The notes under the pieces: generated by a model
The model's input: only the letters and a program-made list of their open reading frames with translations
Told to the model about the DNA's origin: nothing
The model's database searches: none
Program-made: the position numbers and the translations under genes
Part shown: positions 1-64,000 of the stretch, one piece after another
Layout of the letters: every line of letters begins with the position of its first letter
Numbering within the stretch: position 1 is the stretch's first letter
Assembly (NCBI GenBank): GCA_964252035.1
Contig: OZ176201.1
Source: Podarcis erhardii
Taxonomy: Eukaryota
Direction: 5' to 3' (one strand)
DNA length: 64,000 nucleotides

Positions 1-1670
1 TCACAGAATCTCTGCTCATCTTCCATTGAATCCTTATGTGTTATTGTTTCGACCTAGTCATTGCCCCATATGTGCTGACAGGCCTTCCTAGAACACACAC
101 CTCAACCCCTTCACAGCTGCACATTGCAAGGCAATACTAATGATGACAGACAAACTGTCTATCAGGCAGCTCACCCACCACTAATAATCCTATCACTGTG
201 GAGCTACCAAGCTTTTATGGAATTCCAAAGTTTTGTGAACACAGTTTGAAAACTGCCACTCTATTATTGAAGGGCAACTCCGTAGTGACCAATATAACAT
301 CTGGAAGCTTATGTACATAACATTTGTGTTTTAGCTACTTTTATTTGAACTCCAATTAACATTAAACTATTTGTGTGGTAACTTTATTGATCTTCCCTCC
401 AAAACAAAATCAGTAAGTATTTTTAATTTAAAGACTTCCTTTTTCTTGTGTTTTTTTTTAAAGATGTGACCAACATGACAATCTTGCAACCTTAAGAATT
501 TACCTATAACTTTAATAATGTTATTGTCTTTAAAAAAAAAAAACCAATCAAAAAAAGAAATCCATCTGCAGCAATATATGTAAAAAGCTAATGTTTCACG
601 GACAAGAGTCAATCATATGCTGATGTTTCGTGGGAACTGTGGAAAAATGGTTTTCTGTCAAATGATCTGTGACCACTATAACTTGTTACAATTCAATGAC
701 AGACATTTACAAATAAATGCCTCCAAAGCAAGAGCCTATGTATATGACATTTAACTATGCATTGACAAGTTGTAGGTCAGCATCAAGTCCATGTGGAAAA
801 TTGTAATGTCATTATTTGTTTCTTTTCAACCCAACATTTATCATCATTTGCAGGGAAAACAAAGGTCACAGAAATCCCCTTTTTAAGATGATGATTTCAT
901 ATCGATGAATATAATCTGGCATCATTTGGCCAACAAATTTTCATTTAAATTTCTCTGCCTCAAACTTAACAACGAAGTTGCCAGCTGACACCAATACTTC
1001 AGTGGCTATTTCTGCTTCTGTATCCTTTCAGGATAACCACATTTTCCATAGGGGAAGTATTTCCGGTGTTTTTGGCTTGTTTTAAATTACCTGAAAACTT
1101 CATATACACTTTGTGTTCAAGCCTGTTTTCAAACTTTACAGGGTTGTATGGCTCAGCATTTTTTTTTTTTTTTTTTTTTGAGGGGGATATATCTGAGGAG
1201 AAGATAGAAGCCCCTATATGCTTCAAGAAATGGGGTGGGATTCTAGTAGCAACATCAATTCTACACTTTTCCAAACCACACCTATTTTGAACTTACTAAT
1301 AATTAACCTAAAAGGTTTTCCAACTATTAAATATATTGTCTCTCTCTTGAAAGCAGTAACATATATCCACTCCTCATCCGACCTGTCTTTCAGATTGTAA
1401 GCTTCTTACAAAACCTCCATAAGATGCCCTACATGGTACAAATTTTAGGCCCAATAATTATTAAATTCTCAGGGAAGGAATTATGACAGTCCTAAGAAGG
1501 GATTTAAATGACACATATGACAACATATTTACAGTATGTAAGTTGCACATTGTGGCGTAATATGAGTCACAATAACTGTTGCATATAATATACATTTCAA
1601 GTAACATTTTATAACTATTATGCACTGTATGTGACCTGTTGTAAGAACATATGGCTGGGCTAGTAGAGGG

Positions 1671-1672
<2 letters not shown>

Positions 1673-1716
<44 letters not shown>
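1673..1716. repeat. (GT)22 microsatellite
   Basis: Uninterrupted GT run read directly. Confidence 0.95.
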
Positions 1717-1718
<2 letters not shown>

Positions 1719-3276
1719 GTTTTCTATGTATGGCACTCAACGTGTTTTGTCACTTTCAGACCATGGCCAGTGCTGGATGATTTGGAAGAAACATACCAGA
1801 AGGCTCAAGGCAATTATTTAGTAATCCAACCCCTGCCATTCACTGCTTAGTTTTGAGTAATCAGAAGTATAAGGACACCTTGGGAGTAGTGTTGCAATTG
1901 TTTGATTGCCTTGCGTCTCTATCATCTCTGTCTCAACCTTTTAACACAACTGCATTCCTACCTTTCAACATGTAAGCAGCAACCTTTCTTGAAGTTGCAC
2001 TACTACAATGCTAAAGCTAAGAAAGTATATAGGTCATGCCATGCAAACACTTATTTTTTACACATTCTTAAAAAGCTGGCCTGCTTCATAGCACTTTGTA
2101 GTGGTATATATGTATAACAGATTAAATACAATGATTTTAATGCCAATTAGATTCACTATCAGAGAGATGGTGGCACTTCTGTATTCATTATATAATGAGG
2201 TGGTAATGGTGATCAACTAAAAGTAATTTAATACTGTTTAAATTTACCTTGAATGAATTTCATTTTTTATTGATTCATTCCATTTCACCTAATGCTCCTT
2301 CCACCCATAAAAGGTAGAGTTAGTAATGCAAAATAATCTACACTGACATATGTCATCAGATTCTTAAATGTTAGGAAATCAAAGTGAAACTTCCATGCCT
2401 GACCTACAGTGACCTACATATGACTAAGATTGCAAAATTACTTCTTAGTAAGAAACAACTTCTTACAAATTCCCACAGCAGAACTTACAATTTTAAATAG
2501 ATGTGTGGTTAATGTTTAGTGTACTCCAGAGTCCATTTAAATACTAGCATATTGATTTGGTATGCATTACATTCTACACGTAATTGATGTTTTCTTTAAA
2601 TACAGACCTCTTTCTTGTATACTATTTTGCTGTTGTTAATCTCTGAAGACTTTGTAACTTTCTACCAATGTAACACAATGCCTGCCTTCTTTTCCACATT
2701 AAATATTAGAAATATATGAAGCTTTATATCAGTGAATAATATTTTTCAGTTTGCCTTCTGGTACAATTCATTTTTTGAACTTCTGACACATGCATAAATT
2801 TTCACTCATTTGTTCTAAATTAATTCACCTAAAATTCCTACCACCAAACATCAGTCCATTAATGTGATATCTGCATTCCTACTCCATTGATGAACAAATT
2901 TAAAAGTAGGAGGGTGAGTCTAGAAAATCCTGATTACAAACACTACATAGTTAAAGCATGTTCAGGGGGAACTAATTTGTATCAAGCAACCTTAATATCC
3001 ATACCTATTATTTTTAACAAAGGAACACAGTTCCCCAGGAAAAGCCTCCTAGCCTGACTTCCACATAAGAAGCATGAAAACATTTTAATGAGCTGGTTGA
3101 GTAATGAAATATGTTTTAATACCAGTTGTAGGAAAACAAGCAAACGGAAGCACTTCTTAATAGCTAAATTATAATTGTATTTGCTAGAAGCAAACAAAGT
3201 TCAATGGGATTTCCTTCCTGGTGCAAGTAGTGTTAGGATTGCTATCCAACAATACTTTTGATTTGCTTCCAGGGTA

Positions 3277-3420
3277 GAGCTGCAGGAACCAGTGATACTC
3301 CAGATGGTGCTAGATTACTACTCCCATCATTCCTGACCATTGATCATACTGGCTGGGGCTGATGGGAGCTGGAGTCTAATACAGTAGTATCTGGAAAGCC
3401 TAAGGTTCATCACCCCTACT
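3277..3420. mobile_element. Decayed palindromic hAT-type MITE (same family as 11411 and 14708)
   Basis: CCAGATG...ACTACTCCCATCATTCCTGACCATTG...GCTGATGGGAGCTGGAGTC...ATCTGG inverted architecture shared with the other copies; ends approximate. Confidence 0.6.
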
Positions 3421-4499
3421 CTAAGTGACTTCAGATGCCCCAGAAACAGCAGTGAAGAGCGGACAAAATAGTAAACGAACTATAAGTTTATGGGCTATTT
3501 ATCACTTCATGTATGCATCTAATTCTGTACAAAATAGCTGATGGGACAAAAAAGGTTATTATAAAAATTATGGTGTGTGCTTTCTCCTTCTCCCAAGCTG
3601 CTATATATACTACACTATAATAGCCCACCAGCACCAAGGCAGCAGTTTCTAATTTTCAATTAAGCCAAGTTCTTCCCATACAGGCAGTGGTGTGTCTTCT
3701 GAGCTTCCGACCACTGAGAATGTATCAGTATTAAGCCTTTTGTTTCATAATTATCCATTGGAAGAATTTGCCAACTGACATCTTATCTGAGAACATCATG
3801 TCCTCAGTGAGAACATGTGTGGCCATGGGCACAGCTTGCCAGCTTGGTCCAGAGGTGGTGCGCTTGGCTTGACCCGACTTATGTTTATGTGGGAAGTTAC
3901 CTGGGCAAATCACTCTGAGTTCCGCATCCGTATATGGAAATGACAAGGGCCTACCTCACAGAACTGTTGTCAAGGGTGAAAGAAACAGAAACCGCCACAC
4001 ATTTTTTAGCTCGTTATGTGTGCTATAGCAGTGATTCATTAGTGGCAACTTGATATGTGACAGCGGCAAAGGTTACTACTAGTCAAATCACCAACCCAGT
4101 TTCACCCTTTGCTCCCTGCACTGACTCATCATATGACAACTGGGCAAGGCACCATACTTGGTTTCCTTTCTAAATTGCAAGTGTCCTTTACTTAGGCAAA
4201 ATGCATGACAGCACTGATGAACTACGGAGCCACCAACATCTATTTTAAAAGAAATAAATAAAAACCACCGTCATAAACAAAACAGGGCAGAACATAAAGA
4301 AATAAAGAGGGGGGCAGGCAATCGAGAGACAGGGAGGATGAGGGGGTATTGGGGGCAAGTGACAAAAGGAGAGGGTAAGAAACAGCACGAGATTATTATT
4401 GTTGTTATTATTTAGTGGGAAGGGGAAACAATCAGTGGGACGAAAGAAGGGATCTTTTGCGGGAAGGGGCAAACAAATATCAGAGACAGCACTAAGGGC

Positions 4500-5100
4500 A
4501 CAAGCAGAGCCAAGGGGTCGGGCAAGAGAGGACGGGGCACAGGGGGGGTGGGGGGCAGCATAGGTAAGGTGGGAGCATATGGCTAGCAGGACAGCCCCGG
4601 CAGAGAGGGGCTATGGGGCCGGAGAGTCGTGGCGGGGCTCTGTGCGGAGGACAGGCCAGAGGCGGCGAGAGAAAGGGGAGCCAGTCCCTGGCCAACCACC
4701 TTCCCTCCCTCCCTCCCGGCCGGCAGCCCCGCCGCCAAGCGCCACTCACCCGCTACCGAGAGCCTGGGATCCGGGCCAGTCCGTCTTCAGCTCCGCCCGG
4801 CACCAACACAGGAGCCCGAGGCCGCTCCGCTCGGCTCTTCTCCTCTGCTCCGCTCCGCCCCTCGCCGGCTCCTTCCTTCCGGGTCCCGTCGGATTACGGC
4901 AGCCGCCGCCGCCTCCTCTTTCTGCTGTGGATGGTCGGGGTCGGCTGGTGGGGCGTTTTGCCTCTGGCTGGGTCCCCCTCGAGCATCCCGCCCCCCAACG
5001 AAGGCTGCTCCTGTTCCAGCCGCTTCTCGTTCAGAAAACAACCGCCACCATCACCCTATAGCTGCTATCAAGGGGTCTATTCGGAAAGATGGTCCTTTCC
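4500..5100 (-). promoter_or_regulatory. SAR1B: CpG island with probable non-coding first exon (about 4900 to 4750) of SAR1B, divergent from SEC24A
   Basis: Seen: CpG-rich block; minus-strand donor CGG|GTGAGT with the intron starting at 4749; ETS motif CCGGAAG on the minus strand near 4875. Gene identity is inferred from the known SAR1B/SEC24A head-to-head synteny; no SAR1B coding exon is in the window. Confidence 0.55.
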
Positions 5101-7456
5101 CCTCAAGAGTACTTATGGGAGGGGGGTCTCGCTGGAGAAAGGAGAGCTGCGGCTTCAACCCAAATCCGCGGTTACTCCTTCAGATCCTTTGTTAGGCAGG
5201 CTGCATCCACTCCTTATTTCCTCACCCTTTTATTATAGTTGGGTGTTTTAGGGTTCCAAGCCCCCCCCCCAATATTTACCACGGGGCCAAGAGCAACATT
5301 TGAAAAATGAGAGATATTACTAGATCTGGTAGTCCTAGATATCACTAGGCCTTGCGTTGAGTTCTTCGCAGCGCAAGCCTAACCATGTCTACTCAGAAGT
5401 AAGTCCTGTTGAATTAAATGAAGTTTACTCCCAGGTAATAGTTATGCAGCAGGTGAAAGTGTTCCTGCTACCCTGGGGTCTGTCAAACCACTGTAACTCA
5501 CAAGAGCCCTGCTAGTATGTCTGGGTTGTTGCTATTTTATTTTATTTTATATTTATTGCATTGTACTTTTGCATTTGTATTTACTGTAGTTTTGCTATAT
5601 TTTCTTTGTAGTAATCAGTTCATCACTTTGGGGGCTGTGACCAAAAAGCAGTACAGAAAATAACCAATGATGATGGCTGGTTTGCCACACAGTCTGTGCC
5701 TTTCCCTTTCAGGATCTCCTCCACCCCAGATGCTATGCAATAAGGACTTTGATATTGCCACATGTGTTTGTATGTTTGTTGCCAGGGTGTGGGAAGTAGG
5801 AATCCCTTTGCCTAACACTGTTATGATCTGGCTTCAGCTGCCCTCAGAATGGGACTTTCAGTAGGGAGCAGGGAACTTGAAAAGCTCAGACACAATAGCC
5901 CTTCCTCATTCAGATCCTCTGGACTGAAGGAACAGGCTCTCAGGGTGCACAAGAAGGGTGCACATTGTTGCCAGGGTACATGAAGCGATAATTTGGAGAT
6001 GGGGGCGGGAGAGATGGGAAGAAGGGGGAAAAGCAGAGGGTAGAGGCCATTGGGCATTTAGCTCTGTTAGGATGCTACCTGGTAAAGATAGCTTATCGGG
6101 CAACATTGGGGTGAGGTAGTTGGTGAAGTGGGGTGCCCCTGCTACCCTTTAATATACTGGTACAAGCCTTTCCTCGAAGTGACTCACTTGTTGAAATGTT
6201 AAACATTTTGCTAGCATTATATAATTATATATCTGGTTTTGGTCATGCATTGTTTTTTAGAAAGCTAATCTTACACCCTGGGACACTTCAGTCAAACATC
6301 AAATTAGGTAGATTTCCAGGATGCAAAGGGATTGTTAGCAACTCTGCAAAGGATCATAGCCTTAAGCCCACTGATTTCATTAGATCATCTTAATTGTGTG
6401 CTGAATTGTGGTTAGGATGTGAATATAAGTAAGGTCCAATTGCTAGGTTCTTCTTTGTAAGCATGGTATATTAGCTGGATGTAAAGATAATAATCTGGGC
6501 ACTGAAATGCTGCATTCAGGAAGTCTTGGTAAATAATCTGGTAGTCTTATTTTGCAAAGTATTGTTTGCAGCATGAGAAAAAGAATGCCTGATTACCTTG
6601 TTTCTTCCCATTGTATAATATTTCCTTAACTTTCAGCTGTTGCATAGTTTAAGTTTTCAGTATTTGATCAACAAATGTCTTCTGTACTCAAGTAACTCAA
6701 GCGGTTGGCATCCTTACATGTAACTTTGTAACTGGGGCCAAGAATGGAATGCACTAAACTAACCTATATCATTCTACTAATATCATTCCAAATAATTTTA
6801 GAAAGTAAAATAGTTCTGTGATTAGAAAATGCTTTACTAGGCAAATATTTAAAAGGGTTAGGTAACATTTGTATTGTTCAGGGCAATTATAAGTAAAATT
6901 AATGTGGTTTGGAGTTTCGTGCTTGGTTTCTCCCCTTTCAGAAAAAAACCTGAAAATACAAGGTAAATAAGACTTGACTAATTAATGGGATAGGGATAAA
7001 GCTTAGTCAGTGTGGCCTTGTGTCAGGGGAATGGCCCATCTGTAGAAAATTCAACATGCCAATGTGCCACGTTCATCAGAAACATTGTCAGGATATCGGT
7101 CATAGGAATCTACCAACCATGTTCTTCTCACGTCATTAAACACTCCCTCCATTAAACACAAAAAATGATTGTGGCCTTCCTCCACGATAGAAAGATTGCA
7201 TCATGGAAACGTCTTCTTTCACAAGTCACTTGCTAAGGACGCTTTTTGGTGTACAGTAAAAGCCAGAATGAATCTTGTTGATTTCATTACCTTGTAAAAC
7301 CTATTTTCCAACCCCACCCTTTCCATCCCCACCCAGGTAAGGGATGTATTGGGACTCTCTGAAGCTGAGAATTTACTTCTTGTGACAGAGTTTAATCTAA
7401 AAAAAAATAAAAAAATTGACACAAGAACTGCATAAATTCAAGCCTACCAGCGAGCT

Positions 7457-7640
7457 ACTTTTATTTTATTTAATTTATTTACCCTTCATCTGAGGATCAC
7501 TGGGCCATTTTAAATATTAAAACCACAAAAATACATAACAGTAGCAACAATAAAAAACCAACCCCCAGAGTTTAAAAGGCCATAGATTGTTTTATTAGCA
7601 AAAGGCCTGGAAGAAGAGGAATGTTTTTGCCTCTAGTGTG
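7457..7640 (-). mobile_element. L2-type LINE 3' remnant
   Basis: (TTTTA)n tail followed by an A-rich tract, resembling the other minus-strand tails at 39181, 53040, 57422 and 62250; ends approximate. Confidence 0.45.
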
Positions 7641-8338
7641 CACTAACAGTCATTATTTGCTACTGTCTTTGTAATAATAGTGTTATGAGTTGTGGGTACA
7701 AGATTCCCCTAAAATCTTGGGTCTGATAGGTGTTAAAATTTAATCAGTGTTTGGGGTGTTAAATTTGGTTGCCAGACACAAAATTTAGCAAAGTTAAAAT
7801 ACTGACCAAACTAGCTTCCTATTTTCAGGAAATCTCCTGGGAGATTAGCCATTAACTAAAGACAAAGGGAAGGTAATGGGCCATTAGGAAAGCCAGACAG
7901 AGGGCACTTTTTGCCAGTCAGAAAATGGGAGGGGTCCGTTCCTCAACCCAGATTTAGTTTGGAAGACAAAGGAGAGTTTTGAGGTAGAGTTTTAGAGGTG
8001 ACTTTAGGATTGGGTTTTTGCAGCAATGTTGCAGTCTGTAAAATGCAGCAAGTTGGAGAGAGGGTCACAGCCATGTTTGAGAGCATGTTGGATTTCTGTT
8101 TGAATCCAAGGCTGCAGCTATGGAGGAAGCTAGATCCTCTTGGAGTGTGATGATGAGAACCTTTCCATTGTAGTCCCAGGTTGTATATATGTGTAAATAA
8201 ACCATATATCATAAAGACACTACAGTCTCTGCTACCCCTCATTTCCTGAATGAAACATGAACCCTGGGTAAGCACCTAGAAACCCCTGGAATCTTGCACC
8301 ACGCAGAGATTGGGGTAGTGTGTAGCAATACTTATGTA

Positions 8339-8597
8339 CAGTCATATCTCGGATTACAGACGCTTCAGGTTGCGTTTTTTCAGGTTATGGACCCGCTGAA
8401 ACCTGGAAGTACCAAAACGGGTTGCTTCCAGGTTTTGGGGGTTGCGCATGCGCAGAAGCGCTAAATCATGCTTTGCACATGCACAGAAGCGCTGAATCGC
8501 AACTCGTGTGCGCAGGCGCACGGCTGCGGGTTGCAAACGCTGCAGGTTGCAAACGTGCATCCCACACGGATCACATTCGTAACCTGAGCGTCCACTG
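8339..8597. mobile_element. Tc1/mariner (pogo/Tigger-like) MITE
   Basis: TA|CAGTC...CCACTG|TA ends with TA duplications at 8337-8338 and 8598-8599; internal CAGGTT/AACCTG repeats as in related copies. Confidence 0.75.
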
Positions 8598-8834
8598 TAT
8601 ATGCTTACCTTCAAACTGGCTTAAATCACAATTTGGATGGCAGATGCAGAACATGGGGTGCATTTACATTCCATTCCATATATCTATAAAAAGGAGGCTG
8701 GGCTGGAATACTGTAGAGTCCATGGACTGTCATCCTCCCAACTGCTAACAGTTGTTTCTAGGAGGGAAACGCAGCACAAATGTATCTATTGCATTTAAAT
8801 TACAAATCAAAACACAATTAGCATAGGCACAGGG

Positions 8835-9629
8835 CAGCGGCGTAGCGTGGGTTGTCAGCACCTGGGGCAAGGCAAGTAATTTGCGCCCCCTAACCCGGGG
8901 CAAGGCAAGTAATTTGCGCCCCCTAACCCCTAACCATGGTCATTAATACTGACGGCTCTACTCTGAGGCAAACTTCGTGGTGACTACTGCCCTCCATGGT
9001 GTTGTTTTTGCAATTAAAGGACCCCTGCCTCAAATAAAGCATCTTGGGGATTGGGGACTGGGATTTGCCAAGGGAGATGGGAATTGCAGTTCAGTGGCGG
9101 GTCAGGGGGAGAGGGTCCCTTCCGCGTCTGGGTGCCGCGGGCCCCTTTGCGCCAAGACGCGCGTCTTTGGGCGTCGCGGCGCAGCCTTCTTGGTCTCCCT
9201 CCCCGGCCCAGCTAGCCCCAACGCGGCTTCTTTCTGGCGCGGGGAGGGGCGGCTCTGGGGTCAGTGCGTCGGCCGGCCTCCGTCGCGGGTGGGCAGGCCC
9301 CGTCGGGGCGGGTGGGCGGTCTTGGCGCGCAGGCGGCTCCGGCTGGGCGCTTCATTCGCCGCCGGTGGCGCGTTTGGCGGGCTGCGCGCGTCCAGACAGC
9401 GACCCGAGCCGGGCCGCGTGGCGCTTGGTGCCGGAGCCTCCGCCCGCAGCGCCCCGTCGGGAGACCCGGCCGGAAGGAGCCTCGAGCCGGCTGTCGGATG
9501 TGGCTGAAGCAGCCAGGGCGGCATGGCAGGCAGCGGCTCCTCGACGACTCCGGAGGCAGCGAGCGCGCCCCCCCAGAAGTTGCGCCCGGTCCGGCCGGCC
9601 CCCCCTGCACCCCCCACGCTACGCCACTG
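8835..9629. mobile_element. Non-autonomous hAT element (795 bp) with CpG-rich cargo
   Basis: TIRs CAGCGGCGTAGCGTGGG (8835-8851) and CCCACGCTACGCCACTG (9613-9629) match at 16/17; perfect 8-bp TSD GCACAGGG at 8827-8834 and 9630-9637; 33-bp tandem duplication at 8864-8929. Confidence 0.92.
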
Positions 9630-10064
9630 GCACAGGGATTTGGCAAACACTGAGGTACATTTGATTAGCAGAGCCTGCAAAATTGCTTTGAGACCACAAT
9701 TGAGATGTAGAGCAGTTTGGTGTGAAAATGGTCTTCCAAGTCAAATCCTGCTGATGCAGAGGTTCCCTACCACTGTACTTTCTCCAGAAAACATGGACAA
9801 AATATTACTAGAAACCACCCTCCCTGAAAAAGTATTTCCCAGACAGGAAAATAATCAGACTTAGCACCATGCTTATTATACTTCTATTGATACATAAATT
9901 AGAAGAGAGTGGAGAATTCACATCATTGTAGAAGTGAAGGCTGACATTACTTTACAAGAAGATAATGGGTGGCAGTCATTATTTGATGAAGACATAAAAA
10001 GCTTTTATACTTTTCTGTGTAATGCCATGACTCTGAGGAAGGAACTAATGCATTAACACTACTA

Positions 10065-10108
10065 GGTATCTGAAGAAGTGTGCATGCACACAAAAGCTTA
10101 TACGTACC
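10065..10108 (+). ncRNA. Degenerate minimal hammerhead ribozyme (Penelope-associated), probably inactive
   Basis: Stem I GGTAT (10065-69), CTGAAGA box (10070-76), stem II GTGTG-CATG-CACAC (10078-91), AAAA instead of GAAA (10092-95), GC-TT, then ATAC (partial stem I'). Confidence 0.6.
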
Positions 10109-10136
10109 AAGAACAAACTTAGTTGGTCTCTTAAAG

Positions 10137-10457
10137 CAGTGTTTTTCAACCACTGTTCCGCAGCACACTAGTGTGCCGCGAGATGTTGCCTGGTGTGCCG
10201 TGGGAAAAATTGAAAAATTCGAAAGATTTTAAAATAAAGTATTTTATAATTTTTCATATTTCTGTTTACTTACTATTTCATAATAAAGTAATTATAAAAT
10301 ACTTTTTTGTGTTTATTTGGTTCCTATTCAAGAGAATTACTTTATAGTCAATATAGGCACAGAGTTAAATTTTTTAACATTTTCTAATGGTGGTGTGCCT
10401 CGTGATTTTTTTCATGAAACAAGTGTGCCTTTGCCCAAAAAAGGTTGAAAAACACTG
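10137..10457. mobile_element. hAT (Buster/Charlie-type) MITE, 321 bp
   Basis: Perfect 15-bp TIRs CAGTGTTTTTCAACC / GGTTGAAAAACACTG; 8-bp TSD TCTTAAAG (10129-36) / TCTTAAGG (10458-65) with central TA. Confidence 0.92.
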
Positions 10458-11410
10458 TCTTAAGGTGCTACTGGAGATATATATATATATATCGACTGCG
10501 TCAGACCAACACGGCTACCTACCTGAAACTATTATAATGATTTATGTTAATTTATAATAGAAATACTAGATTGAGGCACATATTTAAATACATCATAGTG
10601 GTTGAATTCTTTCAATAAATGATACGATTAGTCAAATGGTTAAAAAAAGACCACAGATGTGTAGTATCTTGGTTTCCTTTTTAAATATAATGAAAATAAA
10701 AGCCACTTGATAGCACTTTTGACATACTTGTTTATATTTATTTATTTTTCAGCAAAAAAAGAGTAGAATGTGGTGGAGTGCCCTTATATCTGAAAACCTG
10801 AATCCTCTGGCTGATGGGGGAACCTATCACTGTCATGTTGGTGCCACTATATGAGGAGTGGCCTGAAAAAAGTTTTCAACTTTGTTTCAGCTCACTGGAG
10901 GGGAGAAAATAACTTTTAACTCATCGACGATTCTGTATACAGTAATGAACATTTCAACTTATACCAACAGGCAAGTCCCAAAGCCTGCACTCCCAAAATA
11001 ATATAGTGTATGTAACAGGGAGTAAGTAGTTATTTCCACACGATCTAAAGGTTTCTTAAAAGATAATGTAGAATGATTTGGAAGTGACCGTTTTGCCTGC
11101 AGAATGCAAAATAACTCATAAGCAACCATACCCTCAACATTTAGATAACTATCTAAAAGAAATACAGTACATTCAAACACCAGTGTCTATAAAACAAGCA
11201 GCAACAAGAACACCCCCACCCCGCCCACGGCCCAAGCCCAAACACGCTGGGTCTGGCTGGTGGTGGTTATTCGACGGCGAAGAAAGCTCACTCTGCACAT
11301 CCTCAGAGATACCCTAATATTTGTTCGTCGCGCAGAATTACTGTGGGTCAGGTCTTGCATTGAAAATAGACACTGGCGAGCTCGGTTGCAACGAACTGAT
11401 ACAGAATAGA

Positions 11411-11540
11411 CAAGCTTCCTCAACCTCGGCTCTCCAGATGTTTTTGAGACTACAATTCCCATCATCCCTGACCACTGGTCCTGCTGGCTAGGGATCATGG
11501 GAGTTGTAGGCCAAAAAAACATCTGGAGGGCCGAGGTTGA
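11411..11540. mobile_element. Palindromic hAT-type MITE at the edge of the SEC24A promoter
   Basis: Inverted arms TCAACCTCGGC...TCCAGATGTTTTTG...CTACAATTCCCATCATCCC / GGGATCATGGGAGTTGTAG...AAAAAACATCTGGA...GCCGAGGTTGA; right TIR truncated. Confidence 0.8.
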
Positions 11541-11559
11541 CTAGAACAACAAGCAAAAG

Positions 11560-12060
11560 TCCGGGGCAGCGCGCTCGCCGTCCTGCCCCTTTAAGTACCC
11601 CCGCCTCCATCTCTCCCGGGCCGCTGCTCTTCAGCCATAAGCCCCGCCCACGACCCCTCTCGCTCACTCTGTCCCCGGAAGTGCCACGTGTACGAAGTGC
11701 GCTTGCGCGGCTGCGTCCGGTCCCTTCCGGTGTGAGGAGGGTGAGCGCCTCCCCGCCCTCCCACTCTGGGCTTGGCGCTGGGGCCGGGCGCGCAGTCACG
11801 GGAGCCCGCGCACCGACGACCCTCCTGCCGCCGCCGCCGCCGCCACCATGGCCCAGCCGGGGAGACCAGCCGCCTACAGCAGCCAGAACGGAGCTGGGCA
11901 GCCGCCGCAGCAGCAGCCGTACAGCAACGGTGAGTGAGGCCCGGCCGCGTCCGGGTGGGGTCGGGTGGGGGCAGCGCACGGACTGCGCGGAGGACCCCAA
12001 CATGCCGGCGCTGGCGCCTGGAAGGGCCCTTGGGACGGGGCGCAAGGCGAGGGAGCGCCA
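11560..12060 (+). promoter_or_regulatory. SEC24A: SEC24A CpG-island promoter and first exon region
   Basis: CpG-rich; GC box CCCCGCCC near 11642; CCGGAAGT 11675-82; TGCCACGTGT 11682-91; (GCC)n run ending in GCCACCATGG at the start codon 11848. Confidence 0.85.
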
Positions 12061-15000
12061 CCAGCAAAGCTAGGGGGGGGGGTGTGTTTGTCTAGATGTG
12101 TCTAATGAGGAGCGCTGGGTTTTCCTTCTCGTTTGTTAGCCCGCCTTGCTGCTAGAAATAAGGGCTAGACGACTCACACGGCTTTGGGAGCCTGGGAGGG
12201 TTTCTACTGCTTAACCCTGACCCAGACCTTTCCGGCTTCGTTTCCTGACCGGCTCCCTAAGTCACAGTCGCGGCTTCTCTAGTAGCGAGTCACTAATGGG
12301 GAAGTGCTTTGAGCAGTAGCACTCTTCTTCTTATTGTTCAGGCTTGATTTGATATCCGGTTTTGGCTTCATGGCAGACCTTAGTGTTTTCCTGCTAGGAG
12401 GCTTGTGAATGGCGTGGGTTCGGAGCCCTGGTGGCACCCTTAAGAGCGAAACGTTCCTTCTTAATGCAGAACAAAAGGAGAAAGTGTCGAGTGACTGCTC
12501 TGTACAGCCAGCTGCTCATGTAACCTTTTAAAGGTAGTTTCTCTATTTCACAATCACTTGGTCAATGATAAGTTGCTTCTTCGGTATAACCGCCCCAGAG
12601 TTTTTTTGTAAGAATGAAGGGCTTGACTTGAGGAGGGCTGCATGCAGTGTGGTAGTAGCTTTAGTTTGTGTTCTTCATCTGCTACAAAGAATCTAGGTGG
12701 ATCATGACCAAGAACTGCTGGTGTAAGTATTTGGATACAAAGTATAACATCAGATCTCTTTTATCTGACTGATTGCTCAAGTCTGCTTTTACTGCTGAGC
12801 ATAACTATAATCTGAGACTGGGTGGATACATGTCTGAACTATGCCCCTTCACCCACAGGTACATCTACAGATGTTTCTGGGTTAAGCAACACAATTCGTA
12901 ACCTTTAGATCTGGTCCACTGTGCATTTATGCGGTTGGATGGGGCCGATAGAAAGCATTTGCTATATATCTTTAAATTGTACTTGCTGGAAAACATAGGA
13001 GGGGAGAGTGCTCTTGTGCTTGAATCCTGTTTGCTGGTTTCTCATAGGTAATCACTGTGAGAATAGGATGCTAGACTAGATGGGTCATTGGCCTGATCCA
13101 GCAGGCCCTTCTTATGCACCCCAGTTTCAGGATTTCTGTTGTCTGAAAGAGACTTTTCTTACTGATTTCACCAGTCCTTAGTAATTACAGGATTTATGGG
13201 AATGACCACAGAACTTCATTATTTGGAATAATAAAATGCTATGGCTGGTGGCAACATTTGGATTATCTACAGTTTCATAAGCCATGGACAACCATGGAAA
13301 ACCATAGACATACACCATGGAAGTACAGTATGTTCTTCCCTATCCCTCCTCTTCCTGTTGCATGCTACCTATAGCAAAAACATTCTGTCTTCTGTTAAGC
13401 CAGAGTTCCCATTACATACCAACTGGGAAACACTAACTTAATGCCAGTCATCCTGGTTTGCAAGCAAACATCAAACCAAGGAATTATTGCTGAGACGTGT
13501 CGTGTCTTGAGTTTTGTAAACCATGGCATATAAAGCTCTGAACAGTTCTGCCTATATGACCCAATGCTGCCTCTATGTAGCAGCAGAGTGCTGCACATTA
13601 AGTTCACATAAAATCAAGTTGCTCACTCTTGATCATATTTCTAAACAGTATCTGAAATCTGTGTAGCACCTTAAAAAGGAACATTTCTTGTTTTGGAATC
13701 AAGTGAGGAAATAAGGTTACAGATTCAGTGTGGCATTTTGGAATATCTTCACTTAGCTGAAATATCCTTGAGGCCTCAGTCACCATTTTGAACTTGGTTT
13801 GCCTATGTGGCACTATGTTTATGTGGTGATTGGAGGATCTTGATTGCCCCCCCCCCCCGAAGTACGGCTCCTACGCTTAAATAGCTGCACATTTATACTT
13901 GAATATCTGCAGTTGAAATGGCTAGCTTTAAAAGATTGTTGTTTTATAAAATCATTTAATTATTTGTCTCATAAGAGATTCTAAGTAAAGTTTGGATACT
14001 TGAATGTGGCTTGTGTTTTGCCAAAATCATGAATGGCTCATATAGCATAAAGACAGCCCTTCTTCTGAACAACTTGTACTCTAAATAGAACAATCTACAA
14101 GCAGAGAGTAGGTTGCCAAAAAAGTGCTGCTGTTAAAAATGCACAGTTCTGAACAAATGAATTTAATTATGTGTAAGTATAGATGGAATAAAGAAGAAGT
14201 AAGTTTAGAACAAGCTGAAACAGGGAAACCAGTGGCCTGGATCAGACATAATGGGAAACATGAACGAGCTCCTCCTGCCCTTCATTTATTTATTTATATG
14301 CATAATTGGAGGAGATTTGTTTAGCAGAAAACCAAGGTTTCTAGTTATGCCTAGAGAGGCCCTGAGGCCACTGGAATATGTGAGGGAAAGGAGCAAAATA
14401 TCAGGCTAGTGTGATGCTTCCCGATAATGGGAGAGTTCTTTTCTTGTGGAATTAGGAATTGGTTTGGTCACCTCATAAGATGAAAAGACTGTCTGGAAAA
14501 GACCCTGATGTTGGGAAAGATTGAGGGAACAAGGAGAAGGGGACGACAGAGGACGAGATGGTTGGACAGTGTGCTCAAAGCTACTAACATGAGTTTGACC
14601 AAACTGCGGAAGGAAGTGGAAGACAGAAGTGCCTGGCGTGCTCTGATCCATGGGGTCATGAAGAGTCGGACACGACTAAATGACTAAACAGCAACAACAT
14701 CTTAAAGCAGTGTTTCCCAACCTTGTGCCTCCAGCTGTTTTTGAACTACAACGCCCATCATCCCTGACTAGCAAGACCAGTGGCAAGGGATGATGGGAAT
14801 TGTAGTTCAAAAACAGCTGGAGGCACAAGGTTGGGAAACACTGTCTTAAAGGAACGTTTTGGCAGAGTAAATAAATACCCATCCTTTACACCTGTCAGGC
14901 ATACTGCTGGCCCACATCCCTTTAACACCCATACCACCACTGTGCAAGGCCAGCAGCATAGCCCCAGTCATTGTGTGAGCTGATGTTGTGGTTTGCTGTC

Positions 15001-18000
15001 TGGAAGGCCATGTTTAATTGTCTGAATAGGACCCCAAAATCTAAAGACTGTGTGTAAGGATGAATGTAGTTGTAGAACTTCCCAGGTCTTTCAGTTTGTG
15101 AGCTTCTGAGCAGACCTGAGATTCCAGCAAAACGTGCCTGTTCCGGCCTTACATGACACACGTATTTATTCCTCCACATCCTTTATACTCTAGTGATTCA
15201 TTTCATTCCCAGAGAATTCTCATTGGACTTACCCTTGATACTTTGCATCTCTTGATGTTCTCACTTTTGCTGTTCTCATTTATTCTCATGACTCCTGGGA
15301 CAACATATTCTAGCAGTGGGAAACTTCCAGCCTGTGGGCCTAATTAAGCCTGCCATGAGTCCCAATTTGGTTTTTGAGGCCTTTATCCACAAAGCACATC
15401 CACTTGCCCCACATCTCATGTAATTAGTGGTATCAGGTGTGAGACAGGTATGGATTTGGCTACAAAGGAACAAATGAGGGCTGAGGTCCTGATCATTCTT
15501 TTGGAAGTGGTGCTCCCTGCCAGTGCCAATTGATAGCTACTGGCAGGGAGTCCCATTCCGACTGGCTATACTAGGGAGTTCTTTGACCAAAATAGTGTAG
15601 TTGAGGGGGACTATATGTGTTTGGAGCAAGCTTTGAATTCAGACCACTTCTTCCAAATAGTGCATTGATCCTTCTGCAGATGCATGCAGAGGGGGAAATG
15701 CAGTTTGGAGGAACGGTTATAGCAAACCTGTTTGAAGGTGTGCTTCCCATCTGTATCCTTATGTTATGACAGGTAGGTGGTCTCTCTCACCTGTCAAAGT
15801 AACCCTGCCCGGGTGGGTGGGGAATTGGGGATCCATCATGATGAATGCCCAGTTCCCCACACCTGCCTTATACTGATACCAATCCTGTATCTTGATTTGA
15901 ATTTTGTAATTTTGCTGTCTAGTATTGTTTCAATTCATTTATTTTATTTATTATACTTTTGTGGTACAGTCAAACCTCAGTTGCTGAACATAATCCATTC
16001 CAGAAGACCGTTCAACTTCCGAAATGTTTCACAACCGAGGCACAGCTTCCGATTGGTTGCAAGAGCTTTTTGCACTCAAGCGGAAGCCGTGTCAGATGTT
16101 CAGTTTCCAAAAAACATTCGAATACTGAAGCATTTACTTACGTGTTTTTGCCATTTGGGAGCCGATACGTTCCAAAGAGGAGGATTCGGGAACCAAAGGT
16201 TGACTGTATATTTGTTTTGTATTGGGAAGTGTTTTTATTTCTCCTTAACCTAAGTATTTAGGTTAACCTAACCTAAATACTTAACCTAAGTATTACAAGG
16301 ATATCTGGATATTCTCCAGAACACATCTGGCTCGATGCAGATCTTCTTAACAAAGAATGCTTACAACACTTGTATATGTTGTAAGAGAAGAGTGGCAAGC
16401 TCTAAAGAATGGAAGAGCAGAATTCAGCTTTGAACTCCAGCTTTGAAGTGTATACAGGTGCAATTCTATTCTGGTATACCCCTGTTCATAGCACCCATAA
16501 GTTTGGTCCTTCCACAGGTAATTTTGTCTTATGGCAACTTCACATACTCTGTGTCATTTGATTACTTTTCAAAATTATGTGGATTGCAGTTCCCTTACAG
16601 TCCTGTCCTGGAACAACTGCAGGATATTAGCTGGGGATGGGAAGGGAAAGTGCATTCCTAAATTTACTGATCTTCATGAAATCTGGCTTGAGGAATCAGA
16701 AATCAATGAGAGCTCACTTGACTGTTCAAAAGTGTGGGATCTTGCTGTTTTCTGAAAAACAGGAAGTACAGATCAGTTTGAGAATTGACTGAATTGATGA
16801 GTTGTCATCTTGAAACTGAAAATCAAATACGAAAGAGTATCTTAGACTACTTATGTTTGGCAGTTACACTATACATAGAATACACACCTTAAAAATTATA
16901 TTGGCTACCAAATTATTTTAATGGCTAGGGCATTTGCATGCATGGGGAATGATTTTCCCAGTAAAAATTATGCTGTGTGGTAGGTATTATTTAATATCTT
17001 TATTCCACAATATAGATTTGATTTGTACTTGTTCAGATTATACACAAATATCTGCCCACTACTGTTGAGCAGAGCTTTTACTGAGGTAAGCATTGGGGAG
17101 GGGGTGGAGAGAGGGCATGATGTTTGTCACCTTATTCTGGCTGTCGGTGACACTTGGAAGTAAAACGATTCCTTACTGCATCCAAAACCCAGCATAGATG
17201 AGAGATTTCCCAAGCCCCTTTCCTTCTCCAGAGAAGGGTGAGAAGAGTTCCTGCCAGAATAACGAACATGCTTTGTAGCAATGACATTGTGGACCTTTGA
17301 TTCCAGTCTTTCCCATGAAAGGAGGTAGACTTGGCCCTGCAGTCACATTAAGATTCAGAGGCCCATGAAACCTCAGCAAAATGTATTTTAGAGACGCTGC
17401 CAGCCTTCTGAATGATGGCTAGTCAAAATGTCTGTTCCCTTGGGTACAGCTCTGTAAAAATTACTCTGTACTGGTCAGATTATCACTTGTTGTATTTAGT
17501 TATTTACTCTGTTACCTATCTAAAACTAGGTCCCTCACACCCATTTTTCGGATCGCACCATCATAGAGACCTAGGGCACAGTGGTGGTAAAATAGAAGAT
17601 GTGGAACTTATTTCTCATAGATCTTAGCATTTTGTTTTTAAAAAACCAAGTTAATTTTTTAGAAACAGATTGTATTTTGCTGAACATTACTGATGACGAA
17701 ACTAAACTTATATTTGTGCACCAGCCATGAAACTGAACAAATAAACATCTGTTTCAAGATAACCTATCTAAAAATTAAAAATTAAAAGATAGTCAGCATT
17801 TCATGCCCAAACTTTTTGAGGGAACTATTTTGGCAGATTGCCCTTTATTAAAGATTATTGTCCAAATTATGCCTCTGGTCTTAAGCTACAATTTGAGAGA
17901 ATGATGGGCTTTCTGATACTGAATTTTTTCAGAAAAGTTTTTAAGAACTATTCTAGGCACCCCAGCTCTCCATGAGTATTTTCTCTGAAGTGAAGTAATA

Positions 18001-21000
18001 CTTGGGGTAGAATTGTACGTGCATTTGAACCTTTTCAAGTATAGAGTTATATTGCCAATAGATCCAAAGCAGACTCCCCAAAATCTGTTGTACAGAATGT
18101 ACTCAGCTCAACCTACCAGTTAGTCATATGATACAAGAGTTTTGCAGTGATGTTTTGTGGATTTTTGTTCATGAGTTTTCTCAATTTTGAGCATCCTTTG
18201 TAATGCTGGGACTTAAATGCAATAATTCTGTCTTAGTGGGATGGATGGGCTACATGAAGATGGCCGCATGTTGTGTTTATGTACTAAAATGTCGCTGGAA
18301 ATTATTTAACTGATATTAACAGTTGTGTTGAGCAACCCAAGTGTTTATCATTCTCACATTCTACAAAATACCACATGCAGTTCTGCATTAGAAATATTGG
18401 AAATCCCCTTCAGTTTGCACCTTTGTGTCACCTTTGACGGCATTATTCGTTACTTGCTTAGTTATTCATCAACTGCAAGTATTGGAAATATATTTGTCCT
18501 CCAGCTGATAAATTTGGTAAAATCTACAAAACAAGTCCTTTTATAATGAAAATAAGCAGACTGCACAGTCACCACATCTTCCTTGGCAAAATTCTTTTTG
18601 AGCCTGATGCTCTTGATCTGTTACTTGGATCAGGGTCGTGGTATTTGCTGTGACTCTTCAATAACAGGAAAGACTCCTGCAGTTATTTGTTCTTTCATCT
18701 TATCTGTTTCTGCCTGTTTTGTGTTTTTGTTTTATGCCTGCATTTGTTTGTGTATGGCCTGTGGCTGAAGCAAATTAACTATACCATGGTCCCCTCTCTT
18801 ACTGCCTCATGGCGGCTTGGAGCCAAACCAGATGTGACACAGCATACATGGGGAACATCTGCTGACAGCTCCTGTTCTGTTTTCAGTTTAATGCAGTTGC
18901 AGCAGGTTCTAAATTTGATCAAAGCAGTAGTTTGGGATGGTCATGCCCCCTTCTTCTTTCACCTTTGTAGGGGCGACATCAGGTCAACTTAATATTTCCT
19001 CTTTGGGGAGAAAAATATCCTGGATGGGAGAGTTGGATTTTTTTTAGGGCTAAGCATCCCCTTCCCACTTCTCTGATCAAACATGGAGCTCTCTGTGGCT
19101 GCATTAAAGTATCAATCAAAACTGTTGTGATACATTCCATATCATGCCCATAGGAAGCCTAAACATTTTGGGAAGGGGCACCAAAAAAGCAATAGGGCAT
19201 TTATCTGGTCTGTAGGACTTTTAAAGACAAAATTGTAAACTGTTTTTATTTAACCTTTAACTGTACTTCAGCTTGTGTACATTCAAAATATTTCACTAAG
19301 CAACTTCGACAATTGCTACTTTTCTTGCAATCAATTAACAAAAAAGGTAAAAAAAACAAGACAAACTACTTGTAGAAAGTCAAGAATGAGCTTCAGCAGT
19401 ATTCTTACAATTTATAACAAAAGTTTTATTGTTTTCGATGCTGCAGAATGTAGTGAATCTAAGACCAATGCTATCGTCATGACGTTACTGCTTAAAAGAG
19501 CAAGCTCTGCTTTACATTATTACAGTACTGGCAATAGCTGTGAACCTTAAAAAAAAGGGGGTAAAGGACCCCTGACAGTTAAGTCCAGTCATGAATGACT
19601 CTGGGGTTGCGGCGCTCATCTCGCTTAACTGGCCGAGGGAGCCGACGGTTGTCCGCAGACAGTTTTTCCGGGTCATGTGGCCAGCATGAGTAAGCCGCTT
19701 CTGGTGAAACCAGAGCAGTGCATGGAAATGCTGTTTACCTTCCTGCCGGAGTGGTATCTATTTATCTACTTGCACTTTGATGTGCTTTTGAACTGCTAGG
19801 TTGGCAGGAGCTGGGACTGAGCAACGGGAGCTCACCCCGTCATGGGGATTTGAACCGCTGACCTTCCAATTGGCAAGCCCAAGGCTCAGTGCTTTAGACC
19901 ACAGCGCCACCTGCGTCCCTTATGAACCTAAAACTAGTGTTAAATTAGGAAAGCAGTTTTCAGCTGTTGACATACTGCTTAGAATAGTCAGTGCAGTCTT
20001 AATGAAAAGACCATGTCCTGGAAATGCTGTTCCATATTTTGTGAGCTCGTATGCAGATTGCACCAACGATGGACATTCTTCAGTAAAGGATTTTACCAAC
20101 TCAAGCTCTGATTTCAAGTAGTTGTGGGTTGTGTTTCAGTATTCCAACGAGTGGATTCAAATTGTCCTCATTCAGTGCTTGAGCAAATGTTTGCAAGCTA
20201 CAGATATAACAGTATTGTATGTCTCCTTGAATGTGTTTTTTGATTTATGAGTGCAGTGGTCAATAACTCACCTAATTGGTGAATTTAGATACTTAAGAAA
20301 AAATTGACCAGCTCTGTCAATCTTCCGTCTTTCCATTTTAATGTATCTTACCCTTGTCACGTGATGTTTAATGGTAGGCAGATTCTGCTCCAGTACCATC
20401 CCAAATAAGAGCATATTTAAGAAGAAAAACAAAGGTTGTCATGTTCATTTTCTAAAATAATTTTAATTATCAGTTCATTAAAAGTTAGGGGGTGCAGAGA
20501 ATTTGGGGGGCAATCTCCCTTATCCCAACTACAGACCTGCTTCACATGTCTCCTGCATGACACCTAGGTTGGTGATTCAGGGAGTTAACATGACTTACCA
20601 GTAATTCCATTCCCTTGTGTAACCATGTGCCAATCAGCTTGCTATAATGCTACAGTGCTAATGGAAAGGGTATCTGCTTGATTTGGGGCTATTTCCTGTC
20701 TCCGCTGGTAGCTCCCCATCTCACACCAAAGGCCTTTACTAAGGGTTCTTTGAACCTTTGGAGAAGATTTTTAAGGTCACAGGGAAATATAGTGAGGAGC
20801 AGTGGGTTGTGAATTGCCTTGGTGTAAGCTTCCCTTCTTTTTGTGCAACCAAGCACTTTTTGTGCAGTAGTGATTGCATACCTTTTTGTTTGTGCAAAAT
20901 CTTAAACATGTTACCGTATTTTTTGCACCATAACACTCACTTTTTTCCTCCTAAAAAGTAAGGGGAAATGTCTTTGTGTGTTATGGAGGGAATGCCTACG

Positions 21001-24000
21001 GGTGGCATGCCTACGGATTTTCCTCCTCTAAAAACTACGTGTGTGTTATGGTCGAGTGCGTGTTATAGAGCGAAAAATACGGTAGTTCTTTTTATGGAAT
21101 TATACCCCATTGTGAACAATGATATGGGGGCTTTATAATTAATGTGAAGCAAATCGGCAAAAATTGCATATAGTTACTGCTTTTCCTGGTGGCTTTCTCT
21201 CTGCCTTTAACTTGTATCTTCAGGAAAATTTAGTTTCTGTTCCTGAAACGTTTGCATTCCTCAATGGCAAGAATATATAGCATTCATTCAATGATTTTCC
21301 TCCTTCCCCAGGTCCTGTACAAAACCCAATGGTGAATTCATCACGCTTACCAGGTGGACAGGGATACAATTCTTTTGTCCCAGGCATGTATTCTCAGCAA
21401 GCGCCTGCAAAGAACCTGGTGAATACATCTTCTGGACCCTATAACTATGGTGCACCTCAGAACGCTTCACCTTTTAGTAATTATCAGGGACCTGGGCAGA
21501 CTCTTAATCGGCCACCTATTGGATCTGCTTCTCTAGCAACAGCACAACAGGGACCTGTTGCCCAGATGCCTCCTCTATCGCAGAACTCAGCTGCTGCATC
21601 AAGCTCTGCAGGTAGCTTTCATTCTGGAGTTAATCTCCCAGCACACTCAAACTGGCAGTACGGACAGGCTCCTTCAATTCAGCCAGCAATGGGCTCTCAG
21701 CCAAACCATTTTGCTCATGCAGGGGCAACTCAGCCATTGTTACCTTCATCAGGGAATACAAATCCATCAGCAAGCTATCATATTTCTTCTGCTGGAGGTC
21801 CTCCAGTTCAAAACAGCTATACAAAGCCAGGTAAGAAAATAAATTCTCCCAATATATTTCTGCAACTGGAGTAGCAAAGAATATTGACTGTCATTCATCT
21901 TGAGCATTCTTGAGTCCAGACTTTTGAAATAATGATGTACTTAAAAGCAATCAATTCTGGAAAAACGAATAAATGTTCTCATGTGTTCTCATGTGGGTGG
22001 AAATCAGTGCTTTTTTTGGGGGGGGGAGGCAGGGATACACATACCTCTAAACATTTTGTGTATCTAAGTTTGGCCTCATGGAGGGGCAGTATTTCAATAT
22101 GAGTAGGAAAATGAGCGTACCCCTAAACATTGTTTAAGATAAAAAGCACTGGGTGAAATTCAACATTGTGCTAATGGTTCCAGTAGTGCAAGCATTTTGC
22201 AACAGACAAGTAGATGCTTCATTGTTGCTGGTATGAGAAAAAGGTGGGTGGGGAGAACATTTTATCCCTGCTACATCATTGTATATGTTGTACCTTGTGG
22301 CATTATAGACAGAATGTTTCATATGGATGGGGGTTACACCATGTGTAGCTCTTACCTACAGAGTGATTTGTTACACTTGTATGAAACAAAATGAACAGGG
22401 CTAAACCTGGTGGTGTGGGTAGCCAAATGCATTTCACAATATTCACGCTACACTAATTAGCACCAATATTCTAAGTGAACTCCCTCAACCTGTCTTAGCA
22501 GTTTTGTATGACATGATTGCATTGTGAGTGATATATTATTACTATATTATTATTATTATTATTATCATCATCATCATCCCTGGCCATTCTGCCCAATGAA
22601 GACTTCTGTGCATATTCCTACACCTGCTCTTTGGATCAATATGCAGATTCTATTGAAAAGGGGAGTAGAATGAGTTTGGCTTTTAATTTTATTAAGTTCA
22701 CCTGAAATATCCCTCATGTAGAAGAAATTTAATGCACTTATTAAACCCTCTTGGTTGGTTCTGTACAAAAATAAAACAAATCAGAAGCAATGTTGACTCT
22801 ATGTTCTGATGATTCTTGCAGGTTCTGTTCCTCTTCCAGGTAATCAGTTAACATATTCGCCAGTTAGACCTCCTTTAGGATCTCCTCCAGTTAGCACTCC
22901 AGCCTCTACATGGCCCATGGCTCCTCCAACAAGCATGGCACCCCAAGCTTTACAGAATTCATCAAATACACAAGGAGGTAAGGAATTTATCCTGTAATAA
23001 GGAAATGTTATTTAATGTTATTGCTAAGGATTAGTAGGGTATCAGTGTTGCTCTATTAAACAGCAAAAACAAGAGTCTTGTTGCACCATAATATATTTAT
23101 ACAGGTATAAGCTCTTAAAGGCAAGTGTATTGATCCAGAGGTGTGTAGGGGATGGGTGGGATTAAAGATGGCATTAAAAATCTAAAAGTACTGTATAGTC
23201 TTAGCAATTCAATTAGAACATAAATTAGCTTTCCTCAACCTCGTGCCCTCCAGATGTTGTTAAACTACAGCTCCTCTAATCCCTTACTATTGGTCATGTT
23301 GGCTGGGATTGATGGGCGTTATAGTTCAACAACCTCTGGAGTGACCATTGACAACAGCAGTCAGGGGACCCTCCCACATGGCATGGGAGGAAGGAATCAG
23401 CAGAAATCAGGGTTGGGTATCTCTACTTTTAATGTTGTCCATAGCCTTGCCCTACCCTCTTTCAGCTCTTGTTATATCTTGAATGTTATAACTTGGATGT
23501 TGTTGCTTATGTATTAAAATATTATTATATGGAAGGAAATCTATGCAAGATTCTGAAATCCTAAATGGTTACTAGGGAGTAAGCCCTATTGAGTTACCAT
23601 GCATAGGATTGCATTGATTTATCGTAAACTTGAGGTGGCAGTCTTTATCCATTCATAACTTCCAATTCACTCTTATTTTTCTAAAATAAGAAATATTCAT
23701 CTGGTTCAAGTCTAATCAAAGGAATCTGGAGGGAAGAACAGGCCACCTTTGTTTTCAAAATAGGCCAGAATAATGAAATCCTGGCTGCAAGTATCTTTGA
23801 ATACTCTTAAGCAGCTTTGCTTTTCAAATAGTTATCCCTTAGGATCTGACTTAAACTCAGGGTGTTATTTTATGTGCCAAAAAGCTTATGCCTTACTGGA
23901 TTTATAGGACTACTGTTAACCTTACTTCTGCAGTACTGTACGACAGAGGCCATGGGGTAGCCACCAATTTTATCAGGCTGTGTATTTCTATATTTACATG

Positions 24001-27000
24001 TTTCTGTACCAGAAAGTGCATTTAGAAAGAGTCTGTTAAAGGTGACTTCTACACATCCCTTCTCTCATCATTCATGTAAGCATGCTGCAGAAAGGTAGCC
24101 TGATGAATTGTGGATATTGTACTGTTTGAATGGGTAGAATTGTCATGTAGGGTGACTGAAGAATTATTTTCCAGACTGAGAAAAAGCTGTACATAATGGG
24201 GGTTATTTAACCTTAACAACATTTAACCTTTGCATATCATCCAGAATTGTTTTTAGTGGTAAATGACCAACAAGCAAGAACTACACAAGTACCAGATTTA
24301 AGCATTTGCTTTTAACAGATGCCTTTCTTGGCAGGTGATCCTGCATCCACTGCCAGTGATGGATTGTTGGTCCAGAACAATTATGATACAATAGAAGGAG
24401 GAGGCTTCTTGGGTAAGACATACTTTCTTCAATTTATCAGCCATCACATTTCTACTTCATGACAGCAGCTTCCTGCCTCTTCCATTGCTTAAATGTAAAT
24501 ATATGGAGAGTTAACTGTTTCAAACATTCTGAACCTAAACACATGGGCCTGTTTAATATCCATGCAATGGTGTGACAGGTAAGACTTTGGGTGAAAAAAT
24601 GTATAAGCCTTCTGGTGCAAGAGACTGAAGTCTGTAATAGTTTGGCCTCTGCTCTTTAGCCATGCCTATTTTTTAATGAACACTGTGCTGCTTTTGTTTG
24701 GAATTGTTTTACTTGTTTTTATAATGGTAGAAACCACTGGGCTTGTTGGATTATATTGTAATCTGCCTTGGGATCTTATGGTGAAGGGCAGTAAGAAATA
24801 TTATGAATACATTTTTATTTTCCAGAGCTAAAAAGTGAACATAACATATGTAGATTATACATTGTATAAAGCTAAGCCCACTTTAAGTTGAATGACTTCC
24901 TTTTAATTTTAATAACCTTTAATTATTTAACAGGTAAGATTAATATTCCTGAAAGTATTAAGTCACTCACTGAACTCATGCTATATTGGGCAAGTTGATA
25001 AAGGGGGAAATTGCAAATTACAGTTAAGACCTCCTAGTGCTGCTTGAGGACATAATTGGTCAAACACAAAGCATGAAGACAAACAGGCAAATGGAATCAG
25101 TTGACACTTGTAGAACTACAGTCATTAAGCTGCTGTTGGCCAATCAGGAGCTGAAACATGTTTCCTTTTCCTGATTGGCTAATTAATGAAAACCCTCTGG
25201 CCATATACAGTATTCCTAAATTAAGACTAGCAAGTTAGAAATGGAAATACTTCAGTTCTGTTTAATGTTAGATTGTAATGATATTGTTGCTGCTGTATGA
25301 TCTATCCAAGTGCATGCTGCAATGCAAGCCTTAGGTCTTCTTTAAACCACATATCCTGCAGAGTTGTTCACTCAGAAAGTGTTTTTACTTCAATCACAGC
25401 AGTGTATGGATTGTATTGATTATTGGGAGCTTGTGGCCCTCCAGATGTTGCTGGACTGGGGGGTATCTCATCCTTGACCATTGGCCATACTGACTGGAAC
25501 TGGCGGGAGTTGTAGTCCAGCAAAATCTGGACTCACAGTCGCAGGTTCCTCATTACTGAGCTAGAGTTTTAAAGAACGTGTAAAGTGGTGTGCATATTGG
25601 TTGCTATATAGAAAAAAATATGAAGAGAGTTCCACCTTGTTACGACTGGAATGTTAGTGTTATTGCTTGCATTTTAATGAGTACATTCTTCTTTTAGCAA
25701 CTGCACATCCCCCTTCTGCTCCTCAGAATCTTAAAACAAACAGACATGTTGGGAGTGCTTATCCCACCTTGCCACCAGGCTACCAGAATGCATCTCCATC
25801 TGCAGGACCAAGAATGCAGTATCCAGGTGGATCACCACAGTTTCCTCAAGTAAATCTTTAAAATCTTACTAAAATGTTAACTATGTAAGTTGTCTTGGGA
25901 GTTCATTGAGCTGTCTTGAGCACTATTTGTTGGGGGGGGGGGACACAGAATAAAAAATTAACTAATAAATACATTTACATAAAGACATTGCTGACTTTGA
26001 AAGTCAGCCTTCTTTATTCCAGAGAGCTTTAGTGAGTCCAGTATCTATACCAATTGAGAATTCTGGGTACATTATTTTTCCACCAGTCTTTTCTGCATTC
26101 CTTTCTAATAATCAACAATCAAGCATTGTTGCTTGATATTGTAAAAGAATATTGTCTGAAATATGTGTTCCAAAATTTATTTAAAGTACAAAGAGATCAG
26201 ATGAGGCTTTTTATGTCCAGTTTGGCTCTTAGTTCAAACAGCATTTTAGGCAAGATCAACTTCTACTTAAATGCTCTAGTGCAAGTGGTCTGCAAACATA
26301 GCATTCTTCCATCCAGTTGATATGAATGAATTTTAAAGGTGATTCAAACGGCTAACCTTGCAATTCTGTTTTCATTAGCCTGGCCTGGGAGCAAATTCCT
26401 TAGCTGCATCTATGGGTGGACTGAGCCTTCAACCAGAAGGATTAAGACCTATTAATCTTCTTCAAGACAGAAATATTCTCCCTGCAACCCCTTTGCAAGC
26501 ACCTATTCCGAACTTGCACGAAGATATCCAGAAGGTCAACTGTAATCCAGAGTAAGGCCAATTTAAAAATTATTTATTTTGAGGGTTGGGGGAAGGAAGA
26601 CTCTTCACTTTCATATGTCCTGAAGGTGTGTCTGTCTTCTGTTGGGAGCTTAAGTCGATAGCTGGCATGTAGCCTGTGATTGCTTTTCAAGTAGGATTAA
26701 TAGTAAACAGAAGAACACTTCTGTAGATACCCTCTTCAGAGTGTGTCCCTGTAGTTTTCACCTGGGGTATTATAAACTATATTTAGATTTTGCATTTGTT
26801 GGTGGTTGTCACACCGCATAAAACTGAATCTGAGCTTATTGCTTGACTGAAACTTTACATAAGAGAGGGTCATAAGGAAAACTATCTGTCCTGATCAGGA
26901 AGGGGTGATGCATGCAATTAATAGTGACTTTCACCGTTTGTCCCTCATGTAGGTTATTCCGATGTACCTTGACTAACATTCCTCAAACTCAGGCCTTACT

Positions 27001-30000
27001 GAACAAAGCCAAACTTCCTTTGGGGCTCCTGCTTCATCCTTTCAAAGACCTATCGGTATGATACATTATGTAAAACTCTGAGTGCTGGGGAGTTGGCTTT
27101 CAGAAGAAAGCATTCAAATAATCCTCCAAACAATATTTGGAGGATGGAGTGTGAGCACATGCATTCCCCCCACATCCCATTTCTTCTGTAGGGCTTGAAT
27201 CAAATGGTGTGGCCAGTACCTACAAATCGGGATTGCAAACCAGGATAGATCCTTTTACGCAATATCACCCAAAGCGACAGTTGAGTGGTTTGGGTGGCAC
27301 TGCAGCTTGTGGTTTGGTTCAATACAGAAAGTAAGGAATTAGACCCTATGTACAAGGGAAGGAAGAGTGTGGTCAAAATTCCCCAAACCATTGTTTTAGA
27401 AGATCATATGACTGCAGCCAGTATAAACAGTTTTGTTAGCCTTGCCCTAGAAAAATAACATTTCCTGCAAGATGACATTTCAGAGCCCCACTTGAAAGGA
27501 GCTTTGTTAATGGAGAACTTCCCATTCTTCAACATCTTATCTATACCCTTGTGGTAGTAACTTTGTGCATCATTCAGTACTGAAGCCTTCAAAAGCCGTA
27601 TCGTGTTAGGTTTATTCTTAACAGATATTTCAGTTGCTAATCTTTAAATCAAAGAGTGCATTCAAAATCTGCCTTTCCCTGATTTTTAACGTGCTGTGAA
27701 TAGGTTGCTGTTTGCAAATAGGTAGAGGGTTTCTAGGCTGGGGAATAACTACTTGATCCTAGTGGGAAATGATTGTGGCATCGGTTGTTATCATTGTAGA
27801 CAGCCACTCTACCCTGTTTTATTATAATGGGTTTACTTTTTATGTAAATGTACATTTGAATGTGACCTTACAGGATTAAGTTTAATACTCCAGTTTAAGA
27901 ATATGCTGGTAAGGGGACTAGTGGCCTCAACTAAACAACACTTCCTGATAAAAGTTATTTAGAAGCAATTTTGATTGTATCCTGCAAAGTCATTGCACCA
28001 GTGGAACAACATCCTCTTGCAATGGAATTTCCCTTCCCTCTCCTCCTCCTACAACTGCCCCAGTTTGCTCTGGGGTTTTTCAAACCCTCTGCAGCAGTTG
28101 ATGGGGGGTAAGGAAGGAGAGGGAAAGGAAGTTTTGTGGGACAAGCTAAGTTGTACCATTAGGAACAACCCTAGTAGTCCTTCTGCTTCCATTTTACTGC
28201 AGCAATAAAATTTGTGCATTGTCACTTAAGATAATCTTTTGCTTGTAAAACTGGTGATTTAACATAATATGGTGGTCTTGCAAAACCATTTCCCACCACA
28301 GAGCATGATTCATGTATGTCTCAGTGTCAAATAAAACACTGGGCCGCAGTTAAAATAATTATTGTTATCACACATGTGGAAACCCACCTTCAGCTGACAG
28401 AGACGCTAGTGCTTAGACCATTGTACCATATCTGTTTACATCTGGGCCAGAGGTAGGCACCCAAATTACTCAAGGTGGCTAGTGCATTCCCAACACATGA
28501 CTTACAAAAGCATTCCTCTTTTGCAGCAATTGCCTGTGGTAACCTCCAGTACAATTGTGAGGTGTCGTAGCTGTAGGACATACATCAATCCTTTTGTCAG
28601 CTTTCTTGACCAAAGGAGATGGAAGTGCAATTTATGTTACAGAGTGAATGATGGTGAGTTTTCTTTGTCAAATGAGCATAAATCCACTAAAAGCATCAAC
28701 TGTATTGATATCAGATACCTGCTGTATGTTAATATGCTACCTGATTCCAGTGGGACATAATTGTATCAATTGCTAGCTCTTTCAAGGGTTTAGTGCTTGA
28801 GGATGTAACATGTTAGGGGGATAAATTTTATGGGATAACCCCTGGGAATGCTAGGTGTACGACTATATCTAGAATATTCAATCCCTAGAATGCTTGTATC
28901 TTGTAGTAAAGCACTATATTTTTCCCCCTCTTGCAGTTCCTGAAGAATTTATGTACAATCCTGTGACAAGAGTTTATGGAGAACCTCATAAAAGACCTGA
29001 AGTTCAAAATGCCACAATTGAGTTTATGGCTCCTTCTGAATATATGGTGAGGTCCTTTACCCAAGCTAGCTGCCTGCTATAATAACCCAATAAAAAACAG
29101 CTTCTGTTCAGTAGAAGACCTTATTCCCTTCCCTGTCATTTACCTGCAAAGCAGGGCTTTCAAAGTGACTACCCCTGTTCTGTGGAATAGCATCCTTGTT
29201 AAGGTACAACAGGTGTCCACTATCTGTACTTTGGGAGTCAACTGAAGACATTTTTGATATGACAGCCTTTTCCAGATGGATGAAAAGGCGACTGCCTTGG
29301 GTTTAAAAACAAATCAAGGGAACACCTGTCTTCAAGGGGTAGGTAAAGGTAAAGGGACCCCTGACCATTAGGTCCAGTCGTGACCGACTCTGGGGTTGCG
29401 ACGCTCATCTCGCTTTATTGGCCAAGGGAGCTGGGGTACAGCTTCCAGGTCATGTGGCCAGCATGACTGAGCTACTTCTGGCGAACCAGAGCAGCACACA
29501 GAAACACCGTTTACCTTCCCGCTGGAGCGGTACCTATTTATCTACTTGCACTTTGACGTGCTTTCAAACTGCTAGGTTGGCAGGAGCAAGGACCGAGCAA
29601 CAGGAGCTCACCCCGTCATGGGGATTCGAACCACCGACATTCTGATTGGCAAGTCCTAGGCTCTGTAGTTTAATCCACAGCACCATCCGCATCCCTTAAG
29701 GGGTGGGTGGGGGTTGTATTTTTTTATTTTTAAAAATAGCTGTTTTGCATGTAAATGATCTGGCAAAACATGTAAAATGCAATTTATAAATAATAAAAAT
29801 ACAAAAGTAAATCAAGGTAAGTGTACTGCTTTAGGAAAAAGTTGCTATCTTAATATAGTTCTCATTTTGATTATATTGCACTGTATTAGTCTAGGAGAAA
29901 TGGCTGTGATCCTCCCAGTGCCAAGCATAAGCATAAGTGCTTATGTTTTCAGTAATGAGGGACTACCCATTTTTGTTTGACTATAGCATTCACACCATGT

Positions 30001-33000
30001 TGAATGCTATTCCCTGGTGGTGTCCTTGCCATCAGGAACGGCTCCCCCCATCCGTGTGTGTGTGCAGAAGGGAGCACAGATAAGCCCTGGAGAACGTGCA
30101 GCACACCAAATCTATCCCATGGATGCTGCCCACTGAATACAGCTTTTTTTGTAAAATTACAAGCCTATTGCCTATAAATGCAATAGACTGGTTGTATTTA
30201 CTCTGTTAAACTTCCATAATAGAATTGTGACCCATAAGTGTATCTGGCTTGGTTATCAGGCATAGCCTTTCTCTGCCTTAATATGACACCAAGAAAAAGA
30301 ATGAAAATCCTCTCAAATAAAGATGTTAATTTTTAGTAGAGAAAACACCCAAGACACCCCAACATTACATATTTTAAAATGCTTCCAGACCACCCTTCAG
30401 CAATTGAGATAACAGGGTGTCATACAAAGACAAAATAAAGCAAATTCATTATAATGCAGTGAAGGATAAAACAACAAATTTGTACATAAAAACAATGGCA
30501 AGCAGAACAGGTTGGATACTAATCAACTTTAAAACTTCAAAAAGCCTCGGTAAATGTGTATTGACTCTGACATTCCAGAGATCTGGTACCACAACAGGGA
30601 AGGCTCTATCCCTCATTGTCACATAATGAACTTAACCCAGCGATGAGTTAGGAAGACAAGCCATGTGTATTGTGCCTTCCAAGGAAAAGATGATCCATAA
30701 TATATTTTCTTGAAAGAACAACTGCTTGTTGTTCCTTGAGACTAGCCTCAGAATTTCAAAACATATTTGAAACCTTGGACATGATTGGGACAGGACATGG
30801 GATAATGAGTATTCCAAATGTGTGAGAAATTTGGTTTCCTCTCCCACATTCCATTCCTGGCATGTATATTTCAAGTGATGGATGAAAACACACAATGCCT
30901 GGTTGTTCTCAGTTTGTTCCCCCCCCCCAGCAAAAACCTACCTTTTCCAATTGTGCTTCTAATTTTAATTTAAAATCAACTAGGAGTAGTGTTGTGACAA
31001 GGTTTAGAAATTTAAACTAAGGTAACTGTTTGTTTTTCAGCTACGTCCACCTCAGCCTCCTGTGTACCTTTTTGTGTTTGATGTGTCACATAATGCAATA
31101 GAAACAGGATACTTGAACACTGTATGCAAGACCGTGTTGGACAATCTAGATTTGTAAGTCCTGCACATCTTTTCACTCTGTCCATATAGTTTTTAATGTT
31201 CATGTCATTGTCATGTTTGGTCCAATCCTTTCATGTGCCAAACCTGGAAAAAAATCAATTGATGTTCTTTCAAGCTGCCATTTTCATAATATGCACCCTA
31301 CGCACTTACTGTGAATTTCAGGTACCAAATTTGTATTCATCACCGAAACAATTTACATTCTCAAGCTCATTGTATTGAAACTCCCAATTTGCTGCACTGT
31401 ATTTCTTTTCATTAAAGCAACTAAAGGACTTTAGTTTCTTGTGGTACTGTACTGGATTTCAAAAGAATATATTCAAGAATCACATTCACGCAAATAACGA
31501 ATGCAGGTACTTTGTAGAGGCATTCTGATTAGGAACATTGTGCTTTTGTATTGTTTTTTTCAGTAAACAAATGTAAATATATTGGTGTAACAGATGAAAT
31601 CTTTATAGAACCTACAGTGCATTTGAGATATGCTTGAAATAACCCTAACCTAGATCCAACCCATTCCAGATTTTTTCTTCTTGCAAGGTTATTTTTCCTT
31701 AACATGGAGCATTGCATGGTGATATGTTTTTGTTACCTTAATAAAATCAGCATAAGGTTTTAATCTACTACATTGAATGCTGCCACCCTGAATGACATTT
31801 TGATAGCTGTTTGCAAGAAAAATGAAGCATTAACCAAAGGGTAATGCATTACAAACATTTATTCCCACAGAAAATACATCTATCTGACATGAATGTGCAC
31901 TTAGGGCCTTATTAAACATGATACCAAGTTTCTATGTTTAATTTTCAGACTTCCAGGAAACACTAGAACAAAAATAGGCTTTATAACATTTGACAGCACA
32001 ATCCATTTCTATAGCCTTCAGGAAGGTCTCTCTCAGCCCCAGATGTTGATAGTTTCAGATATTGAAGGTAAGTAGAAATAATCTGTAGCATTAGATTTAT
32101 GAAGTATGCTTTTATGAAGTATGCTTTGTGATTCCTAGAATCAGAACTGGTGTAGTAGACTTGCCGCTGTAGAGGTGCAGGAAGGCTGCTCATTCACTTG
32201 GTTTCTCAGATATTACAGCCCCTTTCAAAAGAAAGGGCAACTTTATTGACTCTCTCCTGTCATTTGTCTACCCCAATAAAGGGAAAATTGAGGCACTGCT
32301 GCTTCCTGAAAAGGCTGCCTGAGTCAGCACATGGGACATCCTTGTGCCATTGCCACCTCAGAAGCTGCCTTTTTCAGTATGGGTCAAACCACCTTTTTGA
32401 CAAGAATGGGATGGAGCACCTCACTTGCCACTCTCAAGGCTTTTGCATCTTCATTTTTATCCATTTCTGTGTTCTTTAAACAACTTTTTACCTGGGCTTT
32501 CTAATTGTTGGGGTCATTCATTCCTCTTGGAAGGGACATCAAAGTTGTTGGTCTTGCCTTTGACTGGAGAATGGGTTAACTGTTTCCTGCTGACATACAA
32601 GAATGGAACTTGGCAGTAAAACCAACTTTTCATTTTCTTGCAGAGGTGCCATTGTGTGTGTGAGTGGGTGGGTGGGTGTGTAGGAAAATTGCTAAAGCAG
32701 CTAAACCAACCAGTTCTTCTAAAGCATTTTGCTCAGTGGACAGTCTAAAGATGTCCAGTTGCATACCATATCCTTGACTGAAGTGTCTGTTGCTGTGAAA
32801 GAATCTGTTATCTCCTTCCCACCTGCCTGGACTATTATGAAGAGAATGCTTTACAAGCACTTAATGCATTTCGTAGATGTGGGGAATATTTAAGAATACT
32901 TCTTAAAGTCAAACCGATTCAGAGAGCTTTCATCGCATTTTTGTTTTTCTTGCAGAAGTGTTTATTCCAATGCCGGAAAACCTACTAGTAAACTTAAATG

Positions 33001-36000
33001 AAAGTAAAGAGGTAAGAGTAATACTATGAAGTCATTATGCAAGTATATGTTTAAAACAGATGTCATTTAACTCTGTCCTTTTGATCATTTCCCCCTAGCC
33101 CATATAAGGCTATGAGCTAAAGTTTTTTGCCCACTCTAGTTGATTGGTTGCGCAAATATGTACAGTGCAAAGTTCTTTGCCAACTGACTAGGCGACATCT
33201 CTTCTGAGAACAGAATAAATGATAAAACCGCTAATCTGAATTTGAGGGAGTGGGGGGGGGAGCTGACTTCTGAAACTTTAACAGTTATACTTGAACATGT
33301 TCAATTTGAAATCCTTTTAAATCAGTGGTGTCCAATCTTTATATTCAAAGTAATGTTTTTTAAAAAATATTTCCTTTATGCTTCATGTGTATTTGGTATA
33401 GATTCCCTCTTTCTAGAAGAAACCAAATATGGTATAAACAGGTGCTTCCCAAATTATCAAATCATTTGGTATTAGTGTTTCCCAAAATATCCAAGTCTTC
33501 AGTTTTATTAGATTATGCTGCCATATACAGTGGTACCTCGGGTTAAGTACTTAATTCGTTCCAGAGGTCCATTCTTAACCTGAAACTGTTCTTAACCTGA
33601 AGCAGCACTTTAGCTAATGGGGCCTCCTGCTGCTGCCACACCACCAGAGCATGATTTCTGTTCTCATTCTGAAGGAAAGTTCTTAACTCGAGGTACTATT
33701 TCTGGGTTAGTGGAGTCTGTAACCTGAAGCGGATGTAACCCAAGGTATCACTGTAGTCTGAAGCAAAGCAAAGTTCCATGTGTGCTTGCATGTGAATAGG
33801 TAGGATATAATGCATATTACTGGAGTTGCAAGGCTGTTTTAAAGCACAGATACTTTGTAATACTAATCAAGAGGACTTTAAATCCTTATTGAAGTGTTTC
33901 TATATGAGATTCCACTTCAGGAATTTAGCATTACTTTTAAGCTCATACCCTTGGTGAACACGCTATAGGCACAATAACTAAGGTCTCTCCCCCCCCCCCC
34001 CCGCAAAAAAAGAATCCCAAATTCTGTTTATCCAAGTGCCCACCTGTGTTGCAGATATTGAAGCTTCTTTTAGTCTATCTTGAAATTATATTCAGGGAGG
34101 CGAGGATGGCAGTGGGCTGGAGTTTGGGACCACATTTTTGGACAAGTATGTGAAAGATAGAAAGAACAGTTCATTGAATTTGTGGGGTTATGTCTGATTT
34201 TGAAAGAATGTGTATCTTGGAAGGGGTTGGGTGGGTTGGGAATCTTCAGAGACCAGTTGCTATAAAATGGCAAGGCTTACTATTTGCTAACAAAATGTCT
34301 TTTATGAATGCTTCTAATGAAATTTTGAATTCTATGGGAGACATGTCTTTTGAATATTCTAATGCTCTTATTTCCCCCCCAGCTAATTCAAGATTTATTG
34401 AAAACTTTGCCTCAAATGTTTACTAACTCCCTGGAAACTCAGAGTGCTCTGGGACCTGCACTACAGGCTGCCTTTAAATTGATGTCCCCCACTGGTGGTC
34501 GGATTTCTGTCTTCCAGACACAACTTCCAACTGTAGGAGTGGGTGCTCTCAAACCTCGGGAAGAGCCTAACCAAAAAGCTGCTGCAAAGGTTAGCAAAAG
34601 CTGCTTTCTATGTATTCTTTAAGTAACCCTCAATTTAACTTGTCTTATTGGCTGCAACTGCATCCCTCAAAACACCGTTTTGAACCCATGCCCAGTCTCT
34701 TTTACGGATAAGTTGAGCTACTGCTTCAGTCCACGCGGGTTTATGGAGAACAGCAGAAATGTGTATTTTGAAGTTCTATCATTTTTACTTTTTCACCAGG
34801 ATATCCATCTTACACCATCTACTGACTTCTATAAAAAGTTGGCCTTGGACTGTTCTGGACAGCAGGTTGCAGTTGACCTGTTCCTCCTTAGCGGGCAGTA
34901 CTCTGACTTGGCTTCATTAGGTGAGTAAGGTATTTTCACATTTGTGTGAAAAGGAAAAGAAATCAGCATGATAGTTTTAACAATATGTTTTAAATAGTAA
35001 AAACTGAATCTTAATGCTGGGTTCCAGTTGGAGTATAGAAAGTTAAATTTTAATACAATAAGCTGAATGCGCACAAGTTAAATGTGCATAAGTTGTGGGC
35101 TTACTGTAACATTTCTACAATATTTTAAAATACCCTGGCACATACTTTCTCCCAATACTGTTAGTGCATCTCCCAATACTATCAATGTTAGATTGTATTT
35201 ATTGTGTTGACTGTAGTTTGTTCCTTCAATTTATCCTTGGATTTTTATTTTTAGGTTGTATATCGAGGTATTCAGCTGGTAGTGTCTATTACTATCAATC
35301 TTACCATCAACAACACAATCCTCTTCTGGTGGAGAAACTACAAAAAGAGCTGAAACGATACTTGACTCGGAAGATTGGTTTTGAGGCTGTCATGCGAATA
35401 AGGTGTACGAAAGGTCAGACAATTTAATTTGCTAATGTTAAGCAGAGCAGTGCTTCCATAAGTGCCTAAATAAGTAATTGGCAGAAGCGCACATGCAAAT
35501 ATTTAAAAGCTTAGCATCGTGAATTTAGAATATTTAGAACAGTGAACATGCATCTGTGAATGTATTAGATTCTCCCAGTGTGTTGTGATCCAGTAGTCCA
35601 GAATACTGGGTGGTTCTTCTTTCTGTCGATGAGTAGGCCAGGCTGTTTCCAAAAAGAAAAGACTTGGGTTAGTTGAATTTGGAGTCAGGAAGCAGTTCCC
35701 ACATCCCTAGAGCTGGATTTCTGCTTCTTCAGTTTTAATGGATACAGGTCTTTAAATCTTTCCTTATACAAAAAATAGCACTTTTGTCTATTTGTTCTTT
35801 ACTTTTAAAAATAAATAAAGGTAAAGGGACCCCTGACCATTAGGTCCAGTTGTGACTGACTCTGGGGTTGTGGCGCTCATCTCACTTTATTGGCTGAGGG
35901 AGCTGGCATACAGCTTCCGGGTCATGTGGCCAGCATGACTAAGCTGCTTCTGGCGAACCAGAGCAGCGCACGGAAGCGCCGTTTACCTTCCCGCCGGAGC

Positions 36001-37939
36001 GGTACCTATTTATCTACTTGCACTTTGACGTGCTTTCGAACTGCTAGGTTGGCAGGAGCAGGGACCGAACAACGGGAGCTAAAACAAAATTAAAGAGAGA
36101 GAGAATATTCTTGAATTAACTAGCCTTGGGAAAGGTAAATGTTTGTTTGTGTGAGCTTGCCCTGGATTTACCTATAGAGTCTACCAAGTCTTGCTAAAAA
36201 TAACCTTCAGACAGTTCTGCCAGTGGAAAAAATTGTTAATAAAGTGAGACCATCCCCCGAGTGTTAATCTTTAAATCAAGATCAGGTGAAATAGTAATGG
36301 AGTTGCTTCTATGTCTTTTATTTTGAGAGCATTATTTTATTTTCCTTAGTCCCCCTTACAGGACTTGACTGACTCCCTGTGAAAATGCAAGTGGTAATAC
36401 ATGTGTGTAATTATTCCTTAAGGTATTGTGCTACTTATCTGTTTAGTCACTGAGACTGAGACTTTGAGACATTGGCTTGGTCCAAAGTGCCCTCTACATG
36501 TGCCAAAATAGCTTCCACATCAGCACAGGAGGATTGTTGCCCTTTGCACTTATGTTAAATATTTCTCTAATAAAGCTTTCCAGCAATGCGAGAGTTTGTA
36601 ATGGAAATGGGTGCTAGCAGCGTCAGTAGGTCCATGGAATATCACATATGGCCCTTTGGATCTCGGCCATTACCTTATACAAGTTCTCTGAATAGAGGAC
36701 ACCCAGTAAATAGGTGTTTAGTGGCACTGCCTAAGGCTGGTCTGATGCTGGAGAACTGGATAAATTACTGAACTTCAGCAGCTTTCAGACGTGCTTATGA
36801 CTTTCTTTGCAAGGAGACAATGCAGTCAAAGTGATTGTGCAAGATTTGAGTTGAAATAGTATTCCTGAAACACTTTTCTCTTCCATAGGCCTTTCGATTC
36901 ATACCTTCCATGGCAACTTCTTTGTACGGTCAACAGATCTGTTGTCTTTACCCAATGTGAACCCTGATGCAGGATATGCCGTACAGATGTCAGTAGAGGA
37001 GAATCTCACAGACATGCAGGTTGTCTGCTTTCAGTCAGCTCTCCTCTATACGTCTAGTAAAGGTAAGGATGTCATGGCATCTATTGCCACTAGTAGTATC
37101 TGATAAAATATATATACATGCTTGTTGATCTACATTTTTTGTGAAGATAAGATTAATTGGTCTTGAGTCTTCATAGATCTGACTAATTAGCACACACTAG
37201 CTTGTTTGTAGTTTTTTCATTACTGCATTAATGAACTCCAGGCCAGAATGCACATTATTAAATAGAACGACTGCTTAGCTGAAGATGGACATTTGTAGTA
37301 TTTACAGTTCTATGATTCTGTGTTGAGATTCCTGCATTGCAGGGGGTTGGACTAGATGACGCTTGGAGTCCTTTCCAAATCTACAATTCTATGATTTTTC
37401 TTCTAAAGTGTCTCTGGTGGAAGTTTGGTTGAAAAACTGCAACCTGTGTTTGACTTATGTGAAGAACTACATTAAGGCAGCGGGGGGGGGGGGAACTATT
37501 AATTATAATGTTGGGCTACATCTGTGAAAGTTTCTGAAGCATCACCTGGACACATTTGTTAGATGCAGCTCTGATGTTATGGATTTCCCTGTACAGGTGA
37601 AAGGAGGATTCGTGTTCACACTTTGTGCTTACCAGTTGTTAGCCAGCTGAGTGATGTTTATTTGGGAGCTGACGTGCAAGCAATTACCGGGCTGCTAGCC
37701 AATATGGGTAAGTGCTTTGGTTGTTTTTTGAAAGTAAGGTATTTGTAGTTTTGAATAATAATGTCTGAACAATTATTATTTTATTACCACCATATTGCTC
37801 TTGAGATACTGAAGGTGGTGGTGAATGTTTTTGGCATTCTGCTATAGCTGTGTGAGTTCAAGTGGCTGGAACAATGACTCACTGTGTGAAGGGCTGACAT
37901 TCTGCCATCTCTGGTTTGCATTCTTCCTAGCTTTTTGTT

Positions 37940-37970
<31 letters not shown>

Positions 37971-40900
37971 GGGAGAGTCTTAAGCAACTGTAGAACCATA
38001 GATCATCAAGAACGCCTAACTTAGTAGCCAAAATCAGTATGTACTTTTTTTCTTTAGCTGTTGACCGGTCAGTTACTGCTAGCCTGAGTGATGCTCGAGA
38101 TGCACTGGTGAATGCTGTAATAGATTCTCTGTCTGCGTACCGGTCCTCTGTCCTAACCATTCAGCAGCCTGGACTCATGGCTCCAATTTCATTACGTCTC
38201 TTCCCATTGTATGTGCTGGCTCTCTTAAAGCAGGTAAGGACAAAAGTAAATTTGAAAACATAATATCCAGGATATGAAGGTCCCGAGATGTGCACCAAAA
38301 TACATGGAAACACTGGCTTTTACCATTTCCTCTGTCCACTGCAGCTCCAGTGGTTTTTCAGTGTTCCATTTTGGCTTCCCTGAAACTTTACAAGTTGTGG
38401 TTAAAGCTTTTTGACAGCAGGTTATGATAGGAAGTTGTTCCTCAAGTCCTGGTGTGTGAGGAGAAACTGGCCCTCTGGATTTAGACTAATGAATCCTTCC
38501 TTCTAGATTGATTAGTGTTTGTTGCTGTTGCACTTTCAAATTTATTAACTGTATTAAAATCAGACTTTTTCAAACAACATGAATTTTATACAAACAAATA
38601 AGCAGAACACAGATAGATCTTGGTGTGTTGCCCTCTGAGATGTCCTTTCATCTTCCTCTCTTACATTATTACCAAATGGGATATAAATTGTATGCTATGC
38701 TGTGTATGTTTACTTCCTGAGAAATGGATGTGGTAATGATGCTACTTTTATTCACAGAAAGCATTCCAAACCGGGACAAACATACGTTTAGATGATCGCA
38801 TCTTTACCATGTGTCAAGTGAAGAACCAACCTTTAGTGTACCTCATGCTTATGATGCATCCTAATTTATACCGAATTGACAATCTCACAGACGAGGTATG
38901 ATCATTTTCCTCTAAATTGTGCCTGTAAACACTACCTCTTAGGCCTCGATAAGGTTTTGCCATGATTAAGGTTAATCATAGGTAAAGGTAAAGGGACCCC
39001 TGACCATTAGGTCTAGTCGTGGACGACTCTGGGGTTGCGCCGCTCATCTTGCTTTATTGGCCGAGGGAGCCGGTGTAAAGCTTCCAGGTCATGTGGCTAG
39101 CATGACTAAGCCGCTTCTGGCGAGCCAGAGCAGCACACGGAAACACTGTTTACCTTCCTGCCGGAGCGGTACCTATTTATAATAATAATAATAATAATAA
39201 TAAATTTTATTTATATCCCGCCCTCCCCAGCCGAAGCCGGGCTCAGGGCGGCTAACAACACTAAAACAGTACAACATTATAAAACATTATAAAAATGGAT
39301 TAAAATGAATTAAAATCAAAATTATCTACTTGCACTTTGACGTGCTTTTGAACTGCTAGGTTGGCAGGAGCAGGGACCAAGCAACGGGAGCTCACCCTGT
39401 CGCAGGGATCCAAACCACCAACCTTCTGATCGACAAGCCCCAGGCTCTGTGGTTTCACCCACAGCGCCAACCTCGTCCTTTAAGGTTAATCATAATGAAG
39501 GGTAAAATGCAGTTGCAACATACGGGTCGGTACATTGTGCCTTTTTACATGATAAGGTCTCTATTCCTATTGTTAATCAAGATCTGACCTGTAGCCTCTT
39601 CATATCTTACCAATTATATGCATATTTCTTTAGGGAGCACTCAATGTCAATGACAAAACAATACCTCAGCCTCCCATTCTCCAGCTGTCTGTGGAGAAGA
39701 TAAATAGAGATGGTGCCTACCTTATGGATGCTGGCTCTGTAAGTTACATTCTGCTAATATTCGTATTGTGTGCAAAATGTGGCTCACTCTCTTTGAAGCT
39801 TCATAGCTGTCATTTGCCAGAAAGTGTATGAGAGGAGTAAAATGCACAGAGTAATGTTTTCTGGTTATCCATGTCTGTCTTTACAGGTGATGTTTTTGTG
39901 GGTTGGAAAGAATTGTGGACAGAACTTTATCAGCCGTGTCCTTGGAGTTCAACACTATGCATCAATACCACACAATATGGTAAGAATGTGCAGGCAACTC
40001 CCAACTCGCAAAACTGTGCACAAGGGTGCACAGTGCCGAAAGGGTGCGGGGGCAGAACAGGGTCAGAATGGACTTCTGCACATCCCAGAATGGAACCCCC
40101 ATGTAATTGAGGATTCCTCTGTAATTCAGAAGAACTTCTGGCTCCTTAGAACTACGTGAAAAAGTTAAGCTACACAATTAAAATTCCTGCTGTGCAAACT
40201 GCAGTATTTTTAAGGATTGGCTTACAGGCAGCTCACTTCACCTGTTCTAATTTTTTGATATCCCTCACAAGTGTCTGAATTTACGGGCAGCATTCAGTGA
40301 AATAGTTGCACTAGTGCAGAGGGATGTCTTTCCTCTAGGATTCCTCCAGATTGGCTCCAAAGAGTTGAGAAAGCCCCCAGAGCAGATTTAAGGGTTGTGC
40401 AGGCAGAGGAGAAGGGGAGATGGTTCCATTGCATGAGGAGAAACCCTTACACTGATAGAATGATCCGCTTAACACAATGTTGAATACACCCTGTATTTCC
40501 TTATTTAGGGGAACAAAAATGTTTCCTCAAAGATTTTCCACTATGTAGGCCTGAGGGTGGGGAATCTCCAGACTGTGTGAGCTGCCATCATTTTTAAGGC
40601 TGTTTGCAAGTGGATGGTACAGAAATTGCTTGGATAGGGACTTTAGAGGCAAGTCCCTTTGACATTGTCACATGATGTCACAATGGTGTCAGGTGGTTGA
40701 GGGATCCACTTCCAGTCCTGAAGGAGACATTTGGGATAGGATCCAATGGAGTGCAAGCTGGTGTGCACTGCAGCATTGCCCTCTCCTCCTGTCCCATGCA
40801 CCCCAAAACTTGCGCTGGAGAGTTGGAGGAGCTTCCAGAGCGTGGGGGTGGGGAATCCTGTTGCACAAGCAAATTTCTATTGCACATGCAAGTGAACACC

Positions 40901-42899
40901 ATTGAATGCCTCTTTGTTGAAGTATATACCTTGTTCACTACCAATTAGCCAGGAGTTGAAGCTAAAGAACGGTGCAGAGAGTGAATCCTACTGCTGGCTA
41001 AATCTAAATCTAATCCTACTGCTGACTAAGTTTCAGAAGGGCTGCTCTTTCACCATGGTTGATTGATAGTGGGTTGCTGACAGACTGCTAATGGCATTTT
41101 GCACAACGCTGGTTTACTTGAGCAGCAGTGCCTGAAAAAATGCAGTGGGAACAGTTTTTGCCTCCTTCAAACAAATGAGGGTCACGCATATTCTTGCAGG
41201 TATAGGGGGGCCAGTATCAACCTGAATATATCTGAATATAAATAACCTGAGTACTTTAGATATTATTTTTGACTGGCATTCACAGTAGCTCTTTTTGTGA
41301 CAGACACAACTTCCAGAACTTGATACGGCTGAGTCTTCTAGAATGCTTGCTTTTATCTCTTGGCTGAGGGAGCAAAGGCCCTTCTTTCCTATATTGTATA
41401 TTTTAAGGTAAGTGGCATTTTTATATGAGAAGACTACATCAGCATCATCAGCATACAGACCTGGTAGCCGTGCAGCTTGCTGCTCACCTGGGGCAAGTAG
41501 CAACTGGCTCTCTGCGGACAGCTTAGTTACAAACTTCCTCTGTTGCATGCACCCCGCCTATTAAAGAGAGGAACATTCTTTGCCTGCTTGCTTCTGGCAG
41601 AGATAGAGTGAGACCACATTCAATGAAAGTAAAAAGGGGTAGCAACACTGATATTTGGTGGCATATGGGGAGTGTTAAGGGGTGTACAAATGGAGGGATG
41701 CTCAGACCCTTAAGTACTTACCTGAAATGGCCATGTTGTGGCATGCATGGAATTCGCACACAAGCCAGTAGTTCCCTTCCATTTCAATAGCAAGAACAGC
41801 TACAGGGCTGTCCCAAGTACTGCCATGAATGAAGAAGTATTTGCTTCCTCCTATCCATGTATGTATCAGAGTTTGTGCCCATGCAAACAGCATGAGCATC
41901 TTTAATGCTGTAGATTCCCGACATGTTGCATGGCGATTCCTGCCTCCCACCAGTTGGAATAAATGAAGACACAGGACACCGTTATTTTAGGTTAATGGGC
42001 AAAAAATGGCCACAACTTTATTGGTTACAGGTAAGAGCGGTATTGGCTTTAGGCATTGGTCCTATCAGACTATCCGGCATGAAACCGGAAAGGGTTAACA
42101 CCAGCAAGGGGAGGCCCTGAGATGCACATCCCTAGGCACTCCCCGAGGGGTCACCACTCAGGGGCGCACTTTAGGCCCTAGCCTCCATAGGTTTCAGACG
42201 AGGCAACGCCCTCTGGAATCCTTTACTGGACTACCCTTAAATATTTGGGGAGGTGATGGCGCTCCTCCCCTCCAACTCATCTGCATAATAATAATACCCC
42301 TACCAATGCCTAACCGCCAAACCAAGGACGTTGTGACAATTTGCTACGAGGTAGGCGAAGAAACCAAATGGCCAGTGCCAATTTGCCAAGTGGAAAAATT
42401 CCTACCAGGCCCCTTTCGGCGACCAACTGAAGTCCATAGCAAGGTCAGAGGGAAAACCTAGAGGGTGGGTGGGTGGGTGGGAAACCGCAGCTGCTGTGAG
42501 GACGAAAAGGGGAGATCCCGGGGCTGTGCCGACCTTAAGTGACCCAGGCCACGCCCCCTGGGGCTGACACGGCCCGAGGATTCCCCAGGTCGCGCGGGCT
42601 GAAGACAGCCCCGCGTGGTTGTTGGGGGCGTGAGCCCGCAACTCCACCTCCTACTTATGTCGAAAGTGGTTTTAACAAAACAGATTTTGCTTTTATCAGA
42701 CAATTCACATTGTAAATATTTTCTAGGAATAAAGCATTAAAAAGTCTTGACGCTCATGAAATTCTGTTTGCTTTTATTTTTAAGGGATGAAAGTCCATGG
42801 AAACCAAGTTTCCTGCAAAATATGATAGAAGACAGAACAGAATCTGCATTATCGTACTATGAGTTCCTTTTGCATATTCAGCAGCAAGTGAATAAATGA
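11848..42899 (+). CDS. SEC24A: Protein transport protein Sec24A (COPII cargo adaptor), 23 coding exons, 1096 aa
   Basis: Exons: 11848-11929, 21312-21830, 22822-22977, 24335-24412, 25698-25849, 26379-26551, 26953-27055, 28527-28653, 28937-29046, 31041-31153, 31949-32067, 32956-33011, 34383-34589, 34800-34920, 35255-35413, 36889-37062, 37597-37707, 38058-38233, 38758-38895, 39634-39738, 39887-39979, 41304-41407, 42785-42899 (3291 nt, all GT-AG, phases consistent). Zn finger CRSC...CNLC, trunk YLFVFDVS, cargo-site RRIRVHT, C-terminus YYEFLLHIQQQVNK*. A rather than B is supported by the N-terminus (MAQPG...NGPVQN) and CAMLG synteny. Confidence 0.97.
13053..13116 (+). mobile_element. CR1/L3-type LINE 3' remnant
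   Basis: AGGATGCTAGACTAGATGGGTCATTGGCCTGATCCAGCAGG...TTCTTATG; a related remnant lies near 63405-63465. Confidence 0.5.
14463..14699 (+). mobile_element. BovB (RTE) LINE 3' fragment
   Basis: TTTGGTCACCTCAT...GAAAAGACCCTGATGTTGGGAAAGATTGAGGG...GAGTCGGACACGACT...(CAA)n tail, typical of the BovB 3' end. Confidence 0.9.
14708..14843. mobile_element. Palindromic hAT MITE, 136 bp, young
   Basis: 58-bp inverted arms with 2 mismatches starting CAGTGTTTCCCAACC; perfect TSD TCTTAAAG (14700-07, 14844-51). Confidence 0.95.
15967..16206. mobile_element. Tc1/mariner (Tigger-like) MITE
   Basis: TA|CAGTCAAACCT...AGGTTGACTG|TA ends. Confidence 0.8.
19559..19919 (-). mobile_element. Sauria (POM-type) SINE, full length
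   Basis: Minus strand begins GGGACGCAGGTGGCGCTGTGG (tRNA-derived head with box B GGTTCAAATCC) and ends in the BovB-like tail; approximate TSD TGAACC(T)TAAAA. Confidence 0.93.
20914..21082. mobile_element. Tc1/mariner-superfamily MITE with CCGTATTTTT TIRs
   Basis: TA|CCGTATTTTTTGCACCATAACAC...GTGTTATAGAGCGAAAAATACGG|TA. Confidence 0.85.
23226..23345. mobile_element. Decayed palindromic hAT-type MITE
   Basis: CCTCAACCTCGTGCCCTCCAGATGTTG...ACTACAGCTCC...GGGCGTTATAGTTCAACAACCTCTGGAG; ends approximate. Confidence 0.6.
25426..25555. mobile_element. Decayed palindromic hAT-type MITE
   Basis: GTGGCCCTCCAGATGTTGCTGGACT...GGGAGTTGTAGTCCAGCAAAATCTGG; ends approximate. Confidence 0.6.
29341..29695 (-). 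mobile_element. Sauria SINE, full length
   Basis: Same body as 19559; (ACCTTT)n tail on the minus strand; flanking AAGGGGT duplication. Confidence 0.93.
33528..33753. mobile_element. Tc1/mariner (Tigger-like) MITE
   Basis: TA|CAGTGGTACCTCGGGTTAAG...GGTATCACTG|TA; close copy at 46040. Confidence 0.9.
35816..36080 (-). mobile_element. Sauria SINE, 5'-truncated (tRNA head missing)
   Basis: Body matches the other copies but stops at CGGGAGCT. Confidence 0.9.
37318..37396 (+). mobile_element. CR1 LINE extreme 3' end
   Basis: GGGGTTGGACTAGATGAC...TTTCCAAATCTACAATTCTATGATT with an ATTCTATG tail; flanked by near-identical TACA(G/A)TTCTATGATT. Confidence 0.75.
37941..37970. repeat. Compound (GT)4(GA)11 microsatellite
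   Basis: Read directly. Confidence 0.9.
38981..39479 (-). mobile_element. Sauria SINE with a nested insertion
   Basis: Perfect 15-bp TSD TTAAGGTTAATCATA (38966-80, 39480-94); body interrupted at 39181-39321. Confidence 0.95.
39181..39321 (-). mobile_element. L2-type LINE 3' tail nested in the SINE
   Basis: Minus strand reads ...GTTAGCCGCCCTGAGCCC...GGGCGGGATATAAATAAAATT(TAT)n; TTAT is duplicated at both junctions. Confidence 0.7.
41924..42677 (-). mobile_element. Probable solo LTR (754 bp) in SEC24A intron 22
   Basis: TGTT...AACA termini; on the minus strand a GC box GGGGCGTGGC and CTTAAG precede AATAAAGTTGTGGCC (plus-strand 42017-22); GC/CpG-rich relative to the flanks. The TSD is only partial (CGACA/AAACA). 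Confidence 0.62.
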
Positions 42900-45887
42900 G
42901 CCCCTTTCAAAGGACCGTTCCTGCATACAGAACACTTGTGCTTGTAATGCTCCTATAAAGTTTTTGGCCTGATGCAGTTGATGAGAATCTCACTGTGATT
43001 TTCAGAAAGAAAGGAAAAACAAAGCAAATAAAAGGACCACCAAATCTTGTACTTCAAACAATTAAAATCCATTTGAATATGTTGGATGCCTTTTTAATTT
43101 GCTGCAGAATGTTTCACTGTAAGTAGCATTATAAAGGCAATATTGAAGAGCTGAACCTTTATACAAGATTTTTTTTGTTCAAAATACTATGTTTCTAACT
43201 TTTTGTTTTGGTTTTTCTGCTTTGTTTTGCTGCTATATTTCAAACCTCCCAAGACTGAGTTGCAGGGAAACTATATTGTCTTGATTTATACAATATGTAT
43301 CACTAATTTTTTAAAAAATACATTTTTAAAGAAGCAATGAAACAATTCGTGGTGAACAAAATATTTAATGAACTTAGTTTCTAGTGCTTTTCAAAATGGA
43401 TTATGATAAGCAAGGCAGAGTAAACGTGAAGGGATCTGGCTGGATTTAAATGAATATGAAACAATTCATTTAAAAAGCTTTAAGATGCACCAGTATTCTA
43501 GTACCTGAAAGAACCATGAACTTGCACTATGTCCATTGAGAATTATAATCACATGGCCTGAATTGGCTACAAAAATGGTGACCATGGATTCTTGTCTTCG
43601 ATAGTAACATGATGTGTGTAAGTCTTAATTCATTAATTGAAAGTAAATAGGGGAACAGACTGTCCAACCAAAAGTCATGGATTGCATTTGATTAAATATA
43701 AAGTCACATTTTTATATTCAGTTAAGATTTTTAATACGAGTGCTTAATGGTGACACTAAGCCATAATCATCACGTTAAAAACAGTGTTGAGTAACTTGTC
43801 TAAAATCCAGATGAGCATCTAACATGCTGCCATTTAAAATTGAAAAAATGCAGGGAAGAATTTTTGTGGCTTTAATGGAAAAAGATTTCAGAAATCCCGC
43901 TTAATAGGCAAGAATCCCATTTTCTGCATAGTATAAGCAAGAATAATAAACGTTAGTTTTACTCATACCCAGGAAACTACTGTGAAATAAATCATGGCAA
44001 ACAGCATTAGTGTTTTTATGTAGATTACCATACAAGCAGCCAGCATTGGTATCATCCTTCATCCATGGTAGAACTTCAACTTGTAGCTGTCTTGGATTTC
44101 TATTTTCTCTCACACCTCTTCTCCTCTCCCAAGAAAAGTGGATCGGAAATATATTTCCATTGCACTTCTTCCTTGGTGTTCCTTTTGTGGAATGATACTT
44201 TGCAGCCATTTTTTCAGACCGTTGCTTTTGTTCAGTTATAGAAGATTAACTGAAATGTCCTCAGTGACGGGCATGGGTAAGCATTACATGCACAAAAAGC
44301 CACTAAAGTTCTCTAAAGAACTGTAGTGTTTATAAACCAGCATTTCGAATCGGAATACCAACTCTTATCTACTTCTAACAACATTGTCTGCTAATCTATC
44401 CAGTGTGTCAGAGTGGTCTATAAAAGGTTGCTTATAGAATTGTTTACTTTCATGTTACAGGTGGGGGTGAATCTCCCTCTTCAAAAGGGATTAAAATACC
44501 TGTTGAAATCTGCAAAAGAGAAGTTCCTTATTGCTGGTGTCATTCTTTTTTTTATAGTAGTAATCCAGTTATGGAGGTTGCTATCAAGAATGATATGCAC
44601 ATTTTCAGCATGTGATCATAATGCAGTGCGTGCTTGTGAGTACTGGAAATCAAAACCTGAATATTATTATTTTGACCATAGTTCCATTGACTCTTCTAAA
44701 CAAAAGTGTACAAAATATACCAAGAACAATTTGTGCATAGATTGTGTGCTTAGATTATTTTTCTGGCTCAGGCACAGGTACTGTGGATGGATAACAAATG
44801 CATCCAGCACCCCTTGGGTGAATAACTGCTCCATATACTGCACGCATAATATTTTGAACAGATAACTGGTGTCACCAGGCTTGATTGCACTCCTCGGGGT
44901 GGTGGGAGCCCTTAAATGTAGCACCATGCCCAGCTATCTCCTGTGCACAAAGATACTTTGTTTGAAGAGTGTGTCGTGGAGTGTGTGTATTTCAAACGTG
45001 GTTTCACTTCCTGTAAGACAGGATGATAGGCCTTGACTGAACTAGCCTACCTGAGGGAGAAAATGATTTCAAGAATAAATCCCTAATCTCCACCTCTTTA
45101 ACAAAAATAAAAAGGATGGTGAGCACATTATACTGTCTGGATAGGAATGCTTTTTAGAATGTTCATACTCTTTTTTGCAATATTGAATTTTCTAATTTTC
45201 CTCATGATGGACAAAACTACATCTGCTTCAAGTTGTACTCCTTTTTTAATAATAGGGATTGCAGGGCAGACCCATGTGTAAAATTGCCTATGCTATACTT
45301 TTACTTACAACTGTCTCTTTTAAGATCTGTCACAACTTAACTAGGCAAGAATGGCCCTGATGCTTCCATCTTAGCATGGCAGTTCACAACAGATGTTCTC
45401 TATTTTTCTAGTTTTAAGATTTTTAAACAATTTAGTATGATTGATGGATATGTTAAATTCAGTCAGCATCAAAACCATCCATTTTAATTAGCCTTTACAT
45501 TTCTGTAATTTCATAATTTGCAATAATGATGAGGTTTATTTTTATTCAAAATTAATTTAAAAGAATATATAATCATACAGAATGTGAAGGGACCATCAAA
45601 TGTGACATAAAGCTTCTGTCCACCTGTTACAGATTAAATCCTTACATAGTAAATTTGATTTTGTAAAGTAGTGTAAAATATTGTAATATTAATCCTTGTT
45701 TTCTGAACTCAGACATTGATATTCGGTGTGAAATTGTAAACCATGCTCTTCTGAAATTGGAGGCAAGGTTTTACTTGTTCCCCTTTTTACAGTTTGTAAT
45801 TTTCACTGTTTTATTCCTGTATAAAGTCATTTGTAACACATGCAAATGCTTATTTTAGCTGTGCTAATTTATCAAATTTGGCTACTC

Positions 45888-45893
45888 AATAAA
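45888..45893 (+). terminator. SEC24A: Probable SEC24A polyadenylation signal (3' UTR about 3 kb)
   Basis: AATAAA ending an AU-rich stretch that lacks obvious TEs, with upstream TGTA motifs; TEs resume at 46040. Confidence 0.6.
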
Positions 45894-46039
45894 ATTAATT
45901 GAAAGAGCTCACACAGAACTTCATCAGTCCTTTTTACAAACAGAAGTTGGACGCCACAGGAAACTTGGCAGTGTTAGTGCCATAGCCAGGCTTGAAGCCA
46001 GACTGGAATGGATCAAAGGAATCAGTTTCCTACCAAGTA

Positions 46040-46280
46040 CAGTGGTACCTCGGGTTAAGTACTTAATTCGTTCTGGAGGTCCATTCTTAACCTGAAACTG
46101 TTCTTAACCTGAGGTACCACTTTAGCTAATGGGGCCTCCCACTGCCACTGCACCACCACCGCACAATTTCTGTTCTCATCCTGAAGCAAAGTGCTTAACC
46201 TTGAGGTACTATTTCTGGGTTAGCGGAGTCTAACCTGAAGCGTCTATAAACTGAAGCATCTGTAACCCGAGGTACCATTG
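46040..46280. mobile_element. Tc1/mariner (Tigger-like) MITE
   Basis: TA|CAGTGGTACCTCGGGTTAAG...CCCGAGGTACCATTG|TA. Confidence 0.9.
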
Positions 46281-46718
46281 TATGCCTGAAGCTGGACTGC
46301 CATCACCTTCCTGGCCACCTTACCCCAAAAGGAAATATTCACCATTGTGCAATAGATTAACACTTCTGGGTCCAAGTAGGTTTTCTTGAGGAGATGTGTC
46401 ACTGCCTCCTCTATGACAGATGGTACTCCTCACTCTCTATTGAAGAATTAATCACTTCCTGAACCCACCTAATCAACTCCCTGAGCTAGCTCTAAGAAGC
46501 CATAATCGACAAGGGACAATGAGACCTGTGGTCAGCTACACTTCTCTAAACAGCTTGCCCACACCCTTAGGTTGCAATAAAGTTATCCAGTGCTCCAGAT
46601 GCCTTAGTTGGACTTAGTGTACCCACGAGGATACTGCCAACCACCCTATTCACAAAAAGTTACAAGTAGAGAGTCATTAGTGCACATAAAGGAGCTTAAA
46701 AGCAAATGTCTTCATTAT

Positions 46719-46721
<3 letters not shown>

Positions 46722-46753
<32 letters not shown>
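46722..46753. repeat. (AC)16 microsatellite
   Basis: Read directly. Confidence 0.95.
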
Positions 46754-46754
<1 letters not shown>

Positions 46755-47949
46755 AGGAAAAACTAAAAGTTTGTTTAGGGGGTGGTATGGGCATTGGCAC
46801 AACACTTATTTAGAAGGAGGGGAGGAATGAAGGATAAAAAACGAGCAAGTAAAACCGTAATTGCTTCATATGTTGTACAAATGTTAATGCTGCAATCCTA
46901 TGCTTGCTTGTTTGGATTACAGCCACTGAATATAATGTAAACATGCGTAAGATTTGGGGGTGCATGGATTTTACAAAATCTCAGAAAAGAGCATTTACAA
47001 TGGCAATGTATATTTCACCAAAACTTTAAAAACAACCAGAAACTATCAGGTATGCACAACCCCCACAAAAGACATGTCATGACATCCTTGGCACCCATTT
47101 GTATATTGACTCTATTGCTGTTTTTTGTTTAATTGAAAAACATAGGTTTAATGCAATTTATGAATGTTATCCTCTAGCTGTAAGGATTTCTACATTTAGG
47201 AAACAACCAGTCTATAATAGCATAGCAGGATGGGACAGCATTCCTTACTTGTGTAACCATAGAAGTGTGAGTAGAAGACTTGCATGTTTATGCAGAGATT
47301 GCTGGTGGGGGTGGTGAGTGCAGCAAAGAAAAACAACCCCTAATTGGTTTTGAGGATCTAGAGAGCAGTGGAAAGAAAGTAGAATGGGAACACATGGAAT
47401 TAAATGGAAGGTGCCTGAGTATGTCTTTTTGTGTTATCTTTGGAACACATTAACACAATGACACAGTCGCTTTCTCAAATTACTTGACAAGGCTTTAGAA
47501 CTTCTAAAATCACCCTTCAAGAATTCCAGTAAGAATGGTGCAGTCCCTTTTATATTCAGACAAAAATATGGTGATCTCTAAATCAAAATATTGCAATTAC
47601 AAAGGTGTGACAAAACAAATTTAAGCCACAGAAGAGGTGGCTAAGTGTGACATGTTTTATTGCAACAGTAGGGTTTTGAAATGGGCACTAATATTTTAAT
47701 TTTAACTTCTAAGTTATTAGCTGGACCAAATGATCTCACCTGCTAGACTTTTTTTTTTATCCATATGACGACACTGTCTGTAAATGACTTCACTGTTCTA
47801 GTTAAGTGTTCCTGTAAATGTGTATGTGCTAGTCTTTTTGTAAGCAGAGGGCATTCATGGTTCTGCCTGAGGAGGGAGAATATGAACCATAGAAAAATAT
47901 TTCTCCTAACAGTACTAGGAAGACTGATGCTGTAGTAAGTTTATTAGTA

Positions 47950-48173
47950 CAGTGGTACTTCGGTTTACGCACTTAATCTGTTCCAGAAGTCTGTTCTTAA
48001 ACCGAGGTGCGCTTTCCCTAATGAGGCCTCCCGCTGCTGGTGCCCTTCCACCGTTCGGATTCCATTCTTAGACCGAGGTAAAGTTTGCAAACTGGGACAC
48101 TACTTCCGGTTTTGCGGAGTTTATAAACTGAATAGTTCGTAAACAGGGCTGTTCTTAAACCGAGGTGCGGCTG
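47950..48173. mobile_element. Tc1/mariner (Tigger-like) MITE, related subfamily
   Basis: TA|CAGTGGTACTTCGGTTTA...TAAACCGAGGTGCGGCTG|TA. Confidence 0.85.
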
Positions 48174-48175
48174 TA

Positions 48176-48345
48176 TAGAATTGTAGAGTCGGAAGGGACA
48201 CAAAGGGTCATTGAGTTCAGCTCCCTGCAATGCAGGAATCACTGCTAAAGAATTCCTGACAGATGGCCACTACATTTGAGGTTTTGGTCTACCACCTTCC
48301 CAGGTAGTCTGTTCCACTGTCAAACAGCTCTTGCCATCAGAGGAC
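48176..48345 (-). mobile_element. CR1 LINE 3' fragment
   Basis: Reverse complement of ATTCCTGCATTGCAGGGAGCTGAACT...CCCTTCCGACTCTACAATTCTA, same family as 37318. Confidence 0.7.
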
Positions 48346-49239
48346 TTTGTCTATCTGCAAAACAGCTCTTAGGTTTGGAACTCCAAGCAAGATGACAGAA
48401 AGCATGGTTTAATTCTAACAGTGTCATTTTTAACACTCCATAGTAAGGAACACTTTATTATATTTTAAGTGCTGGTGTTTATGATTTCACATGTCAAATT
48501 CTGGAGGGTCTGCTTTAGATTTTGTTAGGGTTGTGAAAGAGTAAAGAGATTAATGTATATTTTGTAATTTTATGCATGAGAAACATCTTTGTATGCATTG
48601 CATAGCTGAGTCAGTTTACACTTTGAGCCTTGGAACAATCTTAGATTTCTTAACTAAATACAGCTCTTCCTGCTTTTATCTTGGACATCCCTGACCCCCA
48701 GGCATCCAGGTGTTTTTAGACACTCATGATAGGAGAGGGAGACAAAACCTTGTATGTGTGTACTTGCTGCTCTGTTTAATATATGTTTCCACAAAATACC
48801 ACAAGCTTCCATGAGAGATGTGATTAGCAGGCATTTTCTCGAAGACCAAATAAAAACGCTAAGAGCTATGAAAACGGGATCTGAATGAGACAAATCCTTA
48901 AAATATGGGCAAGTTATCTGTATTTCCTCAGATAAAGGTGCACGTTGCTCAAAATTTCTTAAAAGGGTATATTAGTTTTAAAGGAGCAAAATGGGTGCGT
49001 GATAATTTTTCTTTAAAGAAACCAAAAGGCTGTTTAAAAAACGAAAAAAATAAACACTAAAATTTGTGTTTCAATATGAGAAAGGCAAAAGTAAAAATCG
49101 ATATGCAATAGCTGTTGGCAGTTGTTCGTTCATAAATTGAGATCAGGCTATTCAGCTTGGATGCTGGGCTAATAAATGTTAACTCCAAAAATAAATCCGA
49201 TTGCGGACTTCTGGTGCTTACTCCCAAGTGCATAGGATT

Positions 49240-50250
49240 TGCAGACTACATTTCCTCGAGTAACTGTCGTATTTTTCTGTGTCACTCCCCCAAATACATT
49301 TGTAGAGTCAGGTTTGAAGATGCCACCATCTCCTGCATTAGGACAAATGCTACAGCGTGGAGCGATTGTGACACCCACCCACCCTTGCTGTATGAGGTCA
49401 TTGCATACGCCTCATCCCCGCCCCGGCGCTATCAATGCCTCTCCCTCCAGCGCGCATGCGCAAGCACTTCTTCGCGAGGCTGCTTTCGCCATCTTTGCGA
49501 AGGGCGCCATCCTCCAGCGAAAACAGCCTCAGGTTACGAGCCCGTCGAGGGGGTTTGCCATAAGCTCTCGCGGTTACAAGTAAAAGCCTGTCCTCACAAC
49601 CCGCATCCAAGATGGCGCCGCTCGTGCCACCGGCTGGAGGCGGTACCTAAAATGGCGGCGGCGGCGGCGCATGCGCGTTAGCGAAGGGTTGTCAGAGCGG
49701 GGCCTGGCCGTTCCCCCATTGTGTGCCTGCTGCGGAGAGGAAGCTCGAGGGCTTTTCGCTGCTGCTGCTGCTGCTGCTGCCGCCGCCGCCTCGGTGCTGC
49801 TAGGGATGGAAACGGAGCCTCTGGAAGGAGACGGCGGCGGCCATGAGGGGCCTAAGACGACTTCGGCCACGGCCCCCGCACTCACGGCCTCTCAGCGCCG
49901 GGCCGAGATTCGCCGGAGGAAACTGCTGATGAACTCGGAGGATCGGATCAACCGGATCATGGGCTTCCACCGGCCAAAGGCGGGTGAGGACGGGGCGTGG
50001 CTTTGGGGGGGGCGGTTTTTGACTGCGCTGGGCATCCCCTGCCTTGCCAGGGCGCTTATGAATGACCTCCTTCCTTCCTTGCCGGGGGTGGGAGCTCAAC
50101 ACGCGCCCCTCTTTCCCCGTCAAGTCCTTCCCGAACAATGGGATAACATAGTCCGTATATTAACGAGCTAATCTGATCGCTCAAAATGACGCTGCCCCTC
50201 CTCCCCGAGCGATATATCGCATTCGTCTTATTTGAGGTGCTCCCCCCCCC
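49240..50250 (+). promoter_or_regulatory. CAMLG: CAMLG CpG-island promoter
   Basis: NRF1-type GCGCATGCGC at 49452-61 and 49667-76; YY1-type CGCCATCTT 49487-95, CAAGATGGCG 49608-17 and AAAATGGCGG 49649-58; GACTACATTTCC 49244-55. Confidence 0.8.
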
Positions 50251-53200
50251 TCCTTTTCAGTAAAGGTGCTTTGTTTGAAGATAAATCAAGTTCTTTCATG
50301 CTATCCAAGGATGTCTGTTTCAGCATTGAAAATGGTCACACCTGCCTCTACGTCCTTTGGGAAGAACGGATCATGCACAATTTATAAATTACAGTGTGTT
50401 TCGTTCAGGATTTGTGTTCCCATTTGCAATGGAGAAAGCTGAACGCTCTTATATTTGAGGGGAAAGTGCCAACAAACCATGCTGAATTATTTCAATACTT
50501 ATTACTGAATGAAATCAACAATTTTTTTCATAGTTCTATTCTCTGAATCATTTTTATCTCACCTGTTGCTTATTTATTCACTCAATTTATTAGTTTTTTT
50601 GGATGACATATGGGTTTAAAACAGCTATTACCACCAAGAAGCCCTGGGTGGGTGTATCCTTGCAATAAGCTTGAAGGTCTGACTGCGCAAAAGCTTTATG
50701 TGAGAGAACTTCGAGAGTACAGGAATTTGAATCTACTCCTTTAACCCTCAGCAGTATAACACGCTGACTGGTCTCTCTCCTATTATTTATCATTTAGATA
50801 ATGTTTCCAGTTCACAGTATAACTTGTAACACTTGTTTGCCTTGTGTTGCCATTTTTAAATTTGGAACTGAGACCAAGATGATTTGCCTACTGCTTGCAT
50901 AATAAATCTTTGTCATGTTCCTTGATTTCCTATTGAATATGTAGATAGTTTTATTAATGTGCTGTGCTTCTGGCTGCATTTAAAAGCAGAGAATGTAACT
51001 TAACACTTAGGTGGGGAAGCTGTACAGTAGCTCCTGCTTTTAGTACTTTTTGGTCAAGAAGAGGAGGAAGAGAGTTGTGGAAATCATTAGAGCTTGCAGG
51101 TGTTTACGTGCTTTGATTCTTTCTGGGTCCTTCCAGTACTCTCTAATATTTTCAGAGCTGAGATTCCATAGTATGTATTGGTGCCATGCTCATCCTTCTA
51201 GTGTGTTTGAAATATTGGAGATTGAAATTGTTTCTTTTTAGTTTAAGGGTGCTAGTAATCCTCTGAAGAAAGATGACAACTTGAAGCACTTAAGAGTCCC
51301 TGAACCAGGTGTTGCTAAAGATTTTTTGTCCCATGGGTCACATTCAGTATTGGCCAAACCTCTAGAGGCTACAGGTCAGCACTGGGTGTGGGCACCCCAT
51401 ACCCTCACTCATGCACACTTGCATGTGTGTACTTTGCCCTCAGCTGATTTGTGGAGATTAGCTGAGGATCATCAAAGTACAGTGGTGCCCCGCAAGACGA
51501 ATGCCCCGCAAGACGAAAAACCCGCTAGATGAAAGGGTTTTCCGTTTTTCGAGGTGCTTCGCAAGACGAATTTCCCTATGGGCTTGCTTCGCAAGACGAA
51601 AACGTCTTGCGAGTCTTGCACTTTTTTCCGCTTTTTTCTCCCTTTTTCTAAGCCGCTAATAGCCGCTAATAGCGCTAATCCGCTAAGCCGCTAATAGGGT
51701 TGCTTCGCAAGACGAAAAAACCTCGCGGAACGGATTCTTTTCGTCTTGTGAGGCACCACTGTATTGGTCTGAAGGCCAGGGAGAGGGTGATTTTCATCCC
51801 CATCAGGTTTACAGCTTTCTATCATTGCAGCACCATTACCAGTACTTTTTTTCTAGAAAAAGAGTTGCAGGAACACCCAAAGCTGGCCTGGGTGGCAGCC
51901 ACCCCTGTGCTAAATAAGGGTTTAGCACTGCTTCTTCCCCACAAACATGCCCTCCTTCCTTCTCTTCTTCCTGGCCAACACTAAGGGGAACAGATGCTTC
52001 ATTTTAGATTAACCAGTTTAGTTTGTTGTCCAAACCCTGAACTATGGCTAATCTTAACTATGGTTAACTATCTTAACACAGTTTGACTGAGCTTAGATGA
52101 CATGAGAAGCTGTGACTAATAAAAAATGGAAAGCTCTGGGAGAGGTTGGGTGAAAGCATGTGAGCCTGGGAGAAAGATAGACTTGCTTTCGCAACGCTAA
52201 ACTGTGGGTTAGTGTTCTGTCCAAACTAACCCATTATGGTCAGCTTTCTCCTTGGCAGGCTTTGTGACTTTTCATATGTGTGCTATAAAGCAGTTTTGGA
52301 AAGCCTGTAGAATGGTGTTTTTAATTATTCTGTCACAGTTCTTGGAAAAAATAGGCATGAAATGTTTATACATTTAAAAGATTAAAGATCGCATTTCTGG
52401 TTTGTACTTTTGTTCTTTCTAGTTTGTAGTCACAAATCCTTCTTGGTATGACTTGTTTCTCTCCAAACCACTGTTATATGCAAAATGAGTTATTTAAAGA
52501 GCTTTGGCAAAAAGTCTCTCTGCAATCAATCTATTTGACTCAGGAAAAAAATATGTGTGGAAAATTTATTATTTGGTTATTTGGCCTCGATAAACTACTG
52601 TAATTGGAATGGAACCAGAGGAAAGCACATGGAATGGAGTTGGTAGAAGTAACCACTCTAGCTTCATGAAAATCTGCTCTTGAGGATTAGGGAATACTTT
52701 TGGTTGGAGTGGGCTGTAGTGCAGGGGGATGAAGGTGGGAGAGGGGATCCCCCCAAATTAGGTGGAGACATGAGCTCTGATTGTGAAAGTTGGCTTCTAT
52801 CTGACTTTTTAAAAAATTCTCCTGCTGTCCACATAGTATGAAAATTAAACCAGCAATAAAACGCAAGCAGTGCAATCCTTTTTAAAATTACCACTGAACA
52901 CCTAGTCCTTGTGTTTCTTTCAAAAGCCAGCAAGTAACCTGTCCTGTGTCCTTTTGAAGTGAGCTGTTTTGTAGGCTGAGGTCTGCAAGGGAAAGGGCAC
53001 CAACTCTTAGTATCTTTTTGAAATGGTATTATGCTTCATTTTTATTTAGTTAATAAAATTATGCCCTTCCCCTTTGCCCTATGACTCTCCAGGACAGGTT
53101 ACTGCAATAAAACACATAAAGCAACCAGTACTTCAAACTCATAAAACAATCAGTATAAATAACTAAAGCCTTGGCTATCTGTTAGTGTATCACTGCACAG

Positions 53201-56200
53201 ACCACTTCCTTAATGCGCAAAGACATGAAAGAAACAGCAGGTATTTAGCTGGGGCAGGAAGGAGGAGTGTTATTAGGCTCAATGTGAAAAGTATATGCCA
53301 TTCTTGTTTGACCCCTGTTTTCCTTACAGTGCTTAGTTCCACAGCTGCATGGCCTAGGACCTTAGTCTGTAGGAATCCACTATCAGTTTATGACCTGATC
53401 TCAGATGGTCACAACAGCAGCCCTACCGCTGTACAAATATATGGTTAAAAAAAAAAAAGAATAAAATGTTCCACAGATGCATGTTTTGGTTTAAAGTGGG
53501 TCCCAGGTTTGAAAACATGGAAGACTACTAGCCTAGGTCTTGTAGAGTAACCTACAATATTTAGCATAGTGACTCCTTTCTTTTTTGCCTCCTCTTTAGA
53601 TGATGACAGCCATTCAGAATCAAAACTTCAGCTGGAACAAGATAAACCAAGCACTCTTCCCACTCCGGTTTCCAAACGGGTTGTGCTAGGTGACACTGTT
53701 TGCAGTTTGGCAGGAACAGCCGACCACGCAAGCAGTGCAATAGAGCACAAGGGAGAGAAAAAGGACTTGTTTAGCATAACTCCCGAGGTTGGAAATAATG
53801 GCACTGGCGAGCTCCGACAGCGCAGCAGAGGGGATCTGATGGAGGTTCCGCAGAGAGCACCTCGCCACGGGTTAGACCAGTATCTCTCGAGGTTTGATGA
53901 AGCGATGAAGCTAAGAAACCAACTTATCAGTGAGAAGCCAAGCCAGGAAAATGGAAATGTGGTGGAGGAATTTGATTCCTTCCGCATTTTTAGATTAGTG
54001 GGGTGTGCGCTACTTGCTATTGGAGTTAGAGCTTTTGTCTGCAAATACTTGGTGAGTAAAGAAAAGTCTTAGTAACTTAGTTCTTCTTGTTTATTTGACC
54101 TGGTTGCCTTACTGATTAGCCCAGAAAGTTTGACAGTGGAATTTGCATTTGACAGATAAGGAATTTATGCGGAGAAAAGTAACAACTTTCCCTAGGCCCA
54201 CCCATCAAGTTCATAGCTGAGTAGAGATTTGGATTTAGGCCCAAATCCATAATTCTATCCGCTCTTCAACAGTGGCTTGTCCTAAGTAGTGATGATTGAG
54301 CAATGATTATTTTAAGACACATGGTGTTTGGCAAGAGGATCAGAACCACAAGAAATTGTAAGCCCTGGCCTAGCAAAAGCATCAAGAAATTACTGTACTT
54401 TGGTGCTCTTCTGTATTGACAATAATTAAGCTATGGGTAGTCCTGGAAGCCCAGGACTGCCAGCAGTGTTGTTTGCTTTTCAGGCTGTGCCAAGTGCTGT
54501 TCCAGTCTATGCAAATGGTGCTAAAACACAGCTGACAATTTACTAGCTAGTGTTAACATTTAATAGTGGAACAAACGTGGCCTTATGCATGAAGCTTAAC
54601 TACAAAATATGCCTAGGTTTCACCTTGTCTTAATCCTGTTGTGAGCTAATCACATGAAGCAGCCTCTCCAAAGCAATTGGGCTAAAGTTTTCTTGCCATC
54701 AGAACCCTTAAGGAAGATGTAACCATCTAATTTTAGGACTGAGGTCAAGTTGGCAAGATATGGACACAAATTCCTAGACATCAAAAATGAAGAAGACTGC
54801 TATCTTAAATTACTTAATCATTTGTCAAAAATCATACAAAACTATCAAAACCATTTCGAGATTCCCAGGCTCGTTTTTATGGGAACTGGATAATCAAGCA
54901 GAAAAGCATTTCCTAACTATATAAAGTGCAGTGCCTAATCATTGCTACTATCAAGTTGCTTTAAATTATTCAAAAGTAAATTTGAATGTTATTGTTTAAT
55001 TATGTGCAAGGTTGATTATTGACTGAATGATTCTTCTGAAAGTTTTCCTTGGGGACTTTTTGAATGGACACGTTCCTAGACATTACTATAGCACTCTAAC
55101 CCTATTAGTCTGTACCATTACGTTAAATATTTGTTAGTGACTTCTCTGGATTTTCCTTAAATATAAATTCAGTCTGTTTTGACAGTGGTGCTTTGAAATT
55201 TGGTTCTCTTCTCTATATTTTCTAATCAATTGGCTGAAACACTTCATAGACTATTTCCTTGAAATAATGTAGCAATGTGAATTTCTCGTTACTACTTTCT
55301 GTTTCATTTAACTTTTTTGTTTTTTCCCCCCACAGTCAATATTTGCTCCATTTCTTACCTTACAGCTTGCATACATGGGGTTGTCGAAGTATTTCCCAAA
55401 GGTAAGACCTTTTTTTTAGGATAAATGGATTATCAATATGTCTAAACTTAAAAAAAGATTTGACAGAGAAAGCACCGTGTTAGAATTTTCTTAGCTTTTA
55501 TGCAGCATAGCAGATAATGACAATACAATGCTAATTTAGGTTGATCAGCAATTGTTTGCATTTTGTGTATGTACATTTTGAATACTTGAGAGTAGTCAGC
55601 TACAGAGGCAAGAGGCAGTACTGAGGATCTTCATGGGTGTAAGTTACATTCAAATTTAGAATACCTTCTGAGTAAACGTGTTTTGGACTGCACTCTAAGG
55701 TTGTGATTCTAGGCACGCTTACCTGGGAGCCACTCTCTGAACTCCATGTAGCTTACTTCTGAATAGGAAAATACAGGAATGCCCTGTAAGATGAGCTAAT
55801 CGGTTGATCTTGCCCTTCCTGGAAGTCACCATTCATAAGCTTGGTGGCATCATTGTTGTAAAGTAGCCTTTATCAGACTTCAGTCCCAGGGTTCCAAACT
55901 CCCATTCTTCTAGGTGCATATTGCGACAGGGAATTTCATTAGCACGAGCAGTTTTCTGAGCTCTGGGCGCAATACTGCGCCTAAGATTTCGATTAAAACT
56001 GCAGAGTGGAAGGAAAGGAGGACCTTTTTCTGCCTCCCCACTTCCAGCTACTCTCTGAAGACTAGAGAAAAGACCCTCTTAAGAATATTAGGGGGATGGG
56101 CAGAGGAAGGACTAGACCATGTGATAAATGAACATAATATTTGTATTCTTGTTATAAAAAAGCATGCCTAGACATTCCGTTGTTGTGCCCATAACATAGA

Positions 56201-57798
56201 TTTAAGGTGCCACTTAGCTCCTAGCTTTCATATCCCAGTTTCTAACACTGACCAGGCCACATATTGTGGCAGATTTCTCAGAGGCTTTTTGTAGCATAGG
56301 CCATGTATTTTCATCTTGAGATTTTCTTATGGCATTGACAATAATATTTATGTGATAGACTGATCATCTGAATTCTAAGTGGGTAGAAAATTCCCCTTGA
56401 TTGAATAGGTCTCATTCCTGTTGGTGTATGTAGGATTGCAGCTGGATGTAAAAGAGCACAATGTTTACTTGAGCGTTATCTCTCCCCCACCATGTTTTGC
56501 GACTGTGAATCCAGTGAACTAATCACTTTTCTGCAGATTACTTTTGAATAACTTTTGTGGGAGATGTTGGCCTTCTTGATGTATATCAGGGGCAGGGAAC
56601 CCTTTTCAGCCTGAGCGCCACATTCCTGTGTTGGCAGCCTTCCAGATGCCAAAAGTGGGCAGAGAAACAGACATGGTATGTACCTTTGTACGGAAGGTGA
56701 CATTCCAGCCACACACAACAGCCAGATGTTTCTAATTACACACACCTCTCTCCATCTTCCATCCAGGCAAGCAAGGTGCATCATTGCAGTCCAAGGACAC
56801 ATTCTAGCTAGGCAGAAGCTCTTGAGAGATCAGGACTCATGAGGGCTGAATTTAAAAGCCTTGCAGGAGGCTGCATTTGAGACCCTGGGCATGAGGTTTC
56901 TGCCCCCTTTGCTTTACATTTTTGCCCAGGGATTGATGCACAGCCTCATGTCGTCTTCTCACCTTTTAGTGTATTGATCAAATATCTGACTTTTCTTTCA
57001 AACTGGTGACATTTTCAGCTAACCTTCCTTTGCTGTCATCATTGTTTTTGTGAGAGTTGTATTGAGTGAAACATGAGAATTACCAAATGTGGGTGACAAA
57101 GGACTTATTAAGTAACAATTAGTGGACAAAAATCCCTTTTAGTATAGGCAACTGGCAAGCGAATGTAATGGAACTTTGAAGAAAGGAACCATTTCCAGTG
57201 TGATAACACCGTTTCCAGGTCCCAAAGTCATTACTTCATCACTGTAGCCTCTGCCCTTGCCTGATGAATGTAAGAGAATAGCACCACCTGCTATTTGTGA
57301 ACAGAAAGAGCTCATCATAATAGAAACAAGCAACCAAGATTACAGGAAAATACCTTTGAGAGGCATTTTTAAATGCACTTTGAGAAGTGTATGGTAAAAT
57401 ATTAGGTAACCTTATGAAATGTATTATTATTATTATTATTAATTGAATTTATATACCTCCCTATACCCTGGGGTCTCAGGGCAGTTCACAGAATAAAATC
57501 AAGATATAAAACCACAAAATGCCTAATAAAAATAAAAATTAATGTATTAAAGCTCTGATAAGGTGCTTAAAGATGAAAGCTGTGAAAAAGGAAGTAATTT
57601 TTATTTCTTATACAGAGTGAAAAGAAAACGAAGACCACGGTATTGACTGCTGCTCTTTTACTGTCTGGGATCCCTGCAGAAGTGATTAGTCGTTCCATGG
57701 ACACTTACAGCAAAATGGGGGATGTTTTTACAGACCTTTGTGTCTATTTCTTTACTTTCATCTTCTGCCATGAACTGCTTGTGTTTTTTGGTTCCTGA
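49806..57798 (+). CDS. CAMLG: Guided entry of tail-anchored proteins factor CAMLG (CAML, GET2), 4 exons, 292 aa
   Basis: Exons 49806-49983, 53600-54051, 55336-55401, 57616-57798 (879 nt, GT-AG, phases 1/0/0). Motifs [65 protein letters not shown] and [18 protein letters not shown]. Confidence 0.96.
51480..51761. mobile_element. Tc1/mariner (Tigger-like) MITE with internal repeats
   Basis: TA|CAGTGGTGCCCCGCAAGACGAA...TTCGTCTTGTGAGGCACCACTG|TA; CpGs largely intact. Confidence 0.9.
53040..53300 (-). mobile_element. L2-type LINE 3' remnant
   Basis: TTTTA tail, then an A-rich tract and AAAGCCTTGGC as in related remnants; ends approximate. Confidence 0.4.
56587..56908. mobile_element. Decayed hAT non-autonomous element
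   Basis: CAGGGGCAGGGAACC...GAGGTTTCTGCCCCCT degenerate TIRs; TSD degraded. Confidence 0.6.
57422..57545 (-). mobile_element. L2-type LINE 3' tail just upstream of CAMLG exon 4
   Basis: (TAT)n then TTTATATACCTCCC...CTCAGGGCAGTTCACA and an A-rich tract, homologous to 39181-39321. Confidence 0.6.
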
Positions 57799-60700
57799 AG
57801 TGCCATGATAGCTGTGGAACCTGGTGTAATACTTCAGCTGGACTGCGTCACTCTTGATTTCATACATGCCTCTGGATATATAAACAGTGTTAACCCTATA
57901 TCCAATACTTGGTTCGGTGCAGCTTAAACATACTTTGATAGGGAAGAGCTTTGAAGTCCCGGCTTTGAAGCTGAATTGGTAGATTTTGAGTACAGTGCAG
58001 AGTGATCTCAGATATGGATGGTCAAATGCAAATATTGGTCAATGGTCCAATGACACACTTTTCTGTAAAACTGAAATGTGTCCTTTCTGTCCACCACCCC
58101 AATTAAAAGGAATCACCCTGAAACTGTAACCTTTCCCTTTGGCTCTATGATTTGAGAGCACAGTGCAGCTGAGGTCTCCTACTTGAATAGAATTATGTTA
58201 GTCTTTATGGGTGAATCCAAGGATTCCATGAGCAAAACTCAACTCATCAGACGCTCCTGCTGGAGGAAAGTTGGGGGAGGTGATTTTTGTGTTCCTCCTA
58301 TACCAGAGGGCTGGGGATTCTCCAGAACTTGCGGGGGTGGCACAGGAGGAAATGGAGATCAGAAAAATTGTTACCCTCTCCCTTTTCCCAGCAGGAGTCT
58401 CTGATGGGTCTCTGTTTTTCCTCCAAATGGAACTTTCTGTTCATGGAAGGAATGCTCTGAATACAAGCTTATCATAGGAATATCCTATTTTATTAGCTTA
58501 TATCCCTCAATTCATGCATTTTAGCAGTCAGGATAGTCTTACCAAAATATGGTCAGCGCCAAGATTGATTCTACAATAGAATTAGGCTGGATATAATCAT
58601 CATTTTATGTCTTCCTTAAATGGGGTAGTATTCTCTTTGTTTTCTTGTAGTTAGCGAGGTTTGATTTTAGGATGTGAATGCAAGAGCTAAGACGAAGCAG
58701 TGAAATTCAACTTTATGTGTTCCCATTAAGCATTCACTGGGTGATATCAAACATTAATCATACTCAAAGTAGACTCATTAAAATCAGTGAATTTTAGTCC
58801 TTCATTTCAGTTAGCCTACTCTTGAGTTTGACTTCCATTGGATATTGCCTGTTATCTTTTTTTTACCTGACTAGGAATCTTAATTACTTGTGTTTACATG
58901 ATCTAATGCAATATACAGCATTAGTGCAGATTTAAAAGCTGCTCTCTTGAGTAACTATACTTTCGTACCTAAAAATGTCACAAGTTTTGCTCATTCCTCT
59001 GACTTGACAAGTGCTTTTTTTTTTGTTCATTGTAGTGTAAACTAACACAGGTTTCTGCTTCCTATTTCCTATATCTTCCATTGCAAGAATATTGCATGTG
59101 GAGTCCAGCCTCTTCTGTCTGGACATTCAAGGGATCATTACATTTATCAGTAGCAGGGGGGAAATGTGACTTGTAAGAGTACAGACCAGATTTTAACCAT
59201 AATTTTAATCAAATTATTAGTTTGTACAGTTGCTTACATGTTCATTTCACATGGGAATGCTGACTCACAAGTAAGTTTTTATAACCCATCTGAAACAGAT
59301 ACTTCAAGCGTCTTCCATCGAAACCATTAGGGCAATTCTAGGTAAATGCTCTTGATTGGTTCATTTCCGAAAGATTCCGTTCTATTGGTCAGTACCATAA
59401 AACAAGTCTTTACTTGGTTTTAGCTGGTGGTCCTTCATATTTATTTATTTATTTAGAGTTAAGTTCCTTCAGTAAATCACAGTTGTTGTTTACCATTAAA
59501 AACAGATTTTATTACTAAAAAATAAATACAAATAAATTAAGAACCCTATAATATTTAAAGGCTGGTTCAGAGGAAGCCCAGATTAACAGAGCATGCACAC
59601 CCAACCTTCCTTTCGCCCTCCCCATCTTTCTCTGCTCTGCTTCAGTGCTGTGTGCAATGTTTGCCATCCCTGGTTCACTTCTGAACCTGCCACCCTGACA
59701 AGTAATTGGCACCAGGCTTAGGTATTCAGTGAGAAATTAGGCTGGGAGAAATTATGTAATAGTTCCCTTTATGCTGAAGGATGAGTGGATATTTGCCTGG
59801 GACCTTAAGAATTAATGGGAATAAATGTTCTGGAGGTACAGTGGCCATCGTAAACGATAGGTGTTACCCATGTAGTTGTGATCCCCTAAGTTACTGAAAT
59901 CATTCTGTGATTATAGAGGCGAATGTCGCTTCTCTTTTTAGAGGCGGTCACTTTTTTGTTTTTGTTTTGGATAATCAAAAGAAGCTGTTTTCCTTATTTT
60001 GCTTCTTTCCTCCGTTATAGTTTTAATACTGCATTCATTGACCCAAGTTTCATTGTTCTAATTGTATCTGTTACATGAAGAAAAGAGTTTTTAGAGTAAA
60101 TATAGATGCACTGGAGACATCTGTGCACTTGGATTGAGGTGTTTGCCGTGGCAGTTCCCCGCGCTGAAGACATGATTCTGCTCAGTTTAAAAAACCAACT
60201 TTACTCTTTAGTAGTAGGAACTGTTGTGGCAAAAACAGCAAGCAAAGCCCTGTTTGTATCTGAGTTTTTTCCTGGGCATGTATTTCTTTCCTCTCTAGAA
60301 TCGGGCCATGATATATTCTGTTGTGTTCAGTAGACTTTGCACTACGATAAACTCTCAGCATCTAATTGTATATGTTAAGGTCTGACTATATCTCTGTCGA
60401 CATGTTGAAAGGTTCTATTTGAAGCTAATGGATGTAATACAAAAGATTCAGAACAATTGCTTTGCAGGTGAGGGCTGAAATTGAGCTGGCATTAATAATT
60501 CTATCTGTAAGGAGTGACTGTTGCAGAAATACTGTATCTGTGTCACACCTTCAAAATGCTTTGAAGTTTTCATCATTCCCAACTAATAGTTTCAGAAAGC
60601 TGATAGACTTAACCATTAAAACAGCTTTCAGCTGGTGTTTCTGAATTTCTTTAATTCATATTTGCCAAGCTGGACTTTTCAACAGTGACAAATCAGTATC

Positions 60701-61719
60701 AAGTCTAAAATTTAATGGGTAGAACATAGAATTTTCCCATATTGCCCACTTCCGCTATGAAAAGTGATGTATAGGGTGGGATAGCAGGTGAATAGTAAAA
60801 AGGTGTTTTGTATGTGGTTCCTTTTGCAAAAACCTCATTTTGCAAAATCTAATAAACCTCATGTGGTCATGTATGTCCTCTGGTGTAATTATTTCTAGAC
60901 TGCTTCTATGAAGTCTGTTAACCATTTATTTGTTGGCATGCCTTTGTAATTCATTTTTAAAGACTACTTGGGTTGTCAAGTGTTTTACTAATATATTTCC
61001 AATGTTATTTTCATTTCCAACTATAGAATATATGTTCATGTAACTTATGGACAAGCAAGATTTAGAAAGTAAAGAATTAAACACTGCAGTTGAATCTGTT
61101 TACACACCACAATAGCAACCTGCCACCTGCCACTTGAACAAGGACAATAATGTGTAGAAAGAGCAGGATGGGAGTTATGCTGAACAGCATTGCATGTCAC
61201 CCTTCTAGAAAAATTAACACAGAAACTAATGAGAGAATTAAAGAAATGTCATATTTCTATTTACAATTGTGAAAAATGTAAACTGTGGTACTGTACTATG
61301 CAATTCCATCCTGAAAGAACATCTGGAGAACTACGGAACACTGTGTTTGGACATCTGTAAAAAAGGAAGATTATTTCACCCTTTGTCATACTAAGAAACT
61401 GAGCATGCTTCTCTGCAGATCCTGCTCCCGTCTCACCCACCCAGTTCCATCACGACCACGAAGTAGCTTTTTACTGTAGGCTATACCAATGCACTACTAC
61501 TAGGTCAACAGTTGTCCAGTCTCCTCTCCTGGTGGTTAGTTTTATTTATTTATATCTACATCGTTAGTCACATGGTGTACTGGAGCATGTTAGCATATTT
61601 GTAAGATGCTTAGGCAGTGACTATGTTAAAAAAGTATATATACACACGAATTAAAGCAGATTGATAGTGTAGCATATATCCGCATTTAAAGTCATTGAAA
61701 GCAGCATGAAGTAGCAATA

Positions 61720-62077
61720 GTAAAGGTAAAGGTAAAGGTACCCAGTCGTGTCCGACTCTAGGGTTGTGCGCCCATCTCACTCAAGAGGCCAGGAGCCAGC
61801 GCTGTCCGGAGACACTTCCGGGTCACGTGGCCAGCGTGACGAAGCTGCTCTGGCGAGCCAGCACCAGCGCAGCACATGGAAACGCCGTTTACCTTCCCGC
61901 TATAAAGCGGTACCTATTTATCTACTTGCACTTAAGAGTGCTTTCGAACTGCTAGGTGGGCAGGAGCTGGGACCGAAAGACGGGAGCTCACCCAGCCGCG
62001 GGGATTCGAACCGCCGACCATACGATTGGCAAGCCCTAGGCACTGAGGTTTTACCCACAGCGCCACCCACGTCCCCC
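61720..62077 (-). mobile_element. Sauria SINE, distinct subfamily
   Basis: 11-bp TSD AAGTAGCAATA (61709-19, 62078-88); longer (ACCTTT)n tail and diagnostic differences from the intronic copies. Confidence 0.93.
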
Positions 62078-62249
62078 AAGTAGCAATAATTCCATACAAT
62101 TAAAGAACTTGCTATCCCAGGTCTCCTTATCCCATGATTCTGCTCACTGTAATACTGTTGCACACACCTCAATTCAGTTTCCTTGCAGTGAAGGTCACGA
62201 TTCACTGGTGATTTTATGATTTAGTATAACAAAATAACAACAACAAAAA

Positions 62250-62365
62250 ATTATTATTATATACTGTAAATCCCTCCGACTTGGCTGGGTTTCCCCAGCC
62301 ACTCTGGGCGGCTCCTAAGAGAATCAAAAGCACAATAAAACATCAAACATTAAAAACTTCACTAA
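62250..62365 (-). mobile_element. L2-type LINE 3' remnant
   Basis: (TAT)n...CCCCAGCCACTCTGGGCGGCT followed by an A-rich tract; ends approximate. Confidence 0.5.
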
Positions 62366-63479
62366 ATGACATTAACACTTGAATAGATCTTGCTTCCCCA
62401 TTAAGCTTCTCCAAACCCAAAGCTATGGATTAAGCACACAGAGAAAGTCAGGCCTCCTGTCTTTTGGCAGCTTCAGCCCAGACTAAAAATTGTGACTAGC
62501 TCTTGGCTAGTCTCCTACCTACAATATGTCATCTCTTCCTGGAAGCACCATTAGCTTCTTGTTCCTATTGCAACATGGCCAACTCTCTATTCTTGTAACA
62601 AAAAAGGTGCTTAGCAGCCCAGCTAGGGCTGTTAACTTAAAAAACAAAAAAACTGCTTTGGCCAGTTCAGCAGTTCCTTCTACCACAGACTACAGTTTTA
62701 TAGATTAAAAAAATATCACAGACTGGTTGGGATCCACAGGCATTAGCCAAACCAGCCACCCAATCCTATAGCAATACTCTACCATCTCCATTAAGATAAA
62801 TAGTTGCATACCTGGTCTGTGTTAGACATGAATCCAAGTTGTAAGTAGGAAGTATTTGCTATTGCATCATATTAGCTAGTTTTGGGTATTTGTGTATGTT
62901 AATATTAATACTAGATGGTTGTACACAGGGCATTGAAGCAATTGCCTCCAGCTTTTTCCAACCCAGCACCCAGGCATACATTTTGGGGAACAATTTCTTA
63001 ATTTCTGGGGTGGTAGTGCTGCTTTTGCAAACCAACTTAGATCAGGCCATGTTAGTGTGTCCCTCCCCACCAGTTGAAGACCAATGCATTAAATACATTA
63101 TAAATTTATTGGGTGTATTACTTTTCTGTTCTCCTGGAGGTAACGCCCGCATTTTCTGTCTCTGGCATCAAACCGTATTGTAGCTAAAAAGAGAATTGGT
63201 GAATTTTATTTTATATCAAGGTGGCTTAGAAATCAGAACGGAATCACAAACAAGTCAGTATTAAATGCAAACATTAAGAAGCAGCCGATAAATGGAACGT
63301 GTCTCCTAGCTCAGCACCGTCCATTACAGAAGAGATTACAGCTTGCTCAATTACAATTGCAATCCATAGGTTGAACATCAGCTTGCCATGGACATCCGTC
63401 TGGTCACTATGAGAACGAGATGTTGGACTAGATGGGCTTTGGGACCCATCCAGAATGGGCTCTGCTTGCGATCTCATCA

Positions 63480-63950
63480 CCTGCCGCCTCTTCCACACAA
63501 ACACGCAGGAGAGAGCAAGGTCCCGGCCAGAGCCCGTGAAAGCTCGGCCTCCGGACGCTAGGGGTCGCTGTGTCCGGCTGGCGGAAAAGCGGGTGACGGC
63601 CCCTTCCTTCCGCTTTCTGCGTAGCGCGGTTCATTTCCGCTTCACTTATTCCTTCGGAAATGGCTGCCGCTGCTGCCGCCGCCGCTAAGCCTTGAGGGAT
63701 CAAGTCAGGAAGGAGGAGGAAGAGGCCGCGATGGGTCGCGAGTCCAGGTGAGCCGGGAGGCCTTTGCGGGAGCGGGTCGGGCCCTGCCCGCGTTGGCCTT
63801 TCCGTCAGGGACAAAAGTGGCCGGCCCCTCGGGGAGGCCCTTCGCGGGGCCGCGTCAGGGGGAGCCGCGCGGGAGGAAGGCCCTTCGGGGGTCGCGAGGT
63901 TCTCCACGAGCTTCTCGCCGTCGGGAGTGTCGCAACTGCCAAACGAGCCG
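63480..63950 (+). promoter_or_regulatory. DDX46: DDX46 CpG-island promoter and 5' UTR
   Basis: CpG-rich; pyrimidine-rich initiator-like tracts at 63601-63655; AAATGGCTG YY1-like motif. Confidence 0.75.
63731..63747 (+). CDS. DDX46: DEAD-box helicase DDX46 (Prp5 ortholog), first coding exon (MGRES+R), partial
   Basis: ATGGGTCGCGAGTCCAG|GTGAGC matches the recalled DDX46 N-terminus MGRESR and the CAMLG-DDX46 synteny; the rest of the gene is beyond the window. Confidence 0.85.
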
Positions 63951-64000
63951 GGACTTTATTTCAGACACTTTCATAGAGTCCGTCTGAAATAATAAGTCCG

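What the first reader, a model, noticed from the sequence alone, without database searches (positions are those of the whole stretch)
8835..9629. A 'CpG island' that is actually a hAT transposon with promoter-like cargo (Pack-TIR candidate)
Seen: 17-bp TIRs (16/17), a perfect 8-bp TSD GCACAGGG and no transposase ORF. The interior (about 8935-9560) grades from AT-moderate sequence into dense, undecayed CpG sequence. It contains GC boxes (GGGGCGG twice), an ACTACA-like half site (GGGAGATGGGAATTGCAGTTC, about 9072-9092), a CCGGAAG ETS site and a Kozak-context ATG. It sits about 2 kb upstream of the SEC24A core promoter. Known: non-autonomous TIR elements can capture host fragments (Pack-MULE/Pack-TIR). 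Inferred: this element may have captured another gene's promoter or first exon and moved a whole CpG island, a possible mobile-promoter system in lacertids.
Basis: partly seen in the sequence, partly recalled or inferred. Interest (0 to 1): 0.75.

Follow-up and report, generated by a model that had tools for sequence, protein, structure and literature searches.

The report
Cargo-carrying hAT mini-transposon upstream of SEC24A
A 795-base cut-and-paste (hAT-type) mini-transposon carrying about 630 bases of CpG-island-like foreign DNA jumped in about 2 kb upstream of a lizard's SEC24A gene; it is a real, recent insertion of a known kind, but where the cargo came from and whether it acts as a promoter remain unshown.

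Summary
A 17-bp inverted repeat (16/17) ends the element at 8835 and 9629, and a perfect 8-bp duplication (GCACAGGG) flanks it. A contig from a related organism joins 8825 directly to 9629, which is the exact empty site.

The two ends (8835-8935 and 9568-9629) belong to a very abundant short hAT MITE, at roughly 10^4 times unique depth. Its ordinary copies join about 8897/8929 straight to 9568-9573. The 632 bp between them (8936-9567) is therefore an insert at one point of the MITE.

This insert occurs at only about 8 times unique depth in the host and about 13 times in the relative. In the host, the multi-copy contigs run unbroken into both MITE arms, so the composite was mobilised as a unit.

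The source is not identified:
- No protein, Pfam or Rfam match.
- No copy elsewhere in the window.
- The only context without MITE arms is one 1.7-kb contig, guessed to be RNA, in the relative.

Promoter evidence is weak:
- GC-box and ETS counts equal chance.
- The 'ACTACA half site' is a fragment of a common palindromic repeat.
- This copy has lost at least 7 CpGs.

Earlier notes of this scan describe many similar hAT cargo elements elsewhere in this genome.

The parts
8827..8834 (.). Left copy of the 8-bp target-site duplication GCACAGGG
   Evidence: Read directly. The empty-site contig of run X5 keeps a single copy (record 18).
8835..8851 (+). 5' terminal inverted repeat CAGCGGCGTAGCGTGGG
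   Evidence: pair I4, 94% complementary.
8835..8935 (+). 5' arm of a very abundant short hAT MITE. It includes a 33-bp tandem duplication (8860-8929) with TTGCGCCC motifs and a short CCCTAA-like run.
   Evidence: Summed k-mer depth is about 970,000 (X1) and 553,000 (X5), against unique depths of 27-30 and 13.7. Tandem repeat. Joints 8897->9571, 8928->9568 and 8929->9573 in other copies.
8936..9567 (.). 632-bp cargo, absent from ordinary family members. It is AT-moderate at 8936-9100, then a CpG-dense block.
   Evidence: Depth is 204-219 in X1 (about 7-8x unique) and about 150-180 in X5 (about 11-13x). X1 contigs 4 (8906-9219) and 6 (9296-9563) run into both arms. No Pfam, Rfam or protein relatives.
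9069..9098 (+). One-arm fragment of a palindromic lizard repeat (mir-5408-like hairpin family).
   Evidence: BLAST of the element against the window hits 14781-14809 (90%), 11449-11469 and 29417-29435. Full repeat copies were read. Rfam mir-5408 matches 11438-11522 on both strands, below gathering score.
9100..9567 (.). CpG-island-like core of the cargo (GC about 0.76, CpG o/e about 0.95)
9523..9567 (+). ATG in good Kozak context followed by 15 codons (MAGSGSSTTPEAASA) up to the cargo/MITE junction. Coding status is unproven.
   Evidence: An in-frame stop lies at 9505-9507. No relatives of 62-198 aa were found. The X15 contig stops matching at 9537, five codons in.
9568..9629 (+). 3' arm of the MITE, with a TTGCGCCC motif at 9580
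   Evidence: Depth is about 626,000 (X1) and 429,000 (X5). Motif.
9613..9629 (-). 3' terminal inverted repeat (CAGTGGCGTAGCGTGGG on the minus strand)
9630..9637 (.). Right copy of the target-site duplication GCACAGGG
11500..12200 (+). Context only: a CpG island taken as the promoter of the downstream Sec24 (SEC24A-like) gene, about 1.9 kb from the element's end
   Evidence: GC 0.68 and CpG o/e 0.80. Sec24 exons lie on the + strand at 28527-28652 and 34383-34571. The TSS itself was not mapped.

Best explanation
This is a lineage-specific insertion of a non-autonomous hAT element.

How it arose and moves:
- A short MITE present at the order of 10^4 copies took up, at a single internal point (CTAACC | CCCCCAG), 632 bp of CpG-island-like DNA that is not part of the MITE.
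- The likely source is host DNA from a transcribed, promoter-proximal region, copied in by template switching or gap repair.
- The composite kept both arms (about 100 bp and about 60 bp) that a transposase supplied in trans needs. It was therefore mobilised as a unit and reached about 8 copies in the host and at least 13 in a relative.
- One transposition put it 1.9 kb upstream of the SEC24A CpG island and made the 8-bp duplication.

Shown: the insertion, the empty site, the foreignness of the cargo to the MITE, the low multi-copy number, and that the copies share both junctions.

Inferred: the host origin of the cargo, the capture mechanism, and mobilisation in trans.

The copy is probably a passive passenger. 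It has begun to lose CpGs, and nothing shows that it drives transcription.
For: - TIRs and TSD.
- Clean empty site: X5 contig 18 aligns to 8574-8825 and then directly to 9629-10090.
- The insertion is present in organism A. Contigs bridge 8571-8858 and 9606-10090 at unique depth 27-30. A 94-bp contig (9220-9313) carries this copy's five private alleles exactly.
- The ends are at 22,000-40,000x unique depth, the interior at about 8x (X1) and about 13x (X5).
- Cargo-less family members: joints 8897->9571 (37 RNA reads, 22 starts), 8928->9568, 8929->9573.
- X1 contigs of depth 219 and 204 cross from the cargo into both arms without a break.
- A context without MITE arms exists. X15 record 11 is 1,698 nt at depth 72.9, matches only about 8950-8972 and 9015-9537, and has 370-390 and 763 unlike bases on either side.
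- The cargo contains a decayed fragment of an unrelated palindromic repeat, as host DNA would.
- The cargo sits at one point of the MITE consensus. One insertion explains this more simply than several deletions sharing a breakpoint (inference).
- Literature: animal Pack-TIRs are mostly hAT, and a frog hAT-N carrying a 5' UTR reached three transposed insertions (PMC8277862). Plant Pack-MULEs prefer GC-rich DNA and the 5' ends of genes (PMC5861414).
Against: - No parental locus or gene was identified.
- In organism A every visible copy has the MITE junctions, so no parent is seen there.
- X15 is RNA only by guess, and its contig misses 14 bp and 30 bp at the two cargo edges.
- Contig depth is not a true copy number.
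- Distinct TSDs of the other copies could not be read, so segmental duplication of some of them is not excluded.
- X1 may be the very sample the window was assembled from.
Confidence: 0.62

Rival explanations
1. The interior is the transposon's own sequence: the promoter, leader and first codons of an autonomous hAT transposase gene. This element would then be an internal-deletion derivative, like Ds from Ac, and the short MITE a further deletion. Nothing would have been captured.
For: - The layout (5' end, GC-rich leader, ATG in Kozak context, a few codons, 3' end) is what deletion derivatives look like.
- The interior is a uniform low-copy consensus, and no host gene could be named.
- The 1.7-kb contig that continues 763 nt past the ATG region could be a transposase transcript. 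The length window (62-198 aa) could not have found a transposase of about 600 aa.
Against: - In organism A the contigs at full depth run from the cargo straight into both MITE arms, so no longer copy is visible.
- The X15 contig has about 370 unlike bases where the 5' arm should be.
- This model needs two or three independent deletions that share the breakpoint at 9568.
- The interior holds a decayed fragment of another repeat.
- All stranded RNA reads on the cargo have the first mate on +. In the usual library type that means RNA antisense to the ATG.
- Unchecked notes of this scan report the same kind of element with cargo traced to host genes.
Confidence: 0.2
2. One reading: the cargo is an intact promoter that stays unmethylated and active after transposition. 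This copy would then act as a new upstream or alternative promoter, or a regulatory CpG island, for SEC24A or an upstream transcript.
For: - CpG o/e is still 0.94 over 530 bp.
- GC boxes, an ETS core and a Kozak ATG are present.
- The same sequence is transcribed somewhere in organism C (X15 contig; about 10 strand-consistent X23 reads).
- It landed 1.9 kb from a housekeeping-type CpG island.
Against: - Motif counts equal shuffled expectation.
- 7 of the 14 listed private substitutions of this copy are CpG-to-TpG/CpA. That is about 2.9 times the per-site rate elsewhere (p = 0.056) and hints at germline methylation.
- The high CpG content is explained by youth: about 2% divergence from the consensus.
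- In X15 the only contig with cargo sequence is the one without MITE arms. No MITE-cargo junction contig was listed.
- No RNA data exist for the organism that has this insertion.
Confidence: 0.1
3. The interior is a nested insertion of another, uncharacterised repeat into a MITE copy, not captured unique host DNA.
For: The interior is multi-copy and non-coding. Nested repeats are common here: the flanks at 8115-8674 and 10035-10434 are repeats.
Against: - Depth is only about 8-13x, and in organism A all of it is joined to the MITE arms. No free-standing repeat family is seen.
- The cargo edges carry no TSD, TIR or poly-A of their own.
- CpG o/e near 1 is unusual for an old interspersed repeat.
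Confidence: 0.06

Closest known systems
Multicopy Pack-TIRs of animals, e.g. Pack-hAT-N8_XT of Xenopus tropicalis carrying 291 bp of the CAPSL 5' UTR (Tan et al. 2021, PMC8277862)
   Same: A non-autonomous hAT with foreign, 5'-gene-like internal DNA. It was mobilised after capture, has 8-bp TSDs, and its orthologous site is empty in a relative.
   Different: - The parental copy is not identified here, so the paper's definition is not fully met.
- Apparent copy number (about 8-13) exceeds the frog example's three transposed insertions.
- The cargo is a whole CpG-island-like block.
- That 100-genome survey's text mentions no lizard.
Pack-MULEs of rice
   Same: TIR elements that take up GC-rich host fragments, favour the 5' ends of genes and open chromatin, and raise local GC content where they land (PMC5861414).
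   Different: They belong to a different superfamily (Mutator, 9-11-bp TSD, long TIRs), occur in plants, and often carry exon fragments with identified parents.
Ordinary internal-deletion hAT derivatives and MITEs (Ds-type, hAT-N families)
   Same: TIRs starting with CAG, an 8-bp TSD, no transposase, mobilisation in trans, and a very high-copy short form.
   Different: The interior here is not shared with the high-copy short form. It sits at a single point of that form and looks like host CpG-island DNA containing a foreign repeat fragment.
Other hAT elements with CpG-rich cargo noted by this scan in the same genome (CENPW, GNAL-XL and RAPGEFL1 cargos; unchecked AI notes)
   Same: The same genome, the same architecture (hAT ends plus CpG-island or first-exon-like cargo), and reported multi-copy status.
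   Different: Those cargos were assigned to named genes; this one could not be. I could not compare their TIRs with these.

Membership tests
hAT superfamily, non-autonomous element | 8-bp target-site duplication flanking the element | tested here: met
   GCACAGGG at 8827-8834 and 9630-9637. The empty allele has one copy. The TSD does not fit the weak nTnnnnAn target consensus, which I recall from general knowledge.
hAT superfamily, non-autonomous element | Short TIRs beginning with CAG (YARNG) | tested here: met
   CAGCGG... and CAGTGG..., 16 of 17 bases. That this start is typical of hAT is general knowledge.
hAT superfamily, non-autonomous element | Match of the ends to a curated hAT family consensus, or to an autonomous partner with a hAT transposase | not testable with these tools
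   No Repbase or Dfam library and no host genome were on hand. There is no transposase in the element.
Pack-TIR (definition of PMC8277862) | Internal sequence flanked on both sides by the terminal parts of one TIR-element family | tested here: met
   Both arms are at about 10^4 x depth. Cargo-less members join 8897/8929 to 9568-9573.
Pack-TIR (definition of PMC8277862) | Internal sequence is not transposon sequence | tested here: inconclusive
   It is absent from the short form, is low-copy, and contains a fragment of an unrelated repeat. Origin from a longer autonomous element is not excluded.
Pack-TIR (definition of PMC8277862) | A unique parental copy elsewhere (at least 90% identity) with no TIR element within 100 bp | tested here: inconclusive
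   - None lies in the 64-kb window.
- None is visible in organism A's contigs.
- There is one arm-less 1,698-nt contig in organism C, about 97% identical over about 8950-9537. Its locus is unknown.
Multicopy Pack-TIR (transposed after capture) | Several copies of the composite with distinct TSDs | tested here: inconclusive
   Junction contigs are at about 8x unique depth, and this copy has its own TSD and empty site. The flanks of the other copies could not be read through the high-copy arms.
CpG-island promoter | CpG-island composition | tested here: met
   For 9100-9629, GC is 0.76 and CpG o/e is 0.94.
CpG-island promoter | Transcription starts inside it, with unmethylated, open chromatin | not testable with these tools
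   - No RNA run exists for the organism carrying the insertion.
- Motif counts are at chance.
- The CpG-decay hint points the other way.

The most novel reading that the evidence does not exclude
In lacertid lizards an active hAT MITE family repeatedly picks up CpG-island 5' ends of genes and spreads them. Whole promoter-like islands would then be mobile, and this copy would have seeded a new functional CpG island or alternative promoter in the region upstream of SEC24A.
Probability: 0.1. Interest if true: 0.75.

Novelty: new member of a known kind. Interest (0 to 1): 0.4.

Why it matters
Cargo-carrying DNA transposons that go on transposing are rare in vertebrates. One survey of 100 animal genomes found four multicopy cases and mentions no lizard in its text (PMC8277862).

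A recent, cleanly bounded insertion with a known empty site is a good natural experiment. It asks what happens to a CpG island dropped into a new place: does it stay unmethylated, does it fire, does it disturb a neighbouring housekeeping promoter?

Taken with the other, unchecked notes of this scan, it suggests that this lizard lineage holds many such elements. On its own, this copy is one more instance, without a named source gene.

Tried and rejected
- Protein identity of the cargo. Six ORFs on both strands gave no Pfam hit. A word search with the 206-aa ORF found nothing, and so did one with the ATG-initiated ORF, residues 1-40. The second search sees only proteins of 62-198 aa.
- Six-frame translations of the window copy and of the variant versions are R/G/A/P-rich, with every frame largely open, as expected for 76% GC non-coding DNA.
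- I did not run the big representative search. Only 15 residues are cargo-encoded, too few to reach significance.
- Rfam over 8000-12500 found nothing in the element. rDNA spacer origin is rejected, because the depth of about 8x is far too low.
- A cis parent is rejected: BLAST of the element against the window found only a repeat fragment of about 29 bp.
- Look-ups of the scan's notes by sequence were blank for both halves.
- A check of whether the CpG island at 4500-5250 is also transposon-borne found no inverted repeats. A search for SAR1B-like peptide motifs in the window found nothing.
- The strand of the cargo-like RNA could not be fixed, because the library type of X23 is not stated.

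Full report
**Observation**

The element is as described.
- CAGCGGCGTAGCGTGGG at 8835-8851 and its reverse complement with one mismatch at 9613-9629 are the only matches in the 64-kb window, even at three mismatches (0.04 expected).
- GCACAGGG abuts both ends, at 8827-8834 and 9630-9637.
- The interior runs from GC 0.49 and CpG o/e 0.31 (8935-9100) to GC 0.76 and CpG o/e 0.94 (9100-9629).
- No ORF in it matches Pfam.

**Context**

- Sec24 exons lie on the + strand at 28.5 and 34.4 kb (zf-Sec23_Sec24 and Sec23_trunk).
- CAMLG (Get2_like) lies at 53.5-57.8 kb.
- The CpG island at about 11.5-12.2 kb is therefore plausibly the SEC24A promoter, about 1.9 kb from the element. The TSS itself was not mapped.

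**It is a real, recent insertion**

I laid contigs and reads of four public runs on 8035-10434.
- In organism A (run X1, possibly the assembly's own sample) contigs at unique depth 27-30 bridge flank to arm on both sides (8571-8858 and 9606-10090). A 94-bp contig (9220-9313) reproduces this copy's private alleles exactly.
- In organism C (run X5, unique depth 13.7) a 714-bp contig aligns to 8574-8825 and then directly to 9629-10090. It lacks exactly the element plus one TSD copy, with no footprint.
- The flanks of that contig differ from the window by about 1.3%.
- So the site was never occupied in that lineage, and the composite arrived as one piece.

**Anatomy**

- The two ends are enormously repeated. 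Summed k-mer depth is about 970,000 and 626,000 in X1, and 553,000 and 429,000 in X5. That is 22,000-40,000 times unique depth. The tool warns that this is not a strict copy number.
- The interior at 8995-9474 stands at only 204-219 in X1 (about 7-8x) and about 150-180 in X5 (about 11-13x).
- Other family members skip the interior: joints 8897->9571 (37 RNA reads from 22 starts), 8928->9568, and 8929->9573 with six bases between.
- The element is therefore a short MITE, with arms at 8835-8935 and 9568-9629. It has a 33-bp tandem duplication and TTGCGCCC motifs at 8881, 8914 and 9580.
- It carries a 632-bp insert (8936-9567) at one internal point.
- In X1 the multi-copy contigs (314 bp at depth 219, 8906-9219; 283 bp at depth 204, 9296-9563) run unbroken from the cargo into both arms. 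So essentially all of the roughly 8 copies there are the same composite.
- In X5 there are also multi-copy internal-deletion variants (8972->9286 at depth 95; 9313->9411 at depth 121).

**Where did the cargo come from?** This could not be settled.
- Nothing else in the window resembles it, apart from a repeat fragment of about 29 bp.
- Rfam finds nothing in it.
- Its ORFs have no Pfam domain and no relatives in two word searches.
- All six frames look like translated GC-rich non-coding DNA.
- Only 15 codons follow the Kozak ATG at 9523 before the MITE arm begins. That is too few for any search, so I did not spend the big protein search.
- The single context without MITE arms is record 11 of run X15 (organism C, RNA by guess). 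It is 1,698 nt at depth 72.9 and matches about 8950-8972 and 9015-9537 at about 97%. It has some 370-390 unlike bases before the match and 763 after, and no MITE arm.
- It is the only X15 contig covering the cargo's interior, judged from bin depths equal to its own depth. The silent flank stands at depth about 2.
- About ten raw RNA reads of X23 fall on 9075-9314, all with the first mate on +. In the usual stranded protocol that would mean RNA antisense to the ATG, but the protocol is not stated.
- This contig is the best candidate for a parental, transcribed locus. It could instead be a truncated copy or a longer transposon.

**Why capture is favoured over 'the transposon's own leader'**

- (i) The cargo occupies a single point of the short MITE. 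One insertion explains this, whereas the deletion model needs several deletions sharing the 9568 breakpoint.
- (ii) In organism A no copy continues beyond either junction.
- (iii) The arm-less contig has unrelated sequence where the 5' arm should be.
- (iv) The cargo contains a decayed one-arm fragment (9069-9098) of an unrelated palindromic repeat. Full copies of that repeat lie at 11438-11522 (a sub-threshold Rfam mir-5408 match on both strands) and at 14740-14830.
- (v) Unchecked notes of this scan describe many hAT elements in this genome with CpG-rich cargos, some assigned to CENPW, GNAL and RAPGEFL1. These are leads, not evidence.

I put capture of host DNA at about 0.6 and the autonomous-derivative reading at about 0.2.

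**Is it a promoter?** The evidence is thin.
- GGGGCGG (two copies) and CCGGAAG (one copy) are no more frequent than in shuffles of the same composition (p = 0.28 and about 0.1).
- The 'ACTACA half site' is the repeat fragment described above.
- The multi-copy consensus is shared by X1, X5 and X15. Against it, this copy has 14 listed substitutions, a missing 14-bp repeat unit and a missing T.
- Seven of the 14 are CpG-to-TpG/CpA in this copy (8996, 9191, 9210, 9220, 9295, 9499, 9501). That is about 2.9 times the per-site rate elsewhere (Fisher p = 0.056).
- This hints at germline methylation, and it means the island looks 'undecayed' mainly because it is young.
- No RNA run exists for the organism that carries the insertion, so activity at this locus is untested.

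**Comparison with what is known**

- The closest described things are the animal Pack-TIRs of Tan et al. 2021. They report 370 cases in 100 genomes, 208 of them hAT. Only four are multicopy (three in frog, one in alligator), for example 291 bp of the CAPSL 5' UTR in hAT-N8_XT. The paper's text mentions no lizard (PMC8277862).
- That definition requires an identified TE-free parental copy, which is not met here. I therefore file this as working like a multicopy Pack-hAT, with membership inconclusive on that one feature.
- The taste for GC-rich gene 5' ends parallels rice Pack-MULEs (PMC5861414).

**Verdict**

This is a confirmed, cleanly bounded, lineage-specific insertion of a cargo-bearing hAT MITE. 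It is a new member of a known kind. The scan has met the same kind before on other DNA of this genome. The claims of a captured promoter and a mobile-promoter system remain hypotheses. Interest is moderate (0.4), and higher only if the genome-wide pattern and promoter activity are shown.

Noticed in passing
window 11438-11522 and 14740-14830: These are copies of a palindromic lizard repeat (arms ...GAGACTACAATTCCCATCATCCCTGAC... and the inverse). The first gives a sub-threshold Rfam mir-5408 match on both strands (43 bits against a gathering score of 90). It sits right at the edge of the SEC24A CpG island and carries ACTACA-type motifs.
   Followed up: partly
window 8115-8674 and 10035-10434: The DNA on both sides of the insertion site is itself high-copy repeat, with summed depth up to about 82,000 and 520,000 against a unique depth of 28. 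Only 8675-8834 and 9635-10034 are unique. The stretch 8442-8498 holds two tandem GCGCATGCGC-like (NRF1-type) palindromes.
   Followed up: no
window 8972-9286 and 9313-9411 (as joints in run X5): Organism C carries multi-copy internal-deletion variants of the cargo (depth 95 and 121 against a unique depth of 13.7). These were not seen in organism A, which suggests separate amplification histories in the two lineages.
   Followed up: no
window 4500-5250: A further CpG island (GC 0.61-0.71, CpG o/e 0.65-0.77) lies 3.6 kb upstream of the element and has no inverted repeats around it. By vertebrate synteny recalled from memory it could be the SAR1B promoter, but no SAR1B-like peptide motif was found in the window.
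   Followed up: partly
window 49250-50250, 53551-57795 and 63250-63750: CAMLG (Pfam Get2_like, two exon-bearing ORFs) follows the Sec24 gene and has its own CpG island. Another island lies at the window's end, probably the DDX46 promoter according to an earlier scan note.
   Followed up: partly
window 1464-1723: There is a long (TG/CA)n microsatellite.
   Followed up: no
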